Part shown: piece after piece, positions 1 to 64,000 of the stretch
Layout: every line of letters starts with the position of its first letter
Numbering within the stretch: position 1 is the stretch's first letter
NCBI GenBank assembly: GCA_965278945.1
Contig: OZ257128.1
Location: forward strand, 1,426,623-1,490,622
Length of the DNA: 64,000 nucleotides
Reading direction: 5' to 3'
Source of the DNA: Actinomycetes bacterium
GTDB taxonomy: Bacteria > Actinomycetota > Actinomycetes > S36-B12
Translations under genes and position numbers: made by a program
The notes under the pieces: model-generated
The model's input: the letters and a program-made list of their open reading frames with translations, nothing else
The model's database searches: none
Told to the model about the DNA's origin: nothing

Positions 1-648
1 CTCCCGCTCGTGATCCGCACTCAGTTCGGCGCTGGCCGCTCGTCGGGGAGCCAGCATTCGCAGAGCCTCGAGGCGATCCTGGCGCACATTCCCGGACTAA
101 CCGTGGTGATGCCATCAAATCCTGCCGATGCCTATGGGCTTCTGCGCGCCTCGATCCGAGACGAGAACCCCGTCATCTTTGTCGAGAATCGGCTCCTTTA
201 CGGAAAGAAGGGTCCCAAGCCGAACGCGGATTACCTGGTGCCATTGGGGCGCGCCCGCGTCGTGCGGCAGGGAGCGGACGTAACCCTGGTGACCTGGTCG
301 CGGATGGTCCTCGAATGCATGGAAAGCGCAAGCGTTGTCGCGAACGAGGGGATCGATGTCGAGGTAATCGATCTCCGGACGATTGTTCCTTGGGATCGCG
401 AGGCCGTACTTGCTTCCCTGACCAAGACTGGTCGCCTTGTCATTGCACATGAGGCAGTCAAGGAATTCGGAGTTGGCGCCGAGATTGCTGCCTTCGCAGC
501 CGATGAGGGCTTCTGGCTCCTTGACGCTCCGGTAGTCCGGGTCGGAGCGCTCTTTTCGCCGGCGCCGTACTCACCAAGCCTGGAGTCAGTCTGGCTCCCC
601 GGCCACGCCCAGGTCACGGATGCGTTGCGGCGCGTCGTCGCGATCTAA
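1..648 (+). CDS. 2-oxoacid (pyruvate/acetoin-type) dehydrogenase E1 component beta subunit, C-terminal part; 5' end lies outside the window
   Basis: The frame of ORF 10..648 stays open back to nt 1. The translation (HIPGLTVVMPSNPADAYGLLRASIRDENPVIFVENRLLY ... VEVIDLRTIVPWD) matches the transketolase-like central and C-terminal domains of E1-beta subunits. Confidence 0.85.
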   Translation, partial: LPLVIRTQFGAGRSSGSQHSQSLEAILAHIPGLTVVMPSNPADAYGLLRASIRDENPVIFVENRLLYGKKGPKPNADYLVPLGRARVVRQGADVTLVTWSRMVLECMESASVVANEGIDVEVIDLRTIVPWDREAVLASLTKTGRLVIAHEAVKEFGVGAEIAAFAADEGFWLLDAPVVRVGALFSPAPYSPSLESVWLPGHAQVTDALRRVVAI

Positions 649-1326
649 CTGAAGTCTCGCCCTATGCGCGGCGAGGAGTTCGCCTGCATGAATGATGTGG
701 TTCGTCATCGCTCTGCGGGCCGCTCTGCTGTCTCGGCGCTCCAACGCGTCGACCATCTCGCGATGCAACTCCGAAGAGACCTGACGCCATCCTTCGATCG
801 AGCCGTAGTACCGGGTAGGCACATACCGCAAGGTCATCTCGAGCATCCACGTCAGTTTAGGCGAATCGCCGGCGAGATTGACTACCCGGTGCAGTTGATG
901 ATCGAGTCGAACGATCAGATCGTCGTCGTCGTCTCTTATTGCCTGCTCCAACTCTATGCGCAGCATTCTCATCCGTTCAACGTCTGCATCGGTCATGGTA
1001 CGGACGGCGCGGGCCGCGAGTTCGCCAGCGATCGTCGCTTGGACGAAGTACAGATCGGTGATGTCGCTGGGCGTCAGTGGTTGAACGCAGAACCCGCGCC
1101 GCGGCACAAGCGACAGGAATCCTTCACTTGCCAGGGTCGTCATCCCCTCGCGCACCGGGGTCAGACTCATGTCCAGTTCGGCGGCCATCGCGTCCAGCCG
1201 AACGAACGCGCCCTCCTGTAAGGCCCCCGAGACGATCATCGCGCGAACGTGATCGGAGACTTGAAGGCTCAGCGCCTTACCCGACCGGTCCGCGCGAGTT
1301 GCCACCGGCGGATCATAGATCTTCAC
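586..1326 (-). CDS. GntR-family transcriptional regulator (FadR/FCD subtype)
   Basis: This is the C-terminal 246 codons of ORF 586..1950. It has a winged-HTH block (VSDHVRAMIVSGALQEGAFVRLDAMAAELDMSLTPVREGMTTLASEGFLSLVPRRG) followed by an all-helical FCD-like domain. A GTG at 1326 is the first plausible start; the ORF upstream of it is antisense to the hydratase gene. Confidence 0.8.
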   Translation of the reverse strand: MKIYDPPVATRADRSGKALSLQVSDHVRAMIVSGALQEGAFVRLDAMAAELDMSLTPVREGMTTLASEGFLSLVPRRGFCVQPLTPSDITDLYFVQATIAGELAARAVRTMTDADVERMRMLRIELEQAIRDDDDDLIVRLDHQLHRVVNLAGDSPKLTWMLEMTLRYVPTRYYGSIEGWRQVSSELHREMVDALERRDSRAARRAMTNHIIHAGELLAAHRARLQLDRDDAPQRIRDLGVAGEPD

Positions 1327-1432
1327 GGCATCCCTACCGGGAAGCACTCGGTTGGCATGCGAACCGTGCGGATCTGTAGTTGGATTGACCGGTCGGTCTA
1401 TTTCGGTTGCCCGTCTTCCCAGGAGAGTCACA

Positions 1433-2206
1433 TTGGATGCTGTCTCGCTACGCGAATCGTCGCCAGGTATCGCGATCATTGAGTTCAACGATCCTCCCGC
1501 CAACGCTCTGTCCGCCAGGGTTCGAAGGGCGCTTTCTGAAGCACTTGGCGAACTGACGACCACCGGCCGGTCTCCGCGGGTCCTCATAGTCGCGGGAGGG
1601 AGGCCGGTGTTCTGCGGAGGCGCGGACATCGGGGAACTCGTCGAGGCCTGTGCCGCGGGAGAGAACCGGATCCGCGAGCTGGCGCAGTCCGTCCAGTCAC
1701 TACTCCTCACCTTGGAGCGGTCACCATTTCCTGTCATTGCCGCGATGGATGGGCACGCCGTCGGTGGCGGGCTCGAACTGGCCCTTTCCTGTGACTTTCG
1801 AGTGGCGGCATCGCGGGTCAAACTCGGATTGCCCGAAGTCGGGCTTGGGCTCATTCCCGGCGCAGGCGGGACGCAGCGACTGCCATTGGCCATCGGCATG
1901 GCCCGGGCCGTGGACATGGTGATGCTGGGAAACCCGGTATCCGCAGCCAAGGCTTTGGAGATCGGGCTCGTTCATCGGGTGGCACAGGAGGAGTCAGCGC
2001 TTGAAGCGGCGATCTCGCTTGCCGAGGAACTCGTGCGACTGCCAAGGGTCGCGCTTGCTGCCGCAAAGCGGGCTCTGCGAGCGTCATCTGCTATCGACCT
2101 CGCCACAGAGCTCGATGCCTTCGTTCAAGCAGCCACGAGCGTCGATGCCGCCGAGGGTATTCGGGCCTTTCTGGCAAAGGAAGGGCCGCGGTTCGTACAT
2201 GAGTGA
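1433..2206 (+). CDS. enoyl-CoA hydratase/isomerase (crotonase) family protein
   Basis: Crotonase blocks are present (IAIIEFNDPPANAL, CGGADIGE, IAAMDGHAVGGGLELALSCDFRVA, LGLPEVGLGLIPGAGGTQRL). A TTG at 1433 lies 6 nt after AGGAGA (1421-1426), but the start is uncertain. The ORF track begins at 1352. Confidence 0.8.
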   Translation: MDAVSLRESSPGIAIIEFNDPPANALSARVRRALSEALGELTTTGRSPRVLIVAGGRPVFCGGADIGELVEACAAGENRIRELAQSVQSLLLTLERSPFPVIAAMDGHAVGGGLELALSCDFRVAASRVKLGLPEVGLGLIPGAGGTQRLPLAIGMARAVDMVMLGNPVSAAKALEIGLVHRVAQEESALEAAISLAEELVRLPRVALAAAKRALRASSAIDLATELDAFVQAATSVDAAEGIRAFLAKEGPRFVHE

Positions 2207-2996
2207 GTCGCGAGTTGTGCTGGCGGGGTCCGGACCCGTGGTCGTCCTTCGCCTGAACAATCCGCCGGTCAACGCGTTCGACGACGCCACCCGAGATGAA
2301 CTTGGACGCTTGATCGACGACCTCCACGCGAGTGACGTGGTGCGTGCAGTCGTCCTGTACGGAGGACAGACGCTGTTCGCTGCGGGTGCTGACATCGCAA
2401 CCCTGCAGCGGCTCAGTTACTCACAAGTGGTGAATTGGAATCGCCGGATCCAGCGAGTTTTCGACTCGGTCGCAGAACTGCCCGTGCCCGTGATCGCGGC
2501 GTTGACCGGCCACGCGCTCGGAGGTGGACTCGAACTCGCCCTCGCAGCGGACTACCGCGTTGCGGAGGATTCGGCAAAATTCGGTCTGCCTGAGGTTCAG
2601 TTGGGAATCATGCCAGGCTCGGGCGGGACGCAGCGCATGGCCCGCCTTGTGGGTCCTTCACGAGCCAAGCACCTGATGATGACCGGCCGGCGCTTCGGCG
2701 CCGACGAAGCTCTTAGTTGGGGCGTGGTCGATGAGGTGGTACCGCGAGGCTCCGCCCTGGATCGCGCGGTCGAGTACGCAAGCGAACTGTCACGAGGTCC
2801 CGCCCACGCGATTGCGTCGATCAAGAACGCGGTCGATCTCGGGCTCGACGGTTCTCTGGCCGGTGGTTTGGCCCTCGAGCGAACGCTTCTTGCGGGCACG
2901 TTCGCCAGTCCCGATCGCGAGCGCGGCATGGCTTCATTTCTCCGCGACGGGCCGGGCCGGGCGATCTTCGTCGAGGAGGTCGAAGCCGGCAGTTGA
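2199..2996 (+). CDS. enoyl-CoA hydratase/isomerase family protein
   Basis: Crotonase blocks are present (VVVLRLNNPPVNAF, FAAGADI, IAALTGHALGGGLELALAADYRVA, GLPEVQLGIMPGSGGTQR). The ATG at 2199 overlaps the upstream stop by 8 nt (ATGAGTGA). Confidence 0.85.
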   Translation: MSESRVVLAGSGPVVVLRLNNPPVNAFDDATRDELGRLIDDLHASDVVRAVVLYGGQTLFAAGADIATLQRLSYSQVVNWNRRIQRVFDSVAELPVPVIAALTGHALGGGLELALAADYRVAEDSAKFGLPEVQLGIMPGSGGTQRMARLVGPSRAKHLMMTGRRFGADEALSWGVVDEVVPRGSALDRAVEYASELSRGPAHAIASIKNAVDLGLDGSLAGGLALERTLLAGTFASPDRERGMASFLRDGPGRAIFVEEVEAGS

Positions 2997-3001
2997 TTGG
3001 C

Positions 3002-3787
3002 CTAAGGCCAGACTGGTGGGCGGCGTTCTCGATGGGCGGCCATGCCCTCGACCAGTTCGGCACCGTTGAATGCGGCAAGCATTTCTGCATTCTCCTCGGC
3101 CGTGATTGCCTCAAGCCAGGCTCCGCGCCCCTCGTAGCGCAGGATCTGGCGCTTCGTTGTTGCCAGGGCTCGACGGCTTCTTCCCAGATATCCGTCGGCG
3201 TTGGCATTTACTCCGCGAAGCAGTTCTTCGAGCGGGAGTAGATCGTCGACTAGACCGAGCGCCAGGGCTTCGTTCGCGTCAAGGATCGCACTGGAGGCCA
3301 GGAGCTTCCAAGTTCGGCGCGATCCCACCCGTCGCGTCAGGAGCCACGGCGCAAGGCTGTCGCCGCCCGGCAGGCCCAACGAGGTAAAGATCAGACCCAG
3401 CGTTGCATTGTCCGCCATGATCACCTCGTCGCAGGCGAGGGCGATGCACGCGCCCCCGCCGAACGCAGCACCCTGGACTGCCGCGATCGTCGGTAGTTCC
3501 AGGGTGGCCAACCGGTAGACAAACGCAGGAATCAAGTCAAGGTCGGCCACCTGCTCGTGCGGTGATGCGAGTCGAATCCTCTCCATGAAGCCCAGATCGG
3601 CACCGGCGCAGAACGCGCGACCGGCACCCGCCACAACCAGGCACCCGATCGACCGGTCGTTCTCACAGGTATCGAGGGCGGCGAGAGCGGCAAGCGCGTC
3701 GTCGCGATCGAGCGCGTTCAGACGGGTGGGAGAGTCGAGCGTCAGCGTCGCACGTCCACCAGCATCTACATCAAGTACTACCGGCAT
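3002..3787 (-). CDS. enoyl-CoA hydratase/isomerase family protein
   Basis: Crotonase blocks are present (ATLTLDSPTRLNAL, FCAGADLG, IAAVQGAAFGGGACIALACD). ATG at 3787 is preferred over the TTG at 3802 used by the ORF track. Confidence 0.8.
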   Translation of the reverse strand: MPVVLDVDAGGRATLTLDSPTRLNALDRDDALAALAALDTCENDRSIGCLVVAGAGRAFCAGADLGFMERIRLASPHEQVADLDLIPAFVYRLATLELPTIAAVQGAAFGGGACIALACDEVIMADNATLGLIFTSLGLPGGDSLAPWLLTRRVGSRRTWKLLASSAILDANEALALGLVDDLLPLEELLRGVNANADGYLGRSRRALATTKRQILRYEGRGAWLEAITAEENAEMLAAFNGAELVEGMAAHRERRPPVWP

Positions 3788-3802
3788 GTGTTTCCCGTCC
3801 AA

Positions 3803-4402
3803 TCACGCTACGTCCGCCCCGGACCATCCGTGCGACGCCATCGCTACCACAGCGCCCTCGACCACGGCGATCGAGTACTTGCCACCAGGATCGAACCAGT
3901 CCACCACGGTATTGATCGTGCCAAGAGCAAGTCGAGCGAGAAGCAGCGGATCAACGTCGCTGCGGATCTCGCCGGACTTCTGAGCAGCCTGCACCAATCG
4001 GCTGAATCGATCCTCGTAGATCCTTCGACGTTTGATCACGGCGCGCGCGGTCACGCTGTTCGGCCGTAGCCGAATGATCACACTGGTCGCGTAGGGGTCG
4101 CCAAGGGCCGTGCGGACGGCCCCGGTCAGAGCGAGGTGCAACTGCTCGCCTGGAGTGCCTGCGTTCGCCTCTGCCGAGCCCAGGCTCGCATCCAACGCCC
4201 CCAGGGTAGCCTCGCAAATGGCCCGCAGGAGTTCGCCCTTGCTCGGCACATGGTGATACACGGTCGACTTGTGAATGTTTGCGGCGTCCGCGATCTCCTT
4301 CATTGACGTGCCGTCGTAGCCACGCTCGTAAAAGAGTTGCAACGCAACGCGGCGGATGCTATCCGCGCTCTGCAATCCTCGCCGTTGTGGTACTGCCCCC
4401 AC
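3803..4402 (-). CDS. TetR-family transcriptional regulator
   Basis: N-terminal TetR HTH is present (IRRVALQLFYERGYDGTSMKEIADAANIHKSTVYHHVPSKGELL). The stop directly abuts the downstream hydratase ORF. Confidence 0.85.
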   Translation of the reverse strand: MGAVPQRRGLQSADSIRRVALQLFYERGYDGTSMKEIADAANIHKSTVYHHVPSKGELLRAICEATLGALDASLGSAEANAGTPGEQLHLALTGAVRTALGDPYATSVIIRLRPNSVTARAVIKRRRIYEDRFSRLVQAAQKSGEIRSDVDPLLLARLALGTINTVVDWFDPGGKYSIAVVEGAVVAMASHGWSGADVA

Positions 4403-4570
4403 CGGACCCTCCGTCGTCAGAATCGTTGCCGACCAGCAGCCCGCCTGCGCAGTCAGGATAGACGCGCAATTCGAGGACGGGAAACGGACAGTTCCTTGAA
4501 TTCGCCGCTAGCACGTGGTAGAAACGGAGTCGGTCACCAGACCGACCGATCGGTTGGGAGAAGAAATCAC

Positions 4571-5758
4571 ATGAGCGCAGCACTTCGAGACCATGATGCC
4601 GTCATCGTGGAAGCCGTAAGGACGCCTGTCGGGCGACGCAATGGTGGATTGTCCGGCGTTCACCCGGCGGACTTGGCCGCTCCGGTGCTTCGCGCGGTCT
4701 TGGACCGGCCGGGAGTCGATTCGGATCTGGTCGGGGATGTCATCCTCGGATGCGTGCTGCAGGTCGGCGAGCAGGCGCTGAACATCGCCCGCAGCGCAGC
4801 GCTCGGGGCGGGCTACTCAGAGGACGTGCCCGGTGTCACGGTTGATCGCCAGTGTGGCTCAGGGCAGCAGGCGGTGCACTTCGCGGCACAGGGCGTGATG
4901 TCGGGCGTGCACGACATCGTCGTCGCGGGCGGAACTGAGTCGATGAGCCGGGTGCCGATGTTCTCGAACGTTCTGTCAGGACCCGGTCTCCCATACGGCC
5001 AACTGTTTCGAGATCGGTACGGCCTCACGGAGGATTTCATACACCAGGGCAACTCAGCGGAGATGGTCGCGCAGAAGTGGGGCCTCAGTCGCGAGCAACT
5101 CGATGCGTTCAGTCTCGAATCACATCGCCGCGCGCTCCGCGCGCAGGGCGAGGGCAGGTTCGATCGAGAGATCGTTCCGGTTACGGTGACGGCAGACGGC
5201 GAGCAGGTGGTCGTGGCGAAGGACGAGGGGCCTCGCGCGGATTCGTCGTTGGAGTCGCTCGCGCGACTCAAGACCGTATTCTCAGAAGACGGCGTCATCA
5301 CGGCTGGCAACGCCTCTCAGATCTCGGACGGAGCAGCAGCGCTCCTGGTGATGTCCTACGGCACTGCTCGCAAGCTGGGCCTGACGCCCAGGGTTCTGAT
5401 CAAGACAATGGTCGTCACCGCAACCGATCCGATCCTGATGCTTACCGGTCCAATTCCCGCTACCGAGAAGGCGCTCGCCAAGTCCGGACTGTCAATCGCC
5501 GACATCGGGGTGTTCGAAGTCAATGAAGCCTTTGCACCGGTGGTCGAAGCGTGGCTCGCTGAGACTGGCGCTCCGCGCGAATTGGTCAACCCGAATGGCG
5601 GCGCAATCGCTCTCGGTCACCCGCTCGGTGGGTCAGGTGCCCGTTTGATGGTCACGTTGCTGCACGAGATGGAGCGGACCGGTGCGCGCTTTGGCCTCCA
5701 GACGATGTGCGAAGGCGGTGGCACGTCGAGCGCGACGATCCTGGAGCGGCTTGGCTGA
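4571..5758 (+). CDS. acetyl-CoA C-acetyltransferase / thiolase
   Basis: Thiolase hallmarks are present (VIVEAVRTPVGRRNG, VTVDRQCGSGQQAV with the active-site Cys, NPNGGAIALGHPLGGSGARL, CEGGG). The ATG at 4571 follows GGGAGA. The ORF-track extension back to 4337 is low-complexity. Confidence 0.9.
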   Translation: MSAALRDHDAVIVEAVRTPVGRRNGGLSGVHPADLAAPVLRAVLDRPGVDSDLVGDVILGCVLQVGEQALNIARSAALGAGYSEDVPGVTVDRQCGSGQQAVHFAAQGVMSGVHDIVVAGGTESMSRVPMFSNVLSGPGLPYGQLFRDRYGLTEDFIHQGNSAEMVAQKWGLSREQLDAFSLESHRRALRAQGEGRFDREIVPVTVTADGEQVVVAKDEGPRADSSLESLARLKTVFSEDGVITAGNASQISDGAAALLVMSYGTARKLGLTPRVLIKTMVVTATDPILMLTGPIPATEKALAKSGLSIADIGVFEVNEAFAPVVEAWLAETGAPRELVNPNGGAIALGHPLGGSGARLMVTLLHEMERTGARFGLQTMCEGGGTSSATILERLG

Positions 5759-5970
5759 CCCCCTCAGGCTGGCTCTCCTGCGTTCGCTGCTGCGGCCGTG
5801 ATGCGGGAGCGGGCTCCCGGCGAACCCGTCATACGGGACTCCTAGATGTCCCACGGTCGTAGCGTGTCAAGCGGCGCGGTGCTGATCGACTTCGTGGTGG
5901 TGCCAGGCGGTGGTCTCGTCGTAGGTGGCTCGGTCGCGTAGTCAGGCGTGCAGGATGCCGACCAGGCGTC

Positions 5971-6503
5971 TGCAAAGTCCCCGCGGTGGCCACGTAGAAG
6001 TACCCGCTGGTGGCCATCTGGAAGTCCCCGCCCTGCACGGCTGATCGTGTCGATGTCGTGAGTGAGGGTCCTGGGCGGTGAGAGTTGCGGCGCCAAGCAG
6101 CAACCACCTCACCCGCCCAGGGAGCTCCATTGAAGTCTGCGGAGGATCGAATGGAAATAGTGTCCGCGTATCAACTGACAGGGACGTATTGGGGTGCCGC
6201 GGAGATCTGCGACACGACGCCGAAGACGGTGAAGAGGATCGTTGATGCGGAACTCGCCCGGGCGGGCGGTCAGCACTGGGCGTTCGACGAATGGGGACGG
6301 TTCCTACCCGAGCACACCACCGCCGTCAGCATTCTCGACCGGCTCCTGCACCACGCCTCAGTCGTCAGCACCGACGGCGAATCACACCGCATGCGACAGG
6401 CAAAGAGCCGGACAGGAACCGTCCCTGGCAAACGCTGAAACACCCGCGCAGGCCGGGGACTTCCACCTGGCCAAAACCGGGGACCGCAACCTGGCCATTG
6501 ACA
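5971..6503 (+). mobile_element. miniature IS21-family derivative (internally deleted, about 0.53 kb)
   Basis: Both ends carry inverted, multiply repeated ~19-bp motifs. The left end has AAAGTCCCCGCGGTGGCCA, GAAGTACCCGCTGGTGGCCA and GGAAGTCCCC. The right end has GGGGACTTCCACCTGGCCA and GGGGACCGCAACCTGGCCA. The single internal ORF joins an IstA-like N-terminus to an IstB C-terminus. Exact boundaries are approximate, and no target duplication was found. Confidence 0.6.
6151..6438 (+). pseudogene. IstA'-'IstB fusion remnant (IS21 transposase HTH fused to the IstB helper C-terminus)
   Basis: The ATG at 6151 follows GGAGGA. The N-terminal part (MEIVSAYQLTGTYWGAAEICDTTPKTVKRIV) looks like a transposase HTH. 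The C-terminal part (FDEWGRFLPEHTTAVSILDRLLHHASVVSTDGESHRMRQA) is the canonical IstB C-terminus. The DDE core and the IstB Walker motifs are both missing. Confidence 0.6.
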
Positions 6504-6677
6504 TACGCTCTGAGCCAAAGTCCCAAGTCTGGGTGCGGTACGTGTAGCAGGACTGCACACCTGCGGACTCAACCGCCTCAACAACGACCTACCCCAGAGA
6601 ACTGCACTCTGGATCGCGGAGGGTGATCGTCTGAATGCTCGCGACAGTTCAGGGCATGTGCGACTGACGTAGTTCGC

Positions 6678-6802
6678 TTACGTCGGTGCTTGGGGCTTTT
6701 GTTTGAGGCGTTCGTAAGGCGTCTGCCCTGCGAGGCCGCCGTGTGGGCGATGGTAGTTGTAGTAGTCCTCCCATTCTTGAAGCTTGGCGTTGAACATGCC
6801 GG
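6678..6802 (-). pseudogene. IS481-family transposase, C-terminal fragment
   Basis: My own minus-strand translation reads ...DTGMFNAKLQEWEDYYNYHRPHGGLAGQTPYERLKQKPQAPT*. It joins in frame to the 8144..8988 piece once the IS3 element and one copy of CCGG are removed. Confidence 0.75.
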
Positions 6803-6866
6803 TGTCGCGCGTCATCCTTTCTGGCAGGCCGGTTAGTGGATGATCGGCTCTCGTCGGAGGGAGTCG

Positions 6867-7190
6867 ATGTCGATGTCCAGGCCGCCGGGGATCCCGGCTG
6901 AGAAGAAGATCCGGGTCGTGTTGTCGATCATGGCTGGGGAGGTCTCGATCGCTGAGGCTGCTCGCAAGGAGAAGGTGTCCGAGCAGTCGATCGGGCGGTG
7001 GAAGGCGGAGTTCCTCGAGGCGGGCAAGACCGCGTTGATCGCCGGCAAGACCGGTCCGTCGAGCCGTGAGGAGCAGCTGGAGGCTGAGGTCGCTGATCTG
7101 ACCCAGGCCCTGGGTGAGGCCGCGGTCGAGATCCGGGTCTGGAAGAAGAGTGCGGAGGGCCGGCTAGGCCCTTCGCGGACCTCGAGGTAA
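6867..7190 (+). CDS. IS3-family transposase OrfA (HTH plus leucine-zipper-like region)
   Basis: The sequence reads IPAEKKIRVVLSIMAGEVSIAEAARKEKVSEQSIGRWKAEFLEAG, followed by a heptad-like EEQLEAEVADLTQALGEAAVEIRVWKK. The ATG at 6867 follows GGAGGGA. Confidence 0.75.
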   Translation: MSMSRPPGIPAEKKIRVVLSIMAGEVSIAEAARKEKVSEQSIGRWKAEFLEAGKTALIAGKTGPSSREEQLEAEVADLTQALGEAAVEIRVWKKSAEGRLGPSRTSR

Positions 7191-7207
7191 TCCGCGTCGA
7201 TGCGGGC

Positions 7208-8134
7208 ATGCCGACCGCGAGGTTCTGCTCGGTGATCTGCGTGCCCGAGCGGACGTGGCGGCGATGGCAGGCCAAGGCCCGTGCCGACCGGCCGTCGAAA
7301 GGGCCGTGGCCCCAACCGGTGCGACAGGTGGCCAAGCCCGCAGTCGTCGCGCACGCCAGTGCGCACGTGGCGTGGGGGCATCGCAAGATCTGGGCGATGA
7401 CCCGCCGTGACGGCATCGCGGTGTCGCCGTCGACGGTGATGCGGGCGCTGCGGGACGAGAACCTGTTGCAGTCAGCGGACTATCAGCGCGAGCGGCGTCA
7501 GTTGGCGGCGGCCCGAAAGGCCGCGTTCTGCACTCCGCCGACCGGCCCGAACCAGGTCTGGCAGTTGGACTTCTCCGACTTCGAGACCATCGCCGGCGGC
7601 ACGTGGCGGATCGCCGGCTGCCGGGACTACTGGAGCAAGCTCGAGCCGCCTTGGCACATCTCCCCGACCGCGAACCACCTCGACGCGATCGAGGCCGTCG
7701 AGCTCGCGCTGGCCGAATACGAGCGGTTGTTCGGGCATCGGCTGGTCGATGAGTGCCCCGTCGACATGAAGACCGGCCAGCTGCTGCCGGTCCTCACCCT
7801 GGTCACCGACAACGGCGGGCCGTTCCGGGCGTTCCGGTTCGAGACATTCATCGCCCAGCACCCTGAGCTGCGGCACGTGCGCACGCGGGTGAGGTCACCG
7901 GGCCAGAACGGATCCCGCGAGCGCGGCTTCGAGTCCTTGAAATACGAGCGGCTCTACCTGGAGGAGATCGACGACGGCCTGGACCTGGCCCGGCACGCCG
8001 AGGCGTACCGCATCGAATACAACACGATCAGGCCGCATGAGGCCCTGGCCTGGAACACCCCGCTGGACGTCCACGTGGGCCTGACCGACCCCTCAACCAC
8101 CTTTCAAGCGGCCGAAATCCTGCCACCTTCTTGA
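7208..8134 (+). CDS. IS3-family transposase OrfB (rve/DDE integrase core), probably made as an OrfAB fusion by -1 frameshifting
   Basis: DDE-core blocks are present (VWQLDFSDF, TLVTDNGGPFRA, PGQNGSRERGFESLKYE, YNTIRPHEAL). The orfB frame is open upstream to at least nt 7139, overlaps orfA, and sits at -1 relative to it. I could not find a canonical slippery heptamer. Confidence 0.8.
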   Translation: MPTARFCSVICVPERTWRRWQAKARADRPSKGPWPQPVRQVAKPAVVAHASAHVAWGHRKIWAMTRRDGIAVSPSTVMRALRDENLLQSADYQRERRQLAAARKAAFCTPPTGPNQVWQLDFSDFETIAGGTWRIAGCRDYWSKLEPPWHISPTANHLDAIEAVELALAEYERLFGHRLVDECPVDMKTGQLLPVLTLVTDNGGPFRAFRFETFIAQHPELRHVRTRVRSPGQNGSRERGFESLKYERLYLEEIDDGLDLARHAEAYRIEYNTIRPHEALAWNTPLDVHVGLTDPSTTFQAAEILPPS

Positions 8135-8143
8135 CACGGGACA

Positions 8144-8988
8144 CCGGTGTCATCGATGGTGACGCCGTCCAGGAGCCGGTAGAACTCCTCGGCGTCGATG
8201 CGGTGCGATCGTTCGACCTTTCCGTTGAGCCGCGGGGTTCGGGGTTTGATGTAGACGTGGTTGATGCCTTTGTCCAGGACGTGCCAGTGGAACGCGGATT
8301 GGAACTCTGAGCCGTTGTCGGCCTGGATGGTCTCGATGTGGAACGGGAGCTTCGCGGCGACGTAGTCGACGAACGCGATCGCGGTCTTCTGGTTCAACGT
8401 CGGATGGATCCGCAGCACGCGCAGGCGGGTGCAGTCGTCGATCGCGGTGAACTGGAAGTAGTGCCCGCGCTTGCTCGATCCCTTCAAGGGGGCGATGAAC
8501 TTCACGTCGATCTGGACCCGGTGCCCGGGTTGCTGCTTCTCGTAGCGTTTCCAGCGCCGCTCGTGGCGCTTGTAGCGCTGGGAGCTGGGCAGCCGGTTGA
8601 GGTCCAGGCGTTTGAGGATCCGCCAGACGCCGGAGTTGGAGATCTCCACGTCGTGGTACCGCTTCAAATACATGGAGATCTTCGCCGGCCCGAAGTGGTA
8701 GTTCTGGCGCAGGTGGATGATCTTGCCGACCACCTCGACACTGGTCGCCTGCGGATGCGTCAAGGGCGCCCTCGAGCGGTCCTTCAGCCCGTCCGGACCC
8801 TCCAGATCGAACCGCTTGGCCCACTTGTAGAACGTGGGCCGCGAAATGCCGCAGTAGCGACACGTAGCCGCGACATTCCCGCTGACCTCCTCAGCATGAC
8901 GAAGAACGGCCAGCCTGTGTCGGACCTGAAGATCCGGATGTCGATCGCTCATGAGCACTCCGTAGATTCCGGAGCACCGAACTGTCAA
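8144..8988 (-). pseudogene. IS481-family transposase, N-terminal and catalytic part (interrupted)
   Basis: The sequence has an HTH (CRYCGISRPTFYKWAKRF) and an rve core (HRVQIDVKF, IQADNGSEF, PRTPRLNGKVERSHR). Homology ends at ..VTIDDTG, exactly at the IS3 insertion point. The ORF-track tail 8104-8143 reads into IS3 sequence. Confidence 0.8.
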
Positions 8989-9015
8989 GCATGTACGTCA
9001 GTTTCATCCGACAGT

Positions 9016-9897
9016 TCAGGGCAGAGGGCTAGATTCGGTCAGCGCGAGAATCTGGGGGAACGTCGCGTCGGCGGCGCTACGGCCGGCGTCGATTAGACGG
9101 GCCACATCTCGCGAGCTCCAACGAGACATGCCTTGAGTCACCGGTTGAATCAATACGTCAGGTTCCACAAACGAGGCTAACCGTTCGCGCGCCCGCGCGC
9201 GCTTGGCGCCGGTAGCGGTGTCGAGAAGTCGTGACAGCACAGGAGCATCCGGCGCGGGCTCGCTGTCAAACCTCACCGCGATGACTCGCTCGGCACCGAG
9301 CTCGATCGTAGCCCGCACCGCGTCCTGGTCGGCGAGTCCTCCATCGACCAAGATGCGACTGTCGACGCGAACCGCTGGAAGCACGCCGGGTACAGCGATG
9401 GTGGCCCGTAGTGCAGGCGCCAAAGGCCCTGAATTGAGTAGGACGGGTTCGCGCTTGCGGAGGTCGAACGCGAATGCGGCAAACGGGATTGGCAGATCCT
9501 CGATCGCGGCCGGACGACCAGCAGTGCGGGTGATCCGGTCGATCGGACGCGAGTCAAACAGCGCCAAACGACGAGAGGGACGCCAATCCGCAAATGAAGA
9601 CCACCGCACCGACTGCAGCCAGTCCGCGAGTCGGTGAGCCGTCATGCCCGCCGCGTAGCCCGCCCCTATTAGGGCGCCCGAACTGGAGCCGACGATCACC
9701 GCGATCGGGACACCGGCTTCCTCCAGAACTTCAAGGACCCCCACGTGGGCTGCACCCCACGCTGCGCCTCCGCCCAAGACGAGTCCAACTCGGGGTGGTT
9801 TCGCGGCATCGGAGCTATCGACCCTCACGGGACGTGGTTTGGCTGGTGGGCGCTGTAGTGAACGTCCCGACGAATGCGTACCGGAGAACCAAGGCAA
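9016..9897 (-). CDS. patatin-like phospholipase
   Basis: It has a glycine-rich oxyanion motif (GLVLGGGAAWGAAHVG), the lipase serine motif GSSSG, and the catalytic Asp motif (VDGGL). The start is uncertain (TTG 9897 or GTG 9828). The stop codon lies inside the IS481 target duplication. Confidence 0.8.
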   Translation of the reverse strand: MPWFSGTHSSGRSLQRPPAKPRPVRVDSSDAAKPPRVGLVLGGGAAWGAAHVGVLEVLEEAGVPIAVIVGSSSGALIGAGYAAGMTAHRLADWLQSVRWSSFADWRPSRRLALFDSRPIDRITRTAGRPAAIEDLPIPFAAFAFDLRKREPVLLNSGPLAPALRATIAVPGVLPAVRVDSRILVDGGLADQDAVRATIELGAERVIAVRFDSEPAPDAPVLSRLLDTATGAKRARARERLASFVEPDVLIQPVTQGMSRWSSRDVARLIDAGRSAADATFPQILALTESSPLP

Positions 9898-10038
9898 TCG
9901 CGCCTGTCAGCTCGCCGCCGCCTGGACTGTTTGACGCTCGGCGAGCCATCAACGCTGTACATAGTGGCGGCTCCATTTCGCCTTCCTCCGCTCCTAGGGC
10001 TGATTCGCCTGCGGCGGTGGCCCACGAGACGTGTGAGA

Positions 10039-10296
10039 TCAATGACCGGTGTCTGCACCTAGCCCCGTTCCGTGGTCGCCGCCCTTTTGTGACTCCTGCG
10101 TCTGTGGCAGGTGTAGGTGTAGTCCCACTGGCTCGTCGGGGAGATCTTCGACACCAACCGCGACGGCATCTATCTGACGGCGGTGAGCGGAGGGCAGGAC
10201 AACGGCGGCAGCGATCGCGAGCACCCCGACGAGTGTGCACGCGATAAATCCGATAGTGAAGGCGTGGTCGGTCGGGACACCCTCGCTCGAGGACAT
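10039..10296 (-). CDS. hypothetical small membrane protein
   Basis: The ATG is preceded by GAAAGGAC. One hydrophobic helix is present (FTIGFIACTLVGVLAIAAAVVL). Third-position GC is moderately high. I recognise no family. Confidence 0.3.
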   Translation of the reverse strand: MSSSEGVPTDHAFTIGFIACTLVGVLAIAAAVVLPSAHRRQIDAVAVGVEDLPDEPVGLHLHLPQTQESQKGGDHGTGLGADTGH

Positions 10297-10810
10297 AGAA
10301 GTCCTTTCAAACTTGTTGATTGCTTGGTCGCGCTAAGGCGTGCTGGTCAGCGAAATCGACAAACGCGCGAACAAGCAGGAGGCCTCGGCGATTGGCCACG
10401 CGACCTGGTACCCGGCGAAGCGAGCCTCAATCGTGACTCGCTGCTTGCGGTCCTCGTCCTTGGCTGAGACATGTGACGATAAACTTGGGTGCTAGGTTCT
10501 CGCTTCAGGTCGCTCCCGCGCCGGATGCGAGCGCTGTCTCGGTGTATGAGGCGGCACTCCCCGCGGCGCCTGACAGCGCGATGGTAAGCGACCGGCACGC
10601 GCTCCGTTGGTTCGCTGGGGTGTGTCGATGCGCTGGACATCGTCCAGCTCTCGTCCACCAACACGTGCGAACTAACGCCGATCGGGATCACGAAAGATCC
10701 ATGCGCCCGCGAGAGCGATCGCCGCGATGACCAGCATGGCTGTGTAGAGGATCATGTCTACTGCCCTCGATGTACTGAGTTAGGCGCGAACTCGGTCTGA
10801 TGTGAACCAC

Positions 10811-11080
10811 CTATGCCGACCTGCTGGGGTGGGAGAGGAAGTTCTCGATCTCGTGGACGCCGCGGGCGGCTTCTCGATCGATCTCGAATGCGGCGCGCAG
10901 CCGATCTTCGCGTTCTTGGGAGAGCTTGGTAACAGACGTGTAGACCCCGGCGCCGCCCCACATCCATGCGGCGCTTACGGCGAGGCCAGTTATGACGTAC
11001 CACATCGCGTATGTCAGTAGCTCCCGGATGAGTTGCCCATGGACCGCCACCTGGAATTCACGTGCTGCGCTGTAGGTCAT
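10811..11080 (-). CDS. hypothetical membrane protein
   Basis: The ATG at 11080 follows GGGAGAGG. There is a hydrophobic segment (LLTYAMWYVITGLAVSAAWMWGGAGVY) and about 70 percent GC at third positions. I recognise no family. Confidence 0.4.
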   Translation of the reverse strand: MTYSAAREFQVAVHGQLIRELLTYAMWYVITGLAVSAAWMWGGAGVYTSVTKLSQEREDRLRAAFEIDREAARGVHEIENFLSHPSRSA

Positions 11081-11400
11081 CGCCTCTCCCTTTCGCAAAG
11101 GGTTGCTGATGAGGCGGACTATACGCTCATTACATAGCAGGAAACAGGCTCATGAGAATTTAGAGGAGGCCATCGACGATGCCGGCCAGACTGTGCGGTG
11201 AATTTCAATAATCCGGGTCATCTGGTCATCCACGGAGCCCGACGGATCCGGCTCCGATCGATCCATTCACAATGAAAGTCTCTCCTTCACGCACCCGACC
11301 TCAGGGTGCATTGCGGATCAGCCGGAGCACCACACAGCGAATCTGACACCCCACCTAACCCCGGCGAGCCGTCAAAGCAACAGTGCGGTGTCGCGCGTCC

Positions 11401-12156
11401 TCAGGCGCGCCTGCCGCCGTCCACGACGATCGCCTGACCTGTGAGATACCTGCTCTCGTCGCTAGCCAGGTGCAACACGATTTGCGCAACGTCATCGGGC
11501 TGCCCGATGCGCTCGAGCATCTGACGATCAATATAGGCAGCGCGACGATCGGGGTCGGCCAGCATCGCTGCGGTAGCTGGGGTCTCGATGATTCCCGGGC
11601 ATACCGCGTTGCAGCGAACGCCGTGCCGGCCATAGTCGAGCGCGACCGAACGCGTGAGGGCGACGACGCCACCCTTCGCGGCCGTGTACGCGGCGAAGCG
11701 TGGTAGCGCGCTGAGCCCGGCCGTCGACGCCGTGTTCACAATCGCGCCACCGCCGCCGGCAATCATGTGCGGCAGCGCGGCCCGGCAGCCCAGAAAAACG
11801 CTGGTCAACGACACCGTCAGTGTTCGCTGCCAGTCCTCGATGGTCGTCTCGACGACTGGAACGTCCTTGGGCGCCCAATAGGCATTGTTGTGGAGTACGT
11901 CCAGCCTTCCAAAGCGCTCAACCGCGGAGTCCATCAGATTCACGACGTCACTCTCGGAGCCGACATCGCAGCGGACGGCGTAGGACTTGCCTCCCGCGGC
12001 GGTCACGAGCTCGGCGGTCCGTTCCACTCCGGACTCGTCGATGTCGGCGACAATCACTGTCGCTCCCTCACGGGCCAGCAGCAGCGCGGTCGCCCGTCCG
12101 ATGCCCGACGCCGATCCCGTGATGACTGCGATCTTGCCCTCAACCCGACCAACCAC
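11401..12156 (-). CDS. short-chain dehydrogenase/reductase (SDR); candidate cis-dihydrodiol dehydrogenase
   Basis: It has the TGSASGIG cofactor motif, NNA, and a YxxxK region (YTAAKGGVVALT). The GTG start follows GAGGAG. It is the last gene of the long minus-strand catabolic run. Confidence 0.85.
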   Translation of the reverse strand: MVGRVEGKIAVITGSASGIGRATALLLAREGATVIVADIDESGVERTAELVTAAGGKSYAVRCDVGSESDVVNLMDSAVERFGRLDVLHNNAYWAPKDVPVVETTIEDWQRTLTVSLTSVFLGCRAALPHMIAGGGGAIVNTASTAGLSALPRFAAYTAAKGGVVALTRSVALDYGRHGVRCNAVCPGIIETPATAAMLADPDRRAAYIDRQMLERIGQPDDVAQIVLHLASDESRYLTGQAIVVDGGRRA

Positions 12157-12212
12157 ATTAACTCCTCAGAGATAGTAGATCCATACCACTACAGACGTCA
12201 CGTCCCGCCGAC

Positions 12213-13103
12213 CTATGCCGAGACGGCGAACTCCGCGATCGCCGTCCCCGTGAGCCACTCGGGCACGGCGGCGTAGAACCAGGGCTCAAGGCTGGCGCCG
12301 CCAGCGAAGCCTGCTGCGGCCACCCAGTTGCGGATCTCCTGGGCACCGTTCCCCCCACGGCTCTCAATCTCCTCCGTCGTCCACTCGAGGATGTCGGCCC
12401 ACCTGGCCTGCCCGGCTAGCGAGAGGAAGGCACTGTCAAAGTCTTCATTCACTGGACCCTCGAGACCAACCTCTACAGGGTAACTCGCGATATCTGGGAG
12501 CCGGGTGCCTGCCTGGCGTCGCATGAACCGTCGTCGTTCATCGGATCCGACCCAGTGCGATAGCCCTCCGGTACCCAGGACGGCAACGCGCCTTCTTGAC
12601 CGTTGCGCGACCTGTCCGAGGACTTCTCCGACTCGATAGCTGCGGGTCAGACGCGGCTGCGGAGGGATACCACAATTCTGTGTCACGGGCACGATCATCG
12701 GTCGATCCTCGCCGAAAGCGAGAAGCAGGGGGGTGACGAATGAATGGTCGATCCGGACATCTTCGGAGAAGGCGAGATCGATCTCTGCGTCGATAGCGCC
12801 CGCCAGCATCTCCGCGGCTAGATTCTGATCGACAGGGAACTCGACGACTGGAAGCCCGCCATCGCCCATGCCCGTCGCCTTGGGGCCGACGCCAATCGTG
12901 AACGCCGGTACGTGATCAAGTGTGAATCGACGGCCGTGGTCGGTCCCGAAGACCACGAGAGTGTCCACGTTGGCCTCGATGAGGCGATCTGCCATGCGTC
13001 GGAACGCCGCGTGGAGGTCGTTCCACAGCGCGGGATCGACGGCTGCCTGGCGCGTGATCATTAGTGCAGCATGCGATGAGGCGAACGCGGCGACGACCGT
13101 CAT
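12213..13103 (-). CDS. class III (LigB-type) extradiol ring-cleavage dioxygenase, paralogue A
   Basis: LigB-family blocks are present (AAFASSHAALM, VVFGTDHG, DHSFVTPLL, LGTGGLSHWVG). The ATG at 13103 overlaps the hydrolase stop (ATGA). The ORF-track N-terminal extension to 13280 overlaps the hydrolase gene and is rejected. Confidence 0.8.
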   Translation of the reverse strand: MTVVAAFASSHAALMITRQAAVDPALWNDLHAAFRRMADRLIEANVDTLVVFGTDHGRRFTLDHVPAFTIGVGPKATGMGDGGLPVVEFPVDQNLAAEMLAGAIDAEIDLAFSEDVRIDHSFVTPLLLAFGEDRPMIVPVTQNCGIPPQPRLTRSYRVGEVLGQVAQRSRRRVAVLGTGGLSHWVGSDERRRFMRRQAGTRLPDIASYPVEVGLEGPVNEDFDSAFLSLAGQARWADILEWTTEEIESRGGNGAQEIRNWVAAAGFAGGASLEPWFYAAVPEWLTGTAIAEFAVSA

Positions 13104-13981
13104 GACGCCGGCGACCATGGGGAGAGCAGGAAGTCCGAGAGCGCCGCGTTGAAGATATCGGGCTCCTCCCACTGCGGCCAGTGTCCGCAGCGTTCCATGA
13201 GGACGAACTCGGCGTTTGGGACCAACGCGGCTGCGCGCCGCGCGGTCTCTGCCGTCGTCGTCGGATTGTCGCTCGTCCACAGGAACAGCGTTGGCTGGAC
13301 GATTCCGGAGAGGACGTCCGGCGTGAGTGGAGCCGCCTGCTGGTTGCTCAAGCGGTTGTTTGCATCGGCAAGGACGCGGGCAGCCTCGTCCTGCTGGTAC
13401 ATCACCCAGCGGATGTCGACCAACTCATCAGTGAGACTGGCGGCGGGGTCAAAGAAGAGCCACTCCATTCTCCGACGGACCGCGTCACGGCTCGGATTGG
13501 CAACGAACTCACCAGTCAGTCGCCGTAACTCGCTGAGCCCGTCCTTCATGTGCTGACGGGACGCGTCGTCCTCCTCAATGCCGAGCCGCGCACCGCATAC
13601 TGATACGAGCTTGGTGACGCGGTCGGGATGGCGAATCGCGGTCCACATCGCAATCCACCCGCCGAGGGACTCGCCAACCAGATAGGCCTGCGTGATTCCG
13701 GCCGCGTCGAGCAGCGCCAGCAGGTGCTCCACGTAGTCGTCCAAGCCGGGAGCGGTCGAAGGGGCGTCGGTGAGACCGAATCCCAGATAGTCGACTGCGA
13801 GTACACGGAAGTCCTTGCTCAACGGTATGACGTTGCGGGCGAACGCCTCGGCGTGCCCGCCCTGACCATGAAGCAGGACAACGGCAGGACCCGAGCCCGC
13901 CTCGATGCACCGCGTACGAATGCCGCCCGCGTCGTAGTAGCGGACCTCCGCTCCCAGCAACTCGACCCAGACGGTGTTCAC
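13100..13981 (-). CDS. meta-cleavage-product (C-C bond) hydrolase, alpha/beta fold, copy 1
   Basis: It has the oxyanion motif LLHGQGG, the nucleophile elbow GESLGG, and a C-terminal CGHWPQWEEPDIFNAALSDFL typical of BphD/MhpC-type hydrolases. The GTG start overlaps the upstream stop (GTGA). Confidence 0.85.
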   Translation of the reverse strand: MNTVWVELLGAEVRYYDAGGIRTRCIEAGSGPAVVLLHGQGGHAEAFARNVIPLSKDFRVLAVDYLGFGLTDAPSTAPGLDDYVEHLLALLDAAGITQAYLVGESLGGWIAMWTAIRHPDRVTKLVSVCGARLGIEEDDASRQHMKDGLSELRRLTGEFVANPSRDAVRRRMEWLFFDPAASLTDELVDIRWVMYQQDEAARVLADANNRLSNQQAAPLTPDVLSGIVQPTLFLWTSDNPTTTAETARRAAALVPNAEFVLMERCGHWPQWEEPDIFNAALSDFLLSPWSPAS

Positions 13982-15318
13982 GACTGCTCCTTGTGATGGT
14001 TTCCGGTCGCCGCCAGAACAGGCTCAGCGTCGTCTCCGGTCGGATGAAATGCGAGGCTGGACCGCGCCGGTACCTGTCGCTCCATAAAGATCTCGCTGCC
14101 TGTGCTCGCGGACTTGAGAATCGCTAGGCACACCTCCAGCGTCGCCATCCCCCAACGCCCGTCATGGAACAACGGGCGATCCTGGACAACGGCTTCGTAC
14201 ATCTCGGTGAGCTCAGCCGTGCGACCAGTCGCGCCCTTCTCGATCGTGATCTCCTCGGCACCCCGTGAGCCGTAGACCATCAGCCCGTGCGGGCTCTGCC
14301 GGACCACGCCTTGCTCGCAGCTGACGAGCGTGTAACCGAAGTACGGCTGATACAGGCTCGGTCCCCCCGTGTAGCCGAACAGCGCCATCGTCTCGCCGTC
14401 GGCGTCCGGTGTTCCGTACCGGCCCTGCTCCTTCTGGGCATCAAGCCGCGCGTCGAGGTCATCGTCATCACGAGAGCTCGCCTTGAGGTCAAGGAAGTTC
14501 TGCCGCATACGAATCGACCTACCGACTGCTCGCTGCTGACCACCTTCTCCAATATGGCCGAACAGTTCACCGCTGTCGAAGAATCCCCTAGCATCGAAAG
14601 CGAGCAACGCGGTCGCGCCATCACGAAACGTCAGGAAGCAGTTGTAGCCAGCCTCGACTCCTCGCAGGTCATCCCAGATGACAGAGGCGCGGACGCTGTG
14701 CACTAGGCCTCCCGCAACCTGACGGACGATGTCGACCTGATGCGGACCCTGATTGAGGACCGGCCCGTGGCTCGAAACCAGTTCCCGGTTTGGCCACGGC
14801 AGGACGTTGAAGTCGTTGTAGTTGAACGTCATGACCGAGACGAGAGCGCCCAGCTCTCCGGACTCGACGAGCTCCTGCAGCCGCAGGATCGGCGGATCAA
14901 AACTGTGCGTATGCCCAGCCATGAGCTTGATGCCGCAGGCATCCGCCACCTCGATCATCTTCTCTGCGTCAGCCAACGTGGAGGCCATTGGCTTTTCGAC
15001 GATCACATGCTTGCCTGCCTGCGCGGCCAGCGTCACGTGCTCAAGTCGCTGTTCCGGGAGTGTGGCGATGTACAGCACATCGACGTCCGGATCTGCACAC
15101 AGCTCAGCGACACTCGTGTAGGCGCGGCCGCCAAATTCCTCCTGGAACATCGTCAAAGCCCCGCGGCGCTCCTCGCGCTCAGCAGCGGCGACCACGCGAT
15201 ACGGCAACTGCGCGAGCTCGGTCTTGCGACGAAGGATGAGGTTCACCGCCTGCCCGAGACCGACAAAGCCGAGACCAAGTTGGCGCTGCGGAACCTCGTT
15301 CATCTCTGTTGTCCTCAC
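13978..15318 (-). CDS. Gfo/Idh/MocA-family NAD(P)-dependent oxidoreductase, copy 1
   Basis: It has an N-terminal Rossmann region (LGFVGLGQA ... VLYIATLPEQRLEHVTLAAQAGKHVIVEKPMA). It is 446 aa long. Dihydrodiol and semialdehyde dehydrogenases such as LigC and phthalate dihydrodiol dehydrogenase belong to this family, but the substrate is not assignable. Confidence 0.85.
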   Translation of the reverse strand: MRTTEMNEVPQRQLGLGFVGLGQAVNLILRRKTELAQLPYRVVAAAEREERRGALTMFQEEFGGRAYTSVAELCADPDVDVLYIATLPEQRLEHVTLAAQAGKHVIVEKPMASTLADAEKMIEVADACGIKLMAGHTHSFDPPILRLQELVESGELGALVSVMTFNYNDFNVLPWPNRELVSSHGPVLNQGPHQVDIVRQVAGGLVHSVRASVIWDDLRGVEAGYNCFLTFRDGATALLAFDARGFFDSGELFGHIGEGGQQRAVGRSIRMRQNFLDLKASSRDDDDLDARLDAQKEQGRYGTPDADGETMALFGYTGGPSLYQPYFGYTLVSCEQGVVRQSPHGLMVYGSRGAEEITIEKGATGRTAELTEMYEAVVQDRPLFHDGRWGMATLEVCLAILKSASTGSEIFMERQVPARSSLAFHPTGDDAEPVLAATGNHHKEQS

Positions 15319-15475
15319 GTGGGGGTGACGGCTTTGCGCACGGGTGAGGCCATCAACTCGCCCCAGTAGCGGTAAAACTCACGTTGGTTCTCCTCGCTGA
15401 GCCCGTCGATGACAGTGCCAGGCCAGTTGGGGCCCTGCTCCATCAGCACCTCCCTGCCTGCGCCGAACTGACACA
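15315..15475 (-). pseudogene. 3' remnant of a Rieske oxygenase alpha-subunit gene (left behind by the duplication)
   Basis: The last 39 codons (GPNWPGTVIDGLSEENQREFYRYWGELMASPVRKAVTPT) are identical to the end of the intact gene at 19050..20414. A 135-bp in-frame deletion follows. After that come about 40 bp of degraded homology with a 2-bp indel, and then homology is lost. Confidence 0.7.
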
Positions 15476-15640
15476 CCCGTGCGCGTCGCCCAACCCTCCG
15501 CACACCCCCCAGTTCCCCTTGCGTGCCAGACACACTCTCGGGCCTGAACTCGTCATCGATCGACCCACATTGATGCCACCGACGGCCCCATCGGTCACAT
15601 TGCACAACCAGTTTGTGGGTCGCGCACGCTGCGATCCCCC

Positions 15641-16591
15641 TCAACTTTCCCTCGGTGTCCACGATCCGACCGCCATGCCCATGAGTCCGCGATAGAACGG
15701 CTCATATGTAAGGAAGTCGAGGAGGGGCTCGTCACCCAACGCGGCCAGAAGGGCAATCCAAGCCCGCAACTCCACTTGTCCGTGATCGAGTAGATCTGCG
15801 CCGGATAGTTCGCTCAGCCGTTGAGTCTGGCCGCTCGTTAACGTGTCCACGAGACTCTTATCGAAGGCCTCATCGATGTCGCCGTGCCCCATCTGGCCCC
15901 GATAACTCTTCCATGGATAGCCAGCCGTGAAATGGGACCAACCTCCCGAGGCGTAAATGGCCACCCGTTCGCCCGCAGGGCGATTCGCAGCCACGCGGGA
16001 CAACAACTCGCCGAACTGCGCGCATCGCCACGGCTCGACTGAGGGATGGTGAATGGCGTTCATGAACACTAGAACTACCGGAATGTCCGCGCGAGGCGTG
16101 ATGTTAGCTAGTACCTGTGCGTGTGCATGAGACTTTAGTTCATCGCCTTCGAACCGGCCTACCGAGGCGAGGTCGAAACCTTCGAATACGCCTTGCTCAA
16201 GGAGGTCACTCGAAAATTCGCGATGACTTGTGTACTTAGTCGACGTGGCACTCGACCTCGCCAAGGTGAACTCGGTACCCGTGTAAACTGCCAGTTGAGG
16301 GGTGTTCGCGGTACTGAAGTTCTCGTCTTGGTCATCGCCGACGACGACCAAGACGTCCGGAAGCGTGGACGCCAATTTTGCACGTATAGCCTCGAGCGCC
16401 TCTTGAATAGGCGCAAACCTCCTGCGGTTCGCCTCCAGACTCTCACGAAGGACGCCGTCCGGGGCCTTAGGCAGAAACCCATAGCGCTTCTCGAACACAC
16501 GACGGTTCCCGTCACGGTAGTAGTCCCAGTCATCGATCGGCATGAAAGTGAAGGCGTGAGAGGAGGCCAAGCCAGCCACTATCTTCCCCAT
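15641..16591 (-). CDS. class III (LigB-type) extradiol ring-cleavage dioxygenase, paralogue B
   Basis: LigB-family blocks are present (GLASSHAF, VVVGDDQDENF, SHAHAQVL, ASGGWSHF). The ATG follows GGAGGTGA. It lies in the unique spacer between the two duplicated copies. Confidence 0.8.
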   Translation of the reverse strand: MGKIVAGLASSHAFTFMPIDDWDYYRDGNRRVFEKRYGFLPKAPDGVLRESLEANRRRFAPIQEALEAIRAKLASTLPDVLVVVGDDQDENFSTANTPQLAVYTGTEFTLARSSATSTKYTSHREFSSDLLEQGVFEGFDLASVGRFEGDELKSHAHAQVLANITPRADIPVVLVFMNAIHHPSVEPWRCAQFGELLSRVAANRPAGERVAIYASGGWSHFTAGYPWKSYRGQMGHGDIDEAFDKSLVDTLTSGQTQRLSELSGADLLDHGQVELRAWIALLAALGDEPLLDFLTYEPFYRGLMGMAVGSWTPRES

Positions 16592-16722
16592 ACTTCCGTC
16601 ACCTCCGTGCGTTCACCGTGTTCGACCAACACGCCGGCAGAGCGTTCCCTGCCGACTGCCGTTCGCAGTTCGCCAATGCTTTTCATAACGCTTCCTTATG
16701 TTGGAATACGCGTGGATGAAGG

Positions 16723-16838
16723 CTTGGGGCCGACGCCAATCGTGGACGCCGGTACGTGATCAAGTGTGGATCGACGGCTGCCTGGCGCGTGATCATTAGT
16801 GCAGCATGCGATGAGGCGAACGCGGCGACGACCGTCAT
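16723..16838 (-). pseudogene. 5' remnant of LigB-type dioxygenase A (duplicate copy, 109-bp deletion, truncated)
   Basis: It encodes MTVVAAFASSHAALMITRQAAVDP and then shifts frame. Compared with copy 1, the 109 bp between two ATCGACGG octamers are missing. Homology ends at 16723. Confidence 0.7.
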
Positions 16839-17716
16839 GACGCCGGCGACCATGGGGAGAGCAGGAAGTCCGAGAGCGCCGCGTTGAAGATATCGGGCTC
16901 CTCCCACTGCGGCCAGTGTCCGCAGCGTTCCATGAGGACGAACTCGGCGTTCGGGACCAACGCGGCTGCGCGCCGCGCGGTCTCTGCCGTCGTCGTCGGA
17001 TTGTCGCTCGTCCACAGGAACAGCGTTGGCTGGACGATTCCGGAGAGGACGTCCGGCGTGAGTGGAGCCGCCTGCTGGTTGCTCAAGCGGTTGTTTGCAT
17101 CGGCAAGGACGCGGGCAGCCTCGTCCTGCTGGTACATCACCCAGCGGATGTCGACCAACTCATCAGTGAGACTGGCGGCGGGGTCAAAGAAGAGCCACTC
17201 CATTCTCCGACGGACCGCGTCACGGCTCGGATTGGCAACGAACTCACCAGTCAGTCGCCGTAACTCGCTGAGCCCGTCCTTCATGTGCTGACGGGACGCG
17301 TCGTCCTCCTCAATGCCGAGCCGCGCACCGCATACTGATACGAGCTTGGTGACGCGGTCGGGATGGCGAATCGCGGTCCACATCGCAATCCACCCGCCGA
17401 GGGACTCGCCAACCAGATAGGCCTGCGTGATTCCGGCCGCGTCGAGCAGCGCCAGCAGGTGCTCCACGTAGTCGTCCAAGCCGGGAGCGGTCGAAGGGGC
17501 GTCGGTGAGACCGAATCCCAGATAGTCGACTGCGAGTACACGGAAGTCCTTGCTCAACGGTATGACGTTGCGGGCGAACGCCTCGGCGTGCCCGCCCTGA
17601 CCATGAAGCAGGACAACGGCAGGACCCGAGCCCGCCTCGATGCACCGCGTACGAATGCCGCCCGCGTCGTAGTAGCGGACCTCCGCTCCCAGCAACTCGA
17701 CCCAGACGGTGTTCAC
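16835..17716 (-). CDS. meta-cleavage-product hydrolase, copy 2 (protein identical to copy 1)
   Basis: The 293-aa translation is identical to that of 13100..13981. There is one synonymous difference (T at 13217 versus C at 16952). Confidence 0.85.
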   Translation of the reverse strand: MNTVWVELLGAEVRYYDAGGIRTRCIEAGSGPAVVLLHGQGGHAEAFARNVIPLSKDFRVLAVDYLGFGLTDAPSTAPGLDDYVEHLLALLDAAGITQAYLVGESLGGWIAMWTAIRHPDRVTKLVSVCGARLGIEEDDASRQHMKDGLSELRRLTGEFVANPSRDAVRRRMEWLFFDPAASLTDELVDIRWVMYQQDEAARVLADANNRLSNQQAAPLTPDVLSGIVQPTLFLWTSDNPTTTAETARRAAALVPNAEFVLMERCGHWPQWEEPDIFNAALSDFLLSPWSPAS

Positions 17717-19053
17717 GACTGCTCCTTGTGATGGTTTCCGGTCGCCGCCAGAACAGGCTCAGCGTCGTCTCCGGTCGGATGAAATGCGAGGCTGGACCGC
17801 GCCGGTACCTGTCGCTCCATAAAGATCTCGCTGCCTGTGCTCGCGGACTTGAGAATCGCTAGGCACACCTCCAGCGTCGCCATCCCCCAACGCCCGTCAT
17901 GGAACAACGGGCGATCCTGGACAACGGCTTCGTACATCTCGGTGAGCTCAGCCGTGCGACCAGTCGCGCCCTTCTCGATCGTGATCTCCTCGGCACCCCG
18001 TGAGCCGTAGACCATCAGCCCGTGCGGGCTCTGCCGGACCACGCCTTGCTCGCAGCTGACGAGCGTGTAACCGAAGTACGGCTGATACAGGCTCGGTCCC
18101 CCCGTGTAGCCGAACAGCGCCATCGTCTCGCCGTCGGCGTCCGGTGTTCCGTACCGGCCCTGCTCCTTCTGGGCATCAAGCCGCGCGTCGAGGTCATCGT
18201 CATCACGAGAGCTCGCCTTGAGGTCAAGGAAGTTCTGCCGCATACGAATCGACCTACCGACTGCTCGCTGCTGACCACCTTCTCCAATATGGCCGAACAG
18301 TTCACCGCTGTCGAAGAATCCCCTAGCATCGAAAGCGAGCAACGCGGTCGCGCCATCACGAAACGTCAGGAAGCAGTTGTAGCCAGCCTCGACTCCTCGC
18401 AGGTCATCCCAGATGACAGAGGCGCGGACGCTGTGCACTAGGCCTCCCGCAACCTGACGGACGATGTCGACCTGATGCGGACCCTGATTGAGGACCGGCC
18501 CGTGGCTCGAAACCAGTTCCCGGTTTGGCCACGGCCTGGCGTTGAAGTCGTTGTAGTTGAACGTCATGACCGAGACGAGAGCGCCCAGCTCTCCGGACTC
18601 GACGAGCTCCTGCAGCCGCAGGATCGGCGGATCAAAACTGTGCGTATGCCCAGCCATGAGCTTGATGCCGCAGGCATCCGCCACCTCGATCATCTTCTCT
18701 GCGTCAGCCAACGTGGAGGCCATTGGCTTTTCGACGATCACATGCTTGCCTGCCTGCGCGGCCAGCGTCACGTGCTCAAGTCGCTGTTCCGGGAGTGTGG
18801 CGATGTACAGCACATCGACGTCCGGATCTGCACACAGCTCAGCGACACTCGTGTAGGCGCGGCCGCCAAATTCCTCCTGGAACATCGTCAAAGCCCCGCG
18901 GCGCTCCTCGCGCTCAGCAGCGGCGACCACGCGATACGGCAACTGCGCGAGCTCGGTCTTGCGACGAAGGATGAGGTTCACCGCCTGCCCGAGACCGACA
19001 AAGCCGAGACCAAGTTGGCGCTGCGGAACCTCGTTCATCTCTGTTGTCCTCAC
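17713..19053 (-). CDS. Gfo/Idh/MocA-family oxidoreductase, copy 2
   Basis: It is identical to copy 1 except NDFNVLPW versus NDFNARPW, caused by three substitutions within 4 nt. The GTG start at 19053 overlaps the alpha-subunit stop (GTGA). An ATG at 19038 preceded by GAGGA is an alternative start. Confidence 0.85.
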   Translation of the reverse strand: MRTTEMNEVPQRQLGLGFVGLGQAVNLILRRKTELAQLPYRVVAAAEREERRGALTMFQEEFGGRAYTSVAELCADPDVDVLYIATLPEQRLEHVTLAAQAGKHVIVEKPMASTLADAEKMIEVADACGIKLMAGHTHSFDPPILRLQELVESGELGALVSVMTFNYNDFNARPWPNRELVSSHGPVLNQGPHQVDIVRQVAGGLVHSVRASVIWDDLRGVEAGYNCFLTFRDGATALLAFDARGFFDSGELFGHIGEGGQQRAVGRSIRMRQNFLDLKASSRDDDDLDARLDAQKEQGRYGTPDADGETMALFGYTGGPSLYQPYFGYTLVSCEQGVVRQSPHGLMVYGSRGAEEITIEKGATGRTAELTEMYEAVVQDRPLFHDGRWGMATLEVCLAILKSASTGSEIFMERQVPARSSLAFHPTGDDAEPVLAATGNHHKEQS

Positions 19054-20414
19054 GTGGGGGTGACGGCTTTGCGCACGGGTGAGGCCATCAACTCGCCCCA
19101 GTAGCGGTAAAACTCACGTTGGTTCTCCTCGCTGAGCCCGTCGATGACAGTGCCAGGCCAGTTGGGGCCTCCCTCGATTCGAGGTTGGTCGAGTCGAGAT
19201 CCATAGTTAAAAGGCCAATGCTTGCCTTCAGTGCTTCGCAGGTTCTGCTGAAGACGCTCAAAGTTCTCGTGGTCATCAGGTGCGAACACGCCCGCTGCTG
19301 ACTGCTGCTCCATCAGCACCTCACACTGCCTACGCCGAACTGACGCGGGAGCATCGCGGTTCACAGCGCACCACTGCCACACCTCGGTCTCGTTAGGCCC
19401 ACGTGGCATCCACATGATTAAGCCCACGCCGTCGAAAGCAGTACCCAGACCGACAATGGAGAAGTTAGGAAAGATGTTGCCGACGTGGAAGCCATACGGC
19501 ACCGGGTCAACGCCCTGCTCAGCCATTTGGCGCGAACGTGTCTCGTGGCGCTTGCGCACCCATTCGACGGCCTCTGGCCCCAACAGTTCCGCCTGCGCCA
19601 GGTCATGCTCGTAGTAGGAGTCACCAACCCGGATCTCAAGGAGACCGTGGGGCGCTCCGTGACCGTGGTTGCAGGCGACCGCAAAGCTCGTGCCCGCTGC
19701 CCTGACGTCACGACCCGGAAGAACTCCCAAACGTGGATCAATCTCGGCAGCCCGGACAGCCAGCACAGATGCGTGAGTGACCGTCACATGAGTCTGGTCG
19801 CCAGCGAAGTTCTCGGCCAGGAGTTTCCAGTTTGCTGGCATGCGGTAGCGCTGCAAGCCTGGCAGTACCTCAAGTCCACCGATGGCGTCGTCTAGCATCA
19901 TCTGCTCGAGATACCACGCGGCCTCGCCGAGGTACTCGGCTAGCCCCGGACCAACCTCGCTCCACGTTGCGAAAATCAGCCCGTGAAACTCCTCCACGCG
20001 AGGCGCACGAACCAGGCCCCACTTTGACTTGTCGAAATCCTCTCCATAGGTGATGTCCTGGAACGGCACAGCCTTTAGCGTGCCGTCGCCCGTGTAGGAC
20101 CACCCGTGATAACTGCACGTGAACGATCGGCCATTGCCGTGGTCGAACAGGCACACACGATTGCCCCTGTGGCGGCACTTATTCAGCAGCACGTTGATCT
20201 GCTCACCTGAACCACGGGTCAAAATGACCGGGTCTTCGCCCATGTACGTCGACACGTAGTCGCCACGGTGCGGAATCATGGACGTGTGGCCGACGAACAG
20301 CCAAGCCTGGCCGAAGACCCTCTCCAACTCGGCCTCGTAAGTTTCGTCTGAGAAGACGTCCTTGCTCAGCAGCCCCGCGTCGGAAGGATTGTGGTGTTCC
20401 ATTCTTGTATTCAT
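19050..20414 (-). CDS. Rieske non-heme iron oxygenase, large (alpha) subunit, paralogue 1 (intact Rieske motif; no adjacent beta gene)
   Basis: It has the Rieske motif CRHRGNRVCLFDHGNGRSFTCSYHGW and the mononuclear-iron motif ENFAGDQTHVTVTH plus APDDHENFE. The ATG at 20414 follows GGAGGC. The ORF-track start at 20471 is less likely. Confidence 0.85.
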   Translation of the reverse strand: MNTRMEHHNPSDAGLLSKDVFSDETYEAELERVFGQAWLFVGHTSMIPHRGDYVSTYMGEDPVILTRGSGEQINVLLNKCRHRGNRVCLFDHGNGRSFTCSYHGWSYTGDGTLKAVPFQDITYGEDFDKSKWGLVRAPRVEEFHGLIFATWSEVGPGLAEYLGEAAWYLEQMMLDDAIGGLEVLPGLQRYRMPANWKLLAENFAGDQTHVTVTHASVLAVRAAEIDPRLGVLPGRDVRAAGTSFAVACNHGHGAPHGLLEIRVGDSYYEHDLAQAELLGPEAVEWVRKRHETRSRQMAEQGVDPVPYGFHVGNIFPNFSIVGLGTAFDGVGLIMWMPRGPNETEVWQWCAVNRDAPASVRRRQCEVLMEQQSAAGVFAPDDHENFERLQQNLRSTEGKHWPFNYGSRLDQPRIEGGPNWPGTVIDGLSEENQREFYRYWGELMASPVRKAVTPT

Positions 20415-20507
20415 ACTGCCTCCGTCCAATAAATCTCCGAGTCGTGACTGACGTTCGCGAACACTGGCCATGGCGGCCGTCCCCGTGAGGGACGGCCGCC
20501 ACCAGCA

Positions 20508-21785
20508 CTACTGACCGATGATCTCGTTCAGGATTTCCGTACCGGGAGCCATCGCCGACTTCACGTAGTCCTCGGTGTTCTGATCGAGATACTCGACGCC
20601 AGGCTGAGGAATGATCTCGGCCGGCACGTTCGGAGTGATCGCAACGTCAGCGCGGGTCGTCGGCTGGTCGAACGACAGCTGCATCGCTGCGGCGCCGCGT
20701 GGGCTCGCCAGCCAGTTCGCGAACACTGCTGCTGCTGCCGGGTGCGGCGACTTATCGAACAACCGCAGGATCCCAAAGCCGCTCGTGAGCACGCCGGGAG
20801 CGTCCGTTGGGAAGACAGGAACCAGCGGGAAACCCTCGGCCCGCAACTGCTGGGTCTGCTTCACATCGAGTCCGAGTCCCACCGGGTACGTACCACGGGC
20901 AACCCAGTCAGCGAGTTGCCGCTGATCGGTTGAGAATGCGACTTCCTGAGTCCCATAGAACTGCTCGGCGAACTCACGGCCCTTGTCGATCGCCATGAAG
21001 ACCGCAGCCGGGCTTCCCGGGCCTGGCCGCCGCGGATCGAACTGCGCAATCTTGCCTGTGAACTCCGGCTTGAGCAGATCGTCCCATGTCTGTATCGAGG
21101 CGGGATCCACAATGTCCGCGTTAACGGTCGGGTACGCGGTGACGTAAAGCAGCACGCGAAGGAGGTACTCAGCGCTGTTGTCCTGCCACTGCAGCGCGCC
21201 GCCCTGCCAACCAGCCGGATCCGTAACGCTCGGCAGCAGCAACTCGGGCTTCAGGGGGCGAAGCAGACCTGCAGGCAGATCGTCAAGCACGCCCGGGTAT
21301 CCGGAGAGGAAGACGTCCAGCGACATCTGACCGGCGGCCGCCTCCTGACGGAGCTTCCCGGTGATCTCGGCCGGCACCGCGTTGGGGAGGTAGTCCACCT
21401 TGATTCCAGTATCTGCCTCGAACTGGCTGCTCAGCATGTCGCGAACCGCGGGGTTCGGGCTAGACGCGATCGCGACGCTGCCTTCCGCCTGACCGGCAGC
21501 CAGGAGAGCGTCCCATTCCGCACCGCCACCATCGGCCCATGTCGCGTACTGAGCGAGGACTTCCTGCTGCTGCTCGGGTGAGAGCTGGACCGCAAGGCCC
21601 TCGCCCTCCGGTGGCGCGCTGCTGCCAGCTGCAGCGCTAGCGGCAGAACTGGGTGCCATGCTGGCCGCCGAAGATGACTCAGAGGAGGAGTTGCTACCGC
21701 ACGCGGCCAGGAGGACCACGGAGGAAATCACCGCCAGTGCACGCGCAGCGGCCCATGGGGACCGTCGGTACGACAGAGCGTTCAT
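20508..21785 (-). CDS. ABC transporter substrate-binding lipoprotein (family-1 solute-binding, Fe3+/polyamine-like fold class)
   Basis: It has a signal peptide with a lipobox (VVLLAAC GS) followed by a Ser/Ala-rich linker. The ATG follows GGAAAGG. Size and composition fit a type II periplasmic binding protein. The ligand is unknown. Confidence 0.8.
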   Translation of the reverse strand: MNALSYRRSPWAAARALAVISSVVLLAACGSNSSSESSSAASMAPSSAASAAAGSSAPPEGEGLAVQLSPEQQQEVLAQYATWADGGGAEWDALLAAGQAEGSVAIASSPNPAVRDMLSSQFEADTGIKVDYLPNAVPAEITGKLRQEAAAGQMSLDVFLSGYPGVLDDLPAGLLRPLKPELLLPSVTDPAGWQGGALQWQDNSAEYLLRVLLYVTAYPTVNADIVDPASIQTWDDLLKPEFTGKIAQFDPRRPGPGSPAAVFMAIDKGREFAEQFYGTQEVAFSTDQRQLADWVARGTYPVGLGLDVKQTQQLRAEGFPLVPVFPTDAPGVLTSGFGILRLFDKSPHPAAAAVFANWLASPRGAAAMQLSFDQPTTRADVAITPNVPAEIIPQPGVEYLDQNTEDYVKSAMAPGTEILNEIIGQ

Positions 21786-21977
21786 GTAGAGCCTTTCCGT
21801 AGGAGGCGACCCCGGTAGCCCGGCGCACCTGAATTTAGAAGGGTCGTGCTTGCAAACACCGCCGAGGCGGTTCGAACGGACGAGGTGGAGGCCCCGCGAT
21901 CAGGTGGCTGATTGGCCCGTCTGCAGACCGGCCCCTCCAGGCCGGCGCAGTTGACGTACGGAGCAATCGGGGGGAAC

Positions 21978-22544
21978 TCAGAAGAAGATCGAGACGGTGC
22001 GAGGTAGGACGGGATGGCCAAGCTCGATGTGCCGGCGGAGTAAGCGGAACCCTTGTGGAGTGCGCCTGATCTGGTCCCACCGCGAGCCCACGAATGTGCT
22101 TTCGTTGCGCTCATGGCGGACCTGGTGGACGAGGAACGTCGATCGCACTCGATACAGATCCTCATCGTCCGGGTCTGGAGTGGCTGTCACATTGCTAACG
22201 AGATGATTCGTGATCGACTCCGGCAGTTCTGCGTGCGCCATCCCCGTATCGAGGCGACGAACCCGCATGTTCAGGGAGTTGTAGTCCTCGTCGAAAACCC
22301 AGAAGCGCAACGGTGCTTCGGCTTCATCGGTGCGCACGCCCCATCGAGCGGCGTCCCGCGCCGCACGGTCCTGAGGAGTTGCTGGCGGAGGGAGGACGCC
22401 CGTGCTCGGCATGACATACCGGATGTTGGGATCTAGGATCCCGAGCCATGCGTCAAAGAGATGGTCATCGAGCAACTGCGCCTCTTCGAATAGGAAGGCT
22501 TGAAGATCCGCAGTCACCTCCGCGTCAATCGTCCCGAGATTCAT
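21978..22544 (-). CDS. Rieske oxygenase small (beta) subunit (SnoaL/NTF2-like)
   Basis: Typical beta-subunit N-terminus (LQAFLFEEAQLLDDHLFDAWLGILDPNIRYVMP) and C-terminus (IRRTPQGFRLLRRHIEL). The ATG overlaps the stop of alpha paralogue 2 (ATGA). Confidence 0.85.
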   Translation of the reverse strand: MNLGTIDAEVTADLQAFLFEEAQLLDDHLFDAWLGILDPNIRYVMPSTGVLPPPATPQDRAARDAARWGVRTDEAEAPLRFWVFDEDYNSLNMRVRRLDTGMAHAELPESITNHLVSNVTATPDPDDEDLYRVRSTFLVHQVRHERNESTFVGSRWDQIRRTPQGFRLLRRHIELGHPVLPRTVSIFF

Positions 22545-23875
22545 ACGTGCCCTCCGTCCTGGCCGCTGTCGGCCATCACCTCGCCCCAGTAGCGGTAAAA
22601 CTCACGTTGAATCATCTCTGTGAAGCGCGGCAGGACGAGGCCCGGCCACGCGGGGTTCTGCCATTCGAGAGGACGAACGTCGACGCCCTCGCCCTGTAGT
22701 CCCATCTCGTAGTTGAACGGCACAAACCTCGCCTGACGGGTCCGTGTGTTCTCCGACAATCGCTCGAAGTTCTCGTGGTCATCAGGAGCGAAGATGCCGG
22801 CGGCAGCCTGCTGATGCGTTATCGAGAAGCACATCTGTTCTTTCAGCACTCTCGGCGCGCCCGCATCTACGAACGAATACTGAGAGACGACCGTTTCGTA
22901 CGGCCCCCTCGGGTGCCATACGAGCAGCCCCACTGCTTCCATGGCAGTGCCGTTTCCGACGATCGACAGCGTCGGGAACACGTTCCCGACATGAAAGCTG
23001 TAGGGCTTGATCGATAGTTCGGGTAGGCGCTCATCAATCGACGCACGTCTCGTACGGACCCAGTCTCCTGCGGCCTGTGACAGCGTTTGCGCGCGGGCGA
23101 GGTCGTGCTCGTAGAACTCCTCGCCGACCCGTACCTCGAGGAAGCCGTGCGGCACTCCGTTGCGGTATCCGGTTGCTACAGAGAGGTTTGCGCCGATGCC
23201 CTTGGCGGGCGAGTTGATCAGACGTGGCTCCACACCCTGTGCGCGCAGACTGAGGACCGACGCGTGCGTGATGGCAACGTGGTAGTCGTCGCCGGCGAAG
23301 TTCTCCGCAAGCAACTTCCAATTTCCCGGCATGGCGTAGCGATGGACATCGGGAACGAGCTCGAGCCCACCGATGTCCTCACGCAACAGGTAGTTGTCGA
23401 GGTACCAAGCGGCATCTCCCAAGTGGTCCAGCAACGTCATGGTGGGGGCGCGCAGGGTTGCGAAGACCAGGCCTCCGAAAACCTCCACGCCGCCTGTCTG
23501 CACAAGGCACGGGGGCAGATCCGCGTTGTCGATGCCACCAAGAAGTCGTCCGGCTGTGTCGTAGCTGCGGCGGTGAGAGGGGCAATCCAGATGAATGGCG
23601 ACGCCCGCGTCGCAACTGACAAATCGACTGCAGGCCGTGGAGCATGCGTTGACGAAAACGCGGAGAATGTCATCTGCTCCGCGCAGCAGGATCACCGGGG
23701 TTTCTCCCATCCAAGTGGTTACATAGTCAAGGGTTCGCGGCACCTGCTGCACGTGACCGACGAAGAGCCAAGATGTGCGGAAGACCGCCTCCATCTCTGA
23801 TTCGTAGACATCGGGGTCGTACACCGAGCAGTCGACAAGCCCGGTGTCGAGCGAAAACCGCTCTGCAACTCGCAT
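22541..23875 (-). CDS. Rieske-oxygenase alpha-subunit paralogue 2 with a degenerate Rieske motif
   Basis: It aligns with paralogue 1 along its whole length. The catalytic motif ENFAGDDYHVAITH and APDDHENFE are conserved. The Rieske segment reads CSTACSRFVSCDAGVAIHLDCPSHRR, with Thr in place of the first His and RR in place of GW. The ATG follows AGGAGGA. Confidence 0.8.
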   Translation of the reverse strand: MRVAERFSLDTGLVDCSVYDPDVYESEMEAVFRTSWLFVGHVQQVPRTLDYVTTWMGETPVILLRGADDILRVFVNACSTACSRFVSCDAGVAIHLDCPSHRRSYDTAGRLLGGIDNADLPPCLVQTGGVEVFGGLVFATLRAPTMTLLDHLGDAAWYLDNYLLREDIGGLELVPDVHRYAMPGNWKLLAENFAGDDYHVAITHASVLSLRAQGVEPRLINSPAKGIGANLSVATGYRNGVPHGFLEVRVGEEFYEHDLARAQTLSQAAGDWVRTRRASIDERLPELSIKPYSFHVGNVFPTLSIVGNGTAMEAVGLLVWHPRGPYETVVSQYSFVDAGAPRVLKEQMCFSITHQQAAAGIFAPDDHENFERLSENTRTRQARFVPFNYEMGLQGEGVDVRPLEWQNPAWPGLVLPRFTEMIQREFYRYWGEVMADSGQDGGHV

Positions 23876-23927
23876 GGCTTCCTCCTACTATTAACGCGCT
23901 GGTGGCGGGACAAAGTCAGTGGTGCGT

Positions 23928-25694
23928 CTAGCCTCCGACGAGGCTGTACTTGCGCATCATTCGAAGCGCAAGAAAGGCGACTGCAGATGCGAGCGCTGCC
24001 ATGATGAGTCCGATCACTGCGGCGGACTCATAGTCACCAGCTACTGCGTACTCAAAGAGCAGCACCGACATCGTGCGCGTACCCGGAGTAGCTAGCATCA
24101 CTGTCGCAGCGATGTCTCTCATCGACATCATGAATGTGAAGACAAAGACGGTGGCAACCATGGGGATCACAAGCGGAAGCAGAATTCGTCGAAATACGAC
24201 AGTCGGGCCAGCGCCCGACATGACTGCAGACTCCTCAAGTTCGGGCGAGACCTGCGCCATCGCGCTGCGGAGCATCGCCACGCCCAGAGGGAGTTCCTTG
24301 ATAACAAGCACCACGACCAGCGGCACCAACGTTCCATAGATCAACGCGCCGACGCCCGTGCCGAGGATCAAGCTGCTCCAAGCAAAGCCCAAGAGCAGAC
24401 CCGGCACCGCCCAGGGCAGCCAACACAGCAGGGCCAGCGTGCCTGTGTAAGGCAGTTTCCTGCGCGCAATCACCCAGGCCAGGACTGCATAAAGCATGAT
24501 CCCGAGGATCGACGTGATGGATGCTACAACCAAGGAGTTACGTAACGAGTCGAGCAAGGTGGGATCGGTCAGCGTGGCCTGCCAATGCTCGGTGGTCCAC
24601 GAGCCTCGCGAGAAGAAGCCGAAGCGCCAGCGAACCGAACCGAGCAAGACGATGCTGAGTGGTAGGTAAAGACCCACCGCGAGGGCCGCGAGGATGACGC
24701 CCATCACCACCCGATCAGCCCAGCGTGTGCTTCTGACGCTTGTACGCAGACTCCGCCCGCCAACGGTCGCGACGTTGCTCCAACGCTTGCTCAGGACCTG
24801 ATTGACACCTGCTAACAGCAGGAGAGTGATGAGCATGACTACGCCCAGGGCCATCGCTTCGGAGAACAGAGGCGGGTCGGAACCTATCTGGTCGTAGATG
24901 CGAGTGGCATAGACATCGATGCCAGCCGGGGTCCCAAGGATTCGCTCAACTTCGAACACCTCGAGGCACCGCAGGAAGCCGACTACAGTCGCGGCAAGTA
25001 CCGCAAGCTTGATGAGTGGTAGGGAGATGTGCCTCAGGGTCCGGACGCGTCCTGCGCCTGACATGACCGCAGCTTCTTCCAGGGTGACGTCCATCTGCCG
25101 GAAGGCCGGAGACAGGAAGATGATCATGATCGGGACAGTGGTCAGCGTGAGGTGCACCCAAAGGAGCCCGGAAATCGAGTAGATGTTCAATGTCGGAGCG
25201 CCGGGGATGTTAGCGAGCCACTCGTTGATCAGGCCAGTGTTCGGATCCGCAAGGACGATCCAACCCAGGACCACCGGCACAGTGGGCAAGAAGAACGCAA
25301 GCCAGAGCGAGTACTCCACGAAGCGGGCGATCTTCATCTGCGTACGCGTCAAGAACCATGCGATGACCCCACCGATGATGACGGCGACGGGAACACGCAT
25401 GGCGAGGAGGAATGTGTATCCGAATGATTCGAGGGTCCGCTGTGATTGCGTCGCGTCTTGCCAGGCGTCGAGGCCCGGTTCGAACGGTTGACCAAGTCCC
25501 GCGATATTGAAGGACTGCATGACCATGAACGCGATCGGCGCGATAACGAGGAATGCGACGGCGCCGAGGAGAGCCAGTCCGCCTGCCTTTCGCAGCCTTC
25601 CGTGCAACTTCGCTCGACGGCGTGCGAGAGTCTCTCCAGACTCTCCCGATGTCGTCGCCGGCGGAGCCGGAGGAGGAGCGGTCGTCGTCACCAA
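23928..25694 (-). CDS. ABC transporter permease, fused two-domain type (about 12 TM)
   Basis: At 588 aa it contains two tandem binding-protein-dependent permease modules, each with an EAA-like loop (LEEAAVMSGAGRVRTLRHISLPL and LEESAVMSGAGPTVVFRRILLPL). The start is TTG or GTG after GGAGAGG. Confidence 0.85.
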   Translation of the reverse strand: MVTTTAPPPAPPATTSGESGETLARRRAKLHGRLRKAGGLALLGAVAFLVIAPIAFMVMQSFNIAGLGQPFEPGLDAWQDATQSQRTLESFGYTFLLAMRVPVAVIIGGVIAWFLTRTQMKIARFVEYSLWLAFFLPTVPVVLGWIVLADPNTGLINEWLANIPGAPTLNIYSISGLLWVHLTLTTVPIMIIFLSPAFRQMDVTLEEAAVMSGAGRVRTLRHISLPLIKLAVLAATVVGFLRCLEVFEVERILGTPAGIDVYATRIYDQIGSDPPLFSEAMALGVVMLITLLLLAGVNQVLSKRWSNVATVGGRSLRTSVRSTRWADRVVMGVILAALAVGLYLPLSIVLLGSVRWRFGFFSRGSWTTEHWQATLTDPTLLDSLRNSLVVASITSILGIMLYAVLAWVIARRKLPYTGTLALLCWLPWAVPGLLLGFAWSSLILGTGVGALIYGTLVPLVVVLVIKELPLGVAMLRSAMAQVSPELEESAVMSGAGPTVVFRRILLPLVIPMVATVFVFTFMMSMRDIAATVMLATPGTRTMSVLLFEYAVAGDYESAAVIGLIMAALASAVAFLALRMMRKYSLVGG

Positions 25695-25887
25695 CGGACC
25701 TACCTCTCCGAGTTGGTCGTCGCCCGCGCCCCTGGAAAGGGAGGCCTGCGGGCTCCCCGCTGGCGACTGTCTATTGGTTAGACCATATATCGGTGTGAGG
25801 TACGCCGCAAGCGAATATCCGGAGATGCCAAGGCTGTAATTGAATCGTGATGGAACCCCCCGCGAGTGGTGCCATTACCCCGTTGTA

Positions 25888-27069
25888 CTAACGCGTTCCG
25901 GTGGCAAACTGGCCGGCGTGCGAGGCCAGTTCGTCTGTCTCTAGTGCGGCGAGTGCCTGATCTTCCTTGGGGAAGATCAGCACCTGGTCAGGTACGAAGT
26001 CGACCTTGACTCGGGCTCCCCGCGTGATCCCGTCAAGCGAATGCGACCGAGCTCTTAGAAGGTTTCCTTCGACGTCGACCTGATACTCCATCGCATCACC
26101 GAGAAACTCAGCAACGCGGACGGTTCCGGTCCACGCGGAGTGGTCGGATTCGTCAGTTAGCCTCAATCGGACATGCTGGGGGCGCACCGAAACGGTCACC
26201 AAGGCATCAGCCTTGAAGGAGCCGCTCGCGACTCCTTCAAGGCTGCCCGATGTGGTTGCGACTCCATGGGACTGGCCGACGCCTCGTCCGGTAATAACAC
26301 CCGGCAAGAAATTGCTGCCGCCGATGAAGCTGGCGACAAAGGCGGACGCCGGCCGCTCGTAGATGTCCCGCGGAGGTCCGACCTGCTCGATCACGCCCTT
26401 GTTCATGACGACGATCACATCGGACATCGCCAAAGCCTCGACCTGGTCGTGAGTGACGTAAAGAGTGGTGATGCCAAGGTCCTTCTGAAGCCTCGACAAC
26501 TCGATTCGCATGCTGTCCCGCAATCGAGCGTCGAGGTTCGACAGCGGCTCGTCGAGCAGTAGCAACGGCGGTTCGAGCACCAATGCGCGCGCGAGCGCCA
26601 GGCGCTGCTGCTGGCCTCCCGAGAGTGCTGTTGCAGGACGGTCGGCGAACTGCTCCATCTGCGCGATGGCGAGTACAGCGTCGACCCGCCGGCGTAGTTC
26701 CGTCGGTGACGGTCGCTGCCCTCGAGGCATGATCTTCAGCGGGAATGCTGCGTTTTCGTACACAGTCATGTGTGGCCAGATGCCGTACGACTGGAACATC
26801 ATTCCCAGTCCCCGCTTGTTGGGCGCAATGTTGATCTTCGTCGTCGAGCAGAAGACTGCGCGGCCGCCGACGGTTATCCTGCCGGACTCAGGCAGCTCCA
26901 AGCCAGCGATAGACCTGAGCGTCGTGGTCTTGCCGCACCCGGACGGGCCGAGCAGCGTCACGAACTGGCCAGCCTCGGCCTTGAGCGAGACACCGTTCAC
27001 GGCGAACTGCGTGTCTCCGGCGGCCTGTAGGGCGGGATAGGCCTTCTTCAGAGACTCGACTTGGAGCAC
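25888..27069 (-). CDS. ABC transporter ATP-binding protein (PotA/FbpC/MalK-like, with a C-terminal regulatory/TOBE-like domain)
   Basis: It has Walker A GPSGCGKTT, the signature LSGGQQQRLALARAL, Walker B LLLLDEPLSNLD and the H-loop VTHD. The GTG start follows GGAGG. Confidence 0.9.
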   Translation of the reverse strand: MLQVESLKKAYPALQAAGDTQFAVNGVSLKAEAGQFVTLLGPSGCGKTTTLRSIAGLELPESGRITVGGRAVFCSTTKINIAPNKRGLGMMFQSYGIWPHMTVYENAAFPLKIMPRGQRPSPTELRRRVDAVLAIAQMEQFADRPATALSGGQQQRLALARALVLEPPLLLLDEPLSNLDARLRDSMRIELSRLQKDLGITTLYVTHDQVEALAMSDVIVVMNKGVIEQVGPPRDIYERPASAFVASFIGGSNFLPGVITGRGVGQSHGVATTSGSLEGVASGSFKADALVTVSVRPQHVRLRLTDESDHSAWTGTVRVAEFLGDAMEYQVDVEGNLLRARSHSLDGITRGARVKVDFVPDQVLIFPKEDQALAALETDELASHAGQFATGTR

Positions 27070-27211
27070 GAGAGATGACCTCCAGAGTTGCGACCTGCAA
27101 GCGAGACGAGTACACGGAGAGCTGACTCCTCGCGGGTCAGCCGTGTTTCAGGCTAAGACTACACATAAGGGCTAACGTCAGACCACCCTTGGCCAATATC
27201 CACTTTCGGCC

Positions 27212-27535
27212 TCATCCCTGGGTCGGCGGAACGTCGACGACCAATCCGTCGAGTTCCTCGGTCACCACAATCTGGCATGATAGGCGGCTGGTCGCCCGCC
27301 GCTCCTCCACGCCCAGATCGAGCAGATCGTCCTCGGAGTGGTCGGGCTGCCCAACGGACGCAAAGTGATCGTCCCTTACCCATACGTGACAGGTAGCGCA
27401 GGACTTGTTGCCTCCGCACTCTGCAACTATGCCGCGCACGCCGTTCTTCGCGGCCGCGGCCATCACGGACTCCCCGATGGTTGCGTCGATGACACTCTCC
27501 TTGCCATCGGCCTCGACGAAGATCACCTTCGGCAT
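27212..27535 (-). CDS. [2Fe-2S] ferredoxin, adrenodoxin/putidaredoxin type
   Basis: The 107-aa product has the cysteine pattern C-x5-C-x2-C ... C (AECGGNKSCATCHV ... SRLSCQI). Confidence 0.85.
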   Translation of the reverse strand: MPKVIFVEADGKESVIDATIGESVMAAAAKNGVRGIVAECGGNKSCATCHVWVRDDHFASVGQPDHSEDDLLDLGVEERRATSRLSCQIVVTEELDGLVVDVPPTQG

Positions 27536-27674
27536 GATCAGACGCCCTTCTGCGTGGATGTGGCCTGGCGCGGCATTCGGGCTAGGTGGGTTGAACTGCG
27601 CGGTTCCGGCCGCGGCAGGACAGGAGATCCTCGGTCGAGCACCTTAACCGCCTCCCTCACATCCCGACTGCGCC

Positions 27675-28553
27675 TCATGAGTGCGAATCCACAGCGCTGA
27701 GAACATCCTCCGCCGTGAGTAGCGCTGGATTGCGAGCGACCTCGAGTCGCTGTGCGAGCGCAGCGAGAACGATCTTTCGAACACGCCGACCGTCCCAACC
27801 GGTGCACCGCGATGAGATCTCACCATGCAGGAACTTGTCATCGGCGAGCGGTCGTAGCTCCGGCCACAGAGCAGCCAGTTCGCGGAACGACGCACGGACG
27901 ATGGCGACGATTGTTGCGGTGTCGGGAAGCGCTAGATGCAGAACGAGATCCGCACGCGAGAGAAATGCTTCATCGATTGCGGAGGGGAAGTTGGTCGTCG
28001 CCACGAACAGCACCCCCGGATGGTCCGTCGCGACGGAGTCTAGGCCCGCGAGAAGGGCGTCGGTTGCGCGGTGGACATCGACCGGGTTGGTCTCGAAGGA
28101 CGCTGTGGATCGCCGGACGGCAAGACTCTCGACCTCGTCGATCAGGACCACGGTGTGCGGTCGGCGCGCAGCCAGTTCCGGGATGGTGTCGGTCATCAGG
28201 CGCGTGACCGCTCGCTGGCTGGCCCCGAGCATCTCACTCGGAAATGCATGGGGATCGATCTCGACGTAGGTCGTTGCGCCGAGTGGTGCGAGCTCACGAG
28301 CAGCCGCCTGAGCGAGGCCTCGCGCCAGTGTCGTCTTGCCGGTCCCCGCAGGCCCAGCAAGGACGACCAGCCCGTGGGGCAAGCCGGGCAGGGTCGCCAG
28401 GCGACGACCGTGCCTCATCGTGAGAATCGCTGTCGACAGCAATCGCTCCTTGGTTCCGGGGGGAACGAAGATGTGATCCCACGGGCCGTCGTGATGGCCG
28501 GCCGGCAGCGCGTGCACTGACAGCACGCCATCAGGCATGATGTTGGACGCCAC
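27675..28553 (-). CDS. AAA+ ATPase, Pch2/TRIP13-like (Cap6-like) clade
   Basis: It has Walker A GPAGTGKT and Walker B [10 protein letters not shown]. The blocks [66 protein letters not shown] and [12 protein letters not shown] resemble TRIP13/Pch2 as I remember it. The AAA call is secure. The clade call rests on memory, not on a search. The start (GTG 28553 or ATG 28538) lies 3-18 nt after the bicupin stop. Confidence 0.75.
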   Translation of the reverse strand: [292 protein letters not shown]

Positions 28554-28556
28554 GCG

Positions 28557-29645
28557 TCAGGGCCAGGTAGGACGCTGAAGTGCTGGCCAGGTGATCGTCG
28601 ACAGATCACCGGCCTGCGCATCGCGGACCGCATCCGGGGGCTCTTCGAAGAGAACCATCGGATCCATGAGCACGCGCATCGTCTCCAGCAGGCTGTCGAA
28701 CATATGGATCCGGACGACCTTCGCGGTCCGTTCGGGATCGTCGTTGAAGTGCTGATGCCACAGGAAGTGGTCCACGACGATGATGTCGCCCTTCTCCCAT
28801 GTGTGATCCTCACCGCTGTCGGGCTCTGTGCCGAGGAAGGTGTGCCCCCTTCCCTCGACGACGTATAGCCACGCCTCGCCCGGATGCCGGTGCATCGACT
28901 GGCCGCGGCCCGGTGCGATCTCGAACATCGCCATGGTGATGCCGGACGCCTGAAAGCCGATCGCCTTGTCGAGTAGGAAAGTGGTGCGCGTTCCCCGCGG
29001 TGTCGGTAGGAGCTCAAGCTCGTCCCAGCTGGTGTGAAGGCGTCCTGACCGGCGCGCATCCTGGTCTCGGGCGAGCCGGCGAACACGACGCGCGTACGCG
29101 TCGTCACCTTCGATCGGGGCTGCATATGGCGGTCGTGGGGCGAGCGTGTCGACGGGTGCGTGCCCTCCATCCTCCTGGAAGGCCATCCCCATCGTCTCGA
29201 GCAGCGGCTCACTGGAGAAGCTCAGGAAACGACAGGTCTGGTCGGCCTCATTGCCATGTCGGTGCCAAGCCCATGCCGGCAGGTGCAGCGAGTCGCCCGG
29301 TCCCCACTCGATTCGCACGCCGTCGACCTCGGTCCATCCCCATCCGGCGACGACGAAGATCATGGCGTCCCATGAGTGACGGTGAATCGTCGACGTGACG
29401 CCGGCGTCGATCTCGTGGACGAGCGCGTCCATCGACCTCGTTGGGCGATCGCCGTCAGCGCCGACATATACGCCGCGCCTCATGCCGCGCGCGGTGTCCT
29501 GCATCTCGACGTCCGCGAGCCGCACGACTGTGTTGCGAAAGTTCCGCCACTCCTCAAGGAAGTCAGCTCGCCGCTTCTTCTGCACGTGATAGTGGGTTAG
29601 CCCGGTCTTCGTCGTGGTCATGGTCGCCCATTCGTCTATTGGCAT
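28557..29645 (-). CDS. bicupin dioxygenase, gentisate/1-hydroxy-2-naphthoate/salicylate 1,2-dioxygenase-like
   Basis: It has two cupin modules. The first reads STIHRHSWDAMIFVVAGWGWTEVDG..GDSLHLPAWAWHRHGN. The second reads QSMHRHPGEAWLYVVEGRGHTF..GDIIVVDHFLWHQHFN. The start is uncertain (ATG at 29678, 29645 or 29621). Confidence 0.75.
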   Translation of the reverse strand: MPIDEWATMTTTKTGLTHYHVQKKRRADFLEEWRNFRNTVVRLADVEMQDTARGMRRGVYVGADGDRPTRSMDALVHEIDAGVTSTIHRHSWDAMIFVVAGWGWTEVDGVRIEWGPGDSLHLPAWAWHRHGNEADQTCRFLSFSSEPLLETMGMAFQEDGGHAPVDTLAPRPPYAAPIEGDDAYARRVRRLARDQDARRSGRLHTSWDELELLPTPRGTRTTFLLDKAIGFQASGITMAMFEIAPGRGQSMHRHPGEAWLYVVEGRGHTFLGTEPDSGEDHTWEKGDIIVVDHFLWHQHFNDDPERTAKVVRIHMFDSLLETMRVLMDPMVLFEEPPDAVRDAQAGDLSTITWPALQRPTWP

Positions 29646-29758
29646 AATGGTCAGTCCACTAAGAATACACACACCCATTTCGCCGGCGCGGCCGACAGAC
29701 GAGGTACTGATCGACTGTGTGCAGGCAAATGGTAAAATAATCAGTCCAAGGAGGCGAA

Positions 29759-31006
29759 GTGGTGAAGAACGGACAGGGCACCCTTATTGTCGGAGCGAGC
29801 CAGGCCGGGTTGCACCTTGCGACGACCCTTCGGGACCTCGGAGACGAGGAGGCGATCACGCTCGTCGGCGCGGAGGCGCACGCGCCGTACCAGCGACCCC
29901 CTTTGTCCAAGGAGTTTCTCACGGGTTCTGCGACGCGCGATGCGCTCGCCTTTCGAACATCGGCGTTCTACTCGGACGCCCGAATCGGACTCATTCTCGG
30001 AGAGCGCGTGACGGCCGTGCAGTGCGAGGCCGATGGCGGAGTGGCGCTGACATCGGCGGGTCGTGAGATGCAGTTCGACCGCCTCGCCCTCACGGTGGGA
30101 GCCCGCCCGCGACGGCTTGTGGTGGCCGGCTGCGACCTTGACGGGATCATCTACCTGCGCGAACTGCAGGATGCCGAGGAGCTTCGGGCACGACTCGCGA
30201 CCGCGACACGCGTCGTGGTTGTAGGCGGTGGCTTCATCGGACTTGAGGCAGCGGCGGCGGCTCGGGCGTTGGGGAAGTCGGTAACCGTCGTGGAGGCAGC
30301 AGACCGCCTCGTAGCGCGGGCAGTAGCCCCTGTGGTCTCGGACTTCTACCTCCAGGCTCACACCCGTCGCGGCGTCGACTTGCTCCTGTCGACCGGGGTT
30401 GTCGGGTTTGGCGGTGACAGCGGCGCAGTGTGCACCGTGCAACTGTCTGACGGCCGGGAGATCCCCTCTGACCTCGTCATCGTCGGCATCGGCGTGCTAC
30501 CGCGAACGGAACTGGCCGAGCAGCTCGGTCTTGAGGTCGACGGTGGCATAGTCGTGGACGCGCACGCGCGCACAAGTCGGCCTTTCGTAGTCTCTGCCGG
30601 CGACTGCACCGTCCTTCCGGACCCCTTGACCGGAGTCGGCCGCCTACGGCTGGAGTCGGTACAAAGTGCCGTCGCACAGGCGGGCATCGCGGCTTCAACG
30701 CTGCTTGGACGCGACACCGCCACGCGGATCGTTCCCTGGTTCTGGTCCACGCAAGGAGACCTGCATCTCCAGATCGCCGGCCTGTCCGCCGGCCACGACC
30801 ATCACGTCGTCCGGGGTGATCCCGATAGCGAGCACTTCTCTGTTCTGTACTACAAGTACGGAAGGCTAATTGCCGTGGACGCAATCAACAATCCGGTCGA
30901 CTACATGGTCGTTCGCAAGGCCCTGGGTTCCGGGTCCAACCTGCCCCTTGATGACGTGGCCGACGCTTCGACTCCGCTGAAGTCGCTAGTGGTCACCCCG
31001 TCCTAG
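29759..31006 (+). CDS. ferredoxin--NAD(P)+ reductase (FAD-dependent pyridine nucleotide-disulfide oxidoreductase family)
   Basis: It has the dinucleotide-binding motifs LIVGASQAG and VVVVGGGFIGLEAA, plus the YQRPPLSKEFL block typical of putidaredoxin-reductase and BphA4-type reductases. AGGAGG precedes the GTG start. Confidence 0.85.
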   Translation: MVKNGQGTLIVGASQAGLHLATTLRDLGDEEAITLVGAEAHAPYQRPPLSKEFLTGSATRDALAFRTSAFYSDARIGLILGERVTAVQCEADGGVALTSAGREMQFDRLALTVGARPRRLVVAGCDLDGIIYLRELQDAEELRARLATATRVVVVGGGFIGLEAAAAARALGKSVTVVEAADRLVARAVAPVVSDFYLQAHTRRGVDLLLSTGVVGFGGDSGAVCTVQLSDGREIPSDLVIVGIGVLPRTELAEQLGLEVDGGIVVDAHARTSRPFVVSAGDCTVLPDPLTGVGRLRLESVQSAVAQAGIAASTLLGRDTATRIVPWFWSTQGDLHLQIAGLSAGHDHHVVRGDPDSEHFSVLYYKYGRLIAVDAINNPVDYMVVRKALGSGSNLPLDDVADASTPLKSLVVTPS

Positions 31007-32012
31007 CTTTCAGACGCGCGTCCAAGCGCGGGTAGACCCTGCGAGCATTCCCCTCGAAGACACCGTGTCGATTCTGGACTGTCAGCCGAGCGGATTCGAC
31101 GTACTGCTTGGTGTCATCCCACGCGACACCCGTGTCCGGATCCGCGCCGCGGACGGCACCGAGGGCCTCGGATGCGAACAGCACATTGGCTGGCGGGACG
31201 ACATCCAGGAGAAGGTCCACCCCCAGCTGGTGATAGACACACGTGTCGAAGTAGACGTTGCGAAGCAACTCGCTGGGATCTGCCCAACCCATGCGAGCGG
31301 CCAGTCCTCGGTATCGACCCCAGTGGTACGGCACCGCGCCGCCGCCGTGCGGAATCACCAGGCGCAAGGTCGGGAACCGTTCGAAGAGATCACCTTGGAG
31401 GAGTTGCATGAACACCGAAGTGTCTGCGTTCAGGTAGTGCGCGCCGAGCGTGTCGATCGCAGGATTGCACGAGCTCGACACGTGCACCATGCCCGGCACG
31501 TCGAGCTCGACCATCGCCTCGAACAGCGGAAACCAGAACTCATCGGTCAGCGGAGGGGCCGTCCAGAAGCCACCGGAGGGATCGGGGTTGAGGTTGCAAC
31601 CGACGAAACCCATGGTTTCCACACAGCGCCGCAACTCGACGACGGAATCGGCGAGTGATCCATTCGGTGTCTGGGGCAGTTGGCACACGCTGGCGAAGTG
31701 ACGGGGAAAGCATGCCTCGACTTCGGCCACCAGGTCGTTGCTTGCCTGAGCCCAAGCGACGGCGGTCCCCGAGTCGGTTATGTGGTGCTCCATGCCCGAG
31801 GCCTTCGGAGAGAAGATCGTCAGGTCGATGCCGCGCTCGTGCATGAGCGCGAGCTGATGGAACTCGATGCTCTCTTTGATCTCGTCAGTGCTGATCAGTG
31901 ATCGCGTGGGAATAGGTTGCGAGGTGTCGGCCAGCCATGCCAGCTGGGCATCGCGAAACTCCTGATGAGCCGGCGGCGTCGTCGTGTAGTGACCGTGGCA
32001 GTCGATGATCAC
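30993..32012 (-). CDS. ligJ: 4-oxalomesaconate hydratase (amidohydrolase-2 family)
   Basis: Similarity to LigJ, as I remember it, runs along the whole length ([92 protein letters not shown]). The GTG start overlaps the ligK stop (GTGA). Confidence 0.8.
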
Positions 32013-32713
32013 TCGGCGGCCTCGTAGTCCACGTAGGTGAGACCCTTTCGCGTGAGTCGACCACGCATGTCATTGACGTCGAGGCCGAGTTCACCCGCTT
32101 GATAGCGCTCCCTCAGCTTCGCCTCCTTCTCCTCGCGGGCGAGCGCAGCCTGCAGCACGTGTGCTGCGGACTTGCGAGGGACAATGACTACCCCGTCGTC
32201 GTCCGCCACGATCACGTCTCCTGGTTCCAGCCACTGACCGCCGCACACGATGCCAACGTTGACGCTGCCGAGTGTCTCCTTGACCGTGCCGAACGCACTG
32301 ATCCAGCGAGACCAGACAGGGAAGCGCATCGCACTCAGGTCCGCAACGTCCCGGCACCCTGCGTCGATGACCAGTCCGCGGACGCCCCGAGCGGCGGCGG
32401 ACGTGGCGAGCAGGTCGCCGAAATAGCCAGCCCGCGAGGGCGACGTGGGGGCCACAACTAGGACGTCACCCTCCTCGCACAGCTCGACAGCGACATGGAT
32501 CATCCAGTTGTCCGCCGGCGGCACGCTCACGGTGACGGCCGTACCCGCTATGCGCGCTCCGGGCCAAGCGGCGCGAAGCGCGGGATCGAACAGACCCGTT
32601 CGACCCATCGCCTCGTGCACCGTCGAGACACCAATGCGCGCAAGGCCGTCGACGTGCCCGATGTCGGCGCGGGGTGTTCCTCGGACGACCGTGCCCGGTG
32701 GGTACGGCTTCAT
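32009..32713 (-). CDS. ligK: 4-carboxy-4-hydroxy-2-oxoadipate aldolase / oxaloacetate decarboxylase (RraA-like)
   Basis: LigK-like blocks are present ([85 protein letters not shown]). The ATG at 32713 overlaps the ADH stop (ATGA). The ORF-track N-terminal 200 aa are rejected. Confidence 0.8.
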
Positions 32714-33828
32714 GCCGGCATGCCCCACGGCAGCAGGGAGATGTGGATCGCGTCCTCGCCGGTCTCGCCGGCGAGGATGCGGATCGCGCGATCGACATCC
32801 TCGAGCGGCAAGCGGTGCGTCGCGAGGCGTTCGAGCGGAAACCGACGCGAGGCGAGCTGGGCCAGCGCCAACTCGACGGCTCGGTATCCGTGCCCCCTGG
32901 CGCTCTTCAGCGCAATGCACTTCTCGGTCATCTTCTTGAGGGGGAAGTCTGGGAAGGCTGCGAGCTCTCCCTGGGTCACCATGACACCCTCGCGCCGCTT
33001 GAGTGCGTCGATGCCGAGTAGCACCGGAGCCCCTCCCGCACCCGAGGTGCAGTCCAGGACGACGTCCACTCCCACTCCGTCGGTCAGTTCCATGACGGAC
33101 CCGAGCGCATCCTCCTGCTGCACGTCGATCACGGCGTCGGCGCCAAGGTCGCGTGCGAGAGCAAGGCGAGCTGCATCCCGAGCGGTCCCGCTGACGATGA
33201 TCAGCGCCGCACCGGCCTGCTTCGAGGCCACGACCTGCGACAGGCCCTGCTGCCCCGGACCTTGGATGAGGACCGTCGAGGCGTAGCCGACGCCACCGGC
33301 ATTGAGCGCCCACTCGATGCCGTTGGATAGCGGCGTCACGAGCCCGGCGAGCTCAGCTGAAACACCGTCAGGAACCCTGTGCGTCACCGAGTTCCATGGC
33401 AGGTACATGTACTGAGCGAAGCCACCCCACAGACGTCCAGGCTTGTCGGACGAGGTGTAGCCGTAGCGGCGGGCATCGGCATTGGTACGCCAGTCCGTGA
33501 GCTCACAGTGTCGGTACTCCCCCGCCTGACACCACACGCAGTGGTAGCACCCAACGTAATGCTCAACGAAAATACGGTCGCCCTCCTTGAGACCCTTGCG
33601 CTCAAGGAACTTCTTGCCAGCCTTGGCGATGATGCCGACGTTCTCGTGCCCCATGATAACGGGATCGACGAACGGTGGATTCGCGTACATCTTCACGTCG
33701 GTACCGCAGATCCCAGCGACCTCGACCTTGAGCAGCGCGCCATCATCGGGTATGTGCGGCACCGGGAACTCGCGCATCTCGGTGGTGCCTGGTCCTGTCC
33801 TCACCGCAGCAAGCACCTGCTCCGCCAT
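32710..33828 (-). CDS. zinc-dependent medium-chain alcohol dehydrogenase/reductase (MDR)
   Basis: It has the catalytic-zinc region GICGTDV..GHENVG, the structural-zinc cysteines (C..C..C......C in [16 protein letters not shown]) and the Rossmann motif [10 protein letters not shown]. Confidence 0.85.
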
Positions 33829-33940
33829 ACCGTTCCCTCCCGATCTCGCTATTTCGAATCCACTCTATACGAAGGTATGATGGTAGGACCATCTCCTAAA
33901 GGTCGGTAATCGGCCGACTCCCGACGCAGGAGGAATCGAC

Positions 33941-34882
33941 GTGAGCGAGTTGACGCTCAGAACCGTCACGCGGACGTCAGGAGCCAATGCGGCGCTCAAG
34001 GACGGCACGATTGCCCCCCAAGGCTTCAGCTTCGCCTTCGAAGAGGTCCCCGACCTCGTTCAAGGCTTCCGCCGGATGGTGCGCGGCCTTGAATTCGATG
34101 TCAGCGAGATGGCTCTCACGACCTACCTCGTCGCAAAAACTCACGGTGCTGAGTTCACCGCACTGCCGATCTTCCTGGTGCGCGGCTTCCACCACAATGC
34201 TATCCAGGTCCTCGCCGGATCGGGCATCAGCAGTCCTCGTGACCTCGAGTGCCGCAAGGTAGGGGTCAACCGTGGCTACACGGTGACGACCGGAGTCTGG
34301 GCGCGTGATGTGCTCTCGCAAGAGCACCGAGTCGACATCGACACCGTGACGTGGGTGCTGTCTGGCGACGAGCATGTCGAGGCATACCGACCGCCAGCGA
34401 ACGTCGTCTCGATGCCGACAGGCGAATCCCTTGAGAGCCTGCTTCGAAGCGGTGAGCTCGCAGCCGTGGTCGGAGCGAACCTGCAGGCACCAGACATTCG
34501 CCCGCTGATCTCCGACCCGACGGAGGCAGGCCTCGCGGTGCTGCAATCTCGCGGCGTCTACCCGATCAATCACCTGATCGTCGTCAAGGATGAGGTACTG
34601 AAAGCGCGGCCAGGGCTTGCAGCGCAGATCTTCGACGCGTTCGCGCTCGCGAAGCAGCCATACCTCGACCGGCTCCGAAATGGTGAGGCCATGGATGATG
34701 CCGACAGGACCTATCGGCGCGTGATGGAGATGACGGGAGCAGATCCGCTGCCGTACGGGCTCGATCCGAACCGCACGACGCTGGAGCACCTCCTCGACGC
34801 GGCCGAGCGACAGCGAATCATCGACCGGCGAGTCGTCGTTGACGACGTCTTCGCGGACGGCACGCACGAGTTGCAGGGGTAG
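33941..34882 (+). CDS. 4,5-dihydroxyphthalate-decarboxylase-like protein (periplasmic-binding-protein-like II fold, cytoplasmic enzyme family)
   Basis: The pattern EFDVSEMALTTYL, LPIFLVRGFHHNAI, DLECRKVGVNRGYTVTTGVWARDVL, YPINHLIVVKDEV and DPLPYGLDPNRTTLEHLL resembles the Pht5/OphC-type decarboxylase family as I remember it. There is no signal peptide. The family call is moderate and the substrate is unknown. Confidence 0.55.
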   Translation: MSELTLRTVTRTSGANAALKDGTIAPQGFSFAFEEVPDLVQGFRRMVRGLEFDVSEMALTTYLVAKTHGAEFTALPIFLVRGFHHNAIQVLAGSGISSPRDLECRKVGVNRGYTVTTGVWARDVLSQEHRVDIDTVTWVLSGDEHVEAYRPPANVVSMPTGESLESLLRSGELAAVVGANLQAPDIRPLISDPTEAGLAVLQSRGVYPINHLIVVKDEVLKARPGLAAQIFDAFALAKQPYLDRLRNGEAMDDADRTYRRVMEMTGADPLPYGLDPNRTTLEHLLDAAERQRIIDRRVVVDDVFADGTHELQG

Positions 34883-34892
34883 CAGTCGATTC

Positions 34893-35828
34893 TCAGGCCG
34901 ACGCCGTTGAGGACGCGGCATCGAGGAACTCCAGAATGCGCCTCGCGGTGTTCTCCTCCTTCTGCTCGGCTACCGGGATGTCCCAGTACTCCGAAGCCGG
35001 AAGGCACTCCTGCAGATAGCGCGCCGCCGACAAGGCGTGGGACTCGTCCTGTCCTGGCACGACAAGTGCGGGGATCCGCAACGCCAGCAGGTCCTCCGGC
35101 TCGGCGCCCGCGACCGTGTCGCGGTCATACATCGTTCGCGCCAGTCCGCTCACGACCACTGCATACCGCGCCGGATCGATCCTGACATAGTCCGCCGCGA
35201 ACTGCGCGTCGGTGCGCAGCACGCTGTTCCACGGTCCAACTCGCGGGTCCGCCGTGAAGCCGTTGTTCGACTCGCGTACTACCGCGACCACACCCGCAAG
35301 CCCGTGCGCCTCGACGAACGCGAGGTGCTGCATGAAGCGCGCATGCTGCTTCAGTCGGTACTTCACACCGCCGGCCGGGGCGAAGAGCACCATGCTCGTC
35401 ACGCGATCCGGATGCGCGACCCCGAACGCGACGACCGCCGAGCAGCCGACGCATCCACCCATGAGATGCGCGCTCTCCACTCCGAGGCAGTCGAGGAGCC
35501 CGACGCCCTGACGGACGTAGTCCGGCCATGCGATCCGTTCAAAGCGACCGCCTGATCGCCCGGACTCCCTGCGATCGAACGTGATGCACGTGTAGCTGCC
35601 GCTGAGATGGTCGATCAGGCGCAGCCTCTTGTAAATCCCGACCGACCGCCATGCCTCCAACGTGGAGTCGAAGCCGCCGGGCGAGTACATCAGCAGTGCT
35701 GGTCCAGATCCGGTCACCTCAAAGCGCGTCCGGATCCCGTCTACGACGGCTACCCGCTCAGCCACGTTGGGTGTCACCCAGCGGTACGGGCGAGCCGCCC
35801 CCCGGTAGCTGTCTCGCGGCTCGTACAT
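34893..35828 (-). CDS. alpha/beta-fold hydrolase with a cysteine in the nucleophile elbow
   Basis: The core alpha/beta-hydrolase pattern is present (GSGPALLMYSPGG ... HLMGGCVGCSAV ... MVLFAPAGG). The elbow reads G-G-C-V-G instead of G-x-S-x-G. The start is uncertain (ATG 35828, or GTG 35777/35765 overlapping the upstream gene's end). Confidence 0.7.
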   Translation of the reverse strand: MYEPRDSYRGAARPYRWVTPNVAERVAVVDGIRTRFEVTGSGPALLMYSPGGFDSTLEAWRSVGIYKRLRLIDHLSGSYTCITFDRRESGRSGGRFERIAWPDYVRQGVGLLDCLGVESAHLMGGCVGCSAVVAFGVAHPDRVTSMVLFAPAGGVKYRLKQHARFMQHLAFVEAHGLAGVVAVVRESNNGFTADPRVGPWNSVLRTDAQFAADYVRIDPARYAVVVSGLARTMYDRDTVAGAEPEDLLALRIPALVVPGQDESHALSAARYLQECLPASEYWDIPVAEQKEENTARRILEFLDAASSTASA

Positions 35829-36609
35829 CCTCGGCGTAGGCGGTGATCGCATCATGCGTCGTCCTGGCCACATTCGCGTAGGCGTCGGTCGTACCTTCGA
35901 GCGCCGTGGCGGCGTATCCGATTGCTGCATTGACCATGCGCATCCGACCGTCGAGCCATGGTCCACCGCCAAACCCACCAAGCACAGGGATCGACACCGC
36001 CCTTGCCACGGCGGCGCCGGCCACCGGTCCGGAATTGGTGAAGTTCAGTAGGGCGGCGCCCGCTGCCTCGAGGCTCCTCGCCTGCTCGACAAGCTCCTCG
36101 GTCATGTCATCCGACACGGTGTCGCTGGGTGACGGCACTGCGGCGTACTTCGTTCCGTAGCGCAGCGCCATCTGCGGGGAGAGACCGAACTGCGCGAACA
36201 CTGGGATTCCGGCTCGCGTGACGGCCTCGACAGCGTCGAGGTGGTCCGAAGCTCCGTCGAGCTTGACCAGGTCAGCGCCGGCTTCCTTGACAAATCGGAC
36301 GCCAGCTCGGACTGCGCTGGCTGGGCCCTCCTGGAGCGGTCCGAAGGGGTAGTCGACGCTCACCAGCGCGCGGCTGACTCCTCGCCTCACAGCCTGAGCC
36401 ACGATCAGCATCTGCTCCATTGTGACCTCGAACGGGTTCGCGTGTCCCCACAGATTGACGCCGACGGTGTCTCCAACGGACACGATGTCGACGCCGGCAC
36501 GATCGACGATGCGGGCTACCTGGTAGTCCCAAGCCACCACACCGACGATTTTTCGACCCTGGTCCTTCATGCGCTGGAGGTCGCGCAGAGTTGTCGCAGC
36601 CTCAGTCAT
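35758..36609 (-). CDS. ketopantoate hydroxymethyltransferase (PanB)-like enzyme, ICL/PEP-mutase superfamily
   Basis: PanB-family blocks are present (LRDLQRMKDQGRKIVGVVAWDYQVARIVDRAGVDIVSVGDTVG, VSVDYPFG, VKLDG, IPVFAQFGLSPQ). Its catabolic context suggests a paralogue rather than the pantothenate enzyme. Confidence 0.8.
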   Translation of the reverse strand: MTEAATTLRDLQRMKDQGRKIVGVVAWDYQVARIVDRAGVDIVSVGDTVGVNLWGHANPFEVTMEQMLIVAQAVRRGVSRALVSVDYPFGPLQEGPASAVRAGVRFVKEAGADLVKLDGASDHLDAVEAVTRAGIPVFAQFGLSPQMALRYGTKYAAVPSPSDTVSDDMTEELVEQARSLEAAGAALLNFTNSGPVAGAAVARAVSIPVLGGFGGGPWLDGRMRMVNAAIGYAATALEGTTDAYANVARTTHDAITAYAEDVRAARQLPGGGSPVPLGDTQRG

Positions 36610-36646
36610 CTCAACCCACCTCTTCGAGGGATCCGGCAGAACATCG

Positions 36647-37138
36647 TCATGCCCGCAAGGCCGCGAGCAGTTCGGTTACGTCACTCTCGTCGGCCGTTGG
36701 CAATAGCACTCGAGCATGGGGACGCAGCGCGGCTATCGCCTTCTCGGCGTCATCCCGGTCGGCGACGACGACGCCGGCAGTCATGATCGAGCGCTCCCAG
36801 CAGGCGCGCCCGATGGAGTACGCGCACTCGGAGCCCGTGTCATCTGTAGCAATCAGGACGACGACGTCAGAGTCGGCCAGTTGCGACACGAGATCGGCCG
36901 CCTCTCCCGTGAGTCCGGTCAGCGTCGCCGATCCTGCGTCACCACCGATGCATACGAAGAACCGCGCCGTGACCCAGTCGCCGACCGCCACGCGTTCCGA
37001 GATAGCAGCCGCGGAGGCGTCAAGGGCGATGACGCACGCCCCGCGTGACGGGGCAATTGGCACATTGATGCGGTAGCGGGCTTCGGTGGCCGTCGCTGCG
37101 CGGGCGCAACTGTTGGCCAGGATCGGCGTCGCCGTCAC
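36647..37138 (-). CDS. hypothetical protein (163 aa), translationally coupled to the upstream Rieske oxygenase
   Basis: The GTG at 37138 overlaps the oxygenase stop (GTGA). I recognise no family. The alternating strand/helix pattern (ACVIALDASAAAI ... DVVVLIATDDTGSECAYSIGRACWERSIMTAGVVVA) suggests a Rossmann-like fold. Confidence 0.5.
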   Translation of the reverse strand: MTATPILANSCARAATATEARYRINVPIAPSRGACVIALDASAAAISERVAVGDWVTARFFVCIGGDAGSATLTGLTGEAADLVSQLADSDVVVLIATDDTGSECAYSIGRACWERSIMTAGVVVADRDDAEKAIAALRPHARVLLPTADESDVTELLAALRA

Positions 37139-38421
37139 ACCGACGACACCGGAGTCCCCGGGACGGCCCGGACCGCGTCGCCGCATGAGTCAAGAAAGGA
37201 CTCCGCCTGCGTCAAGACCACGGCCGCCGATCGGACGTGGTGATGCACGGGATCAATGCCCGGTGGGGGCGTGCCTTCATCGCGCAACGCGATCGCCGCC
37301 TTGCGAAGCTTCTGCCGCGCCTTGATGATTCCGCTGTCCGCAGGCACGAGCCGCTCCCTGCTTCGGTCCACGATCGGACCCATACTCTCCTGCAGGGACG
37401 AATCCTGAATCGCGATCCCCTTGACGCCCGAGTAGTACTCACCGCGTTTCTGCGCCTCGCGGTCCATCAGGTAGTCGTTGTCCATGTTCGCGACAGGCCG
37501 GTATGAGCCGGGGATGTTCTCGCTGTGAATGCCATGTCCGGCGATCATTGCGTTGCGTTCATCCGACGTCAGCGGACGCACAGGGTGGTAGTCGAAACTC
37601 CAAGCCCAGCAGTTCTCGTCGTCGATCGGTACCCAGAAATGACCATGCACAGGGTGATCGCCGCGGGGAGGAACCATCGTGAATGACGGCATCACCCAGG
37701 GCGTGATTCGCCAGTAGTAGCGCCCGCTATCGACGTTGCGGCGCGCACCGACGAAGAGACCGCCCGGGGTGTCGGTGACCTCGAAGAACGGTTTCGTATC
37801 GTTGAGGTTGTACTCGTTGCCCTTCGCTCCCTTGAACAGCGGGTCAGTCTTGAGCCCGCCGGAATGCAAAAAGGTGACATGACTTGAGTCGATTCCGCCC
37901 TCGAACGCCTGCAGCCAGTTGCACTGCTGCCAGCGCTTGCTCGTGTAGGTCTGCTCGGGTGGAACGAGGATGAACTCCCATTCTGGGAGTGGCGGCGGAT
38001 TCTCCCGATCTCCCATATACGTCCAGAGGACGTCACCGATCTGAACTAGTGGGTACGCGCGAAGCTTAACGTTGCTGCAGAAGGTGCTGTCGTCGGCCTC
38101 CGAAGGAACGGACACGCACTGACCGGTGACGTCGAACTTCCAGCCGTGGTATGCGCAGCGAAGACCCGACTCCTCGACGCGGCCGAACCAGAGTGAGGCA
38201 CCACGATGAGCGCAGAACTCGTCGATGAGGCCGTAGCGGCCCTCGCTGTCCCGGAAGGCGATGAGTCGCTCGGAAAGGAGCTTGACCCTCACCTGGGGAC
38301 AGTCATTCTCCGGTAGTTCCTCGGCGAGCAGCGCAGGAATCCAGTAGCGGCGGAACAACTCGCCCATAGCGGTCGCCGGCCCGGTCTGCGTGAGCAGATC
38401 GTTGAGTTCCGGACGAAGCAC
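37135..38421 (-). CDS. Rieske oxygenase, phthalate-dioxygenase-like (alpha-only, class IA-type)
   Basis: The N-terminal region (GELFRRYWIPALLAEELPENDCPQVRVKLLSERLIAFRDSEGRYGLIDEFCAHRGASLWFGRVEESGLRCAYHGWKFD) matches the phthalate 4,5-dioxygenase-type family and contains an intact CxH...CxxH motif. No beta subunit gene is adjacent. Confidence 0.85.
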   Translation of the reverse strand: MLRPELNDLLTQTGPATAMGELFRRYWIPALLAEELPENDCPQVRVKLLSERLIAFRDSEGRYGLIDEFCAHRGASLWFGRVEESGLRCAYHGWKFDVTGQCVSVPSEADDSTFCSNVKLRAYPLVQIGDVLWTYMGDRENPPPLPEWEFILVPPEQTYTSKRWQQCNWLQAFEGGIDSSHVTFLHSGGLKTDPLFKGAKGNEYNLNDTKPFFEVTDTPGGLFVGARRNVDSGRYYWRITPWVMPSFTMVPPRGDHPVHGHFWVPIDDENCWAWSFDYHPVRPLTSDERNAMIAGHGIHSENIPGSYRPVANMDNDYLMDREAQKRGEYYSGVKGIAIQDSSLQESMGPIVDRSRERLVPADSGIIKARQKLRKAAIALRDEGTPPPGIDPVHHHVRSAAVVLTQAESFLDSCGDAVRAVPGTPVSSV

Positions 38422-38506
38422 TGGCGGCCTCCCTGTACGGTCGAAGCCTTGTCGCTTTTGGCCGTTGATGAATGAAGGGCTAACTATCCTACCTTTAGAT
38501 TGCGAG

Positions 38507-39892
38507 TGTCAACTCCTCGGCGAGACTCACGAGAAATGCCCGCGAAACGGTGAGCGTGTGGGGGGAGGAATGGGTTGTCTATGCAGTCTCGTCCCGAGGT
38601 CTCCTTCAGGTATGGCACGGCGTACGCGAGGGCGTCGAAGGTGGACAAGGGTCGGATTCTGGATGAGGTGGTGTCGGTGACGGGGTGGTCGCGTGACAAC
38701 GCCCGGCGTCGACTCGGTGTTGCCGCCAGGGCCCGACCAGGGGCTGGTCGGGCGGTCGTGAGACCGGTCCGCAAGCCGCGGTCGCCGAAGTATTCGCTCG
38801 ACGCTGTGAACGTGCTGGCGCGGGTGTGGGCGGCCTCGGGTGGGCAGTGCGGGAAGTACCTCGCGGCGTCGATGCGGATCCAGCTCGACGGCCTGGAGCG
38901 TCACGGTGAACTCCTGGCCGGCGTCAACGGGTACGGCCCGGGCGTGCGGGCCGAGCTGCTGTCGATGAGCGCGGCGTCGATCGACCGCTATCTAAAGGGC
39001 GTCAAGGCCACCGACCAGATCCGTGGCAGGAGCACCACGGAACCGTCGCCGTTGCTGAGGTCCTCCATCGCCATCCGCAGGGCCGGGGACGAGGCCGAGG
39101 CCGAGCCGGGCTTCTTCGAAGGTGACACCGTCGCGCACTGCGGTCCCACCCTCAAGGGCGAGTTCGCCCGCACGCTGAACCTCTCTGACGGCCATACCGG
39201 GTGGGTGTTCACCCGCAGCGTGCGCAACAACGCCAACGTTCACATTCTGGCCGCGCTCAAGGCCGGTATCGAGGAGATCCCGTTCGAGGTGACCGGGCTG
39301 GACTTCGACAACGGCACCGAGTTCTTGAACAAGCCCGTCATCGCCTGGGCCGCAGGCATGGAGATCTTCTTCACCCGCTCACGGCCCTACAAGAAGAACG
39401 ACCAGGCGACCATTGAGTCGAAGAACAACCACCTCGTGCGCAAATACGGGTTCTACTACCGCTACGACACCGCTGAGGAACGCGTCGTGCTGAACCGGCT
39501 CTGGGCACTGGTCAACGACCGGCTCAACTACCTGACCCCGACGAAGAAGCCCATCGGGTACGGCACCGACCGGGGCGGCCGGCGCACCCGGATCTACGAC
39601 GACCCAGCGACCCCGCTGGACCGGCTCCTGGCCGCCAGCGTCCTATCCCCTGTCCAGGCCGCCGACCTGATCGCCTACCGCGACTGCCTCAACCCCGCCG
39701 CGATCGCACGCCAGATCGCCGACCTGCAAACCGTCCTGCTCACCTTGGCGAAGGACAAGACCGAACAACTCTACCTCGCCAGCTTCCCCACCGCCCTACC
39801 CGACATCCGCATCAAAGCCAGCTGACCACATTTCGTGGGCATTCCTAACTGAGGCACCGATCAACTTTCACGGGCATATTGACTTGAGGCAC
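38507..39892 (+). mobile_element. insertion sequence carrying a single rve-type transposase gene (family uncertain; boundaries approximate)
   Basis: The ends share inverted copies of an AATGCCC(G/A)CGAAA motif (one copy on the left, two on the right) and TCGG..CTCA blocks. I could not identify a clear target duplication. Confidence 0.55.
38575..39825 (+). CDS. DDE transposase (retroviral-integrase/rve core)
   Basis: The N-terminal HTH-like region reads RILDEVVSVTGWSRDNARRRL. The DDE triad is visible in FFEGDTVAH, GLDFDNGTEF and QATIESKNNHLVR, with D-35-E spacing. It may be ISNCY/IS1202-like or IS481-like; this cannot be decided without a search. Confidence 0.8.
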   Translation: MSMQSRPEVSFRYGTAYARASKVDKGRILDEVVSVTGWSRDNARRRLGVAARARPGAGRAVVRPVRKPRSPKYSLDAVNVLARVWAASGGQCGKYLAASMRIQLDGLERHGELLAGVNGYGPGVRAELLSMSAASIDRYLKGVKATDQIRGRSTTEPSPLLRSSIAIRRAGDEAEAEPGFFEGDTVAHCGPTLKGEFARTLNLSDGHTGWVFTRSVRNNANVHILAALKAGIEEIPFEVTGLDFDNGTEFLNKPVIAWAAGMEIFFTRSRPYKKNDQATIESKNNHLVRKYGFYYRYDTAEERVVLNRLWALVNDRLNYLTPTKKPIGYGTDRGGRRTRIYDDPATPLDRLLAASVLSPVQAADLIAYRDCLNPAAIARQIADLQTVLLTLAKDKTEQLYLASFPTALPDIRIKAS

Positions 39893-40022
39893 TACGCTCC
39901 GCCGCGCAGCGCGAAACCGCGGTGGAATGGCGGGGACAGGATTCGCCTACTTCGGGACGGACAATTCTGGCAGGTCGCGCCATTGGTCGTTTCATCATGC
40001 CGTTACGACTACGATTCCGTAA

Positions 40023-40799
40023 GTGACGACCCAGAGTGCGAAGAATGACGTTGTGCTGGCCGTGGCCCCCGTTGGAAAGGGGGACCTGTTGACACGGGTG
40101 AGCATCGGACGGATCTCGGAAGTAATCGTTGAACAGGTGCGTGCGTTGATCCGCCAGGGTCAGCTGTCAGCAGGCGATCGACTTCCGTCGGAGCGCGAAC
40201 TCTGCGATCGCTTTGGCGTGAGCCGTGTCACGGTACGTGAAGCACTCCGGGTGCTCGAGGCCAACGGCCTGGTCGAGATTCGAGTCGGTGCCCGCGGGGG
40301 CGCCTTCGTGACTGCACCTACCAGCCGACTCGTCGGCGAGGGAATCTCAGATCTCATTACGCTCTCTTCGCTTTCGGCAGTAGAGGTTACCGAGGCGCGG
40401 ATGGTCTTTGAACTCGGCATCATGCCGCTCGTCTGCGAACGAGCAACTAACGAGGACATCGGCGATCTGTACGAGATCTGCGATCGGAGCGATATTGCGT
40501 TGGACAATGACGAGTACCCCTTCGAACTCTCCGCTGAGTGGCATACCCGCTATGCGCGGGCCTCCCACAACCGGGCAGTCACCATGCTCGTCGAGTCTCT
40601 CCGCGGCCCGTTGCTCATGTCGCTTGAGCGCGCTCGAGATGCGGAACCGCTGCACGGTCGACGCGGCGTCGAGGAACATCGAGCATTGGTCGACTCGATT
40701 GCCAAACGCAACGTTCGCAAGGCGTCAGCAATGATGAGCGCACACCTCGGCCGGACCGCGGAGCGCCTGCTCGGGAGCAACACGGCAACTGAGCATTAG
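40023..40799 (+). CDS. GntR-family transcriptional regulator (FadR/FCD subtype)
   Basis: It has the HTH block VRALIRQGQLSAGDRLPSERELCDRFGVSRVTVREALRVLEANGLVEIRVGARGG, followed by a helical FCD-like domain. The start is GTG. Confidence 0.85.
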   Translation: MTTQSAKNDVVLAVAPVGKGDLLTRVSIGRISEVIVEQVRALIRQGQLSAGDRLPSERELCDRFGVSRVTVREALRVLEANGLVEIRVGARGGAFVTAPTSRLVGEGISDLITLSSLSAVEVTEARMVFELGIMPLVCERATNEDIGDLYEICDRSDIALDNDEYPFELSAEWHTRYARASHNRAVTMLVESLRGPLLMSLERARDAEPLHGRRGVEEHRALVDSIAKRNVRKASAMMSAHLGRTAERLLGSNTATEH

Positions 40800-41111
40800 T
40801 CGGATGCGCTCTCGCGACTAGGCAGCGTTGGCCGAAGCAACCTGCCCGCCGAATCTGGCCCGCGCCCACTGGGCGGATTCTACCGGGCGGGGCCGGCGCA
40901 CGGTGAGGGCTGTCGTGCGCTCGAAAGATGTCCCGCTACTTGAGCGTTCCAACCCGATCGGTAGGTCGCCTTCTCAATGCCCGGCCCCGGCTCGGTCTTC
41001 AGCCTCCACAGGTCGCTCGCTGATCATCACCTCAGCCGTCACGTGCGGCCGGGGCGCGCTTTGTGCGTGTGCTAGCGGGCCTCGTTAGCGACCGCGATGT
41101 CCGCAGGCTGG

Positions 41112-41297
41112 TCACAAGTTCGCGCTTGAGCGCGCCACGGGACTCTCCACGTTCAGGCCTTGATCGATCGCCTTCATGGTTGATCCGCAATCATCCGGGA
41201 AGTTGACCTTGAGCCATTGGGGGATCTGTTCAGGACTCCACGACCTCACCCACGGGCGATCTTGGCGGTACCGGCTGTCCCGCCCATTCCGATGCAC
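41112..41297 (-). pseudogene. IS30-family transposase fragment
   Basis: SWSPEQIPQWLKVNFPDD....AIDQGLNV resembles the conserved WSPEQI..L...FPDD...SHETIYQALYV block of IS30 transposases. There is no DDE core, and only about 50 codons remain. Confidence 0.45.
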
Positions 41298-41420
41298 GGG
41301 CCAGGGGCCTCAACAGCCGACGTCCTGTCCGGACGGCACCGTCAAGCTGTTCGGACGACCGGTTGAATCCGCCCTGTTAATGGTTATACCATTTGGTGTG
41401 GGTCGTCCAGAGCGCTCGGT

Positions 41421-42587
41421 ATGAACGTCGGGTCACCGAAGTTGCCCGGAAGGCCATCGCGCGACTTCGTGGCGTCCGCGAGCGCGGCGACGATCTACTC
41501 GTTCGCGCTCGCGATCTCCAGCGTCGGCCTGCCGTTGCTGGCCCTCGGAGCAGGCTATTCGGCAGCCCAGGTCGGGATACTGGCGGCAATCTCCGCCGTT
41601 TCGCAACTGTTGACGCGACTGACACTGGGTGCCGTGATGCGCCGGTACGGCGACTGGACACTGATCGCCTCATCGGCGCTCATACTCGCCGTCAGCAACG
41701 GGTTGGCCGCGCTGTCGGCATCGGCGATCTCGCTCGTTCTCGCGGAACTCCTCCAGGGAGTGTCACGCGCCTTCTTCTGGACGGGAACCCAGACACATGT
41801 CGTCCGGCGTGCGACCAGTGCCGCAGCCGCACTCGCCGCCATCAATCTGGTGTCGTCAACCGGCCTGTTGGCCGGACCGGCAGTTGCCGGGATGCTCTCT
41901 GAGCACACGCCCGTGCTGGCGCTCAACGTCGCAGCTGGGGTGTCGCTTCTCGGCTGCGGACCCGCATTCTTCCTCGATAGGCTGCCCCCATTCGTGCCGC
42001 CGGCCGACAAGCAACCCGGGCGCATGTACCGACGTCCGGGTGTCGCCCTCGGATGCTGGGGGGGATTCTCAGCGGGCGCGTGGCGCGGGGTGCTGGGATC
42101 GTATGTGCCGGTCGCGCTTGATCTAGCACGGCAGTCAGCATCGACGATCGGGATCCTCGTGTCCGTCGCGAATGCAGCAGCGCTGGTCGGATCTGGCGTG
42201 GCCGGCCGTATACGCGCGCATGCATTCCGCAAGGTGATCCTGATCGGCATGGTCGCGATGGGTGTTGCCACCGCGGCAGTCCCCGCCTTGGCTAGCCTCA
42301 TCGTGCCGGCGGCGCTAGCCCTCATCGTGAGCGGCGTGGCGGCCGGTCTGGTCCAGGTGCTGAGCCTGGCGACCGCCTCCGACGCGGTGCACCCTGAGGA
42401 GCGAGGGGAGGCAATCGCGATAAGTGGAACCTTCCGCGCAGCCGCGCTCTTCGTCGCTCCGCTGGCCGTTGCAGCTATGGTGCTCGTCATTCCGCTCGCC
42501 GCTGCCGTGGCGGTCGTCGGAACGGCAATGACCGCACCTGCACTCGCGTTGCGGTCACGCAGTCCTGGCGACGCGCGCAACTCCTAG
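41421..42587 (+). CDS. MFS transporter
   Basis: The 388-aa product has about 12 hydrophobic segments and a loop 2-3-like motif ([13 protein letters not shown]). Its end overlaps the convergent aldolase gene by 4 nt. Confidence 0.8.
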
Positions 42588-43585
42588 GCGAGATCCAAAG
42601 CCACGTCGACGATAAGGTCCTCTTGGCCGCCGACCATCCTGCGCCTGCCGACCTCCACGAGGATCGCTCTCGTGTCGAGTCCATAGCGGTCCGCCGCAGC
42701 CTCCGCATGCCTGAGAAAACTCGAGTACACACCCGCGTAGCCGAGCGTCAGCGTCTCGCGATCGACGCGGACCGGGCGGTCCTGCAGCGGGCGCACCAGG
42801 TCGTCCGCTGCGTCCATGAGCGCGAACAGGTCGCATCCATGCTCCCAGCCGGACAGCTCGGCGACGGCAATGAACGCCTCGATCTGGCAGTTGCCAGCTC
42901 CCGCGCCCTGACCGGCGAGAGAGGCATCGACTCGGTACGCGCCTTCTTCGACGGCGATCACGGAGTTGGCCACTCCCAGCCCGAGATTGTGATGAGCGTG
43001 AATTCCGATCTCGGTCTCCGCCTTGAGCGCATGCCGAAGCGCACGCACTCGGTCCCGGGCGCCGGTCATCGTCAAGCGTCCGCCGGAGTCGGTCACGTAG
43101 ACGCAGAGAGCTCCGGCCTTCTCCATGATCAGCGCCTGCTGCGCGAGCAAGTCGGGCTCCGTCATGTGGGACATCATCAGGAATCCTGCGACGTCCATTC
43201 CGAGCTCACGCGCCATTTGGATGTGCTGGATCGCGACATCCGCCTCTGTGCAGTGGGTGGCCACGCGCACCGACTGCACACCGAGGTCGTGTGCATGCCT
43301 GAGATCCTCGATCGTGCCGATGCCGGGAAGCAACAGCGTCGTGAGCTTCGCGTTCGAGATCACGTCGGCGGCCGCAGCGATCCACTCCCAGTCGGTATGC
43401 GCACCCGGGCCGTAAGTGACACTGCTGCCGCCGAGGCCGTCTCCGTGCGTCACCTCGATGGCCGCTACTCCCGCTGCGTCCAGCGCACCGGCTATCGAAC
43501 GAACCTGCTCCAGCGAGTACTGATGCCGGACGGAATGCATCCCGTCGCGCAGGGTTACATCTTGGATGTAGAGCTTGGTCGTCAT
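42584..43585 (-). CDS. 4-hydroxy-2-oxovalerate aldolase (DmpG/MhpE/BphI type)
   Basis: The sequence begins [51 protein letters not shown] and has the family's typical length. The start overlaps the upstream stop by 4 nt. Confidence 0.9.
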
Positions 43586-44535
43586 CGGGTGACCGACTCC
43601 CCCTTCGCGCTCTGCGTCTGGCCCATGCGCTCGGCGACCTGAAGCGCTGCCGACGTCATGATGTCCAGATTGCCCGCATATGCCGGCAGATAGTGCCCGG
43701 CTCCCTCAACCTCAAGGAACACGCTTACCATCAGGCGGTCGATAGAGGGAAGGCCCGGAGTAAGAACTCGTTCAGTCGATCCGGCCGGGACAGGACGGAA
43801 CTGAACCTGCTGTTTCAGGCGATAGCCCGGTACGTATGCGGCGACTTCGGCGACGACCGCCTCCACCGAGGCGGTTACGGCGTCGCGGTCGACGACATCG
43901 ATGATCGCGACCACGGTGTCGCGCATGAGCAGGGGCGGCTCGGCGGGATTCAGCACGATGATCGCCTTGCCCCGCGTCGCGCCACCGACAACCTCGATTG
44001 CGCGCGACGTGGTCTCGGTGAACTCGTCGATATTGGCGCGTGTTCCCACTCCCGCCGACTTGGAGGCGATCGATGCGACAATCTCCGCGTAGTGAACGGG
44101 CGTCACCCGTGCGATCGCGGCCACGATCGGAATCGTCGCCTGACCGCCACATGTGACCATGTTGACGTTGCGACTGCGCAGGTGCTTATCGAGATTGACG
44201 GAGGGCACAACGTAGGGTCCGATCGCGGCGGGTGTCAGGTCGATGACGCTGACGTGGGTGTCGCGCAGAACGGCGTCGTTGTGCGCATGGGCCGCGGCCG
44301 ACGTTGCGTCGAACACTATTCCGATCTCATCGAACTCGGGAAGCTCGAGGAGACCCTCTACGCCATTGGACACGGCCACGACTCCGAGGCGCGTTGCCCG
44401 CTTCAGTCCGTCAGAGTCGGGGTCGATCCCGACGAGTGCTCCCATCTGAAGCGCGGCGGACGTACGCAGGACCTTGATCATGAGGTCGGTGCCTATGTTC
44501 CCCGAACCGATCACCGCGACCTTGGTCCTCGTCAC
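43582..44535 (-). CDS. acetaldehyde dehydrogenase (acylating) (DmpF/MhpF/BphJ type)
   Basis: It has [32 protein letters not shown] with the catalytic Cys, and the conserved C-terminal region. There is a 4-nt overlap with both neighbours. Confidence 0.9.
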
Positions 44536-45329
44536 GACAGCTCCCGTTCCGCGAATCCGACTGCAACTTTACCCAGGCCGGAGATGTTCACCGTGACCTG
44601 GTCACCGGGTTCAGCCGGCACCATCGGCCCAAGCGCGCCGCTGAGTACAACCTCGCCTGCCCGTAACGGATCTCCGACATCGCGCGACGCGCGGGCCAGC
44701 CACAGGACCGCGAGCAACGGATCCCCGAGGCACGCCCTGCCGGAACCCGAGGACTGGACGGCGCCGTTGACCGTGAGCGTCATCTCGACGTCCCGAGGAA
44801 CGAGGCTCGCGACATCCACAGCCGATGCGCCAAGGACGAAGAGGCCACTCGACGCATTGTCGGCGACCGTGTCGGCGATGGTGATGTCCCACCCCGCGAT
44901 GCGGCTGTCGACGATCTCGATCGCCGCGTGAGCGGACTCGATCGCCGCGAGAATCGACTCGACGGACTCTAGCGAGCCATCGAGGTCACGTCCGAGGACG
45001 AAGGCGATCTCCCCCTCAACCTTGGGCTGCAGCAGCGCGCCCGAAGCCACTGTGCCACCGTCGGCCACGACCATGTCGCTGAGCAGAGAGCCGAAGTCGG
45101 GCTGGTCGACACCGAGCTGACGCTGGACGGCCTCGGATGTCAGGCCGATCTTGCGTCCTATGCGCGCACTTCCCTCCGCGACTCGGCGAGCAACGTTCAC
45201 CGAGGCCACCGCGTATGCGGTTGAGACATCGGTGCTGCCGATCAGGTCGCGAACGGGACTACAGGGCGTGGACGTCTCCTCGGCCTCGCGCAGGCGCGCG
45301 GCGGCCGCCGCAATCGGATCGGTGATCAA
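44532..45329 (-). CDS. 2-oxopent-4-enoate (2-keto-4-pentenoate) hydratase (MhpD/BphH type, FAH fold)
   Basis: The 265-aa product has blocks [32 protein letters not shown] and [12 protein letters not shown] typical of the hydratase/decarboxylase family. It is the first gene of the three-gene lower-pathway unit. Confidence 0.85.
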
Positions 45330-45405
45330 GCCGGGCCCTCCTTGTCAACGCGGCGGCGCCGCTTCTGGGTCAGGTATAGACGCAAGCGAGCCGACACACC
45401 ACACT

Positions 45406-45424
45406 CTGTTCCATGCCACGGAAC
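45406..45424. promoter_or_regulatory. candidate IclR-type operator: inverted repeat TGTTCC-N7-GGAACA
   Basis: A perfect 6-bp-arm palindrome spans the IclR start codon (45413) in the 83-bp divergent intergenic region. The function is inferred only from position and symmetry. Confidence 0.25.
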
Positions 45425-46240
45425 AAAAGGTCGCGAGCAGGAGCGAATCCGATGGCCGGGACCGTTTCGAGGCCTCGTCAGCCAGCCGCCGATGATCCGC
45501 GACTGAGCATGCTTGAGCGTGGTGTGCACGTTCTACAGGCGTTCCGGCCGACGGGACAGCCGATGGGCCTCTCCGAGATCGCCAGGCGCACTGACCTACC
45601 CAAGACGACCACGCACCGACTCATCGCGGAGCTCGAGTCCCTCGGACTTCTCAACCGCGGTCCCGATGGCTACGTCCTTGGTCACGCGATCTTCGAGCTC
45701 GGGGAGCTCGTACCGATCAAGAAGGAGCTCCGAGAGGCTGCACTGCCGTTCATGCAGGACCTCTACGTGGCGACGCATGAGACTGTGCACCTCGGCGTGC
45801 GTGACGATCTGGATGTCCTCTACGCCGAGAAAATTCGAGGCCACTCAGGCATTGACATGCCTTCTCGCGTCGGTGGGAGACTGCCGCTCTCCTGTACAGG
45901 CATTGGCAAGACGCTCCTCGCATTCTCGTCAGACAGCCTAATTTCCGAGGTGCTCTCACGTCCGCTGCGTCGTCTCACCGAGTTCTCAATCACTGATCCA
46001 ACCGTGCTCACCGACGAACTCGCGGCGATCCTCACTGCGGGCGTGGGCTACGACCGCGCAGAGGCAACAGTCGGCGTCAGTTGCGTCGCCGCGCCCGTGC
46101 TCCTGCGCGGAGAGCCGGTCGCCGCACTGTCAATCTCCGTGCCATCGTCACAGATGCATCCCGCTCGCCTTGCTCCGGCAGTCAAGACTGCAGCGCTTGC
46201 ACTGTCGCGATTCCTTCAAGCAAACCGACTGTCATCCTGA
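45413..46240 (+). CDS. IclR-family transcriptional regulator
   Basis: It has the HTH MLERGVHVLQAFRPTGQPMGLSEIARRTDLPKTTTHRLIAELESLGLL, followed by an IclR effector domain. It is divergent from the hydratase/dehydrogenase/aldolase unit, as MhpR is. Confidence 0.85.
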   Translation: MPRNKRSRAGANPMAGTVSRPRQPAADDPRLSMLERGVHVLQAFRPTGQPMGLSEIARRTDLPKTTTHRLIAELESLGLLNRGPDGYVLGHAIFELGELVPIKKELREAALPFMQDLYVATHETVHLGVRDDLDVLYAEKIRGHSGIDMPSRVGGRLPLSCTGIGKTLLAFSSDSLISEVLSRPLRRLTEFSITDPTVLTDELAAILTAGVGYDRAEATVGVSCVAAPVLLRGEPVAALSISVPSSQMHPARLAPAVKTAALALSRFLQANRLSS

Positions 46241-46950
46241 CGTGCGAGGCGCCGAGGGCCGCCGCCTGTTGGTCGAAGATCGCGAGAGAGGCGATACACC
46301 AATGGCGTGCCAGTCGGGACATCCAGACTAGAGAGGGCCGCGCCGGCGCGCTGCTCTATGAGAACCATCAGCGCTCGCATCGAGTTGCCGTGAGCCGTCA
46401 CAAGCGTCAGGTGCCCGCTCCTGAGGTCGGGAACAATCGATTCGATCCAGTACGGGACGAGCCTTCGAGCGACATCCTCGATGCTCTCGCCCCAGGGCCG
46501 CGATCCAGGAGCCAAAGAGCGATACCGCGAGTCAGTGAGTTGCCTCGTCTCGTCGGTGAACTCCTGCGGAGGCGGGCGAGTTGAATACGAACGGCGCCAG
46601 CGCATGACCTGCTCCGCGCCGTACTCCTCGATCGCATCCGCCCGGGACCGCCCCTGCAACGCGCCGTAGTGACGTTCATTGAGCCTCCAGGTCCGCCGGA
46701 CGGGGATCCAGTCGCGACCGCACGCCTCAAGCGCAAGGTCAGCAGTACGCACGGCGCGGTGCAGTAGTGACGTATGCACCACATCAGGGAGCAGACCGGC
46801 AGCAGCGAGCAACCTTCCCGCCTCAGCCGCCTCGTGCTCCCCGACAGTCGTTAGATGAACGTCGACCCAACCCGCGAAGCGCTCTTCGACATTCCACTCA
46901 CTCTCGCCATGGCGCAGGAGAATCAAGGTACTCGGCGCGACAACTGACAC
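46216..46950 (-). CDS. gpmA: 2,3-bisphosphoglycerate-dependent phosphoglycerate mutase (histidine phosphatase family)
   Basis: It has LILLRHGESEWN, RLNERHYGALQG and AHGNSMRAL. The GTG at 46950 gives about 244 aa. The ORF-track extension to 47052 is not supported. Confidence 0.8.
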   Translation of the reverse strand: MSVVAPSTLILLRHGESEWNVEERFAGWVDVHLTTVGEHEAAEAGRLLAAAGLLPDVVHTSLLHRAVRTADLALEACGRDWIPVRRTWRLNERHYGALQGRSRADAIEEYGAEQVMRWRRSYSTRPPPQEFTDETRQLTDSRYRSLAPGSRPWGESIEDVARRLVPYWIESIVPDLRSGHLTLVTAHGNSMRALMVLIEQRAGAALSSLDVPTGTPLVYRLSRDLRPTGGGPRRLARQDDSRFA

Positions 46951-47089
46951 GGGATGAGTTTCCAGCAAACCCAGGCAGTCAGTGAAGGCAGGGTAGCGCG
47001 AGGCTGATGAATCCTCATTGCGTCGCCGACCCCAATATCCGTCATGGAACAAGGGCGGCCCTCGACACTAGATTCGTATACTTCGGTCG

Positions 47090-47250
47090 CTCGGCAGTGG
47101 GACCGGTCGCGCCCTTCTCAATCACGATGCTCATATGGCGACCGGGGAGAGCCTCGGCTGCGGAGGACTTCCGCAGTTTTGTGTCACCGGCCCGATGATG
47201 GCCGTGGCGTCGTAATAGCGGGCATCTGCCCCCACCAACTCGACCCAACT
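47090..47250 (-). pseudogene. mosaic of three short gene fragments: hydrolase N-terminus, LigB-type dioxygenase middle, Gfo/Idh/MocA C-terminal piece
   Basis: WVELVGADARYYDA (47206-47247) resembles VWVELLGAEVRYYDA of the hydrolase. IIGPVTQNCGSPPQPRL (47149-47199) resembles MIVPVTQNCGIPPQPRL of LigB-A. SIVIEKGATGPTAE (47090-47131) resembles EITIEKGATGRTAE of the oxidoreductase. Nucleotide identity to the intact genes is roughly 80-85 percent by eye. Confidence 0.45.
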
Positions 47251-47914
47251 GGCCCTACTCGCTGCTGGACTCCCGCTACGGCAGGTCAGACCGACTGGAC
47301 TGCGGGACCGTATTCGTTCGGCGTGAGCGACGCCCATGATTGGATAGAATGGTCTAATGATTGTACTTAGTTCCAAGGCCAAGAACGGAGTTACGTTGGC
47401 CGAGACGCCTGGGGAACCCATCAGGTCCCCAATTGCGGTTGTTGTATTGGGAACGAGCGCCCCGCGCTGGGATCTCGGGACAATGCGCGAGTGGCGGTGG
47501 GTGAACGGGGAGGCCGATGTCTGGGAGGGACTAGTTGACCTAGGGGACGACGGAAGGTCGTGGATTCGTGGAGATCGCCTGAGGAGAATCGCAGTATGCG
47601 AGAAGCCCTGAGGGATCGAGGCACGGTGACGCCCGTCTGAGTTGAGGCCTTCCCTCGTCAGGCTCAGGTCAACTATTCGATCGTGCGACTTAGTTCCCAT
47701 GTCGTCACCGCGCTAACAGAAGCTCCTGCGGATTCCTTAGACTCGGCCCTGCTTCGCCTCGGATCGTCACTCGCTACTGGTCCGCACTGCGGATTCGAGA
47801 TACCTCGCGCATGCGCTATCCGTGGGTTCAAGCCGGATCGCACCAAAAGTGCCAAGCAGGGGGCCGGGCCGCAGTTCTTGTCCGAGACATCGTCACTTAC
47901 AGGCTAATGAGAAT

Positions 47915-48313
47915 TTAGAGGAGGCCATCAACGATGTCGGCCAGATGGCGCAACAGTGGTGCGGCCAGCGCGCGCTCGGTGTCCGAGAGTCCGCCCCACG
48001 CGCCCGCGAGGTGGTCGGCGACGACTTCGCGCTTGGTGTCAAGGAACTCCTCGCCCTGCGGGGTTAACGTCACCGCACGTCGACGCGCATCCGTCGTGTC
48101 TGCGACGACCTGCGCGAGGCCCTGCCGGACCAGTCCAGCGACGCTACGCGTGACGGTGGGTTGCGACAGGCCCGCCAACTCGGCGACCGCGCTGATCCCG
48201 GCGACGCCGGTCTCATCGATAGCGTCCATTAACACCAACTGGGGGACGGTGATGTCCTCAAACAGGGGTTGCATGCGCCCCCGAGTGCGACGAGCGGCCG
48301 CGAGGAAGGCCAT
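47915..48313 (-). CDS. MarR-family transcriptional regulator
   Basis: It has the winged-HTH region VPQLVLMDAIDETGVAGISAVAELAGLSQPTVTRSVAGLVRQGLAQVVADTTDARRRAVTLTPQGEEF. The ATG at 48313 (or 48274) is the likely start. The upstream part of the ORF is an unrelated gene fragment. Confidence 0.75.
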   Translation of the reverse strand: MAFLAAARRTRGRMQPLFEDITVPQLVLMDAIDETGVAGISAVAELAGLSQPTVTRSVAGLVRQGLAQVVADTTDARRRAVTLTPQGEEFLDTKREVVADHLAGAWGGLSDTERALAAPLLRHLADIVDGLL

Positions 48314-48319
48314 GAGAGC

Positions 48320-48511
48320 GCCGGCACGAGAGAAGTGATGCGAAAGGAACCCGACGAACACCAGGCAGAGATGGATCCTGCCGAGGTGCTCGCCGAGCAT
48401 CCGACCGGCCATCTTCGGGCACCCCAAGTACAGGCCCACGGAAATCATGAACACGACTATGCCGAAGACGGTGTTGTGGAAGTGCGCGATAACGAAGTCG
48501 ACCCCATTCGC
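48320..48511 (-). pseudogene. heme-copper (cytochrome c) oxidase subunit I fragment
   Basis: DFVIAHFHNTVFGIVVFMISVGLYLGCPKMAGRMLGEHLGRIHLCLVFVGF resembles the conserved F(V/I)VAHFH......PKMTGRML.E.LGK.HF.L.F.GF helices of CtaD/CoxI. Only about 65 of about 550 codons are present, fused in frame to the MarR ORF. Confidence 0.55.
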
Positions 48512-48619
48512 CACTCGGGTAGTCGAAACAGCACGAGTTGCGGGATGGTGATGCAAGGTTACGTCCGCCGGTTCACGACGATGTATGCGTCGAAATCCCC
48601 ATCAGGTGGGAGGGTGGGT

Positions 48620-49258
48620 TCAAGACAGTCCGAGCGTTACCGGCGCGCCGGTTCGGGACGCTAATTCGTCGAACGTCATTTCTGGGGCGAGTTCACGCAC
48701 GACGAAACCGTCGGGAGCAATATCCAGAACGGCCCGGTCGGTTATGACTCGATGGACAACGCCCTTTCCTGTGAGAGGCAGCGTGCAGTTCTCGACCAGC
48801 TTGAAGGATCCATCCTTGGCGATGTGTTCCATGAGGACGATTACGCGATGTGCTCCGTGAACGAGATCCATCGCTCCGCCCATGCCTTTGACCGATGTTC
48901 CCGGAACCATCCAATTGGCAAGATCGCCGCAGGCCGAGACCTGCATGCCCCCGAGGACCGCGATATCGATCTTGCCGCCGCGGATCATTCCGAATGATGT
49001 CGCTGAGTCAAAGGTTGAGCCTCCGCGCCTGACCGTTACCGTCTCTTTGCCGGCGTTGATTACATCAGGATCCTCACCGCCCGTGAATGGGTAAGGCCCC
49101 ATGCCAAGTAGGCCATTCTCGGATTGAAGAACGATGTCCAGATCTTCTGACAGGTGTGCGGGGATGAGGGTCGGCAACCCAATTCCGAGGTTGACGTACA
49201 TTCCGTCCGAAAGTTCGGAGGCGGCTCGCGACGCCATCTCCTCTCGGGTCCAGGGCAT
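48620..49258 (-). CDS. 3-oxoacid/3-oxoadipate CoA-transferase subunit B
   Basis: It has [26 protein letters not shown] and [12 protein letters not shown] with the catalytic Glu region. It directly follows the subunit A gene. Confidence 0.9.
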
Positions 49259-50065
49259 TTAGCGGTCCGTTGAACGCATGTGAGGCCGAACCCTGAGTCG
49301 CTCGACGTGCTTGTCGGCTGCTTGTCCTGGAGTCAATGGTACGACTCGGTTAACAAAGACCCCGGGCGTGTGGATCTCATCGGGATCAAGTTCTCCGAGC
49401 TCGACGAGATTCTCTACTTCCGCAATGGTTATGATGCCTGCCATTGCCGCAATGGGATTGAAGTTGCGGGCTGTGCGCCGGTAGACGAGGTTCCCGTGTC
49501 GATCGCCCTTCCATGCGCGGACCAGAGCAAAGTCTGCGGTGATTGCTTCTTCCAGGACAAATGTCTCGTCGCCGGTACGTGTACGAAACTCGCGAGTCGG
49601 CTTCGGTGGTGAGGCCGTGAGTATTTCGCCCTCATCGCCGTACTTCCACGGAAGTCCTCCCTCGGCTATTGCGGTTCCAACGCCCGCAGGAACGTAGAAC
49701 GCGGGTATGCCGCAACCCCCAGCCCGTAAGCGTTCAGCCAGGCTGCCCTGTGGCGTCAGCTCGACTTCCAGTTCACCCGCCAGATATTGACGTGCAAACT
49801 CCTTGTTCTCGCCAACGTACGATGCAACGATGCGACGGATTCGGTGAGCCGCAAGGAGTTTCCCCAGTCCGAAGTTGTCTGTTCCGGCGTTGTTGGACAC
49901 GACTTCGAGATCCGTGACGCCCGACGCCAAGACTGCGTCGAGGAGGACGGTCGGGATTCCGCAAAGCCCGAAGCCCCCGACTGCAACCAGCGATCCCGAG
50001 GCGAGGCCGACGATGGCACTATCAGCCGACGTAAAGACTTTATCCACCGTCATCGTTCCCTTCAT
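49259..50065 (-). CDS. 3-oxoacid/3-oxoadipate CoA-transferase subunit A
   Basis: It has VAVGGFGLCGIPTVLLDAVLASGVTDLEVVSNNAG and EVELTPQGSLAERLRAGGCGIPAFY. An ATG at 50053 is an alternative start. Confidence 0.9.
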   Translation of the reverse strand: MKGTMTVDKVFTSADSAIVGLASGSLVAVGGFGLCGIPTVLLDAVLASGVTDLEVVSNNAGTDNFGLGKLLAAHRIRRIVASYVGENKEFARQYLAGELEVELTPQGSLAERLRAGGCGIPAFYVPAGVGTAIAEGGLPWKYGDEGEILTASPPKPTREFRTRTGDETFVLEEAITADFALVRAWKGDRHGNLVYRRTARNFNPIAAMAGIITIAEVENLVELGELDPDEIHTPGVFVNRVVPLTPGQAADKHVERLRVRPHMRSTDR

Positions 50066-50136
50066 GCCGACGCCTATGGAATCGCTCGTTCACCCAGAGG
50101 TCAACCAATCGGTGCCAGAGTGGAGGAAGATGCTCG

Positions 50137-50973
50137 ATGAACGAAAGTTGTTCGACGGATTGTTCATCCAATGAACGCGCCGCGCGTACTGTCTCTCATG
50201 TGGGTAGACCGTCGAATCTCGTACGTCGCACGTCAGCAGCGCTGCGCGCACTCGGAGGCGCTGATGTGAAAGGGCTGTCGACAACAGACGTTGCGGCGTT
50301 CGTGGACGTGCCTCGCCCGACGGTGCACAGAATTCTCACACAACTGCTGGCTGAGGGATTCGCTGACAGGGATGAGCGGTCAGGGCGCTGGTTTCCTGGA
50401 CCCGAGCTTTATATTGCGGGGAACGCAGCTGCTCGACGATTCGACGTTGCAAATACCGCCCTTCCCATCGTCAGGCGGCTCGCTGACGAGTCCGGTGAGA
50501 GCTCGTTTCTCTCGGTGCGGCGAGGTGACGAGACCATCTGCCTTCTGCGAGAGGATGGGAGCTTCCCCCTGCGGTCCTATGTGCTCGACGAGGGGTCGCG
50601 CTTTCCCCTGGGAGTCGTATCGGCTGGTCTAGCGGTCATCGCTCATCTGCCGGACGCCGAGATTGACCGCTACCTTCATTCCGTCGATCTCACACCGCGC
50701 TGGGGGCTCGAACATGGCGAGGAGGCACTCCGAGCGAGGATTGCAACCACGCGCGCTGACGGATATGCCACCAACCCCGGTCTCATTCAGGAGGGAAGCT
50801 GGGGAATGGCGGCAGCGGTCTTCGACGTGGCGGGTCGACCACAGTGGGCGCTCAGCGTCACCGGGGTCCAAGCACGTTTTACAATCTCGCGACGCCCGGA
50901 GCTCGGGCAGCGCTTGTTGAAATGCGCTCACGAACTGGGTCATTTGATGCGAGGACAGGCCACACCGGCCTGA
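50137..50973 (+). CDS. IclR-family transcriptional regulator (PcaR-like position, divergent from the CoA-transferase genes)
   Basis: It has the HTH LRALGGADVKGLSTTDVAAFVDVPRPTVHRILTQLLAEGF plus an effector domain. The start is uncertain; a GTG at 50200 is an alternative. Confidence 0.8.
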   Translation: MNESCSTDCSSNERAARTVSHVGRPSNLVRRTSAALRALGGADVKGLSTTDVAAFVDVPRPTVHRILTQLLAEGFADRDERSGRWFPGPELYIAGNAAARRFDVANTALPIVRRLADESGESSFLSVRRGDETICLLREDGSFPLRSYVLDEGSRFPLGVVSAGLAVIAHLPDAEIDRYLHSVDLTPRWGLEHGEEALRARIATTRADGYATNPGLIQEGSWGMAAAVFDVAGRPQWALSVTGVQARFTISRRPELGQRLLKCAHELGHLMRGQATPA

Positions 50974-51075
50974 CCTCCTTGGTTCCGGAGCGGGCGAGAG
51001 CCTACCGGCGGACGCGACGTGGATGTGACCGCACGAGCCCAAAAGTGTCTGCTGAGTGCTGCGGGTGCATGCCAA

Positions 51076-51990
51076 TCAATGCGCCTCGTCGACCACGGTC
51101 AGGAACTGCGTAATGGAGGCGACGAATGCGTCGTTGCTAACCCCGGCCACCATGTGACCTGCATTCGGGACCAGCACCGTCCGAGCATGAGGCACCGCAT
51201 CGAGAAGCTCTTGTTGTCCTTGATCGACAACCACATCTGACTCGGCCCCGCGCACCAAAAGAAGCGGCATGTCCAACATTCGCGTGCGCGCGAGAATCTG
51301 ATCTCCGTCGGCACCTGGTGTTGGCTCATCATTCTGGCTGCCTCCGATCACTGCCGGGTCCCAATGCCAGTACCACCGTCCGTCTTCGCGATACCGCACG
51401 TTCTTCTTCAGACCCTCGTCGTTTCGTGGGCGCTTGCGACTGGTGTAGGACTCGATCGCCGCCGCGACGTCACCGAGGGATTCGAAGCCGCCCAGGTTCG
51501 CCAGCATGAACTGCCGTATGCGGCCAACCCCATCAGGATCCGGACGCGGCACAGCGTCTACAAGGATGAGGGCTCGCACCAAGTCGGGCACGTTCGAAGC
51601 CATCCAGATGGCAGCTATCCCGCCGAGTGACGCCCCCACGAGAACAGCCGGAGTTGATAGGGAAAGGCACACGGTCTCAATGTCTGAGGCGTGGTCGCTA
51701 ACGCCATAACGACGATTTGCGGACCAGTCGCTTTGCCCGTGTCCGCGCAAGTCGATCGCTGTCGATGTCCACCCATCGAGGGCCAACGTGGGAGCAGCAC
51801 TTCCCCACGAGTGCCGGGTCTGCCCCCCCCCGTGCAGTAGAACAACGTCGCCCTTACTAGTTCTACTGCGGGGTGTCCACTGATCACCCCGCAGTACGAC
51901 GCCATGTCCCCTGAACTCCACTTCCTCGCACTTCACTTCATCGTGCGTCGCATCTCCGGTGCCCATCGCGGCGAGGGAAAAGAAGTCCAT
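51076..51990 (-). CDS. alpha/beta-fold hydrolase
   Basis: It has VVLLHGGGQTRHSW, the nucleophile elbow GASLGG, and a C-terminal NAGHMV histidine region. Confidence 0.8.
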   Translation of the reverse strand: MDFFSLAAMGTGDATHDEVKCEEVEFRGHGVVLRGDQWTPRSRTSKGDVVLLHGGGQTRHSWGSAAPTLALDGWTSTAIDLRGHGQSDWSANRRYGVSDHASDIETVCLSLSTPAVLVGASLGGIAAIWMASNVPDLVRALILVDAVPRPDPDGVGRIRQFMLANLGGFESLGDVAAAIESYTSRKRPRNDEGLKKNVRYREDGRWYWHWDPAVIGGSQNDEPTPGADGDQILARTRMLDMPLLLVRGAESDVVVDQGQQELLDAVPHARTVLVPNAGHMVAGVSNDAFVASITQFLTVVDEAH

Positions 51991-52103
51991 CGTCTCACTC
52001 TACCGCATGGGGGCCGAGCGCTCGGTTGACTGGGGCGGCACCCTGAGTTATGTTCGGTCCGACCCGATTGCTGGTCAGGACAATTTAGGGACGAAGGGCG
52101 CGC

Positions 52104-53816
52104 ATGTACGAGGATGAAAGCTCCGGTTACGACGCTTCCGCCTGGCGGCAGTGGGTGGTATCTCTCGGTACGCCTGGCGACTCGTTCGACTGGCCCCAGT
52201 GGAGGAGTTTCAATATCGCGAGCGCATGCCTTGCGTGGGCAGACGACTACGGCGATCTTGTCGCCGTAGAGGAGTATTCGAGCGACCCGTTGTTGCCGGG
52301 ACGTGCGATCACCTATGCAGAACTGGCAGTTCAGACTGGCCTACTGGCCACGGCCTTGGCTCGATGCGGAATCACGCGTGGAGACAGGGTCGGCATATTG
52401 CTGAATCAGTGTCTGGAGACGCCGGTTGCTCATTTGGCTACCTACTCGCTGGGGGCGGTGGTCGTGCCGCTGACGGTCCAAGTCGGCGACGACGCGCTGG
52501 CACATCGATTGAACGATTCCTTGTGCGACGTGGTCTTCGTCGACTCCGGCAAGATCACTCAATTGCTTACGGCAGTCGGCGTGCAGCCACTGAAGCGGGT
52601 CATCGTCGTCGGTAGCGCTGAATGGGCTACCACCAGCGAGGGATCGGACTCGCCGCGCACGATTTCGTGGAACGAGTTCATCGGAGAAGGCACTGAGCTC
52701 ACTAAGCCAGTTCAGACTCGGCCGACAGACATCGCAATTATCGCCTATACCTCGGGAACGAGCGGCCGGGCGAAGGGAGCGGTGCACGCGCACCAGGTCC
52801 TTTGGGGCTACGTCTCAGCGCTGAAGCTGTGTTACGACGGACCCGAGTCGCCGGGAGCCACATATTGGACTCCCGTGGACTGGGCGTGGTTGGGTGGAGC
52901 ATACGACGTCTTGATCCCGGCGCTCGCCATGGGCGGTCGAGTGATAGCGGGGACATTGCGTCCTTTTGAGGCAGAAGCTTGCTACGCGTTGCTGAGCCGA
53001 ACCGGAATTACCCACTCATTCCTCCCTCCTACAGCGCTCCGGATGCTTACGACGGTAAGCATGCCCTCGCAGAGGTATGGGCTGGCTCTTGAAACCGTGA
53101 TCACCGGCGGAGAAGAGTTCACCTCTGAACTACTGGAGTGGGCCAGGCGGGACCTTCCTGGCACAAAACTTCATGAGATCTACGGCCAAACTGAAGCAAA
53201 CCCGCTAATTGGAAACGATGGCCGCCGTTTTCCCGTGCGACCTGGCTCGTTCGGAAAGCCTTTTCCAGGTCACGAAATCCGGATTGTTAATGGATTGCCC
53301 GATGACCCTGTAGGCGTCGGAGAGGTCGGCGAGATTATCGTCAGAGCGCTCGGTGACCCATCGGTACTCCGGCACTACTGGCGAAGTGAAGACGCAACTG
53401 CAGACAAGATTCGTAACGGTTGGCTCTACACCGGCGACCTGGCTCGCGTCGATAGCGAAGGATACTTCGAGTTCATCAGTCGCGCCGACGACGTCATCAT
53501 CACGTCGGGTTACCGTGTTGGTCCAGCAGAAATCGAGGAAGCGATCAGTTCCCTCCCCGAAGTTGAAGATGTTGCGGTCGTTTCCTCAGCCCACGCCGTG
53601 CGGGGGAATGTAATCAGGGCCTTTGTCGTCTTAACCGACCCCGACGCAGATCGAGACGTAGTGCGGACGAGGGTTGAAAATATCGTGAAGTCGCGAATCG
53701 CCTTTTACGCGTATCCGCGAGAGGTCTCTTTCGTCGCGGAACTTCCGCGGACAACAACTGGCAAACTTAGTCGCGCCGCGCTTCGTGAGATGGCCTTGGA
53801 AGGCGGGCAACTGTGA
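52104..53816 (+). CDS. AMP-dependent acyl-CoA synthetase/ligase
   Basis: It has the AMP-binding motif IAYTSGTSGRAKGAVHAH, then YGQTE, YTGDLARVDSEGYFEFISRADDVI and the C-terminal TTTGK. Confidence 0.85.
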   Translation: MYEDESSGYDASAWRQWVVSLGTPGDSFDWPQWRSFNIASACLAWADDYGDLVAVEEYSSDPLLPGRAITYAELAVQTGLLATALARCGITRGDRVGILLNQCLETPVAHLATYSLGAVVVPLTVQVGDDALAHRLNDSLCDVVFVDSGKITQLLTAVGVQPLKRVIVVGSAEWATTSEGSDSPRTISWNEFIGEGTELTKPVQTRPTDIAIIAYTSGTSGRAKGAVHAHQVLWGYVSALKLCYDGPESPGATYWTPVDWAWLGGAYDVLIPALAMGGRVIAGTLRPFEAEACYALLSRTGITHSFLPPTALRMLTTVSMPSQRYGLALETVITGGEEFTSELLEWARRDLPGTKLHEIYGQTEANPLIGNDGRRFPVRPGSFGKPFPGHEIRIVNGLPDDPVGVGEVGEIIVRALGDPSVLRHYWRSEDATADKIRNGWLYTGDLARVDSEGYFEFISRADDVIITSGYRVGPAEIEEAISSLPEVEDVAVVSSAHAVRGNVIRAFVVLTDPDADRDVVRTRVENIVKSRIAFYAYPREVSFVAELPRTTTGKLSRAALREMALEGGQL

Positions 53817-54661
53817 ACTCGACCGATTCCCCCCCAGTCCTGGCATCGCGCGATCAACACATTCTCATGCTGACGCTAAACCGTCCTCATCGGCACAACG
53901 CCTTGGCCGCAGATGTAATCGATGCACTCGTCGAAGAGTTGCAGTTGGCCGCGAATGACGACGACGTTCGTGTGGCCGTGATTCGAGGAGCGGGTCCCAG
54001 CTTCTGTTCCGGCTACGACCTGAGCCCAGAGCAGCGATCGGAATACACATCCGGGCTCAACCTCGTTACTGACTATCGACGATTGGAGACCCTTCGAAAG
54101 AAGTGGTCCGTCATTCGCGATTTCCCGAAGCCACTGGTCGCTGGCATCCATGGGCACTGTCTTGCAGGAGGTACGGACTTACTTCTCGCTTGCGACATTT
54201 CGATCGCTGCTGACAATGCTTCGATCGGCATGCCCAACGTCCGGAGTCTCGGCATCTCTCTCCTGCTCCCGATGTGGGAGCGAATCCTTGGGGGTCCGAG
54301 GAGCAAGCTCTACGCGTTTACAGGTGACTCGATGAGCGGAGCGCAAGCCGCGGAGTTCGGCTTCGTCTCTTTGTCGGTCGACGCAAGCGAGCTCGACGCT
54401 GAGGTTGCTCGAGTCGCCAATCGGATAGCGATGGTACCGCCGCAGATTGTGGCCCTTGCTAAGCAGACGCTAAATCATCGGTGGCGTTCAGAATGGGAAG
54501 AGCTCTCCGCAATGGGCACGGCCCTGGATGCCATTGCACATGGCGTAGACGACGTGGTCCAGTTCTGGCAACTTGCCGCCCGCGATGGGCTGAAAAGCAC
54601 CCTTGATGCAAGGGACGCCCCGTTCCGGCCTGGTGCCCCGCGGACGGGCAGCGCCGAATGA
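53813..54661 (+). CDS. enoyl-CoA hydratase/isomerase family protein
   Basis: It has LMLTLNRPHRHNAL, FCSGYDL and AGIHGHCLAGGTDLLLACDISIA. The GTG start overlaps the upstream stop (GTGA). Confidence 0.8.
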   Translation: MNSTDSPPVLASRDQHILMLTLNRPHRHNALAADVIDALVEELQLAANDDDVRVAVIRGAGPSFCSGYDLSPEQRSEYTSGLNLVTDYRRLETLRKKWSVIRDFPKPLVAGIHGHCLAGGTDLLLACDISIAADNASIGMPNVRSLGISLLLPMWERILGGPRSKLYAFTGDSMSGAQAAEFGFVSLSVDASELDAEVARVANRIAMVPPQIVALAKQTLNHRWRSEWEELSAMGTALDAIAHGVDDVVQFWQLAARDGLKSTLDARDAPFRPGAPRTGSAE

Positions 54662-55929
54662 GCTTCGACGAGTCTCTCGACGACCTCTTCTCGGATGAAG
54701 CGATCTCGAATCCCGCAACCTTCTACGCTCGCCTCAGGCAAGCTGATCCGGTCCATTGGAACCCACGATGGAAGGGCTGGATCGTAACCAGCCACGCGGA
54801 CGTTCAGCGATGCCTTGCCTCACCCGAGTTGTCAGCCCGTCGTTTTGAGCAGGTCATTGAGTCGAGTGGCGGTCAACAGAAGTCGCCGCGCGATAGCAGG
54901 ATTCTCTTCGATCTCTTGTCCGGCTGGCTCGCCTTTATGGATCCCCCCCAACACACACGTACCAAACGCCTTGTCAGCAAGGCCTTCACTCATAGAACCG
55001 TTTCCGCGATGGACGAGGCGATCGATGCTGCAGCAACGACTCTCGCAACCACGATCCGAGAAGAACGACGACTTGAAGGGTCCTTCGATCTGATAGCCGA
55101 CTTCGCGTTTCCGCTGCCTGCGCTGGTGGTCGGGAGCTTGATGGGCGTGCCGCCCCAGGACATGCTACGAATGAAGGAGTTGTCCGCCGACGTCTCCACG
55201 ATCATTTTCATAGGTGAGTCCAGCGAGAACAGGTACTCCCGCGCTGCGCAGTCGATTGAGGAACTGACTGAGTATTTCGCGTCCTATCTGGACGGAAGAA
55301 AAGCGCCAACAGCGAATGGGCTCCTCGCACGGCTGGCGGGCTTGCCGGACGTCGATCCCCTAACGAGAACCGAGATCATTTCGACCTGCGTCAATCTCCT
55401 GTTTGCCGGCCAGGACACAACGATGAACCTGATTGGCAATGCGGTCATCGCTCTCGCTACTGAACCGGAGTCACGGCAGGCCTTCTGGCGTGGTGAGGTT
55501 GATATCGACACTGCGATCGATGAGTTTCTTCGGCTTGAAGGTCCGGCCAAGACGACGGTGCGCTGGACCAGAGAGGAGTTCCAGCTAGGCGATCGGATCA
55601 TCCCTGCAGGTCAACGCCTTCTGCTTGTCATGGCGGGCGCTAACCGCGACCCACAGGTTTTCGACCATCCGGATGAAATGGATCTGTCGCGTCATCCAAA
55701 CCCCCAGTTATCCTTCGGGCAAGGGATTCACTTCTGCCTGGGCGCCCCACTTGCGCGGGCGGAGACTCGCGCAGGCCTGAAGGCACTCGCTCAAGTCTTC
55801 CCAGACCTGCATCTGTCCGGAGCGGTCCGCGACATCGAATGGAGGCGGACCTTGGTCTTGCGTGGCGTCGACACTCTCCCCGTTTCCTTCGATCCCAGAG
55901 TCGAGCCGCTGTCATGGCCGACCCAGTGA
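54658..55929 (+). CDS. cytochrome P450
   Basis: It has the heme-thiolate loop FGQGIHFCLGAPLA, the I-helix LLFAGQDTT and the ExxR region (EFLRLEGP). The ATG overlaps the upstream stop (ATGA). Confidence 0.9.
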   Translation: MSFDESLDDLFSDEAISNPATFYARLRQADPVHWNPRWKGWIVTSHADVQRCLASPELSARRFEQVIESSGGQQKSPRDSRILFDLLSGWLAFMDPPQHTRTKRLVSKAFTHRTVSAMDEAIDAAATTLATTIREERRLEGSFDLIADFAFPLPALVVGSLMGVPPQDMLRMKELSADVSTIIFIGESSENRYSRAAQSIEELTEYFASYLDGRKAPTANGLLARLAGLPDVDPLTRTEIISTCVNLLFAGQDTTMNLIGNAVIALATEPESRQAFWRGEVDIDTAIDEFLRLEGPAKTTVRWTREEFQLGDRIIPAGQRLLLVMAGANRDPQVFDHPDEMDLSRHPNPQLSFGQGIHFCLGAPLARAETRAGLKALAQVFPDLHLSGAVRDIEWRRTLVLRGVDTLPVSFDPRVEPLSWPTQ

Positions 55930-57101
55930 TGGCGCCAGCAGCCAAGCCCGAGATGTTCGGCAATGGCGCCGAACATAAACAATTTCGCGGGCTCGTACGA
56001 CACTTTCTGGAACGCGAGGTCGCAGATCACATAAGAGAATGGGAAGAGGCAGGCCGCGTTCCCAGGGAAGTCTGGCGTCGCGCGGGAGAGTTGGGTCTAC
56101 TCGGATTCGCGGCGCCAGTGGAGTACGGAGGCGCGGGAGCAACAGACTTCTACTTCAACGCGATCTTGACTGACGAGCTTGCGCGGGTAGGAGCGAGTTC
56201 AGTGGGATTTCGCGTCCACAACGACATGGTCATGACCTATTTGATCAAGTACGGCACCGAACAGCAGAAGCGAACCTGGCTGCCAAGGATGTGCGCCGGC
56301 GAAACTATCGGCGCGATCGCGATCACTGAACCCGATGCTGGTAGCGACATCGCCGGACTACGACTTCGGGCGAAGCTGACAGATGCCGACTATCACCTTC
56401 ATGGCCAGAAGCTCTACATCAGCAACGGTATGGAGGCGGACCTGATTGTTGTGGCCGCCAAGACGTCCGCAGAAGCCGGCCGTGAGGGCATCAGCCTTAT
56501 CGTCGTTGAAGGGTCGGCGGCCCGTGCGATCGAACGAAGTGCTCTCAAGAAGATCGGCATGCACTCCCAGGACACGGCGTCCCTTTCCTTCGACGATGTG
56601 ATCGTCCCGAAAGGAAATTTGCTTGGAGCTGAAGGGGACGGATTCGAACAGTTGAAGAGCATGCTCAAGGGTGAGCGGATGTCCGTCGCTGTCGACGCTG
56701 TATCGAATGCGAGGCACGCGCTCACTGAGACTGTTGCGTACTGCACTCAGCGCAGAGCCTTCGGTCGCGACTTACTTGACTTTCAGAACACACGCTTCGT
56801 GTTGGCCAACGTAGCGACGGAGGTCGCGGTTGGATCCGCGTTCGTTGCGCAATGCATAGACGAGTTGAACGCGAACACGTTGACCGTAGAACGCGCCGCG
56901 ATGGCGAAACTATGGTCGACCGAGATGTCTGCCAGATCAGTTGACGTCTGTCTACAAGCGCACGGTGGTTTCGGCTACATGCAGGAATCGATGATCGGCC
57001 GTCGGTTCGTGGATGGGCGAGCCAAGCGGATATCGGCGGGCAGCAACGAAATCATGAGGGAAGTCATCGGACGCTCCCTTAGACACGGTCAGGTGATTTG
57101 A
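55914..57101 (+). CDS. acyl-CoA dehydrogenase
   Basis: It has GAIAITEPDAGSD, YISNG and the C-terminal QAHGGFGYM..........GSNEIM. The start is ATG 55914, or ATG 55929 overlapping the P450 stop (TGATG). Confidence 0.85.
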   Translation: MADPVMAPAAKPEMFGNGAEHKQFRGLVRHFLEREVADHIREWEEAGRVPREVWRRAGELGLLGFAAPVEYGGAGATDFYFNAILTDELARVGASSVGFRVHNDMVMTYLIKYGTEQQKRTWLPRMCAGETIGAIAITEPDAGSDIAGLRLRAKLTDADYHLHGQKLYISNGMEADLIVVAAKTSAEAGREGISLIVVEGSAARAIERSALKKIGMHSQDTASLSFDDVIVPKGNLLGAEGDGFEQLKSMLKGERMSVAVDAVSNARHALTETVAYCTQRRAFGRDLLDFQNTRFVLANVATEVAVGSAFVAQCIDELNANTLTVERAAMAKLWSTEMSARSVDVCLQAHGGFGYMQESMIGRRFVDGRAKRISAGSNEIMREVIGRSLRHGQVI

Positions 57102-57313
57102 AGCCCGTGGCTCACTTGTCCGTGAATCGCAGCATGTGTGTTGGCGCCGCCATGTGCGCGATGACAACCCCTCAATTCTTCGCGATCGACTCGTCCGGAA
57201 AGTCGGAGGTCGTACGTCAACCAACGGGACCAGCGGCGGCCTGGAAGGAAGCGGTTGAGGACGCGATCGGTGATTGTCCCGCGCAGGCCATTTCTTTAGA
57301 CGTCTCAAGCTGA
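57098..57313 (+). CDS. small single-cluster ferredoxin (3Fe-4S/4Fe-4S type), probable P450 redox partner
   Basis: The 71-aa product has the cysteine pattern C-x2-A-x2-C ... CP (CVGAAMC ... DCP). The start is TTG 57098 (overlapping the upstream stop) or GTG 57107. Confidence 0.75.
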   Translation: MKPVAHLSVNRSMCVGAAMCAMTTPQFFAIDSSGKSEVVRQPTGPAAAWKEAVEDAIGDCPAQAISLDVSS

Positions 57314-57440
57314 ACGGAGTCCATACGCGAGCCGGTGACTCGCTGGAACGTGCCTTTTATCAAGTTTCTCAGAGCCAACCGGTCGCCACCGAAGTTCGAG
57401 TTGAGTCACGGCTTCGGTCGCCCAAGACGAGGGAGTACGA

Positions 57441-58193
57441 ATGATGCTAGAGGGACGACGCGCGGTGGTAACGGGTGCGGCTGGCGCGGGCATCGGGTTC
57501 GCCGTGGCTCAGCGCTTCCTAAAAGAGGGGGCGCACGTACTGCTCACGGATTCGAGCGAGTCTAGGCTCGCAATTGCAGGCAACCGTCTCGCCGCAGACT
57601 TTGGAAGCAATGTCGACACTCTCACGGTCGATGTATCGAGTACCAAGGACGTGCAGCGACTGGCCAAGCACCTCGCTGAATCACGCGTGGACATCTTGTT
57701 CAACAACGCTGGTCTGTTTCGAAATACTCTTATCACCGAGACTAGTGACGAGTTGTGGGACGAACTGATCAACGTCAACCTCGGTGGACCGTTCCGATTG
57801 ATTCGTGCCGTGTTGCCTCTGATGATCAACCAGCAGTCTGGCTCGATCATCAATGTCGCGTCGCAGAGTGGCTGGATTCCACTGGCTGACGGGGAGGCTC
57901 CGTATTGCGCCGCAAAGGCTGGAGTCATGGGCCTTACGCGGGCGGTCGCGCTCGAGGTGGGCAAGCATGGTATCCGAGTGAATGCGATAGCCCCAGGCAT
58001 GACCATGAATCCCTTCGTCACGAAGTCATTTCCGGCCGCACAGGTGGAGGCGATTCGAAAGGCCACGCCTCTTCAACGAACTGCTGAGCCCTCCGAGATA
58101 GCTGCGCTGGCCGTGTTCCTTGCGTCCGAGGAAGCGAGTTTCATCTCAGGCGAAGTGGTTGCGTGTACAGGTGGTTTCTACATGCACGCATGA
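57441..58193 (+). CDS. short-chain dehydrogenase/reductase (SDR)
   Basis: It has VVTGAAGAGIG, NNAG and YCAAKAG. The ATG follows GAGGGA. Confidence 0.85.
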   Translation: MMLEGRRAVVTGAAGAGIGFAVAQRFLKEGAHVLLTDSSESRLAIAGNRLAADFGSNVDTLTVDVSSTKDVQRLAKHLAESRVDILFNNAGLFRNTLITETSDELWDELINVNLGGPFRLIRAVLPLMINQQSGSIINVASQSGWIPLADGEAPYCAAKAGVMGLTRAVALEVGKHGIRVNAIAPGMTMNPFVTKSFPAAQVEAIRKATPLQRTAEPSEIAALAVFLASEEASFISGEVVACTGGFYMHA

Positions 58194-58235
58194 CACATCC
58201 CAACATCAGAAAACGGCTTGAGGAAAGGATCAGAA

Positions 58236-59072
58236 GTGGGACTTACGAGTAACCTGACGCCAGTGGAGGGTGCGATGTTTGCGGACCTCATCTACACTAA
58301 GAGTTCAACCGACCATGTCGCGAGTATCGTCATCAATCGGCCCGCAACTCTCAACGCGATGACCGGATATACGATGAACGAACTAGTTAAGGCATTCGAG
58401 GACGCCGCCCGTGACGATAATGTCGGCGTCGTGCTACTGAGTGGAGCAGGGTCGAACTTTTCCTCGGGCGGGGATCTAAACTGGGAGCGCGAAACGCTCA
58501 AAGAAGGTTCGTTCGACGTCAGTTCGATGGTCCTCGTCGACGCTATGCGTCACTGCCTAAAGCCAGTGATTGCAGTGGTAAGAGGCTATGCCGTTGGAGG
58601 TGGGAACTGGCTCGCAGCCTTCTGTGACCTGACGCTCGCATCCTCAGATGCCATCTTCGGCCAGAACGGCCCGCGAGTCGGAAGCCCTGCCGAAGGTCTG
58701 CAGGTTTCGCACCTTGCGCACTTGGTTGGTGAGAAGAAGGCTCGCGAAATGTGGATGCTATGCCGCAGGTACAGCGCAGCAGAAGCACTTGAGATGGGCC
58801 TCGTGAATGCCGTGGCTGAGCCAGATGATCTGGAGACTCTCGTCGAGCAGTGGTGCTCGGAGATCACGAAACTCAGTCCTTCAGTGCTTCGAATAGTGAA
58901 GGCCTCTTTCGAATCAAACCTCGATGTTTTCAGGGACTCCACGATTGACCATTGGCGACGCCTGGTGGCTCCGGCTTTCCTGACCAGCGGAGAGTCCAGA
59001 GAAGGGCAGGATGCATTTTTGGAGAAGCGGACGCCCGACTTCTGGAGATTTCTGGAGGAGTCACGATCTTAA
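58236..59072 (+). CDS. enoyl-CoA hydratase/isomerase family protein (MenB-like subgroup possible)
   Basis: It has ASIVINRPATLNAM, GSNFSSGGDL and VRGYAVGGGNWLAAFCDLTLA. The GTG at 58236 follows GAGGAAAGGA. The ORF track starts at TTG 58218. Confidence 0.8.
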   Translation: MGLTSNLTPVEGAMFADLIYTKSSTDHVASIVINRPATLNAMTGYTMNELVKAFEDAARDDNVGVVLLSGAGSNFSSGGDLNWERETLKEGSFDVSSMVLVDAMRHCLKPVIAVVRGYAVGGGNWLAAFCDLTLASSDAIFGQNGPRVGSPAEGLQVSHLAHLVGEKKAREMWMLCRRYSAAEALEMGLVNAVAEPDDLETLVEQWCSEITKLSPSVLRIVKASFESNLDVFRDSTIDHWRRLVAPAFLTSGESREGQDAFLEKRTPDFWRFLEESRS

Positions 59073-59205
59073 GAGGGTGTGATGGCCAAGGCGGTGGCTT
59101 GGGCGGCTGCGATATCGAGTTGGAAGTTGGGCAAGTCGAGCCACTGCCGACTGCTAAGATCGCAGCCGTCTTAGTCGCTCTCAATCGCCGCTTTGGAAGG
59201 CCCGC

Positions 59206-59808
59206 ATGCAAGCGCCAATGTTGAGCGGAGCAACTTACCGTTCCGAGACCGAATCTCGCATCTTGGACGCCGCGGCGAGGTTGTTTGCTTCCAATGGATT
59301 CAATGCGAGCACAACCCGGCAGATCGCTGCCGAAGCTGGTATGGAACGCGCCACGCTCTATCACTACACGGACTCAAAGCAGGAGTTGCTGTACCAGGTT
59401 TGTCTCAGGGCCATAGCCCGGGGCGCAGAGGAGATAATTGGGGCAGTTCAGCGCGAGGTAGGGCCTGAGGCTCGAATTAGGGCGCTATTCACACAGCACG
59501 TACTCTCGACTGTTGGCGACTTGGACTATCAGCGGACCATGCTACTAGAAATGCGAAGCTTGCGTGGTAAACACCTTGCCAAGGTGGTTCGGATGCGACA
59601 GTCGTACCAAACGTTCGTCGCGGCAGAGGTTCGTGAGGCACAGAAATCTGGCTACATTCGGAGCGACCTCGATGAACAGACCTTGGCACTCGCTCTGCTG
59701 GGGCTCCTGAACTGGACGCTCATCTGGTATCAGACCAGCGGCCAAATGTCTCCGGACCAACTCGCTCTAGCGCTCCTCACAGTCTTCATTGAAGGCGCAG
59801 AAGCCTGA
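59206..59808 (+). CDS. TetR-family transcriptional regulator
   Basis: It has the HTH ILDAAARLFASNGFNASTTRQIAAEAGMERATLYHYTDSKQELL. Its stop codon TGA (59806-59808) is also the first three bases of the adjacent IS3 inverted repeat. Confidence 0.85.
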   Translation: MQAPMLSGATYRSETESRILDAAARLFASNGFNASTTRQIAAEAGMERATLYHYTDSKQELLYQVCLRAIARGAEEIIGAVQREVGPEARIRALFTQHVLSTVGDLDYQRTMLLEMRSLRGKHLAKVVRMRQSYQTFVAAEVREAQKSGYIRSDLDEQTLALALLGLLNWTLIWYQTSGQMSPDQLALALLTVFIEGAEA

Positions 59809-59854
59809 TTGGGGGGTCTGCCCCCGCTTTGGTTGACTCGCGGGGTGGGGTGGA

Positions 59855-60718
59855 TCAGACCGCTTTTGCGACCGTGTGGTGAGTCGTCTCAAACTCGATG
59901 GGCGTGAGCTTTCCCAGGGCACGCTGCCGGCGGCGACGGTGGTAGGTCCGCTCGATCCAGTGGACAATCGCGTGGCGTAGCTCCCCTCGGGTGGTCCACG
60001 GCTTGCGGTGCAGGACATTCTTCTGCAGCAGGGAGAAGAACGACTCCATGGCCGCGTTGTCGCCGGCCGAGGACACCCTGCCCTACGAGCCGCCCAGGTT
60101 GTTGTTGGCCAGCATGCGGGTGAACTTCTTGGGACGAAGTTGACTGCCTCTGTCCGAGTGAACAATGGTTCGGAGGGGTCGGCCGCGCAGGATGGTCGCC
60201 ATCCGCAGCGCGTTGACGGCCAGCGATGCCTTCATCCGGGAGTCGATCGAGTATCCGACGATCCGGTTGGAATGGCAGTACTTGATCGCACACAGGTACA
60301 CCTTCCCCTCCGCGGTCCAGTGCTCGGTGATGTCGACCAGCCACAGCACGTCGGGCCCATCCGCGGTGAAGTCCCGGTTGACGAGGTCGTCGTGGACCGC
60401 GGGGCCGGCCTTCTTGCCCGAGCCCCGCTTCTTGACGATCACCGAGAGGATGCCCTCCTGGCTGCAGAACCATTGCTCGCGGTTTTCACTGGCGGTGAGG
60501 CCCTTCTCGTGGATCAGCTCATCAGCGATGAGCCGGTACCCGAACTCGGGGTCGTCGGCGTGCACGTCGTACGCGGCGTTGATCAGGTGCGCGTCCGTCC
60601 CAGTCCCGCCGGCAGACGGGGTCCTTGCGCCAGGCGTGATACGCCTGAGTGGAGAAGCCCGGCACCCGGCACCGGTATCCCTCGCCGGCGAGGGATCGCC
60701 GACCATGGGATACATCAT
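59855..60718 (-). pseudogene. IS3 transposase orfB (rve core) with an in-frame TAG and an N-terminal frame break
   Basis: The core reads DDPEFGYRLIADEL, LWLVDITEH, VHSDRGSQ ... NNLGGS*GRVSSAGDNAAMESFFSLLQKNVL. The TAG at 60083-60085 interrupts an otherwise continuous frame. The N-terminal block LAGEGYRCRVPGFSTQAYHAWRKDPVCRRDWD (60600-60695) is in another frame. Confidence 0.7.
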
Positions 60719-60999
60719 TTTGGGTTCACGCCCGTCCCAGATACACCGCCGCCCGCCGCAGTTCCTCGTTCTCCCGCTCCAGCAGGCGGATCCAGCTTCT
60801 TTGCCTCGCGCAGTTCCGCAGTCTCAGCCCGGGTCGCACCCGGCCGGCGGCCCTCCTCGACATCATCGAACTTCAGCCAGTGCAGCAGGCACGACTCGGA
60901 GATCCCGAAATCACGGGCGACCTGCGCGATCGGGGCATCGGACTGGCGAGCGACCGCGACCTCGTCACGGCGGCACTTCAACGGAAACGCCTTCGGCAT
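60715..60999 (-). pseudogene. IS3 transposase orfA (frame-disrupted)
   Basis: The HTH part (VAVARQSDAPIAQVARDFGISESCLLHWLK) is in the annotated frame. The expected coiled-coil IRLLERENEELRRAAVYLGRA is readable only in a different frame (60729-60791). Confidence 0.65.
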
Positions 61000-61070
61000 G
61001 ACCTACATCCTTCCAGCGAGGACGAATCCTCACAGGAGTCAACCAAAGTCTGGGCAGACCCGGGTGACAC

Positions 61071-61232
61071 GTTCCTTGGCTGGACGCCTTCGCCAAGTAC
61101 GTACTGGCCGGCTTACTCCTTACCGCTATTCCGATTGCGACCAGCTTCCTGCAGGCTGACATCCCTATCACCAACGCTCATTCCGGCGTCATGCCCTCCC
61201 GAGTGACGCCGGGGCTCACCGTGCCTGAGTGA
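61071..61232 (+). pseudogene. 3' fragment of a membrane-protein gene truncated by the IS3 element
   Basis: My own translation starting right at the IS end reads VPWLDAFAKYVLAGLLLTAIPIATSFLQADIPITNAHSGVMPSRVTPGLTVPE*. It has a hydrophobic helix and coding-like codon usage but no start codon. This call is tentative. Confidence 0.3.
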
Positions 61233-61476
61233 GCACACCAGATCGATCCTTCAACAAGAACTCGATGGGCATGCTCAAAGTGCGACGTCGGCGACCTGGT
61301 TAGTAGCTCCGGGTGGGCTAGCGACTCATTGCCAAGCGGACAAGGTCACGCTCAGGTCACGATTGGGTCATTTGCGAGGTGTTTCCCGAGCGCTCGGTTG
61401 ATAATGAATCCTGCTAAGGCTGCACGTTCCCGCGAGCTCCGTGTGGAGACCTCGCTCATCACAAGTAGGAGGCTGA

Positions 61477-62643
61477 ATGTTCAGAATTCGGTTGGTAGTG
61501 ACGGTGGCGATCGGCGCACTGGCAATCGCGGCATGCGGCTCGAGCACGAGCGCGGACTCCACCTCACCAGTGGCGTCGAGCGCGAGCGAGCAGACGGAGG
61601 CGGCCGGGAAGAAGATCCAAATAGTCGATATCATCGGCGCTACTGGTGCGACCAGTTCAGTTGCCGCGTTGACAGTTCCCGGTGTCCAATTGGCGGTAGA
61701 CGAGATCAACTCTTCCGGCTATTTGGGTGACTCGCAGATCGAACTCACGGTTCAGGACTCGGGGTCCGATCCTCAACAGGCCTCCGCGTTGTTTACGCAG
61801 GCCGCCAATGATCCGAATATCCTCGGCGCGATAGGGCCCGTCTACAGCCTGGAGGCTCTCAGTGTGGGTCCCCTCGCGATGAGGTATAAGTTGCCCACCA
61901 TCTTCACGCAAGCCGGGAGTCCCGGTGTTGTCAGCGGGGAGTACACATATCGCGCCACCGCGCCTTTCTCGACGCTCTACCCTGTTCTGTTCGACAAGTT
62001 GGCGGCTGACGGCGTCAAAACGATAGGGCTCCTCTACGACTCGGCGAATCCGAACTTGACGGATATCGGTGAGTCTGTGATCCCAGCGCTTGCAAAGTCC
62101 GCCGGCATTGAGGTCGTGGCAAGTGTCGGCGTTCCGACATCGACAATTGATTACAGCGCACCGTTGGGCAAGATCGTGGATGCTGACCCTGATGCCGTCG
62201 GAGTTCTCTTGGTCACCAAGTCGAACGGCACCGGTATCCAGCAACTCCGGAATCTGGGCTACGAGGGAACGATCTTTTCCAGCCCGTCTGCCGGATCTGG
62301 GAATGCTGGGCCAGCAGGCAAAGGTGTGATCTGGCCGACCGACTTCAATACTGCCCAGCCCGGTTCTGGTACCGAAACGTTCAACAAGCTCTTCATGGGC
62401 GCCAACAATGGGGAGACGCCCTCCAACTATGCGGCTGAAGGCTACGACGCGATGTGGATGATGGCACGCGGTATTAAGGCAGCCGGTGAACTCACCCGAG
62501 AAGGCCTACAGGCCGGCCTCGACAAGGTCGCGGCTGAAGGCTTTGAAGGCGCAATGGGACCTCTCACGTTTGATAATCGCGACTTGCGTGTTCCGGGGGT
62601 TGTGGTGCAGTGGGACGGGACGAAGGAGATCCTCGTCGACTAA
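61477..62643 (+). CDS. branched-chain-amino-acid-type (LivJ/type I PBP) ABC substrate-binding lipoprotein
   Basis: It has a signal peptide with a lipobox (ALAIAAC GS). The type I periplasmic-binding fold pattern is present (ILGAIGPVYS, TIGLLYDSANPN). AGGAGG precedes the ATG. Confidence 0.85.
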   Translation: MFRIRLVVTVAIGALAIAACGSSTSADSTSPVASSASEQTEAAGKKIQIVDIIGATGATSSVAALTVPGVQLAVDEINSSGYLGDSQIELTVQDSGSDPQQASALFTQAANDPNILGAIGPVYSLEALSVGPLAMRYKLPTIFTQAGSPGVVSGEYTYRATAPFSTLYPVLFDKLAADGVKTIGLLYDSANPNLTDIGESVIPALAKSAGIEVVASVGVPTSTIDYSAPLGKIVDADPDAVGVLLVTKSNGTGIQQLRNLGYEGTIFSSPSAGSGNAGPAGKGVIWPTDFNTAQPGSGTETFNKLFMGANNGETPSNYAAEGYDAMWMMARGIKAAGELTREGLQAGLDKVAAEGFEGAMGPLTFDNRDLRVPGVVVQWDGTKEILVD

Positions 62644-62742
62644 CACAACCAATCACAAGGACATGCATGTCGTTGCGTAGCGCCGTGCTCCACAAGAGAT
62701 GCTGGTCCTTCTGCTAGATGGAACGAGAGAGATCGGGGTGAG

Positions 62743-63636
62743 ATGGCAGAGAGCGTTGTAAACATCATCACGTTGGGCTCCATCTATACGCTCTTCGCCC
62801 TCGGTTTGACCCTGTCCTGGGGGACGGTGGGCGTCTTGAACATGGCACACGGCAGCATCTTCATGTTCTCGACGTTCATCGCCTTCTGGGTCGCCACCAA
62901 TCTTGTCTACGTGAATCCACTCGTCGATCTTTTCATTGCCATGGCTGCGGGCGCTTCGCTGTCTGTTGCCCTTGAACTCCTTGCTATTCAACCGATTCTT
63001 CGGCGGCACAAACGAAGGAGTGCAGCGGACACCCAGATTCTCGTTGCGGGTATCGGCATCGCGACTGTGCCGGTCGCGATCGCAGATATGGGAACGGATG
63101 GTTCCCCGTTTGGACTCACAGGCTCGTCGAGCCTGACATATCGGGTTAGCGTGTTCGGAACTAGCGTCTCGGTGATTCAGATCCTCATTGTTGTCGTTGG
63201 AGTGAGCTTCACGGTCCTTCTCGCGTGGTGGCTTCGTCGATCTCGTCAAGGTCTTGCACTGCGCGCGCTCGGGGTCGATCCCGAAGTCGCGAGTTTGATG
63301 GGCGTCGGCCGAAGACTGCCCTCGGTGTCCGTGATGGCCGTTTCTGGGGCATTGGCAGGACTCGCCGGAGCGCTTCTCGCGCTACAACTGGGAGTAATGG
63401 CTCCAGAGTCAGGAGATAGCTTTCTCATAAAGGCTTTTTCCGCGGTCGTACTGGGCGGCGTCGGAAGCGTAATCGGGACGATGTCGGCGGCGTATGTCTT
63501 GGCCGCCTGCGAAGTGCTCATCTTGACAGCGACGTCCGGAGTGTGGGTAGACGCGGTGTCCTTCACACTCATTTTTCTTGTGCTTCTCCTGCGACCGCAA
63601 GGGCTGTTCGGCAAACGAGACGTGGTGAGGACGTGA
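62743..63636 (+). CDS. branched-chain-amino-acid-type ABC permease (LivH-like)
   Basis: The 297-aa hydrophobic product reads LGSIYTLFALGLTLSWGTVGVLNMAHGSIFM at the N-terminus, with a conserved LRALGVDPEVASLMGV loop. Confidence 0.85.
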   Translation: MAESVVNIITLGSIYTLFALGLTLSWGTVGVLNMAHGSIFMFSTFIAFWVATNLVYVNPLVDLFIAMAAGASLSVALELLAIQPILRRHKRRSAADTQILVAGIGIATVPVAIADMGTDGSPFGLTGSSSLTYRVSVFGTSVSVIQILIVVVGVSFTVLLAWWLRRSRQGLALRALGVDPEVASLMGVGRRLPSVSVMAVSGALAGLAGALLALQLGVMAPESGDSFLIKAFSAVVLGGVGSVIGTMSAAYVLAACEVLILTATSGVWVDAVSFTLIFLVLLLRPQGLFGKRDVVRT

Positions 63637-64000
63637 CGCAATGGTACGCGTCGAACTTGGTACTCATTCAGGGCGGGCTCATAGCCTTCTTGCTTGCTCT
63701 AAGTTTCCAAATCCCCATGCGGATGGGAGTTTTTTCGTTCGCCGGCGTCGGCTTCTACGCCATCGGCGCCTACAGTTCGGGTATAGCGATAAAGAGTCAC
63801 GGCTTCGCCGTCCCGACTGCGATCCTTCTTGGAGTATGCATCGCGGTAGTCGTATCCATTGCGCTCGGCCTGCTGGTCTCGCGTCTTTCAGGGCTGTACC
63901 TCGGCATGGCGACGATCTCATTTGACCTCATTGTCTCGGTCGTGGCTTCCAACTGGGGAAGCCTCACGGGTGGACCCGCTGGCCTGTTTGGCGTCGACGC
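63633..64000 (+). CDS. branched-chain-amino-acid-type ABC permease (LivM-like), 3' end outside the window
   Basis: My own translation from the GTG at 63633 (GTGA overlap with the LivH stop) reads VTQWYASNLVLIQGGLIAFLLALSFQIPMRMGVFSFAGVGFYAIGAYSSGIAI...SNWGSLTGGPAGLFGVD. The frame stays open to the window end. It is absent from the ORF track because it has no stop. Confidence 0.75.
   Translation, partial: MTQWYASNLVLIQGGLIAFLLALSFQIPMRMGVFSFAGVGFYAIGAYSSGIAIKSHGFAVPTAILLGVCIAVVVSIALGLLVSRLSGLYLGMATISFDLIVSVVASNWGSLTGGPAGLFGVD

Follow-up and report, generated by a model that had tools for sequence, protein, structure and literature searches.

Two nearly identical copies of a hydrolase gene and a dehydrogenase gene stand one behind the other in an aromatic-degradation operon, with a second and very different ring-cleavage gene between them, and the locus raises the question of whether the copies are alike because the duplication is young or because they have been kept alike since. 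In the window, the 64,000-nucleotide stretch of DNA analyzed here, self-alignment confirmed the tandem duplication that a preliminary description had proposed: two collinear copies in direct orientation, far above chance, each with a complete hydrolase gene and a complete Gfo/Idh/MocA dehydrogenase gene, arranged head to tail with gene stumps at the edges. The core repeat covers 13033-15434 (copy A) and 16768-19169 (copy B), 2402 nt at an offset of 3735 with 4 mismatches (99.83% identity, a value that may be too high if reads mapping to both copies were used to polish the 3.65-Mb source assembly). The mismatches lie at 13217 (T in copy A, C in copy B) and at 14801, 14802, and 14804 (AG.A in copy A, CT.G in copy B).

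The edges of the repeat are less regular than its core. The constant offset of 3735 reported earlier holds within the core and fails at the left end, where an outer edge piece of the originally duplicated segment in copy A (12879-12934) matches 16723-16778 over 56 nt with 2 mismatches at an offset of 3844, because the stump of the LigB1 dioxygenase gene in copy B has lost 109 nt. These 2 mismatches and the 4 of the core make up the roughly 6 differences counted before. In the intact gene, two GCCGTCGAT repeats lie exactly 109 nt apart, the length of this loss. At the right end, the Rieske alpha stump of copy A lacks 135 nt (an in-frame deletion), and beyond this gap 15435-15471 can be aligned with 19305-19343, with 2 mismatches and an indel of 2 nt. 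The edge pieces thus have as many mismatches in 93 nt as the core has in 2402 nt (4 each, Fisher P = 1e-4), so that divergence is 3.6-5% outside the core and 0.17% inside it. The end of one segment does not meet the start of the next, as the stumps are separated by 1.25 kb of unrelated DNA; this spacer bears out the view that the locus is not a simple head-to-tail amplification.

All genes of the duplicated region are on the minus strand, as are those of the spacer and the immediate flanks described below. The intact gene for a Rieske oxygenase alpha subunit (alpha2, 19050-20471) matches Pfam Rieske and Ring_hydroxyl_A, carries the CRH...CSYH Rieske motif and a DQTHVTVTH iron site, and is HcaE-like at a score below the equivalog cutoff; repeat copy B begins, at its upstream end, with the last 120 nt of this gene. 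The Gfo/Idh/MocA dehydrogenase genes follow at 17713-19053 in copy B, where gene callers place the start at an ATG at 19038 (441 aa), and at 13978-15318 in copy A. The two proteins differ solely at residues 172-173 (VL in copy A vs AR in copy B, i.e., Arg173Leu). Pfam recognizes both the N- and the C-terminal Gfo domain, the EKP motif is invariant in the alignment, and the protein has the features expected of a cis-dihydrodiol dehydrogenase-like enzyme; its best solved relative is the 4,5-dihydroxyphthalate dehydrogenase 7wzd (E 4e-66, residues 12-412), and homologues at JGI are named phthalate 4,5-cis-dihydrodiol dehydrogenase. The hydrolase genes (16835-17716 in copy B, 13100-13981 in copy A) encode identical proteins of the meta-cleavage-product type, with the alpha/beta-hydrolase fold (Pfam Abhydrolase_1) and a GESLGG nucleophile motif, which resemble HsaD and BphD at scores below the equivalog cutoffs (122 bits for HsaD, cutoff 400; 103 for BphD, cutoff 462). 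Intact LigB1 (12213-13103) is MhpB-like, encodes 296 aa from an ATG at 13103, as does its orthologue in the related contig L069, matches the MhpB structure 8k04 (E 2e-27), and has a GTDH motif. The SDR oxidoreductase gene (11401-12156) would be the last gene of the ancestral operon, the position that it holds in L069 and in a more distant relative, L126.

The gene content given in the preliminary description was also recovered at the edges, with a 5′ stump of LigB1 in copy B and a 3′ stump of the Rieske alpha gene in copy A, and each copy retains its GTGA and ATGA start/stop overlaps, as it had stated. The LigB1 stump (16683-16838) is a 51-aa ORF with ATGA overlaps at both ends and the 109-nt deletion inside it. 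In related contigs, the corresponding deletion is 108 nt long and in frame, a difference that needs an extra event. The alpha2 stump (15315-15471) has kept the native region upstream of the Gfo start in addition to its 135-nt deletion.

The spacer (about 15472-16722) has no match elsewhere in the window. It contains a complete gene, LigB2 (15641-16591), with a GGAGGTG motif 8-14 nt ahead of its ATG, in agreement with the ribosome-binding site ascribed to it, and the encoded protein is 21% identical to LigB1, so the relationship is as distant as had been noted. Both proteins exceed the Pfam LigB (PF02900) cutoff of 26.3 bits (110 bits for LigB1, 57.7 for LigB2) and neither reaches the equivalog cutoff of 286 for MhpB, the 3-carboxyethylcatechol 2,3-dioxygenase (153 and 54 bits, respectively). 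LigB2 is predicted to have the class III extradiol-dioxygenase fold: its AlphaFold model has a pLDDT of 91, and the Foldseek matches include LigB beta (1bou_B, E 1.5e-18), DesB, and MhpB. We take the iron ligands of LigB to be His12, His61, and Glu242, with the GGMSH histidine as the catalytic base. When aligned with LigB, LigB2 keeps H12, H220 (aligned with the GGMSH histidine), and E274, and its Gln88, within a conserved GDDQ[DN]E motif, aligns with the histidine of the LigB NDH motif. The Gln at this iron-binding His position is conserved in the LigB2 clade, which is widespread beside hydrolases in aromatic-degradation clusters and, having no characterized member, would be a reasonable target for enzymology.

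The flanks of LigB2 indicate where the spacer came from. Outside the contigs of near-identical strains, the closest LigB2 homologue found is a Nocardioides massiliensis gene (83% protein and 81.5% DNA identity), and the DNA alignment with it spans 16644-15591, including 53 nt upstream and 50 nt downstream of LigB2. A 35-aa ORF (16579-16686), whose stop overlaps the LigB2 start, corresponds to the C-terminus of the donor operon's hydrolase (tblastn, RSAGVLVEHGERTEVTEVWGR vs RSVGVMEGQGQRPEVADTWAK, each followed by a stop), and 15591-15640 is a frameshifted 5′ remnant of the donor operon's Rieske-ferredoxin gene (tblastn and frame comparison with L074 10954-11298). Judged from these sequences, the spacer is a cassette captured from another operon, with LigB2 flanked by that operon's hydrolase and Rieske-ferredoxin remnants; of the origins suggested in the preliminary description, the capture of a new ring-cleavage gene is the one that these remnants of Nocardioides-type operon neighbors favor. 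The N. massiliensis-type cluster (L074, L076; SDR-hydrolase-LigB-alpha-beta-hydrolase-LigB2-Rieske ferredoxin-MFS) also pairs a LigB1-like with a LigB2-like gene, but it differs from the window in gene order and partners and has no Gfo dehydrogenase, and so resembles the cassette donor rather than an orthologue of the operon. The donor-type cluster is flanked by transposases. Base composition does not decide whether LigB2 is foreign, since its GC (0.58) and GC3 (0.66) are below those of the hydrolase and Gfo genes and similar to those of alpha2 and beta. A LigB2 scan of metagenome contigs returned nothing above 48%, hence no closer donor and no further junction-bearing contigs, and a plasmid search gave no DNA match and a best protein-mode match of 43-44%.

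Exact look-ups of proteins from the window gave no match, and related contigs were taken from the members of a 90% protein cluster. They are short-read assemblies in which the repeat is collapsed to one path, so that no contig separates both copies of one strain. L073 (ENA ERZ27247451, 1450 nt) covers the whole spacer and continues across each junction into repeat sequence, and L068 and L072 (JGI 3300046330 and 3300046332) have the order alpha/Gfo-hydrolase-LigB1 stump-spacer/LigB2. The joint between LigB1 stump and spacer is crossed by all three; L072 also reaches the alpha stump, which is the same in L072 and L073 as in the window, and ends short of the core repeat. L071 has the order alpha-Gfo-hydrolase-intact LigB1, running from the repeat into the intact gene. 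These four contigs are about 98.6-98.9% identical to the window. With the locus written as U-R-S-R-D, where R is the repeat and S the spacer, the junction types U-R, R-S, S-R, and R-D were all found in independent assemblies from four samples, and U-R-S-R-D is the minimal genome consistent with this set. L068 is as long as the repeat period (3735 nt) and was considered as a circular repeat-unit contig, which its 1078 nt of unique alpha sequence and its lack of a terminal overlap rule out. L071 could in principle derive from an unduplicated strain; its CAG patch argues otherwise. The comparison with syntenic clusters that the preliminary description had proposed did reveal the unduplicated operon, alpha-Gfo-hydrolase-LigB1-SDR, in L069 (Gfo 91% aa) and L126 (Gfo 74% aa), and a Gfo scan of genome contigs gave no relative above 55% aa.

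The age of the duplication was read from differences between copies and between strains. Between strains, the core differs by 0.86%, coding DNA by ~0.9%, and stumps, spacer flanks, and non-coding DNA by 2-5%. Within the window genome, the copies show 4 differences (0.17%) vs ~20.7 expected (Poisson P = 1e-5 for 4 or fewer). All 4 core differences are private to copy A, with copy B carrying the allele of the related contigs. At 16 sites, both window copies differ from all related contigs, and at 4 of these (15335, 15037, 14704, and 13160) comparison with the outgroup L069 marks the allele of the window as derived. The junction breakpoints, the 135-nt stump deletion, and a stump substitution (GTTCACG to GTCCACG, found in the LigB1 stumps of the window, L068, L072, and L073) are common to the window and contigs diverged by 1-5%. 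The high-identity tract ends exactly at the 109-nt and 135-nt stump deletions. Moreover, the intact alpha genes of L070 and L071 have GAGCAGGG, the sequence at the stump's deletion junction, where the window, L068, and the outgroup have GAGGGAGG; this GAGCAG patch is evidently a conversion tract from the stump that crossed the core edge. The 90% cluster contains only one Gfo protein per related sample, so the copies would be near-identical in the related strains as well. A duplication that predates the lineage split, paralogues closer than orthologues, and a homogenized tract bounded by heterology fit a duplication older than the split of the related strains, whose copies have since stayed alike through gene conversion or unequal exchange.

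A very recent tandem duplication, as the preliminary description saw it, would instead mean that the copies had too little time to diverge. Having only 4 differences in 2402 nt, all private to copy A as expected of a few new mutations after recent copying, speaks for it, but we hold it to be very improbable, because strains diverged by 0.9-5% share the junctions, the 135-nt deletion, and the stump substitution, spacer sequences, too, differ from strain to strain, derived alleles sit in both copies, and the edge pieces just beyond the core are 3.6-5% diverged. Related contigs that were chimeric or contaminated by the source genome would rescue this idea, and their own 1-5% divergence argues against that. 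What was found is the situation that the preliminary description had named as contradicting its view, that of older paralogues whose local identity is maintained by gene conversion. A false duplication in the assembly, or a real one whose identity was exaggerated by polishing with multi-mapped reads, might be suspected, since the source is an unannotated contig, probably from a long-read assembly, and 2.4-kb repeats are prone to homogenization in polishing. However, the structure is not an assembly artefact, because independent metagenome contigs ~98.6% identical to the window cross both R/S junctions, and all four junction types recur in the four samples; near-identity is also seen in the related short-read assemblies, which collapse the repeat and yield one Gfo protein per sample, and polishing cannot have erased every difference, as 4 remain. 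We therefore give the artefact little credence in either form.

Recombination between two related operon variants had also been suggested for this locus. As an unequal homologous exchange between variants that already existed, one of them with LigB2 upstream of alpha-Gfo-hydrolase, it would dispense with duplication plus capture, and we give it equally little credence. Operons with both LigB1-like and LigB2-like genes do exist (N. massiliensis L074 and L076; L126), and a LigB2-like gene directly follows Gfo, in the order alpha-beta-Gfo-LigB2-like, in two alphaproteobacterial MAGs (L001, L002). The joints in the window are nevertheless illegitimate, with fragments of LigB1 and alpha abutting foreign hydrolase and ferredoxin remnants from a different operon type rather than homologous crossover points; LigB2 lies immediately upstream of alpha-Gfo in no relative found, and the relatives at 91% and 74% identity carry the plain single-copy operon.

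An old head-to-tail duplication with a captured cassette and later gene conversion or unequal exchange is thus the explanation that we prefer as a whole, at a probability of about 80%. The ancestral operon would have had the order alpha1-beta-SBP-alpha2-Gfo-hydrolase-LigB1-SDR, of which ~2.73 kb, beginning with the last 294 nt of alpha2 and ending with the first 225 nt of LigB1, would have been duplicated head to tail, with the 1.25-kb cassette at the new junction coming from a different Nocardioides-type aromatic-degradation operon with the order hydrolase-LigB2-ferredoxin. The likeliest route would be a single illegitimate event, by end-joining with fragment capture or replicative template switching; alternatively, the duplication could have come before an insertion at its junction. 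No gene of the operon was broken because the target was duplicated, each gene would have kept its native upstream region, and short translatable ORFs would bridge the junctions. The event presumably took place before the strains sampled in several metagenomes had diverged. Afterwards, the copies would have undergone homologous recombination with each other (gene conversion or unequal exchange), which kept the 2.4-kb core nearly identical, while later deletions in both stumps came to bound it and the short edge pieces beyond them diverged at about the neutral rate. If the copies recombined and the duplication was lost, LigB2 would go with it, so selection for LigB2 would explain why the arrangement persists. 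LigB2 differs from L072 and L073 at 5 of 951 nt (0.53%), and its flanks differ by 2-5%, which we counted for selection on LigB2.

The only coding difference between the copies is a 4-nt patch, which reads GTC CTG in copy A, GCC AGG in copy B, and GTC CGG in the outgroup; copy A has thus kept two outgroup states and added Arg173Leu at a near-invariant residue. Arg occupies position 173 in 102 of 106 homologues, and the Leu of copy A is the only Leu. This Arg belongs to the F-N-x-R-P-W-P motif, which copy B retains and copy A departs from. No template for the GTCCTG patch was found in the window or the 125 loci searched, and a literature search for a structural study of 7wzd, by which to judge the role of Arg173, gave nothing usable. 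The patch could be an island of old divergence, shielded by selection from the gene conversion of its surroundings. It seems unlikely from these sequences that selection maintains the duplication as a platform for two dehydrogenase copies that have begun to specialize; if true, innovation-amplification-divergence would have been caught in a natural operon, with one dehydrogenase variant upstream of each ring-cleavage enzyme. The doubled dosage of two enzymes suggested earlier is weakened because Arg173Leu hits a nearly invariant residue in copy A. Since promoter and terminator signals in the spacer did not exceed the shuffled expectation, it is plausible that both copies and both dioxygenase genes are on one transcript, as had been supposed.

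This locus in an uncultured actinobacterium is clearly a case of operon evolution and not a new kind of system. From natural populations, it illustrates one way for an operon with tightly overlapping genes to acquire a foreign gene and leave its own genes intact: the insert ends up between two copies of the target, the gene stumps erode into short ORFs that bridge the junctions, and the copies stay alike by recombining with each other. There is a practical warning in it as well, in that near-identity should not be taken to mean that tandem copies arose recently. Assembly of metagenomes from short reads merges such structures and thereby misses both the copy number and variants within a genome, such as Arg173Leu.

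Catabolic genes of the cat/ben region of Acinetobacter baylyi ADP1 reportedly undergo tandem duplication and amplification by illegitimate recombination. Like the locus described here, those amplifications are said to have head-to-tail catabolic copies and a novel junction without long homology, and to be losable by homologous recombination. Unlike them, the window has only two copies, with 1.25 kb of DNA from another operon and a complete gene at the junction, and its arrangement is fixed across diverged natural strains rather than being a transient laboratory amplification. Concerted evolution of bacterial paralogues by gene conversion is known from rRNA operons and tuf genes and has been surveyed (PMC6053082, PMC8022953). 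In such cases, paralogues within a genome are closer than orthologues between strains, the duplication is older than the split, and the tract is bounded by breaks in homology, as in the window; the window paralogues differ in being adjacent in one operon, in encoding accessory catabolic enzymes rather than core translation, and in the short time scale (~1-5% divergence).

Family membership suggests a pathway in which the Rieske dioxygenase would form a cis-dihydrodiol, the Gfo-type dehydrogenase would re-aromatize it to a catechol, LigB1 or LigB2 would open the ring, and the hydrolase would cleave the ring-opened product. The order of the chemistry would be that of the 3-phenylpropionate system of E. 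coli, hca/mhp (HcaEF dioxygenase, HcaB dehydrogenase, LigB-type dioxygenase MhpB, hydrolase MhpC, and MhpDFE), and the best family matches are in line with it, alpha2/beta matching HcaE/HcaF, LigB1 matching MhpB (PDB 8k04), and the hydrolase matching the MhpC/BphD/HsaD class. In contrast to hca/mhp, the NCBIfam equivalog scores in the window are all far below their cutoffs, and the dehydrogenase is not of the SDR type but of the Gfo/Idh/MocA type, like the phthalate cis-diol dehydrogenase 7wzd. As in hca/mhp, lower-pathway genes are present, in the window at 42584-45329.

Self-comparison of the 10-23 kb region returned a single long direct repeat, 13033-15434 (copy A) and 16768-19169 (copy B), with a core of 2402 nt, an offset of 3735, and four mismatches (13217, 14801, 14802, and 14804). 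Two short outer pieces also match. The first, 12879-12934 and 16723-16778 (56 nt, two mismatches), has an offset of 3844 because 109 nt are missing from copy B, and the second, 15435-15471 and 19305-19343 (two mismatches and a 2-nt indel), is shifted because 135 nt are missing from copy A. Both pieces are parts of the originally duplicated segment, which measures ~2.73 kb once the deletions are restored. The repeat coordinates and difference count of the preliminary description were right, but its constant offset of 3735 breaks down at the left end only.

The repeat lies in an operon on the minus strand, which begins with an alpha-like protein with a degenerate Rieske motif (alpha1, 22541-23875), a beta subunit (21978-22544), a solute-binding protein (SBP, 20508-21785), and a second Rieske oxygenase alpha gene (alpha2, 19050-20471). 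Gfo/Idh/MocA dehydrogenase B (17713-19053) and hydrolase B (16835-17716) follow; then come a 5′ stump of the extradiol dioxygenase gene LigB1, the distantly related dioxygenase gene LigB2 (15641-16591), and a 3′ stump of alpha2, after which dehydrogenase A (13978-15318), hydrolase A (13100-13981), the intact LigB1 (12213-13103, 296 aa), and, as the last listed gene, an SDR (11401-12156) complete the series. The solved protein nearest to the operon dehydrogenase is the 4,5-dihydroxyphthalate (cis-diol) dehydrogenase 7wzd (E 4e-66), and the nearest match of LigB1 is MhpB (8k04, E 2e-27). The chemistry of the operon parallels the hca/mhp pathway, although its proteins fail every equivalog test.

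The source is a contig of 3,653,917 nt that NCBI and ENA list without annotation, and its nearest named relatives are Streptosporangiaceae MAGs (~80% for a thiolase). Through members of the same 90% protein cluster, we reached independent metagenome contigs with ~98.6-98.9% nucleotide identity to the window. L068 (JGI 3300046330) spans window 20247 to 16517, with alpha2, the dehydrogenase gene (Gfo), hydrolase, LigB1 stump, junction, and LigB2 start; L072 (JGI 3300046332) spans 18638 to 15442; L073 (ENA ERZ27247451, 1450 nt) spans 16801 to 15353 and holds the entire spacer, both junctions, and repeat on each side; and L071 (JGI 3300006033) runs from the SBP gene through alpha2, Gfo, and hydrolase into an intact LigB1. 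The four joint types are thus all represented in assemblies other than that of the source, and a minimal genome containing them has the order upstream-repeat-spacer-repeat-downstream. For each related sample, the protein cluster contains a single Gfo protein, so in the related strains, too, the two copies must be close to identical. This speaks against polishing as an artefact of the source assembly alone, though the caveat stands. The size of L068, 3735 nt, equals the repeat period of the window, apparently by coincidence; a circular repeat-unit contig was ruled out, as L068 carries 1078 nt of unique alpha sequence and no terminal overlap.

The outgroup contig L069 encodes alpha1-beta-SBP-alpha2-Gfo-hydrolase-LigB1-SDR without duplication (84-87% nucleotide identity, Gfo 91% at the amino acid level), and the more distant L126 has the same unduplicated order (Gfo 74%). 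No LigB2 was found near the L069 operon, and L126 has a LigB2-like gene (48%) 6 kb downstream. The duplication with its insert is therefore the derived state of this species-level lineage.

This event had been described as very recent. However, the window and the diverged related contigs have in common the LigB1/spacer and spacer/alpha2 breakpoints, the 135-nt deletion in the alpha stump, and a stump-specific substitution (GTTCACG to GTCCACG), so the duplication is older than the divergence of these strains. Compared with these contigs, the window differs by 0.5-1.9% in coding DNA, with the core repeat inside that range (0.86%), and by 1.9-4.9% in the stumps and non-coding spacer flanks. The two copies within the window show four differences where ~21 would be expected at a divergence at least equal to that of orthologues without homogenisation (Poisson P = 1e-5).

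Three further observations point to gene conversion. At 16 sites, both copies have the same allele, differing from all related contigs, and with L069 as the reference, the window has the derived allele at four of them (15335, 15037, 14704, and 13160); without conversion, the same mutation would be needed twice at each. The near-identical core also ends exactly at both stump deletions, and the 56-nt and 37-nt outer pieces are 3.6-5% diverged (4/93 differences vs 4/2402 in the core, Fisher P = 1e-4). Finally, the intact alpha2 has GAGGGAGG in the window, L068, and the outgroup, but GAGCAGGGC in L071 and in L070, another related-strain contig (GGA vs CAG at window 19170-19176). As GAGCAGGGC is the sequence made by the deletion junction of the alpha stump, the intact alpha2 must have received it from the stump, a visible conversion tract from copy A to copy B. 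Its presence in L071 implies that the strain from which that contig derives has, or at one time had, the duplication.

At each of the four differences between the copies, it is copy A alone that departs from the related contigs. The one at 13217 leaves the hydrolase protein unchanged. At 14801-14804, copy A reads GTC CTG (Val-Leu), copy B GCC AGG (Ala-Arg), and the outgroup GTC CGG (Val-Arg); of 106 homologues, 102 have Arg as the second of these residues, and only copy A has Leu. Copy A is thus one step from the outgroup and three from copy B, a pattern that is odd for a fresh multi-base mutation and that allows an old difference, escaped or protected from conversion (maintained divergence). 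Against such an age, GTCCTG is present in none of four related contigs, though collapsed assemblies could hide it, and the patch may instead reflect decay of a redundant copy or a recent clustered mutation. The LigB1 stump varies as well. Its deletion in the window is 109 nt, the spacing of two GCCGTCGAT repeats, with the junction GAT-CCACACT (16768-16790), and L068, L072, and L073 have lost 108 nt without a change of frame, with the junction GATCCCGCGCT. This difference could have arisen through separate deletions at a site prone to slippage, through two resolutions of a single event, or through a short conversion tract from intact LigB1.

Both stumps adjoin the cassette directly, with no misplaced stretch of alpha or LigB1 beyond it, so that a single complex illegitimate event is the simplest interpretation. 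Two staggered breaks could have been joined with capture of a fragment, or the template could have been switched during replication; a duplication followed by an insertion replacing the junction is a possible alternative. The target duplication left all genes intact, each with its own upstream region.

The captured gene has its closest homologue, beyond the near-identical strain contigs, in Nocardioides massiliensis (83% at the amino acid level), where the DNA matches window 16644-15591 at 81.5% and extends past LigB2 by 53 nt upstream and 50 nt downstream. N. massiliensis and the group of L076, a cluster of the same type, have the order alpha-beta-hydrolase-LigB2-Rieske ferredoxin-MFS, and the N. 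massiliensis cluster is flanked by transposases. The spacer retains a 22-residue remnant of a donor-type hydrolase C-terminus, with the same overlap with the LigB2 start, and a frameshifted remnant of a donor-type Rieske ferredoxin N-terminus; LigB2 was therefore lifted from such an operon with bits of both neighbours.

Overlapping ORFs bridge the junction, with possible consequences for expression. In the LigB1 stump, a 51-aa ORF starts at an ATG that overlaps the stop of hydrolase B (ATGA). The hydrolase remnant forms a 35-aa ORF, whose ATG overlaps the stop of the 51-aa ORF (ATGA) and whose own stop overlaps the LigB2 start, also served by a GGAGGTG motif. A GTG-initiated ORF then overlaps the LigB2 stop and extends across the alpha stump as far as the native stop codon of alpha, immediately ahead of the dehydrogenase A start. 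In L068 and L072, the 108-nt in-frame deletion yields a single 91-aa ORF with the same endpoint. No promoter-like or terminator-like sites above chance were found in the spacer.

LigB2 shares 21% identity with LigB1 and has only weak sequence similarity to any solved protein; its AlphaFold model (pLDDT 91, pTM 0.92) adopts the LigB/DesB/MhpB fold. The gene is under constraint: of its 951 nt, 5 differ in L072 and L073, against 2-5% in the flanks. Alphaproteobacterial relatives of Gfo are immediately followed by a LigB2-like gene, and this dioxygenase type is thus a recurrent partner of that dehydrogenase family. At residue 88, the LigB2 clade has an invariant Gln in the motif GDDQ[DN]E (107 of 120 homologues), which aligns with the histidine of the LigB NDH motif (His61, an iron ligand). 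H12, E90, H155, H220, and E274 are invariant in a 36-sequence alignment, and no member of the clade appears to be characterised or solved.

Tandem duplications with illegitimate junctions are well known. So is the concerted evolution of bacterial paralogues, surveyed in PMC6053082. What is unusual here is the combination and not the separate parts: a complete foreign gene at a duplication junction, an arrangement kept across diverged natural strains, visible conversion boundaries, and the fact that loss of the duplication would also delete LigB2.

The alpha1 protein lacks one Rieske ligand (C-S-T in place of C-x-H), with C-P-S-H and the mononuclear iron motif DDYHVAITH retained. Its orthologues in L069, L070, and L128 likewise give just a weak Pfam Rieske match, so the degenerate cluster site is conserved. 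The gene lies directly upstream of the sole beta-subunit gene. Its 3′ end contains a 39-nt patch (22571-22609) with 97% identity to the alpha2 3′ ends (19083-19121 and 15348-15386) against ~70% elsewhere; the patch encodes QREFYRYWGE and could be a micro-conversion between paralogues or a very strong constraint.

The wider window encodes an ABC transporter, a ferredoxin reductase, a LigXa-like oxygenase, two integrase genes, and lower meta-cleavage pathway genes (42584-45329), and looks like a mosaic aromatic-catabolism island. The integrase-core (rve) genes, 7208-8134 and 38575-39825, both on the plus strand, flank the region of the operon. At 47020-47247, at the upstream end of a histidine-phosphatase gene (46216-47052) and just past it, two short stretches, 107 nt at 78% and 41 nt at 85%, resemble the Gfo 3′ part and the Gfo/hydrolase boundary; they are not collinear and could be either the remains of an older copy or chance matches.

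Follow-up and report, generated by a model that had tools for sequence, protein, structure and literature searches.

A conserved gene set of uncultured Actinomycetota combining two Rieske oxygenase alpha paralogues, one with a degenerate Rieske site, and a single beta

In Rieske oxygenases of the alpha3beta3 type, the Rieske cluster of one alpha subunit reduces the catalytic iron of the neighbouring alpha via a bridging Asp within a trimeric ring. The locus studied here encodes two alpha paralogues and one beta (hereafter the trio); to our knowledge, such a two-alpha/one-beta arrangement with a Rieske-degenerate sister alpha has not been described for this family. The closest known systems are BphA1A2 of RHA1 (1uli), TodC1C2 (3en1) and HcaEF (8k0a), i.e. 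the biphenyl, toluene and 3-phenylpropionate group, whose fold and domain order resemble those of both alphas, whose iron ligands and bridging Asp are common to the trio alphas, and whose beta is likewise of the Ring_hydroxyl_B type. Unlike these enzymes, the trio has two alphas per beta, its alpha-2 lacks the first Rieske His and cluster-enclosing residues, and the adjoining dehydrogenase is of the GFO/IDH/MocA type. Its scores also fall far below the equivalog cut-offs of HcaE (296 and 201 bits vs 830) and HcaF (120 vs 230).

Provision of a Rieske cluster in trans has a precedent in the N7-demethylase NdmCDE of Pseudomonas putida CBB5, in which NdmC, carrying the non-heme iron, works with NdmD (PMC4408171). 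NdmC has lost its whole Rieske domain, the cluster being located on the reductase NdmD, whereas alpha-2 keeps a degenerate Rieske fold; NdmCDE requires the GST-like NdmE and has no beta, whereas the donor proposed for the trio is a paralogous alpha, and the subfamilies of the two systems are unrelated. The sole hetero-oligomer of different alphas listed in recent reviews is NdmA/NdmB (PMC9939785, PMC12445004). These reviews write the complex as alpha3alpha'3 and mention no mixed alpha ring; it differs from the trio by its functional Rieske clusters on both NdmA and NdmB and by having no beta. Several alphas per beta are documented in the pyrazon system of Phenylobacterium immobile E, which comprises 19 alphas (PpoC1-19) and a single beta, PpoD, without which PpoC11 is inactive (PMC7907043). 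One of them, PpoC1, lacks the Rieske consensus, and its gene and the sole beta gene of P. immobile are 1.5 kb apart; the authors took PpoC1 as inactive, set it aside and did not study it, and the three alphas reported as undetectable in the proteome do not include it (PMC7907043). The likeness of PpoC1 to alpha-2, i.e. a Rieske-less alpha near the beta, is by description. The Ppo genes are scattered, whereas the trio lies in a conserved gene set, and no conserved pairing of a degenerate with a canonical alpha was reported for P. immobile (PMC7907043).

Within the 64-kb window (i.e. the whole stretch of DNA that was analysed; the genes listed between 12213 and 27535 are on the minus strand), the gene for alpha-2 (22541-23875, 444 aa) overlaps by 4 nt that for beta (21978-22544, 188 aa; Pfam Ring_hydroxyl_B, 2.8e-33, 115 bits). 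The junction, cacgtATGAatc, contains the ATGA reported by the initial annotation, and beta is translationally coupled to alpha-2. An ABC solute-binding protein (SBP) gene (20508-21785; Pfam SBP_bac_11, SBP_bac_8 and SBP_bac_1) separates beta from alpha-1 (19050-20414, 454 aa), whose stop codon overlaps the GTG of a GFO/IDH/MocA oxidoreductase gene (17713-19053; Pfam GFO_IDH_MocA) at the junction cccacGTGAgg. The coordinates of both alphas, the binding-protein gene upstream of alpha-1 and this GTGA overlap had all been proposed initially and hold, on the minus strand. The claim that alpha-1 has no beta gene of its own was likewise confirmed, as tblastn with beta across the 64-kb window detected no second beta (next matches E > 0.3). 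The ATG of alpha-1 at 20414 is preceded by GGAGG; a start at 20471 is possible by ORF and is disfavoured because P0013, the copy in the database, has a length of 454 aa and this ATG lies at the base of a hairpin. This GC-rich hairpin (20472-20500; -38 kcal/mol on folding, z = -5.1) directly follows the SBP stop codon, with no T-tract found after it, and a hairpin of different sequence occupies the equivalent place in six other loci.

The two alphas were further confirmed as paralogues along their whole length (439 aligned residues, 46% identity, E = 5e-133), with the shared C-terminus extending to QREFYRYWGE. Both contain Rieske and Ring_hydroxyl_A domains (Pfam, 56 and 73 bits in alpha-1, 28.6 and 49.9 bits in alpha-2), and their attribution to the alpha3beta3-type lineage agrees with their best matches, which are enzymes of this type headed by 1uli (BphA1 of RHA1; 279 bits for alpha-1, 186 bits for alpha-2). 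The AF2 model of alpha-2 (pLDDT 91.9) matches the BPDO, TDO and HcaE alpha chains. The alpha-1 and alpha-2 clades, each with 100% bootstrap support, are sisters (88% together) and have six derived residues in common, two of which adjoin iron ligands; stem length is 0.307 for alpha-2 and 0.162 for alpha-1, a roughly twofold difference.

The defect noticed earlier in the Rieske motif of alpha-2 (23573-23644, C78-S-T80 ... C98-P-S-H101) was borne out and extends to the whole alpha-2 clade (11/11 without the first His). This His is kept in 138 of 149 family members and missing only in the 11 alpha-2-clade sequences, where its position is occupied by Thr (eight sequences), Ala, Ser or Asp (one each); degenerate motifs are also present in distant members of the family (P0181, P0246 and P0272). 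The Trp after the second Rieske motif is replaced by Arg, the losses among cluster-enclosing residues comprise R81, C86, F96, Y100 and W103, and seven residues are deleted from the third loop, whose family motif is VP...Y. C78, C98 and H101 are invariant in the clade, as is C123, at a position where 88% of the family have Gly. The catalytic site is intact, with the bridging Asp (D196) and the iron ligands H199, H204 and D366; neither this 2-His-1-carboxylate triad nor D196 varies, and the iron-binding (electron-entry) helix is canonical and invariant over its whole length, while the family-conserved strand residues E329, W331 and W333 of the catalytic domain are lost. All key residues of alpha-1 are intact (C80, H82, C100 and H103; D206; H209, H214 and D381). 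The Rieske-motif defect is ancient and clade-specific, and we infer that alpha-2 holds no Fe-S cluster.

The trio is rare yet conserved in uncultured Actinomycetota. In the survey of homologous clusters that had been suggested, the alpha/alpha/beta pattern recurred in eight further loci, all from Actinomycetota MAGs (L001/L008, L002, L003/L004, L005, L006, L007, L009, and L010 with L012), and is therefore not an accident of one genome. Two modules are constant: alpha-2 followed by beta, and the series SBP, alpha-1, GFO oxidoreductase, with the SBP gene directly upstream of alpha-1 and the oxidoreductase gene after it in every related locus; as the modules occur in two gene orders, the set survives rearrangement. 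All alpha-1 orthologues on contigs long enough to judge have alpha-2 and beta nearby, and the longer contigs among the twelve orthologous clusters of beta are those with alpha-2 orthologues. No second beta was found within 10 kb of the homologous clusters, except that L003 has an alpha-beta pair that is complete in itself and unrelated. Orthologues of alpha-1 are 69-78% identical and never followed by a beta gene, whereas in loci of related, non-orthologous enzymes (n=20) each alpha gene has a beta gene of its own directly after it; alpha-1 is the exception in the family, and the trio appears, judged on gene content and order, to be a real functional unit.

Across matched genomes, the catalytic domain is equally conserved in alpha-1 and alpha-2 (75% identity each), whereas identity differs in the Rieske domain (77% vs 49%) and in the cluster loops (90% vs 49%). 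Against the 89%-identical relative L005, loop dN is 0.013 for alpha-1 and 0.153 for alpha-2. The dN/dS of alpha-2 is 0.107 overall, 0.15 in the Rieske domain and 0.068 in the catalytic domain, so that relaxed constraint is confined to its Rieske domain, itself still under purifying selection. Taken together, this equal catalytic constraint and relaxed yet constrained Rieske domain argue that selection maintains alpha-2 as a subunit with an intact catalytic site but no canonical electron-entry cluster. No signal emerged from rate covariation across six genomes.

We propose that a single oxygenase system is built from alpha-1, alpha-2 and beta, as a mixed particle whose Rieske clusters come from alpha-1, and we give this reading a probability of about 0.45. 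As alpha-1 has no beta and alpha-2 no Rieske site, both alphas probably must cooperate. An ancestral alpha gene would have duplicated, the alpha-1 lineage remaining canonical (Rieske [2Fe-2S] cluster and mononuclear iron) with no beta gene retained, and alpha-2 retaining the beta gene and its conserved catalytic centre while losing the canonical Rieske cluster. Since the iron is fed from a neighbouring Rieske cluster, that of alpha-2 would be fed only when alpha-2 adjoins alpha-1, in a mixed (alpha-1/alpha-2)3 beta3 particle; electrons would pass from the reductase to the Fer2 ferredoxin, the alpha-1 Rieske cluster and the iron of an adjacent alpha-1 or alpha-2. Co-assembly predicts that the unchanged catalytic domain of alpha-2 needs an electron source. 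The initial annotation, which proposed either a shared beta or co-assembly, thus pointed in the right direction and is partly supported; we infer that one beta serves both alphas, and physical mixing with this electron route would be the most likely mechanism. However, two subunit types cannot alternate around a ring of three, and at least one catalytic site in a mixed ring would adjoin a dead alpha-2 Rieske domain, a cost left out of the initial annotation.

The 1:1 translational coupling of alpha-2 and beta would by itself favour alpha-2(3)beta(3), and fits a possible, though unlikely, alternative: two separate hexamers sharing one beta gene. Alpha-1(3)beta(3) would be canonical and alpha-2(3)beta(3) would have a rewired metal centre in its Rieske domain, so that each of two substrates or steps would have its own enzyme. 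This centre, [2Fe-2S] or mononuclear, could be held by C78, C98 and H101 together with an additional ligand, for instance C123, and would still take ferredoxin electrons. The invariance of three of the four ligand residues in loops only 49% identical leaves room for such a site (7 of 33 loop positions are invariant; the chance that all three ligands are among them is estimated at ~0.006), as do the clade-specific C123 and the purifying selection on the Rieske domain; the lost E329, W331 and W333, if they face the neighbour's Rieske domain, would also better fit alpha-2/alpha-2 contacts, and P. immobile is a documented one-beta/many-alpha case (PMC7907043). Against rewiring, all three cluster-enclosing loops lack family-conserved residues and no consistent ligand replaces the lost His, while separate hexamers leave the constant co-inheritance of alpha-1 with alpha-2 unexplained.

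It is distinctly improbable that alpha-2/beta is no longer an electron-dependent oxygenase, with alpha-2 either a scaffold or pseudo-subunit holding beta, with a stabilising or regulatory effect on alpha-1, or a catalyst of iron chemistry without external electrons. The degenerate Rieske site, the distant relatives with degenerate motifs and the position of PpoC1 beside the only beta gene in P. immobile (PMC7907043) are consistent with such a role, but the catalytic domain is constrained like that of alpha-1, its triad, bridging Asp and iron-binding helix are invariant, and a mere scaffold would not need the derived active-site residues in common with alpha-1.

Still less probable is a beta-independent alpha3 enzyme formed by alpha-1, linked to a functionally unrelated alpha-2/beta only by a shared pathway. 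Alpha-1 never adjoins beta, is coupled to the GFO oxidoreductase instead and is separated from upstream genes by the strong hairpin; however, every sampled relative of its group has its own beta, its closest solved relatives are all alpha3beta3 enzymes, an alpha of this type is inactive without beta in P. immobile (PMC7907043), and no electron source would be left for alpha-2. In addition, alpha-1 keeps 116 of 130 family-conserved positions with three private changes, and therefore no surface shows relaxation. A decaying alpha-2 pseudogene or an assembly artefact, suggested by the defective motif and a recent 2.4-kb duplication in the window, is barely credible given an ORF intact in at least nine independent assemblies (down to 61% identity), the overall dN/dS, a degenerate motif common to the whole clade and an alpha-2 untouched by the duplication.

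The alpha-2 orthologues P0001-P0008 are 61-89% identical. Upstream of alpha-2 are an ABC transporter fused permease (23928-25694; Pfam BPD_transp_1) and ATPase (25888-27069; Pfam ABC_tran and TOBE_2), and further upstream a [2Fe-2S] ferredoxin of the plant/adrenodoxin (Fer2) type (27212-27535; Pfam Fer2, 40 bits; NCBIfam fdx_isc-like), a non-Rieske protein likely to be the electron carrier and also kept in L005. A ferredoxin-NAD+ reductase is encoded on the plus strand (29759-31006; Pfam Pyr_redox_2 and Reductase_C; AndAa- and HcaD-like NCBIfam matches). No trans-acting Rieske protein was found in the conserved gene set; a LigXa-like Rieske oxygenase about 13 kb away (37135-38421) was not seen in related loci. 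The GFO/IDH/MocA oxidoreductase is probably a dihydrodiol dehydrogenase, and is followed by an alpha/beta-fold hydrolase of the meta-cleavage-product type (16835-17716; Pfam Abhydrolase_1), whose HsaD, BphD and PcaD-like NCBIfam matches are all below cut-offs. Together with a LigB-type extradiol dioxygenase (15641-16591, 316 aa; Pfam LigB), a hydratase, an aldehyde dehydrogenase and an aldolase, these pathway genes resemble hca/mhp and suggest an ABC-transporter-linked catabolic cluster of this type, probably for an aromatic acid.

Finally, a direct duplication of 2,402 bp (13033-15434 = 16768-19169, 99.8% identical) was observed, with the LigB-type gene lying between its copies. The second-copy block (12213-15318) comprises a GFO oxidoreductase (13978-15318) and a hydrolase (13100-13981), followed by an MhpB-like LigB dioxygenase (12213-13280). 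A truncated third alpha copy, comprising the last 42 codons of alpha-1 (15318-15443; tblastn, 95% identity to residues 413-454), lies at the second copy's upstream edge. Neither this remnant nor the duplication had been noted in the initial annotation. L005 has a single copy of the duplicated genes.

The genes of the two-alpha region are all on the minus strand. In transcription order, an ABC ATPase gene (25888-27069) and a fused permease gene (23928-25694) are followed by alpha-2 (22541-23875; 444 aa), i.e. the Rieske oxygenase large subunit with a degenerate Rieske site, by beta (21978-22544; 188 aa, Pfam Ring_hydroxyl_B), by the gene of an ABC solute-binding protein (SBP, 20508-21785) and by alpha-1 (19050-20414; 454 aa), the canonical large subunit. 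A GFO/IDH/MocA oxidoreductase gene (GFO, 17713-19053) comes directly after alpha-1, and then an alpha/beta hydrolase gene (16835-17716) and a LigB-type dioxygenase gene (15641-16591). Both alphas carry the Pfam Rieske and Ring_hydroxyl_A domains, the latter above its cut-off in each, and together with beta they clearly belong to the Rieske oxygenase superfamily. Beta lies directly downstream of alpha-2 with a 4-nt ATGA overlap; alpha-1 shares a GTGA with the GFO gene, which follows it, in place of a beta, here as well as in every related locus. No second beta was found by tblastn with beta as query across the full 64 kb, beta itself being the only match; this scope is that of the window, whose own genome is outside the GTDB representative set that was scanned. 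The layout of two paralogous alphas and one beta proposed in the initial annotation was thus recovered by gene calls, Pfam and tblastn, and the two overlaps it had described were found in the junction sequences. Its claim that the alphas are related over their whole length and share a C-terminus also held: 46% of residues are identical in a 439-residue alignment (E = 5e-133), and QREFYRYWGE is the C-terminus of each.

Motif conservation was counted over an alignment of 149 family members (11 of the alpha-2 clade and 138 others). The Rieske motif C-x-H-x(15-17)-C-x-x-H is complete in alpha-1 (C80-R-H82 ... C100-S-Y-H103) and broken in alpha-2 (C78-S-T80 ... C98-P-S-H101); the defect noticed earlier is therefore real, and extends to flanking conserved residues. 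The first Rieske His, kept in 138/138 sequences outside the alpha-2 clade, is missing from all 11 inside it (Thr in 8, Ala, Ser and Asp in 1 each), and the same 11 sequences lack the Trp following C-x-x-H, while both Rieske Cys and the second Rieske His are invariant throughout the alignment. Among 130 family-conserved positions (at least 85% conserved among the other members), 116 are retained by alpha-1 and 94 by alpha-2. Losses specific to alpha-2 in the two cluster-binding loops are H80, R81, C86, F96, Y100 and W103. The third loop (family motif VP...Y), which we take to be the "Pro loop" over the cluster in Rieske proteins, bears a 7-residue deletion, its VP and Tyr residues being gone. 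As read from the alignment, the whole cluster pocket is remodelled, which is more than the swap of one ligand, and this gives good, though indirect, grounds to consider that alpha-2 probably binds no canonical [2Fe-2S] cluster. Pfam still recognises a Rieske domain in alpha-2 (28.6 bits, cut-off 20.3), hence the Rieske fold is retained.

A shifted His ligand in alpha-2 was considered and rejected, as the nearby His and Cys (C82 of the window's alpha-2, H82 of the orthologue P0001) are not conserved across the clade. Position 123 of alpha-2 (window 23507-23509) is Cys throughout its clade and Gly in 88% of the family. Its loop, in the Rieske domain, is shortened and varies at other residues; this Cys could be a substitute metal ligand. 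Elsewhere, degenerate alphas found among 1.84 billion representative proteins were P0181, P0246 and P0272, full-length and 26-32% identical to alpha-2, which have lost the first Rieske His and kept C...C-x-x-H. P0181 and P0246 also have Arg instead of the first iron-binding His; the contigs looked up for these two (L032 and L033) are short, show no beta gene and so offer no context. Judging from these sequences, alphas may have degenerated repeatedly.

The iron site of the catalytic domain and the bridging Asp are present in both alphas (D206, H209, H214 and D381 in alpha-1; D196, H199, H204 and D366 in alpha-2), and the bridging Asp and 2-His-1-carboxylate positions are invariant in 148-149 of the 149 aligned sequences. 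In alpha-2, residues 179-208 form the helix with the two iron-binding His and the bridging Asp, and hardly vary among orthologues. Mean identities from pairwise comparison among six genomes were 75% for the catalytic domains of alpha-1 and of alpha-2, 77% and 49% respectively for the Rieske domains, and 90% and 49% for the cluster loops. Substitution rates were estimated by the Nei-Gojobori method against L005, a relative with 89% identity, with dS near saturation so that ratios are approximate: in the Rieske domain, dN was 0.185 (dN/dS 0.15) for alpha-2 and 0.052 (0.044) for alpha-1, and in the catalytic domain 0.035 (0.068) for alpha-2 and 0.064 (0.048) for alpha-1. From these identities and ratios, relaxation in the Rieske domain of alpha-2 stops short of neutrality, and the catalytic domain of alpha-2 is as strongly constrained as that of alpha-1; by its substitution pattern, alpha-2 is still a working gene. 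A confident AF2 monomer model of alpha-2 (pLDDT 91.9), silent on metal and partners, superposes on the alpha chains of BPDO, TDO and HcaE.

Alpha-2 also lacks the residues E329, W331 and W333 of a short catalytic-domain strand. Its residues 329-333 (window 22877-22891) read V-V-S-Q-Y, and those of its clade A/S/V - V - T/S - x - Y/L/I, where the family motif, kept by alpha-1, is E-V-W-x-W; the interface that this strand faces has a bearing on the assembly model. From the bridging Asp to the first iron-binding His, sequences of the alpha-1 clade run D-Q-T/S-H (residues 207-208 lying in between; window 19791-19796), whereas a Tyr precedes this His (D-x-Y-H) in alpha-2 and in 98% of the family. 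The electron-entry side is therefore changed in a clade-specific manner in alpha-1 and canonical in alpha-2.

In a neighbor-joining tree, the alpha-1 and alpha-2 clades were each monophyletic (100% bootstrap) and were sisters in 88 of 100 replicates, the stem of alpha-2 being about twofold longer (0.307 vs 0.162). Six derived residues are common to both clades and missing in the rest of the family, including a Phe to Val change immediately after the first iron-binding His and a Val to Phe change four residues ahead of the Asp ligand, at a site that, by our count, presumably aligns with the active-site residue Trp358 of NDO. Given these common residues, the duplication postdates the specialisation of the ancestral enzyme, and the two pockets are still related.

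In a protein search, alpha-2 orthologues formed clusters P0001-P0008 (61-89% identity, next matches at most 46%), and alpha-1 orthologues seven clusters besides P0013, its own (69-78% identity, next matches at most 54%). Beta orthologues formed 12 clusters and were co-located with alpha-2 wherever contigs were long enough to judge. The two-alpha/one-beta family is rare; it comprises about ten 90%-identity clusters among the top-scoring candidates out of 5.8 billion sequences. Eight related loci were compared, every one metagenomic, those with a taxonomic label being uncultured Actinomycetota MAGs. Wherever there was enough sequence, alpha-2 was followed by an overlapping beta (adjacency in 8 related loci), alpha-1 had the SBP gene before it and the GFO gene after it, and a second beta of the trio's type was absent. 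The survey of homologous clusters for an alpha/alpha/beta pattern, suggested in the initial annotation, thus returned this pattern in eight loci. Two gene orders were observed, i.e. permease, alpha-2, beta, SBP, alpha-1, GFO (window, L001, L005, L006 and L009) and SBP, alpha-1, GFO, permease, alpha-2, beta (L002, L003 and L007), the short contig L010 carrying the permease-alpha-2-beta segment of the second; the set has therefore outlived rearrangement. In 20 control loci of non-orthologous relatives, mostly Mycolicibacterium, every alpha had its own beta directly downstream, so a canonical alpha devoid of beta is a derived, conserved oddity of the alpha-1 clade. Alpha-2 breaks the defining Rieske motif and alpha-1 breaks the rule of alpha-beta adjacency; the anatomy and evolutionary pattern of the trio are well supported.

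Reviews of 2022 and 2025 portray Rieske oxygenases as symmetric, with both metal centres on every alpha, and list as architectures only alpha3, alpha3beta3, alpha3alpha3 and alpha3alpha'3 (PMC9939785, PMC12445004). The two metal centres within one alpha are too distant for electron exchange; electrons reach each mononuclear iron from the Rieske cluster on the adjacent alpha, via a conserved Asp (PMC9939785, PMC12445004). By its residues, alpha-2 retains the receiving end of this electron path but very probably lacks the sending end, and no free-standing Rieske protein occurs in the conserved gene set. For both reasons, the Rieske cluster of alpha-1 would be the simplest electron source for the iron of alpha-2: both alphas would sit in one mixed ring, with the single beta as its base, and the alpha-1 cluster would feed the alpha-2 iron. 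We give this reading a probability of roughly 0.45. A mixed ring fits the strict co-inheritance of alpha-1, alpha-2 and beta as well as the missing beta gene of alpha-1, and it fits the sister relationship of the alphas, since paralogues of a homomer subunit are, as a general principle, able to co-assemble at first. It also fits the precedent of NdmC, which receives a Rieske cluster in trans from NdmD (PMC4408171). As a trimer is unable to alternate two subunit types, a mixed ring would have at least one active site beside a dead Rieske domain. A full division of labour, in which alpha-1 would give the [2Fe-2S] cluster, the Rieske-dead catalytic alpha-2 would depend on alpha-1 and a shared beta3 would be the base, is advanced a shade more tentatively; in a sub-variant, the Rieske fold of alpha-2 would be turned into a Cys3His site (C78, C98, H101, C123), structural or redox. 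Rate covariation among alpha-1, alpha-2, beta and four neighbour proteins, with low power as only six genomes were used, showed no signal, the residual correlations being 0.12 (alpha-1/alpha-2), 0.29 (alpha-1/beta) and -0.33 (alpha-2/beta).

The alternative that survives best, unlikely in our view, is that the alphas form separate hexamers and that the Rieske domain of alpha-2 has a rewired metal site. One beta for many alphas, with no mixing claimed, is documented in Phenylobacterium immobile, which has 19 alphas and a single beta, PpoD, PpoC11 being inactive without PpoD (PMC7907043). Alpha-2 and beta are coupled 1:1, and this translational coupling, taken alone, would favour alpha-2(3)beta(3). 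C78, C98 and H101 are invariant amid variable loops (estimated chance ~0.006, with 7/33 loop positions invariant), and C123 is invariant and specific to the alpha-2 clade; together these would allow for such a site, either redox-active or structural. Less probable again is a non-redox or scaffold role for alpha-2, whose catalytic iron site is intact, and we doubt even more that alpha-1 acts as a beta-independent enzyme, its closest solved relatives being alpha3beta3 enzymes. A pseudogene or an assembly artefact is rejected as most improbable, given alpha-2 orthologues 61-89% identical, clade-wide motif loss, a constrained catalytic domain and low dN/dS.

We found no description in the literature of a conserved pair of canonical and degenerate alphas with one beta, the only precedents being those of P. 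immobile and Ndm. The best-matching models were the equivalogs of the 3-phenylpropionate dioxygenase HcaE/HcaF (NF042946 and NF042947), yet the trio proteins are non-members, with scores of 295.6 for alpha-1 and 201.3 for alpha-2 against a cut-off of 830, and of 119.9 for beta against 230. The oxygenase of NdmCDE has no Rieske domain, whereas alpha-2 retains the Rieske fold (Pfam, AF2 model); the Ndm reductase bears an extra Rieske domain, whereas the HcaD/AndAa-type reductase of the window (29759-31006) has Pyr_redox_2 and Reductase_C only; and NdmCDE includes a GST-like subunit, no GST-like gene being found among the cluster genes scanned. NdmA/NdmB, of the alpha3alpha'3 type, have functional Rieske clusters on both subunits and no beta, unlike the trio with its degenerate alpha-2 motif and its beta. 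The nearest solved relatives of both alphas are all of the alpha3beta3 type (BphA1 of RHA1 on top, scoring 279 bits with alpha-1 and 186 with alpha-2), the trio being known here from its sequences and a monomer model of alpha-2.

If alpha-1 does supply alpha-2 within a mixed ring, the trio would be the first Rieske oxygenase to have such a ring and to divide labour between paralogues, a gain in complexity by complementary degeneration once the gene of a homomeric ring subunit had been duplicated. The conserved association of a complete alpha with a cluster-less, constrained one would break the symmetry rule of these enzymes and offer a natural system separating the electron-donating from the catalytic role of the alpha subunit, which to our knowledge have so far been separated only by mutagenesis and in the unusual NdmCDE complex. 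All members being from metagenomes or uncultured Actinomycetota MAGs, the idea is testable only via heterologous expression. Such an association would also warn against writing off alphas with defective motifs as dead genes, as for PpoC1, the only alpha near ppoD, which lacks the Rieske consensus and was dismissed by the authors as inactive (PMC7907043).

By its gene content, and by HcaE and HcaF as the top models for its alphas and beta (though well short of their cut-offs), the cluster resembles the hca/mhp route for phenylpropionate-like acids, with two LigB-type extradiol dioxygenases (one MhpB-like), a meta-cleavage-product hydrolase, an SDR gene (11401-12156) and a hydratase/aldehyde dehydrogenase/aldolase module (42584-45329); the ferredoxin of the conserved set (27212-27535), a likely electron carrier, is of the Fer2 type. 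A charged aromatic compound is the suggested substrate, given the cluster's dedicated ABC importer. Here and in each related locus whose flank is long enough, a small AAA ATPase gene forms a conserved pair with that of a bicupin distantly resembling gentisate/5-aminosalicylate dioxygenase (window 27675-29678, L002 17760-19717, L003 14017-15983, L005 4228-6198). A LigXa-like alpha-only Rieske oxygenase gene (37135-38421) adjoins an integrase-core (rve) gene (38575-39825), 8104-8988 holds an IS481-like transposase gene and the L001 permease gene is split by an ISL3 transposase, so the surroundings of these clusters harbour active mobile elements.

Immediately 3' of the SBP stop codon, a perfect GC-rich hairpin (20472-20500, minus strand; -38 kcal/mol, z = -5.1) devoid of a T-tract was detected, and hairpins of other sequence occupy the same position in the SBP/alpha-1 gap of 6/6 other loci examined (L001, L002, L003, L005, L006 and L009). 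It may stabilise the mRNA, or terminate transcription in part, and so set how strongly SBP is expressed compared with the genes downstream. A 2,402-bp direct duplication (13033-15434 and 16768-19169; 99.8% identical, period 3,735 bp) contains the hydrolase gene, the GFO gene and the final 42 codons of alpha-1 (remnant 15318-15443), a 316-aa LigB gene sitting between the two copies; it is recent, since L005 has one copy only. A JGI contig whose length is precisely this period, 3,735 bp, bears a 397-aa alpha-1 fragment (P0143) and may be the window's repeat collapsed during assembly. Finally, the 3' ends of alpha-1 (19083-19121) and alpha-2 (22571-22609) are identical at 38/39 nt, with a 30-nt exact run, against 52% nucleotide-level identity between the two genes overall; L005 has synonymous differences at this site, and where alpha-2 of the window has QREFYRYW, as in alpha-1, almost all of its orthologues have QRDFYRYW. 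The pattern resembles a short gene-conversion tract restricted to this genome.

Follow-up and report, generated by a model that had tools for sequence, protein, structure and literature searches.

The window, that is, the whole stretch of 64,000 nucleotides analysed here, encodes a Rieske ring-hydroxylating dioxygenase system with two large (alpha) subunit paralogues, alpha-1 and alpha-2. The genes and features of the locus are listed below by coordinates, strand and description.

17713..19053, minus strand: GFO/IDH/MocA oxidoreductase, directly after alpha-1 (Pfam; synteny across related loci), a probable cis-dihydrodiol dehydrogenase
19050..20471, minus strand: alpha-1, the canonical paralogue, which has no beta beside it; the 454-aa database form uses a start at 20414
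19773..19814, minus strand: ENFAGDQTHVTVTH, with the bridging Asp and the two His iron ligands (H228 and H233) of alpha-1, all intact
20106..20177, minus strand: canonical Rieske motif of alpha-1
20508..21785, minus strand: ABC-transporter solute-binding protein, between beta and alpha-1 (Pfam; synteny)
21978..22544, minus strand: beta (small) subunit, the sole one in the cluster (PF00866, 115 bits)
22541..23875, minus strand: alpha-2, a Rieske ring-hydroxylating dioxygenase large subunit with a degenerate Rieske site (ORF of 444 aa)
22763..22789, minus strand: APDDHENFE, the carboxylate ligand region of alpha-2, intact
23264..23305, minus strand: ENFAGDDYHVAITH, the bridging Asp D196 and the iron ligands H199 and H204 of alpha-2, intact
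23507..23509, minus strand: C123, a cysteine invariant in the alpha-2 clade (Gly in 89/104 canonical relatives)
23567..23572, minus strand: R102-R103, in place of the canonical G-W after the second His
23573..23644, minus strand: degenerate cluster-binding segment C78-S-T80 ... C98-P-S-H101, with Thr for the first His ligand
23636-23638, minus strand: T80 codon
23928..25694, minus strand: ABC-transporter permease, upstream of alpha-2
25888..27069, minus strand: ABC-transporter ATPase
27212..27535, minus strand: [2Fe-2S] ferredoxin of the Fer2 type (PF00111), conserved in the related locus L006 and the likely electron carrier to the oxygenase
29759..31006, plus strand: ferredoxin reductase (Pyr_redox_2, Pyr_redox, Reductase_C)

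The alpha-2 locus is thus equipped with an adjacent beta subunit, a ferredoxin and a reductase. The ATG of beta overlaps the alpha-2 stop codon (GTATGA), an arrangement that is repeated in all related loci. The sole further Rieske motif in the window belongs to an unrelated LigXa-like oxygenase at 37135-38421.

Alpha-2 matched both domains expected of a dioxygenase alpha subunit, PF00355 with 28.6 bits (cut-off 20.3) and PF00848 with 49.9 bits, and it contains the bridging Asp, but the four-ligand Rieske pattern C-x-H ... C-x-x-H is absent; the corresponding PF00355 score of alpha-1 is 56.2 bits. The AF2 model of alpha-2 reached a pTM of 0.83, with pLDDT values of 90-98 in the Rieske domain (residues 21-110), and its closest PDB folds in a Foldseek search were BphA1, TodC1 and HcaE.

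The translation of 23573-23644 is CSTACSRFVSCDAGVAIHLDCPSH, residues C78 to H101 of alpha-2. Together with the next two residues it reads C-S-T ... C-P-S-H-R-R, whereas the canonical relatives have C-x-H ... C-x-x-H-G-W. With BLASTP alpha-2 and alpha-1 are 46% identical, and the NACSTACSRFVSCDAGVAIHLDCPSHRRSY segment was aligned without a gap to the alpha-1 motif. The phmmer alignments to biphenyl dioxygenase (1uli_A) and toluene dioxygenase (3en1_A) were likewise ungapped and placed T80 under the His of C-R-H, leaving no His on the ligand column. A preliminary description of this DNA had claimed that the first His ligand of alpha-2 is replaced by Thr, that C78, C98 and H101 are kept, that H-G-W has become H-R-R, and that the 2-His-1-carboxylate region (ENFAGDDYHVAITH and APDDHENFE) is conserved. 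All of this was confirmed, and the comparison with related proteins extends it to a whole clade.

In all ten proteins of the alpha-2 clade, which are 61-98% identical, the first His is absent (T, T, T, T, T, A, T, S, T and D at this position), while C78, C98, H101 and R102 are invariant, as are D196 (in AGDDYH), H199, H204 and the DDHENFE region. The remaining 115 homologues from the first homologue search have C-x-H...C-x-x-H. Since the substitution is fixed in the clade (10/10) and none of the other 115 homologues has it, the loss of the His is not a matter of chance, and since the clade as a whole lacks C-x-H, the window does not hold one decaying copy among intact orthologues.

The clade is rare, and its state is conserved within a small group of uncultured actinobacteria. 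In a genome scan a close relative was found in one GTDB species representative only (MAG MFD03066.bin.2.7, an uncultured Actinomycetota bacterium). A clade-profile search of a library of 1.84 billion representatives yielded no alpha-2-clade representative at 50% clustering (best match the canonical P0021, 480 bits), so that this search was unable to enlarge the clade. It also brought up other alpha-like families in which both sites are degenerate, e.g. P0145 and P0210. An independent C-R-R variant (P0145/P0341) lies on a contig of 2.9 kb with uninformative neighbours.

The divergence of alpha-2 reaches well beyond the ligand. In 104 canonical relatives, 13 loop columns show at least 90% conservation; alpha-1 retains all of them and alpha-2 only 5, the eight lost ones comprising the ligand His and residues surrounding the canonical cluster (H80, R81, C86, F96, Y100 and W103 are among the canonical residues lost). 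This loss, and the invariant C123, had been missed by the preliminary description. When conservation was compared over the same genome pairs, the values for alpha-1 and alpha-2 were 0.74 and 0.50 in the Rieske domain, 0.90 and 0.48 in the cluster loops, and 0.77 and 0.78 in the catalytic domain. In alpha-2, dN in the Rieske domain was about 3-8 times that of the catalytic domain, with a dN/dS of 0.16-0.43; because synonymous sites are near saturation in most pairs, only relative dN values and dN/dS below 1 were relied on. From the raised dN together with these ratios, the Rieske domain of alpha-2 is judged to be relaxed yet still under selection.

The genes around alpha-2 follow an equally constant pattern. 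In 8/8 contigs with context (the window, L001, L002/L003, L004, L006, L007, L008 and L009) alpha-2 is followed by the sole beta gene, and within a few kb lies a canonical alpha-1 that has no beta of its own; conversely, alpha-2 is present on every alpha-1-clade contig with context. The two clades are exclusive sisters in a neighbour-joining tree of the catalytic domain (32/40 bootstraps) and have in common two derived residues beside the iron ligands, F200V and V362F. In the outgroups P0012 and P0011, beta comes directly after a single canonical alpha, in P0011 within the same transporter/GFO/LigB context. By this comparison of sequences and gene order, alpha-1 and alpha-2 arose by duplication from a single alpha-beta ancestor.

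While alpha-1 has both sites intact in seven of the eight loci, its orthologue in L007 (SRR32481255) shows the reverse of the alpha-2 state: the Rieske motif is perfect and both catalytic His ligands are lost. In-frame deletions remove ENFAGDQTHVTVTH, and APDDHENFE has become AAEDHARLE; compared with alpha-1 of the window, the Rieske loops are 0.90 identical but the catalytic domain only 0.53. A frameshift was rejected as the cause, since the deletions are in frame and no alternative frame restores the missing segment. On the L007 contig, which is only 5.6 kb long, the sole Rieske motif is that of alpha-1 and the sole catalytic site that of alpha-2. A search for further variants of this kind among 5.8 billion proteins found none, leaving the L007 alpha-1 a singleton.

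The fact that alpha-2 always occurs beside a normal paralogue and a single beta suggests that the two paralogues divide the work inside one enzyme. Our preferred explanation, held with moderate confidence, is that alpha-2 is a catalytic subunit without a working cluster of its own, supplied by the Rieske centre of alpha-1 in a mixed alpha-1/alpha-2/beta oxygenase. The active-site iron of a Rieske oxygenase is reduced by the cluster of the neighbouring alpha (~12 Å away) and never by its own (~45 Å), so that an alpha without a cluster can stay active if its neighbour is alpha-1. Inter-subunit electron transfer and the role of the bridging Asp, which links the iron site to the Rieske His of the neighbouring subunit, are established in these enzymes (PMC12445004). 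In the proposed scheme, electrons would pass from the ferredoxin reductase (29759-31006) to the ferredoxin (27212-27535) and on to the Rieske cluster of alpha-1, and from there via the bridging Asp196 of alpha-2 to the alpha-2 iron, held by H199, H204 and the Asp in APDDHENFE. In alpha-2 the degenerate Rieske domain would survive as a folded module at the interface, and the division of labour would have arisen from duplication followed by complementary loss. The absence of the cluster, the joint assembly of both alphas, the direction in which electrons flow and the subunit ratio are all inferred from sequence and gene association. In its strictest form, to which we give a little less than even credence, the terminal oxygenase would be obligately mixed, with one paralogue as the Rieske relay and the other providing the active site or a second active site.

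Of the three options named in the preliminary description, a cluster-less subunit fed by alpha-1 is thus the favoured one, on the grounds of the strict co-occurrence with alpha-1 and a single beta, the sister-clade origin and the reciprocal loss in L007; atypical ligation of a cluster is disfavoured and a pseudo-enzyme weakened, as set out below. Several points temper this choice. The catalytic site of alpha-1 is fully conserved except in one genome (73/82 conserved columns kept), so alpha-1 could be a complete enzyme with a shared beta. L007 is a single 5.6-kb contig with a singleton alpha-1, which could be a decaying gene. Furthermore, a three-membered ring leaves no even alternation for two types of subunit, so one or more of its interfaces would have to be unproductive; the Rieske oxygenases solved to date all have C3 symmetry (PMC12445004).

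C78, C98 and H101 are retained in 10/10 proteins although only 5/13 loop columns survive (p ~0.035 for retention by chance), and this hints at residual metal binding at the Rieske site of alpha-2. The hint counts against the preferred explanation and in favour of an improbable alternative, in which the old site binds a metal through these three residues plus a fourth, non-canonical ligand, which could be C123, water or a residue of a neighbouring subunit. The site would hold either a mononuclear Fe/Zn centre or a [2Fe-2S] cluster of unusual type, and alpha-2(3)beta(3) would be a self-sufficient oxygenase. The invariance of R102, and that of the new Cys C123, found in the alpha-2 clade only, would also fit. 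However, T, A, S and D all occur on the ligand column, and with Ala among them the residue there is no ligand; the residues around the cluster loops are mostly gone (R81, F96, Y100, W103). The preliminary description had considered an atypically ligated cluster, with 3 Cys + 1 His using C82 or C88, or with the His of AIHLD (numbered His96 there, actually H95). Each of these was found in only 1-3 of the ten clade members, with differences even in the 98%-identical P0122, and for want of conservation these options fail. C123 lies 22 residues past H101, at the start of a strand into the basal sheet in the AF2 model; judged by this position in the Rieske fold, it is presumably remote from the tip that carries the cluster. 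That C78, C98 and H101 form a novel type of metal site with C123 or a ligand from a partner subunit is a less likely reading, and it would leave the beta-less alpha-1 and the constant pairing unexplained.

It is also unlikely that alpha-2 is a non-catalytic pseudo-enzyme, with alpha-1 performing the chemistry and alpha-2/beta serving to scaffold, stabilise, regulate or bind substrate. Pseudo-enzymes are classically recognised by a dead cofactor site, both sites of alpha-1 are intact in 7/8 loci, and doubly degenerate families such as P0145 and P0210 do exist. On the other hand, the catalytic domain of alpha-2 is as well conserved as that of alpha-1, the clade shows no variation in the bridging Asp, the two His or the carboxylate region, and the dN/dS of this domain lies between 0.05 and 0.12 in most pairs (L001 vs L007, 0.20). 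Moreover, as alpha-1 has lost its catalytic ligands in L007, only alpha-2 could be catalytic on that contig.

Complete catalytic sites in both alphas, and a Fer2 ferredoxin and reductase encoded in the cluster, would allow a further reading, in which alpha-2(3)beta(3) is a separate enzyme with its iron reduced directly by the ferredoxin or another donor, and alpha-1 an independent one that borrows beta. We consider this very unlikely. No example of a bypassed Rieske centre is known to us in this family. Even NdmC, the one cluster-less catalytic subunit known, still receives the Rieske cluster of its partner (PMC4408171). The genes near the cluster include neither a further Rieske ferredoxin nor a reductase with a Rieske domain, a Pfam search for a Rieske domain in the reductase at 29759-31006 gave none, and L007 would be left unexplained.

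Finally, the broken motif and low Pfam Rieske score would be all that speaks for a sequencing or assembly error or a decaying pseudogene, an idea with next to no credibility, which the conservation data refute. The same state recurs in 10 proteins from independent assemblies, and the catalytic domain is under strong purifying selection. Alpha-2 has an intact ORF that is preceded by a strong ribosome-binding site (AGGAGG before the ATG) and translationally coupled to beta. No C-x-H motif appears in either of the other frames across 23500-23700, in agreement with the preliminary view that this is not a single sequencing error.

The preliminary description was aware of no alpha3beta3 Rieske oxygenase with such a substitution, and the full-text literature searched, in which subscription journals are thinly covered, likewise yielded no report of an alpha whose Rieske site is degenerate and which is paired with a canonical one. 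Rieske oxygenases play a major part in breaking down pollutants and in natural-product chemistry, and enzyme engineering targets them. To our knowledge, every structure to date is a symmetric oligomer in which each alpha has a Rieske cluster and an iron site. If our preferred explanation of a cluster-less alpha-2 fed by alpha-1 is correct, the conserved pair would represent a new architecture, with one alpha lacking the cluster and, in one lineage, the other lacking the iron site, and the mixed assembly would break the rule of C3-symmetric homo-oligomers with both metal centres in each alpha. It would also be a natural experiment in which the relay role is split from the catalytic role, otherwise separable only by mutagenesis, and the pair would lend itself to work on electron transfer between subunits, half-site reactivity and subunit assembly. 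For annotation, the label "Rieske 2Fe-2S domain-containing protein" is no guarantee of a cluster.

Compared with known systems, alpha-2 has the same two-domain alpha fold as BphA1A2 (1ULI), toluene dioxygenase (3EN1) and HcaEF (8K0A), with Foldseek E ~1e-29, TM 0.74-0.78 and phmmer E 8e-54 against canonical alphas. The canonical alpha3beta3 dioxygenases also share the beta partner, the 2-His-1-carboxylate site, the bridging Asp, the ferredoxin/reductase and the meta-cleavage context with the present system. They are homo-oligomeric in alpha and C3-symmetric (PMC12445004), whereas here there are two alpha paralogues per one beta, and alpha-2 is without one of four cluster ligands and 8/13 conserved loop residues.

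A precedent for the proposed role of alpha-2 is NdmC of the N7-demethylase NdmCDE from Pseudomonas putida CBB5, a cluster-less catalytic subunit that obtains its Rieske cluster from a different polypeptide (PMC4408171). Both would be non-heme-iron subunits dependent on a cluster in trans. In NdmC, however, the whole Rieske domain is lost, being fused to the reductase NdmD, whereas alpha-2 retains a degenerate domain that is predicted to be folded. NdmCDE furthermore needs the GST-like NdmE and belongs to an alpha-only family, and in the present system, where the reductase carries no Rieske domain, the proposed donor is a paralogous alpha, a supply in trans to which the co-occurrence of alpha-1 and the L007 pattern lend indirect support.

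Two paralogous alphas in one complex are found in the alpha3alpha'3 heterohexamer NdmA/NdmB (PMC12445004). This resembles the proposed mixed enzyme, whose two alphas are associated as genes, but NdmA and NdmB both have intact clusters and form separate stacked homotrimers with neither a beta nor a division of labour. Where the cluster ligands have been lost, the Rieske fold can persist as a structural module, as in NirD, the small subunit of nitrite reductase. Such domains are not part of an oxygenase alpha, however, and alpha-2 still keeps three of the four ligands.

Translation of 23573-23644 on the minus strand gives CSTACSRFVSCDAGVAIHLDCPSH, corresponding to residues C78-H101 of alpha-2, the oxygenase large subunit with a degenerate Rieske site. 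The genes for the oxygenase and its probable electron carriers are:

22541-23875, minus strand: alpha-2, 444 aa, with a Pfam Rieske domain and a ring-hydroxylating alpha catalytic domain
21978-22544, minus strand: beta, the small subunit, directly after alpha-2
19050-20471, minus strand: alpha-1, the canonical paralogue, between the genes for the solute-binding protein and the GFO/IDH/MocA dehydrogenase
27212-27535, minus strand: ferredoxin, first gene of the operon
29759-31006, opposite strand to the operon: ferredoxin reductase

Alpha-1 and alpha-2 are 46% identical and align without gaps over the motif, with NACSTACSRFVSCDAGVAIHLDCPSHRRSY opposite a 30-letter alpha-1 segment, and their Pfam Rieske domains score 56.2 and 28.6 bits, respectively. 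The preliminary description held that alpha-2 has lost the first His ligand but keeps the catalytic iron site. Both observations stand, since T80 occupies the His column of C-R-H in ungapped alignments with biphenyl dioxygenase (1uli_A) and toluene dioxygenase (3en1_A), and both catalytic motifs, ENFAGDDYHVAITH (23264-23305) and APDDHENFE (22763-22789), are preserved. No alternative motif was found in the other two reading frames of the segment.

A search of 5.8 billion proteins returned a tight alpha-2 clade (P0001-P0008) at 61-89% identity, followed by a sharp fall to about 46%. The window's own alpha-2 protein is present in the collection, from a 3.65-Mb contig. The clade is rare (8 clusters, and one GTDB species representative), and all its sources are uncultured Actinomycetota. 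His is absent from the first-His column in all 10 clade sequences (T,T,T,T,T,A,T,S,T,D), and all other 115 homologues of the first search carry the canonical C-x-H...C-x-x-H. The remaining ligands, C78, C98 and H101, are retained in 10/10, as had already been read for the window protein. The substitute ligands suggested at the same time fared less well: the His of AIHLD is present but is residue 95, not 96, C82 occurs in the window protein only, and C88 and H95 are each found in 3/10 sequences. Not being conserved in the clade, these three residues are excluded as general cluster ligands.

Conservation in the two clades. Conserved columns are those at least 90% conserved among 104 canonical relatives; identities are means over the same five genome pairs for both clades.
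Cluster-binding loops (residues 76-104): 13 conserved columns; alpha-1 clade keeps 13, identity 0.90; alpha-2 clade keeps 5 (N76, C78, G91, C98, H101), identity 0.48
Whole Rieske domain: 32 conserved columns; alpha-1 clade keeps 29, identity 0.74; alpha-2 clade keeps 17, identity 0.50
Catalytic domain: 82 conserved columns; alpha-1 clade keeps 73, identity 0.77; alpha-2 clade keeps 67, identity 0.78

The loop residues gone from the alpha-2 clade include H80, R81, C86, F96, Y100 and W103, and newly invariant residues are W55, T59, R102 and C123. The last of these (window 23507-23509) is Gly in 89 of the 104 canonical relatives and directly follows a clade-specific deletion of 7-8 residues.

In alpha-2, dN (Nei-Gojobori) is about 3-8 times higher in the Rieske than in the catalytic domain and dN/dS of the Rieske domain is 0.16-0.43, values that are rough because synonymous sites are near saturation. 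Taken with the identities, these figures point to a Rieske domain that is relaxed yet not neutral. AlphaFold2 folded its residues 21-110 with pLDDT 90-98 (pTM 0.83), and the whole model resembles BphA1, TodC1 and HcaE. The sole internal low-confidence regions (pLDDT below 50) were the iron-ligand segments, residues 194-226 and 357-394, probably owing to the shallow 19-sequence alignment.

That C78, C98 and H101 form a residual or new metal site with some fourth ligand appears unlikely. All three surviving ligands are among the 5/13 loop columns kept (p about 0.035) and the clade has gained C123 as an invariant Cys, but the first-His column tolerates Ala, most residues conserved around the cluster-binding loops have been lost, and C123 is probably located in the basal sheet, well away from the cluster tip.

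The minus-strand operon encodes, in order, ferredoxin, ABC ATPase, permease, alpha-2, beta, solute-binding protein, alpha-1, GFO/IDH/MocA dehydrogenase, meta-cleavage hydrolase and LigB-type extradiol dioxygenase. Together these genes resemble a full pathway for importing an aromatic acid and degrading it by meta-cleavage; the best matches to NCBIfam models (HcaE/HcaF and MhpB-like) all fall far below cut-offs, so no substrate is assigned. An AGGAGG ribosome-binding site precedes alpha-2, whose stop codon overlaps the beta start. The gene set recurs in all related contigs with context: L001 and L005 (one and the same contig, belonging to a MAG of an uncultured Actinomycetota bacterium), L002/L003, L004, L006, L007, L008 (where the contig ends within alpha-2) and L009. 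In each, the sole beta lies directly 3' of alpha-2, and a canonical gene of the alpha-1 type, lacking a beta of its own, lies between the solute-binding protein and GFO genes. The alpha-1 clade (9 clusters at 69-100% identity, below which identity falls to 54%) mirrors the alpha-2 clade.

The surroundings show several further features. Genes for a gentisate-dioxygenase-like bicupin (27675-28553) and a small AAA ATPase (28557-29678), the latter unusual in an aromatic catabolic operon, follow each other on the minus strand, and the pair is kept beside the cluster in L002, L004 and L006. A second, unrelated Rieske oxygenase (37135-38421, minus strand) is alpha-only and LigXa-like, with canonical CAH...CAYH. 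A direct duplication of 2.4 kb (13033-15434 and 16768-19169, offset 3735, 4 mismatches only) spans the alpha/beta hydrolase gene, the GFO/IDH/MocA gene and ~120 nt from the 3' end of alpha-1, leaving an alpha-1 3' fragment at about 15315-15434. Either the segment was duplicated recently or the repeat is an assembly artefact. On either side of the catabolic region are transposase/integrase (rve) genes, three in all (7208-8134, 8104-8988, 38575-39825), and in L001 an ISL3 transposase splits the permease gene into two halves. It is possible that the cluster moves or rearranges.

The alpha-1 and alpha-2 clades are exclusive sisters in 32/40 bootstraps (neighbour-joining, catalytic domain). The nearest outgroups have a single canonical alpha with beta directly after it, and the outgroup pair of P0011 has the same permease, solute-binding protein, GFO and LigB context. 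The pair thus stems from duplication of a normal alpha, after which the beta-coupled copy lost its Rieske ligand. Two derived substitutions beside the iron ligands, F200V and V362F, occur in both clades and fit a common substrate.

In Rieske oxygenases the iron closest to the cluster of one alpha is that of the adjacent alpha, at about 12 Å; the iron of the same subunit is about 45 Å away, and a conserved Asp bridges ligand histidines of the cluster and the adjacent iron (PMC12445004). The active site of an alpha is therefore never served by the cluster of the same subunit, and on this ground we propose a single mixed alpha-1/alpha-2/beta oxygenase, to which we give an even chance. Loss of the alpha-2 cluster would be cost-free provided that the feeding neighbour is alpha-1, with electrons passing from reductase to ferredoxin, the alpha-1 Rieske cluster, D196 of alpha-2 and the alpha-2 iron. 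The degenerate domain would be retained as an interface module, in which H101 may persist as the His that, judging from the naphthalene dioxygenase structure, presumably touches the neighbour's bridging Asp. The earlier suggestion of a cluster-less catalytic subunit fed by alpha-1 is indirectly supported and sharpened. Against the mixed oxygenase, two subunit types cannot alternate in a three-membered ring, so that at least one interface would be unproductive, and the alpha-1 catalytic site is fully conserved in most genomes.

A reciprocal case occurs in L007, a 5.6-kb Logan contig with normal alpha-2 and beta. Its alpha-1 orthologue (2371-3489, 372 aa) keeps a perfect Rieske motif (26-letter segment), but the catalytic His-His motif ENFAGDQTHVTVTH is gone through in-frame deletions, AAEDHARLE replaces APDDHENFE and the C-terminus is truncated; identity to the window's alpha-1 is 0.90 in the cluster loops and only 0.53 in the catalytic domain. 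The sole Rieske motif and the sole catalytic site of this contig are thus on different polypeptides, a mirror image of alpha-2 and what division of labour would predict. Being a singleton in the protein database, this variant remains an anecdote.

Both this case and the strongly conserved alpha-2 catalytic site weaken the reading of alpha-2 as a pseudo-enzyme partner, which we consider improbable. Direct reduction of the alpha-2 iron site by ferredoxin is very unlikely; no extra Rieske carrier is encoded nearby, and we know of no precedent for it. Error, in the form of a single sequencing mistake already doubted in the preliminary description, and decay are refuted by the coupling to beta, the ribosome-binding site, selection and the clade-wide loss.

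Broken Rieske motifs were also seen in other alpha-like proteins (P0145, P0341, P0210, P0236, P0182, P0219), for example C-R-R...CPQH in P0145 and P0341, C-G-A in P0210 and C-P-S in P0236; in some, the catalytic His motif is broken as well. P0145 and P0341 are identical over the N-terminal ~165 residues and have divergent sequences from there on, a pattern suggestive of a chimera or recombinant. Degenerate alpha paralogues have apparently evolved on several occasions.

A 2025 review lists only C3-symmetric alpha3, alpha3beta3, alpha3alpha'3 and alpha3alpha3 forms with both centres in every alpha, and in NdmA/NdmB, the sole known hetero-alpha assembly, both subunits are complete (PMC12445004). 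Our full-text literature search, of incomplete coverage, returned no account of a degenerate-Rieske alpha paired with a canonical one. Alpha-2 is a conserved though rare variant of a well-known family, offering the testable hypothesis that labour is divided between paralogous alpha subunits. It shares fold, partners and catalytic site with the alpha3beta3 Rieske dioxygenases but lacks their defining set of four ligands. The nearest functional precedent is NdmC, from the caffeine NdmCDE complex, a catalytic subunit that has no Rieske cluster and draws on one carried by another protein (PMC4408171). NdmC, however, has lost the entire Rieske domain, which is found fused to the reductase, and depends on a GST-like protein; none of this applies to alpha-2.
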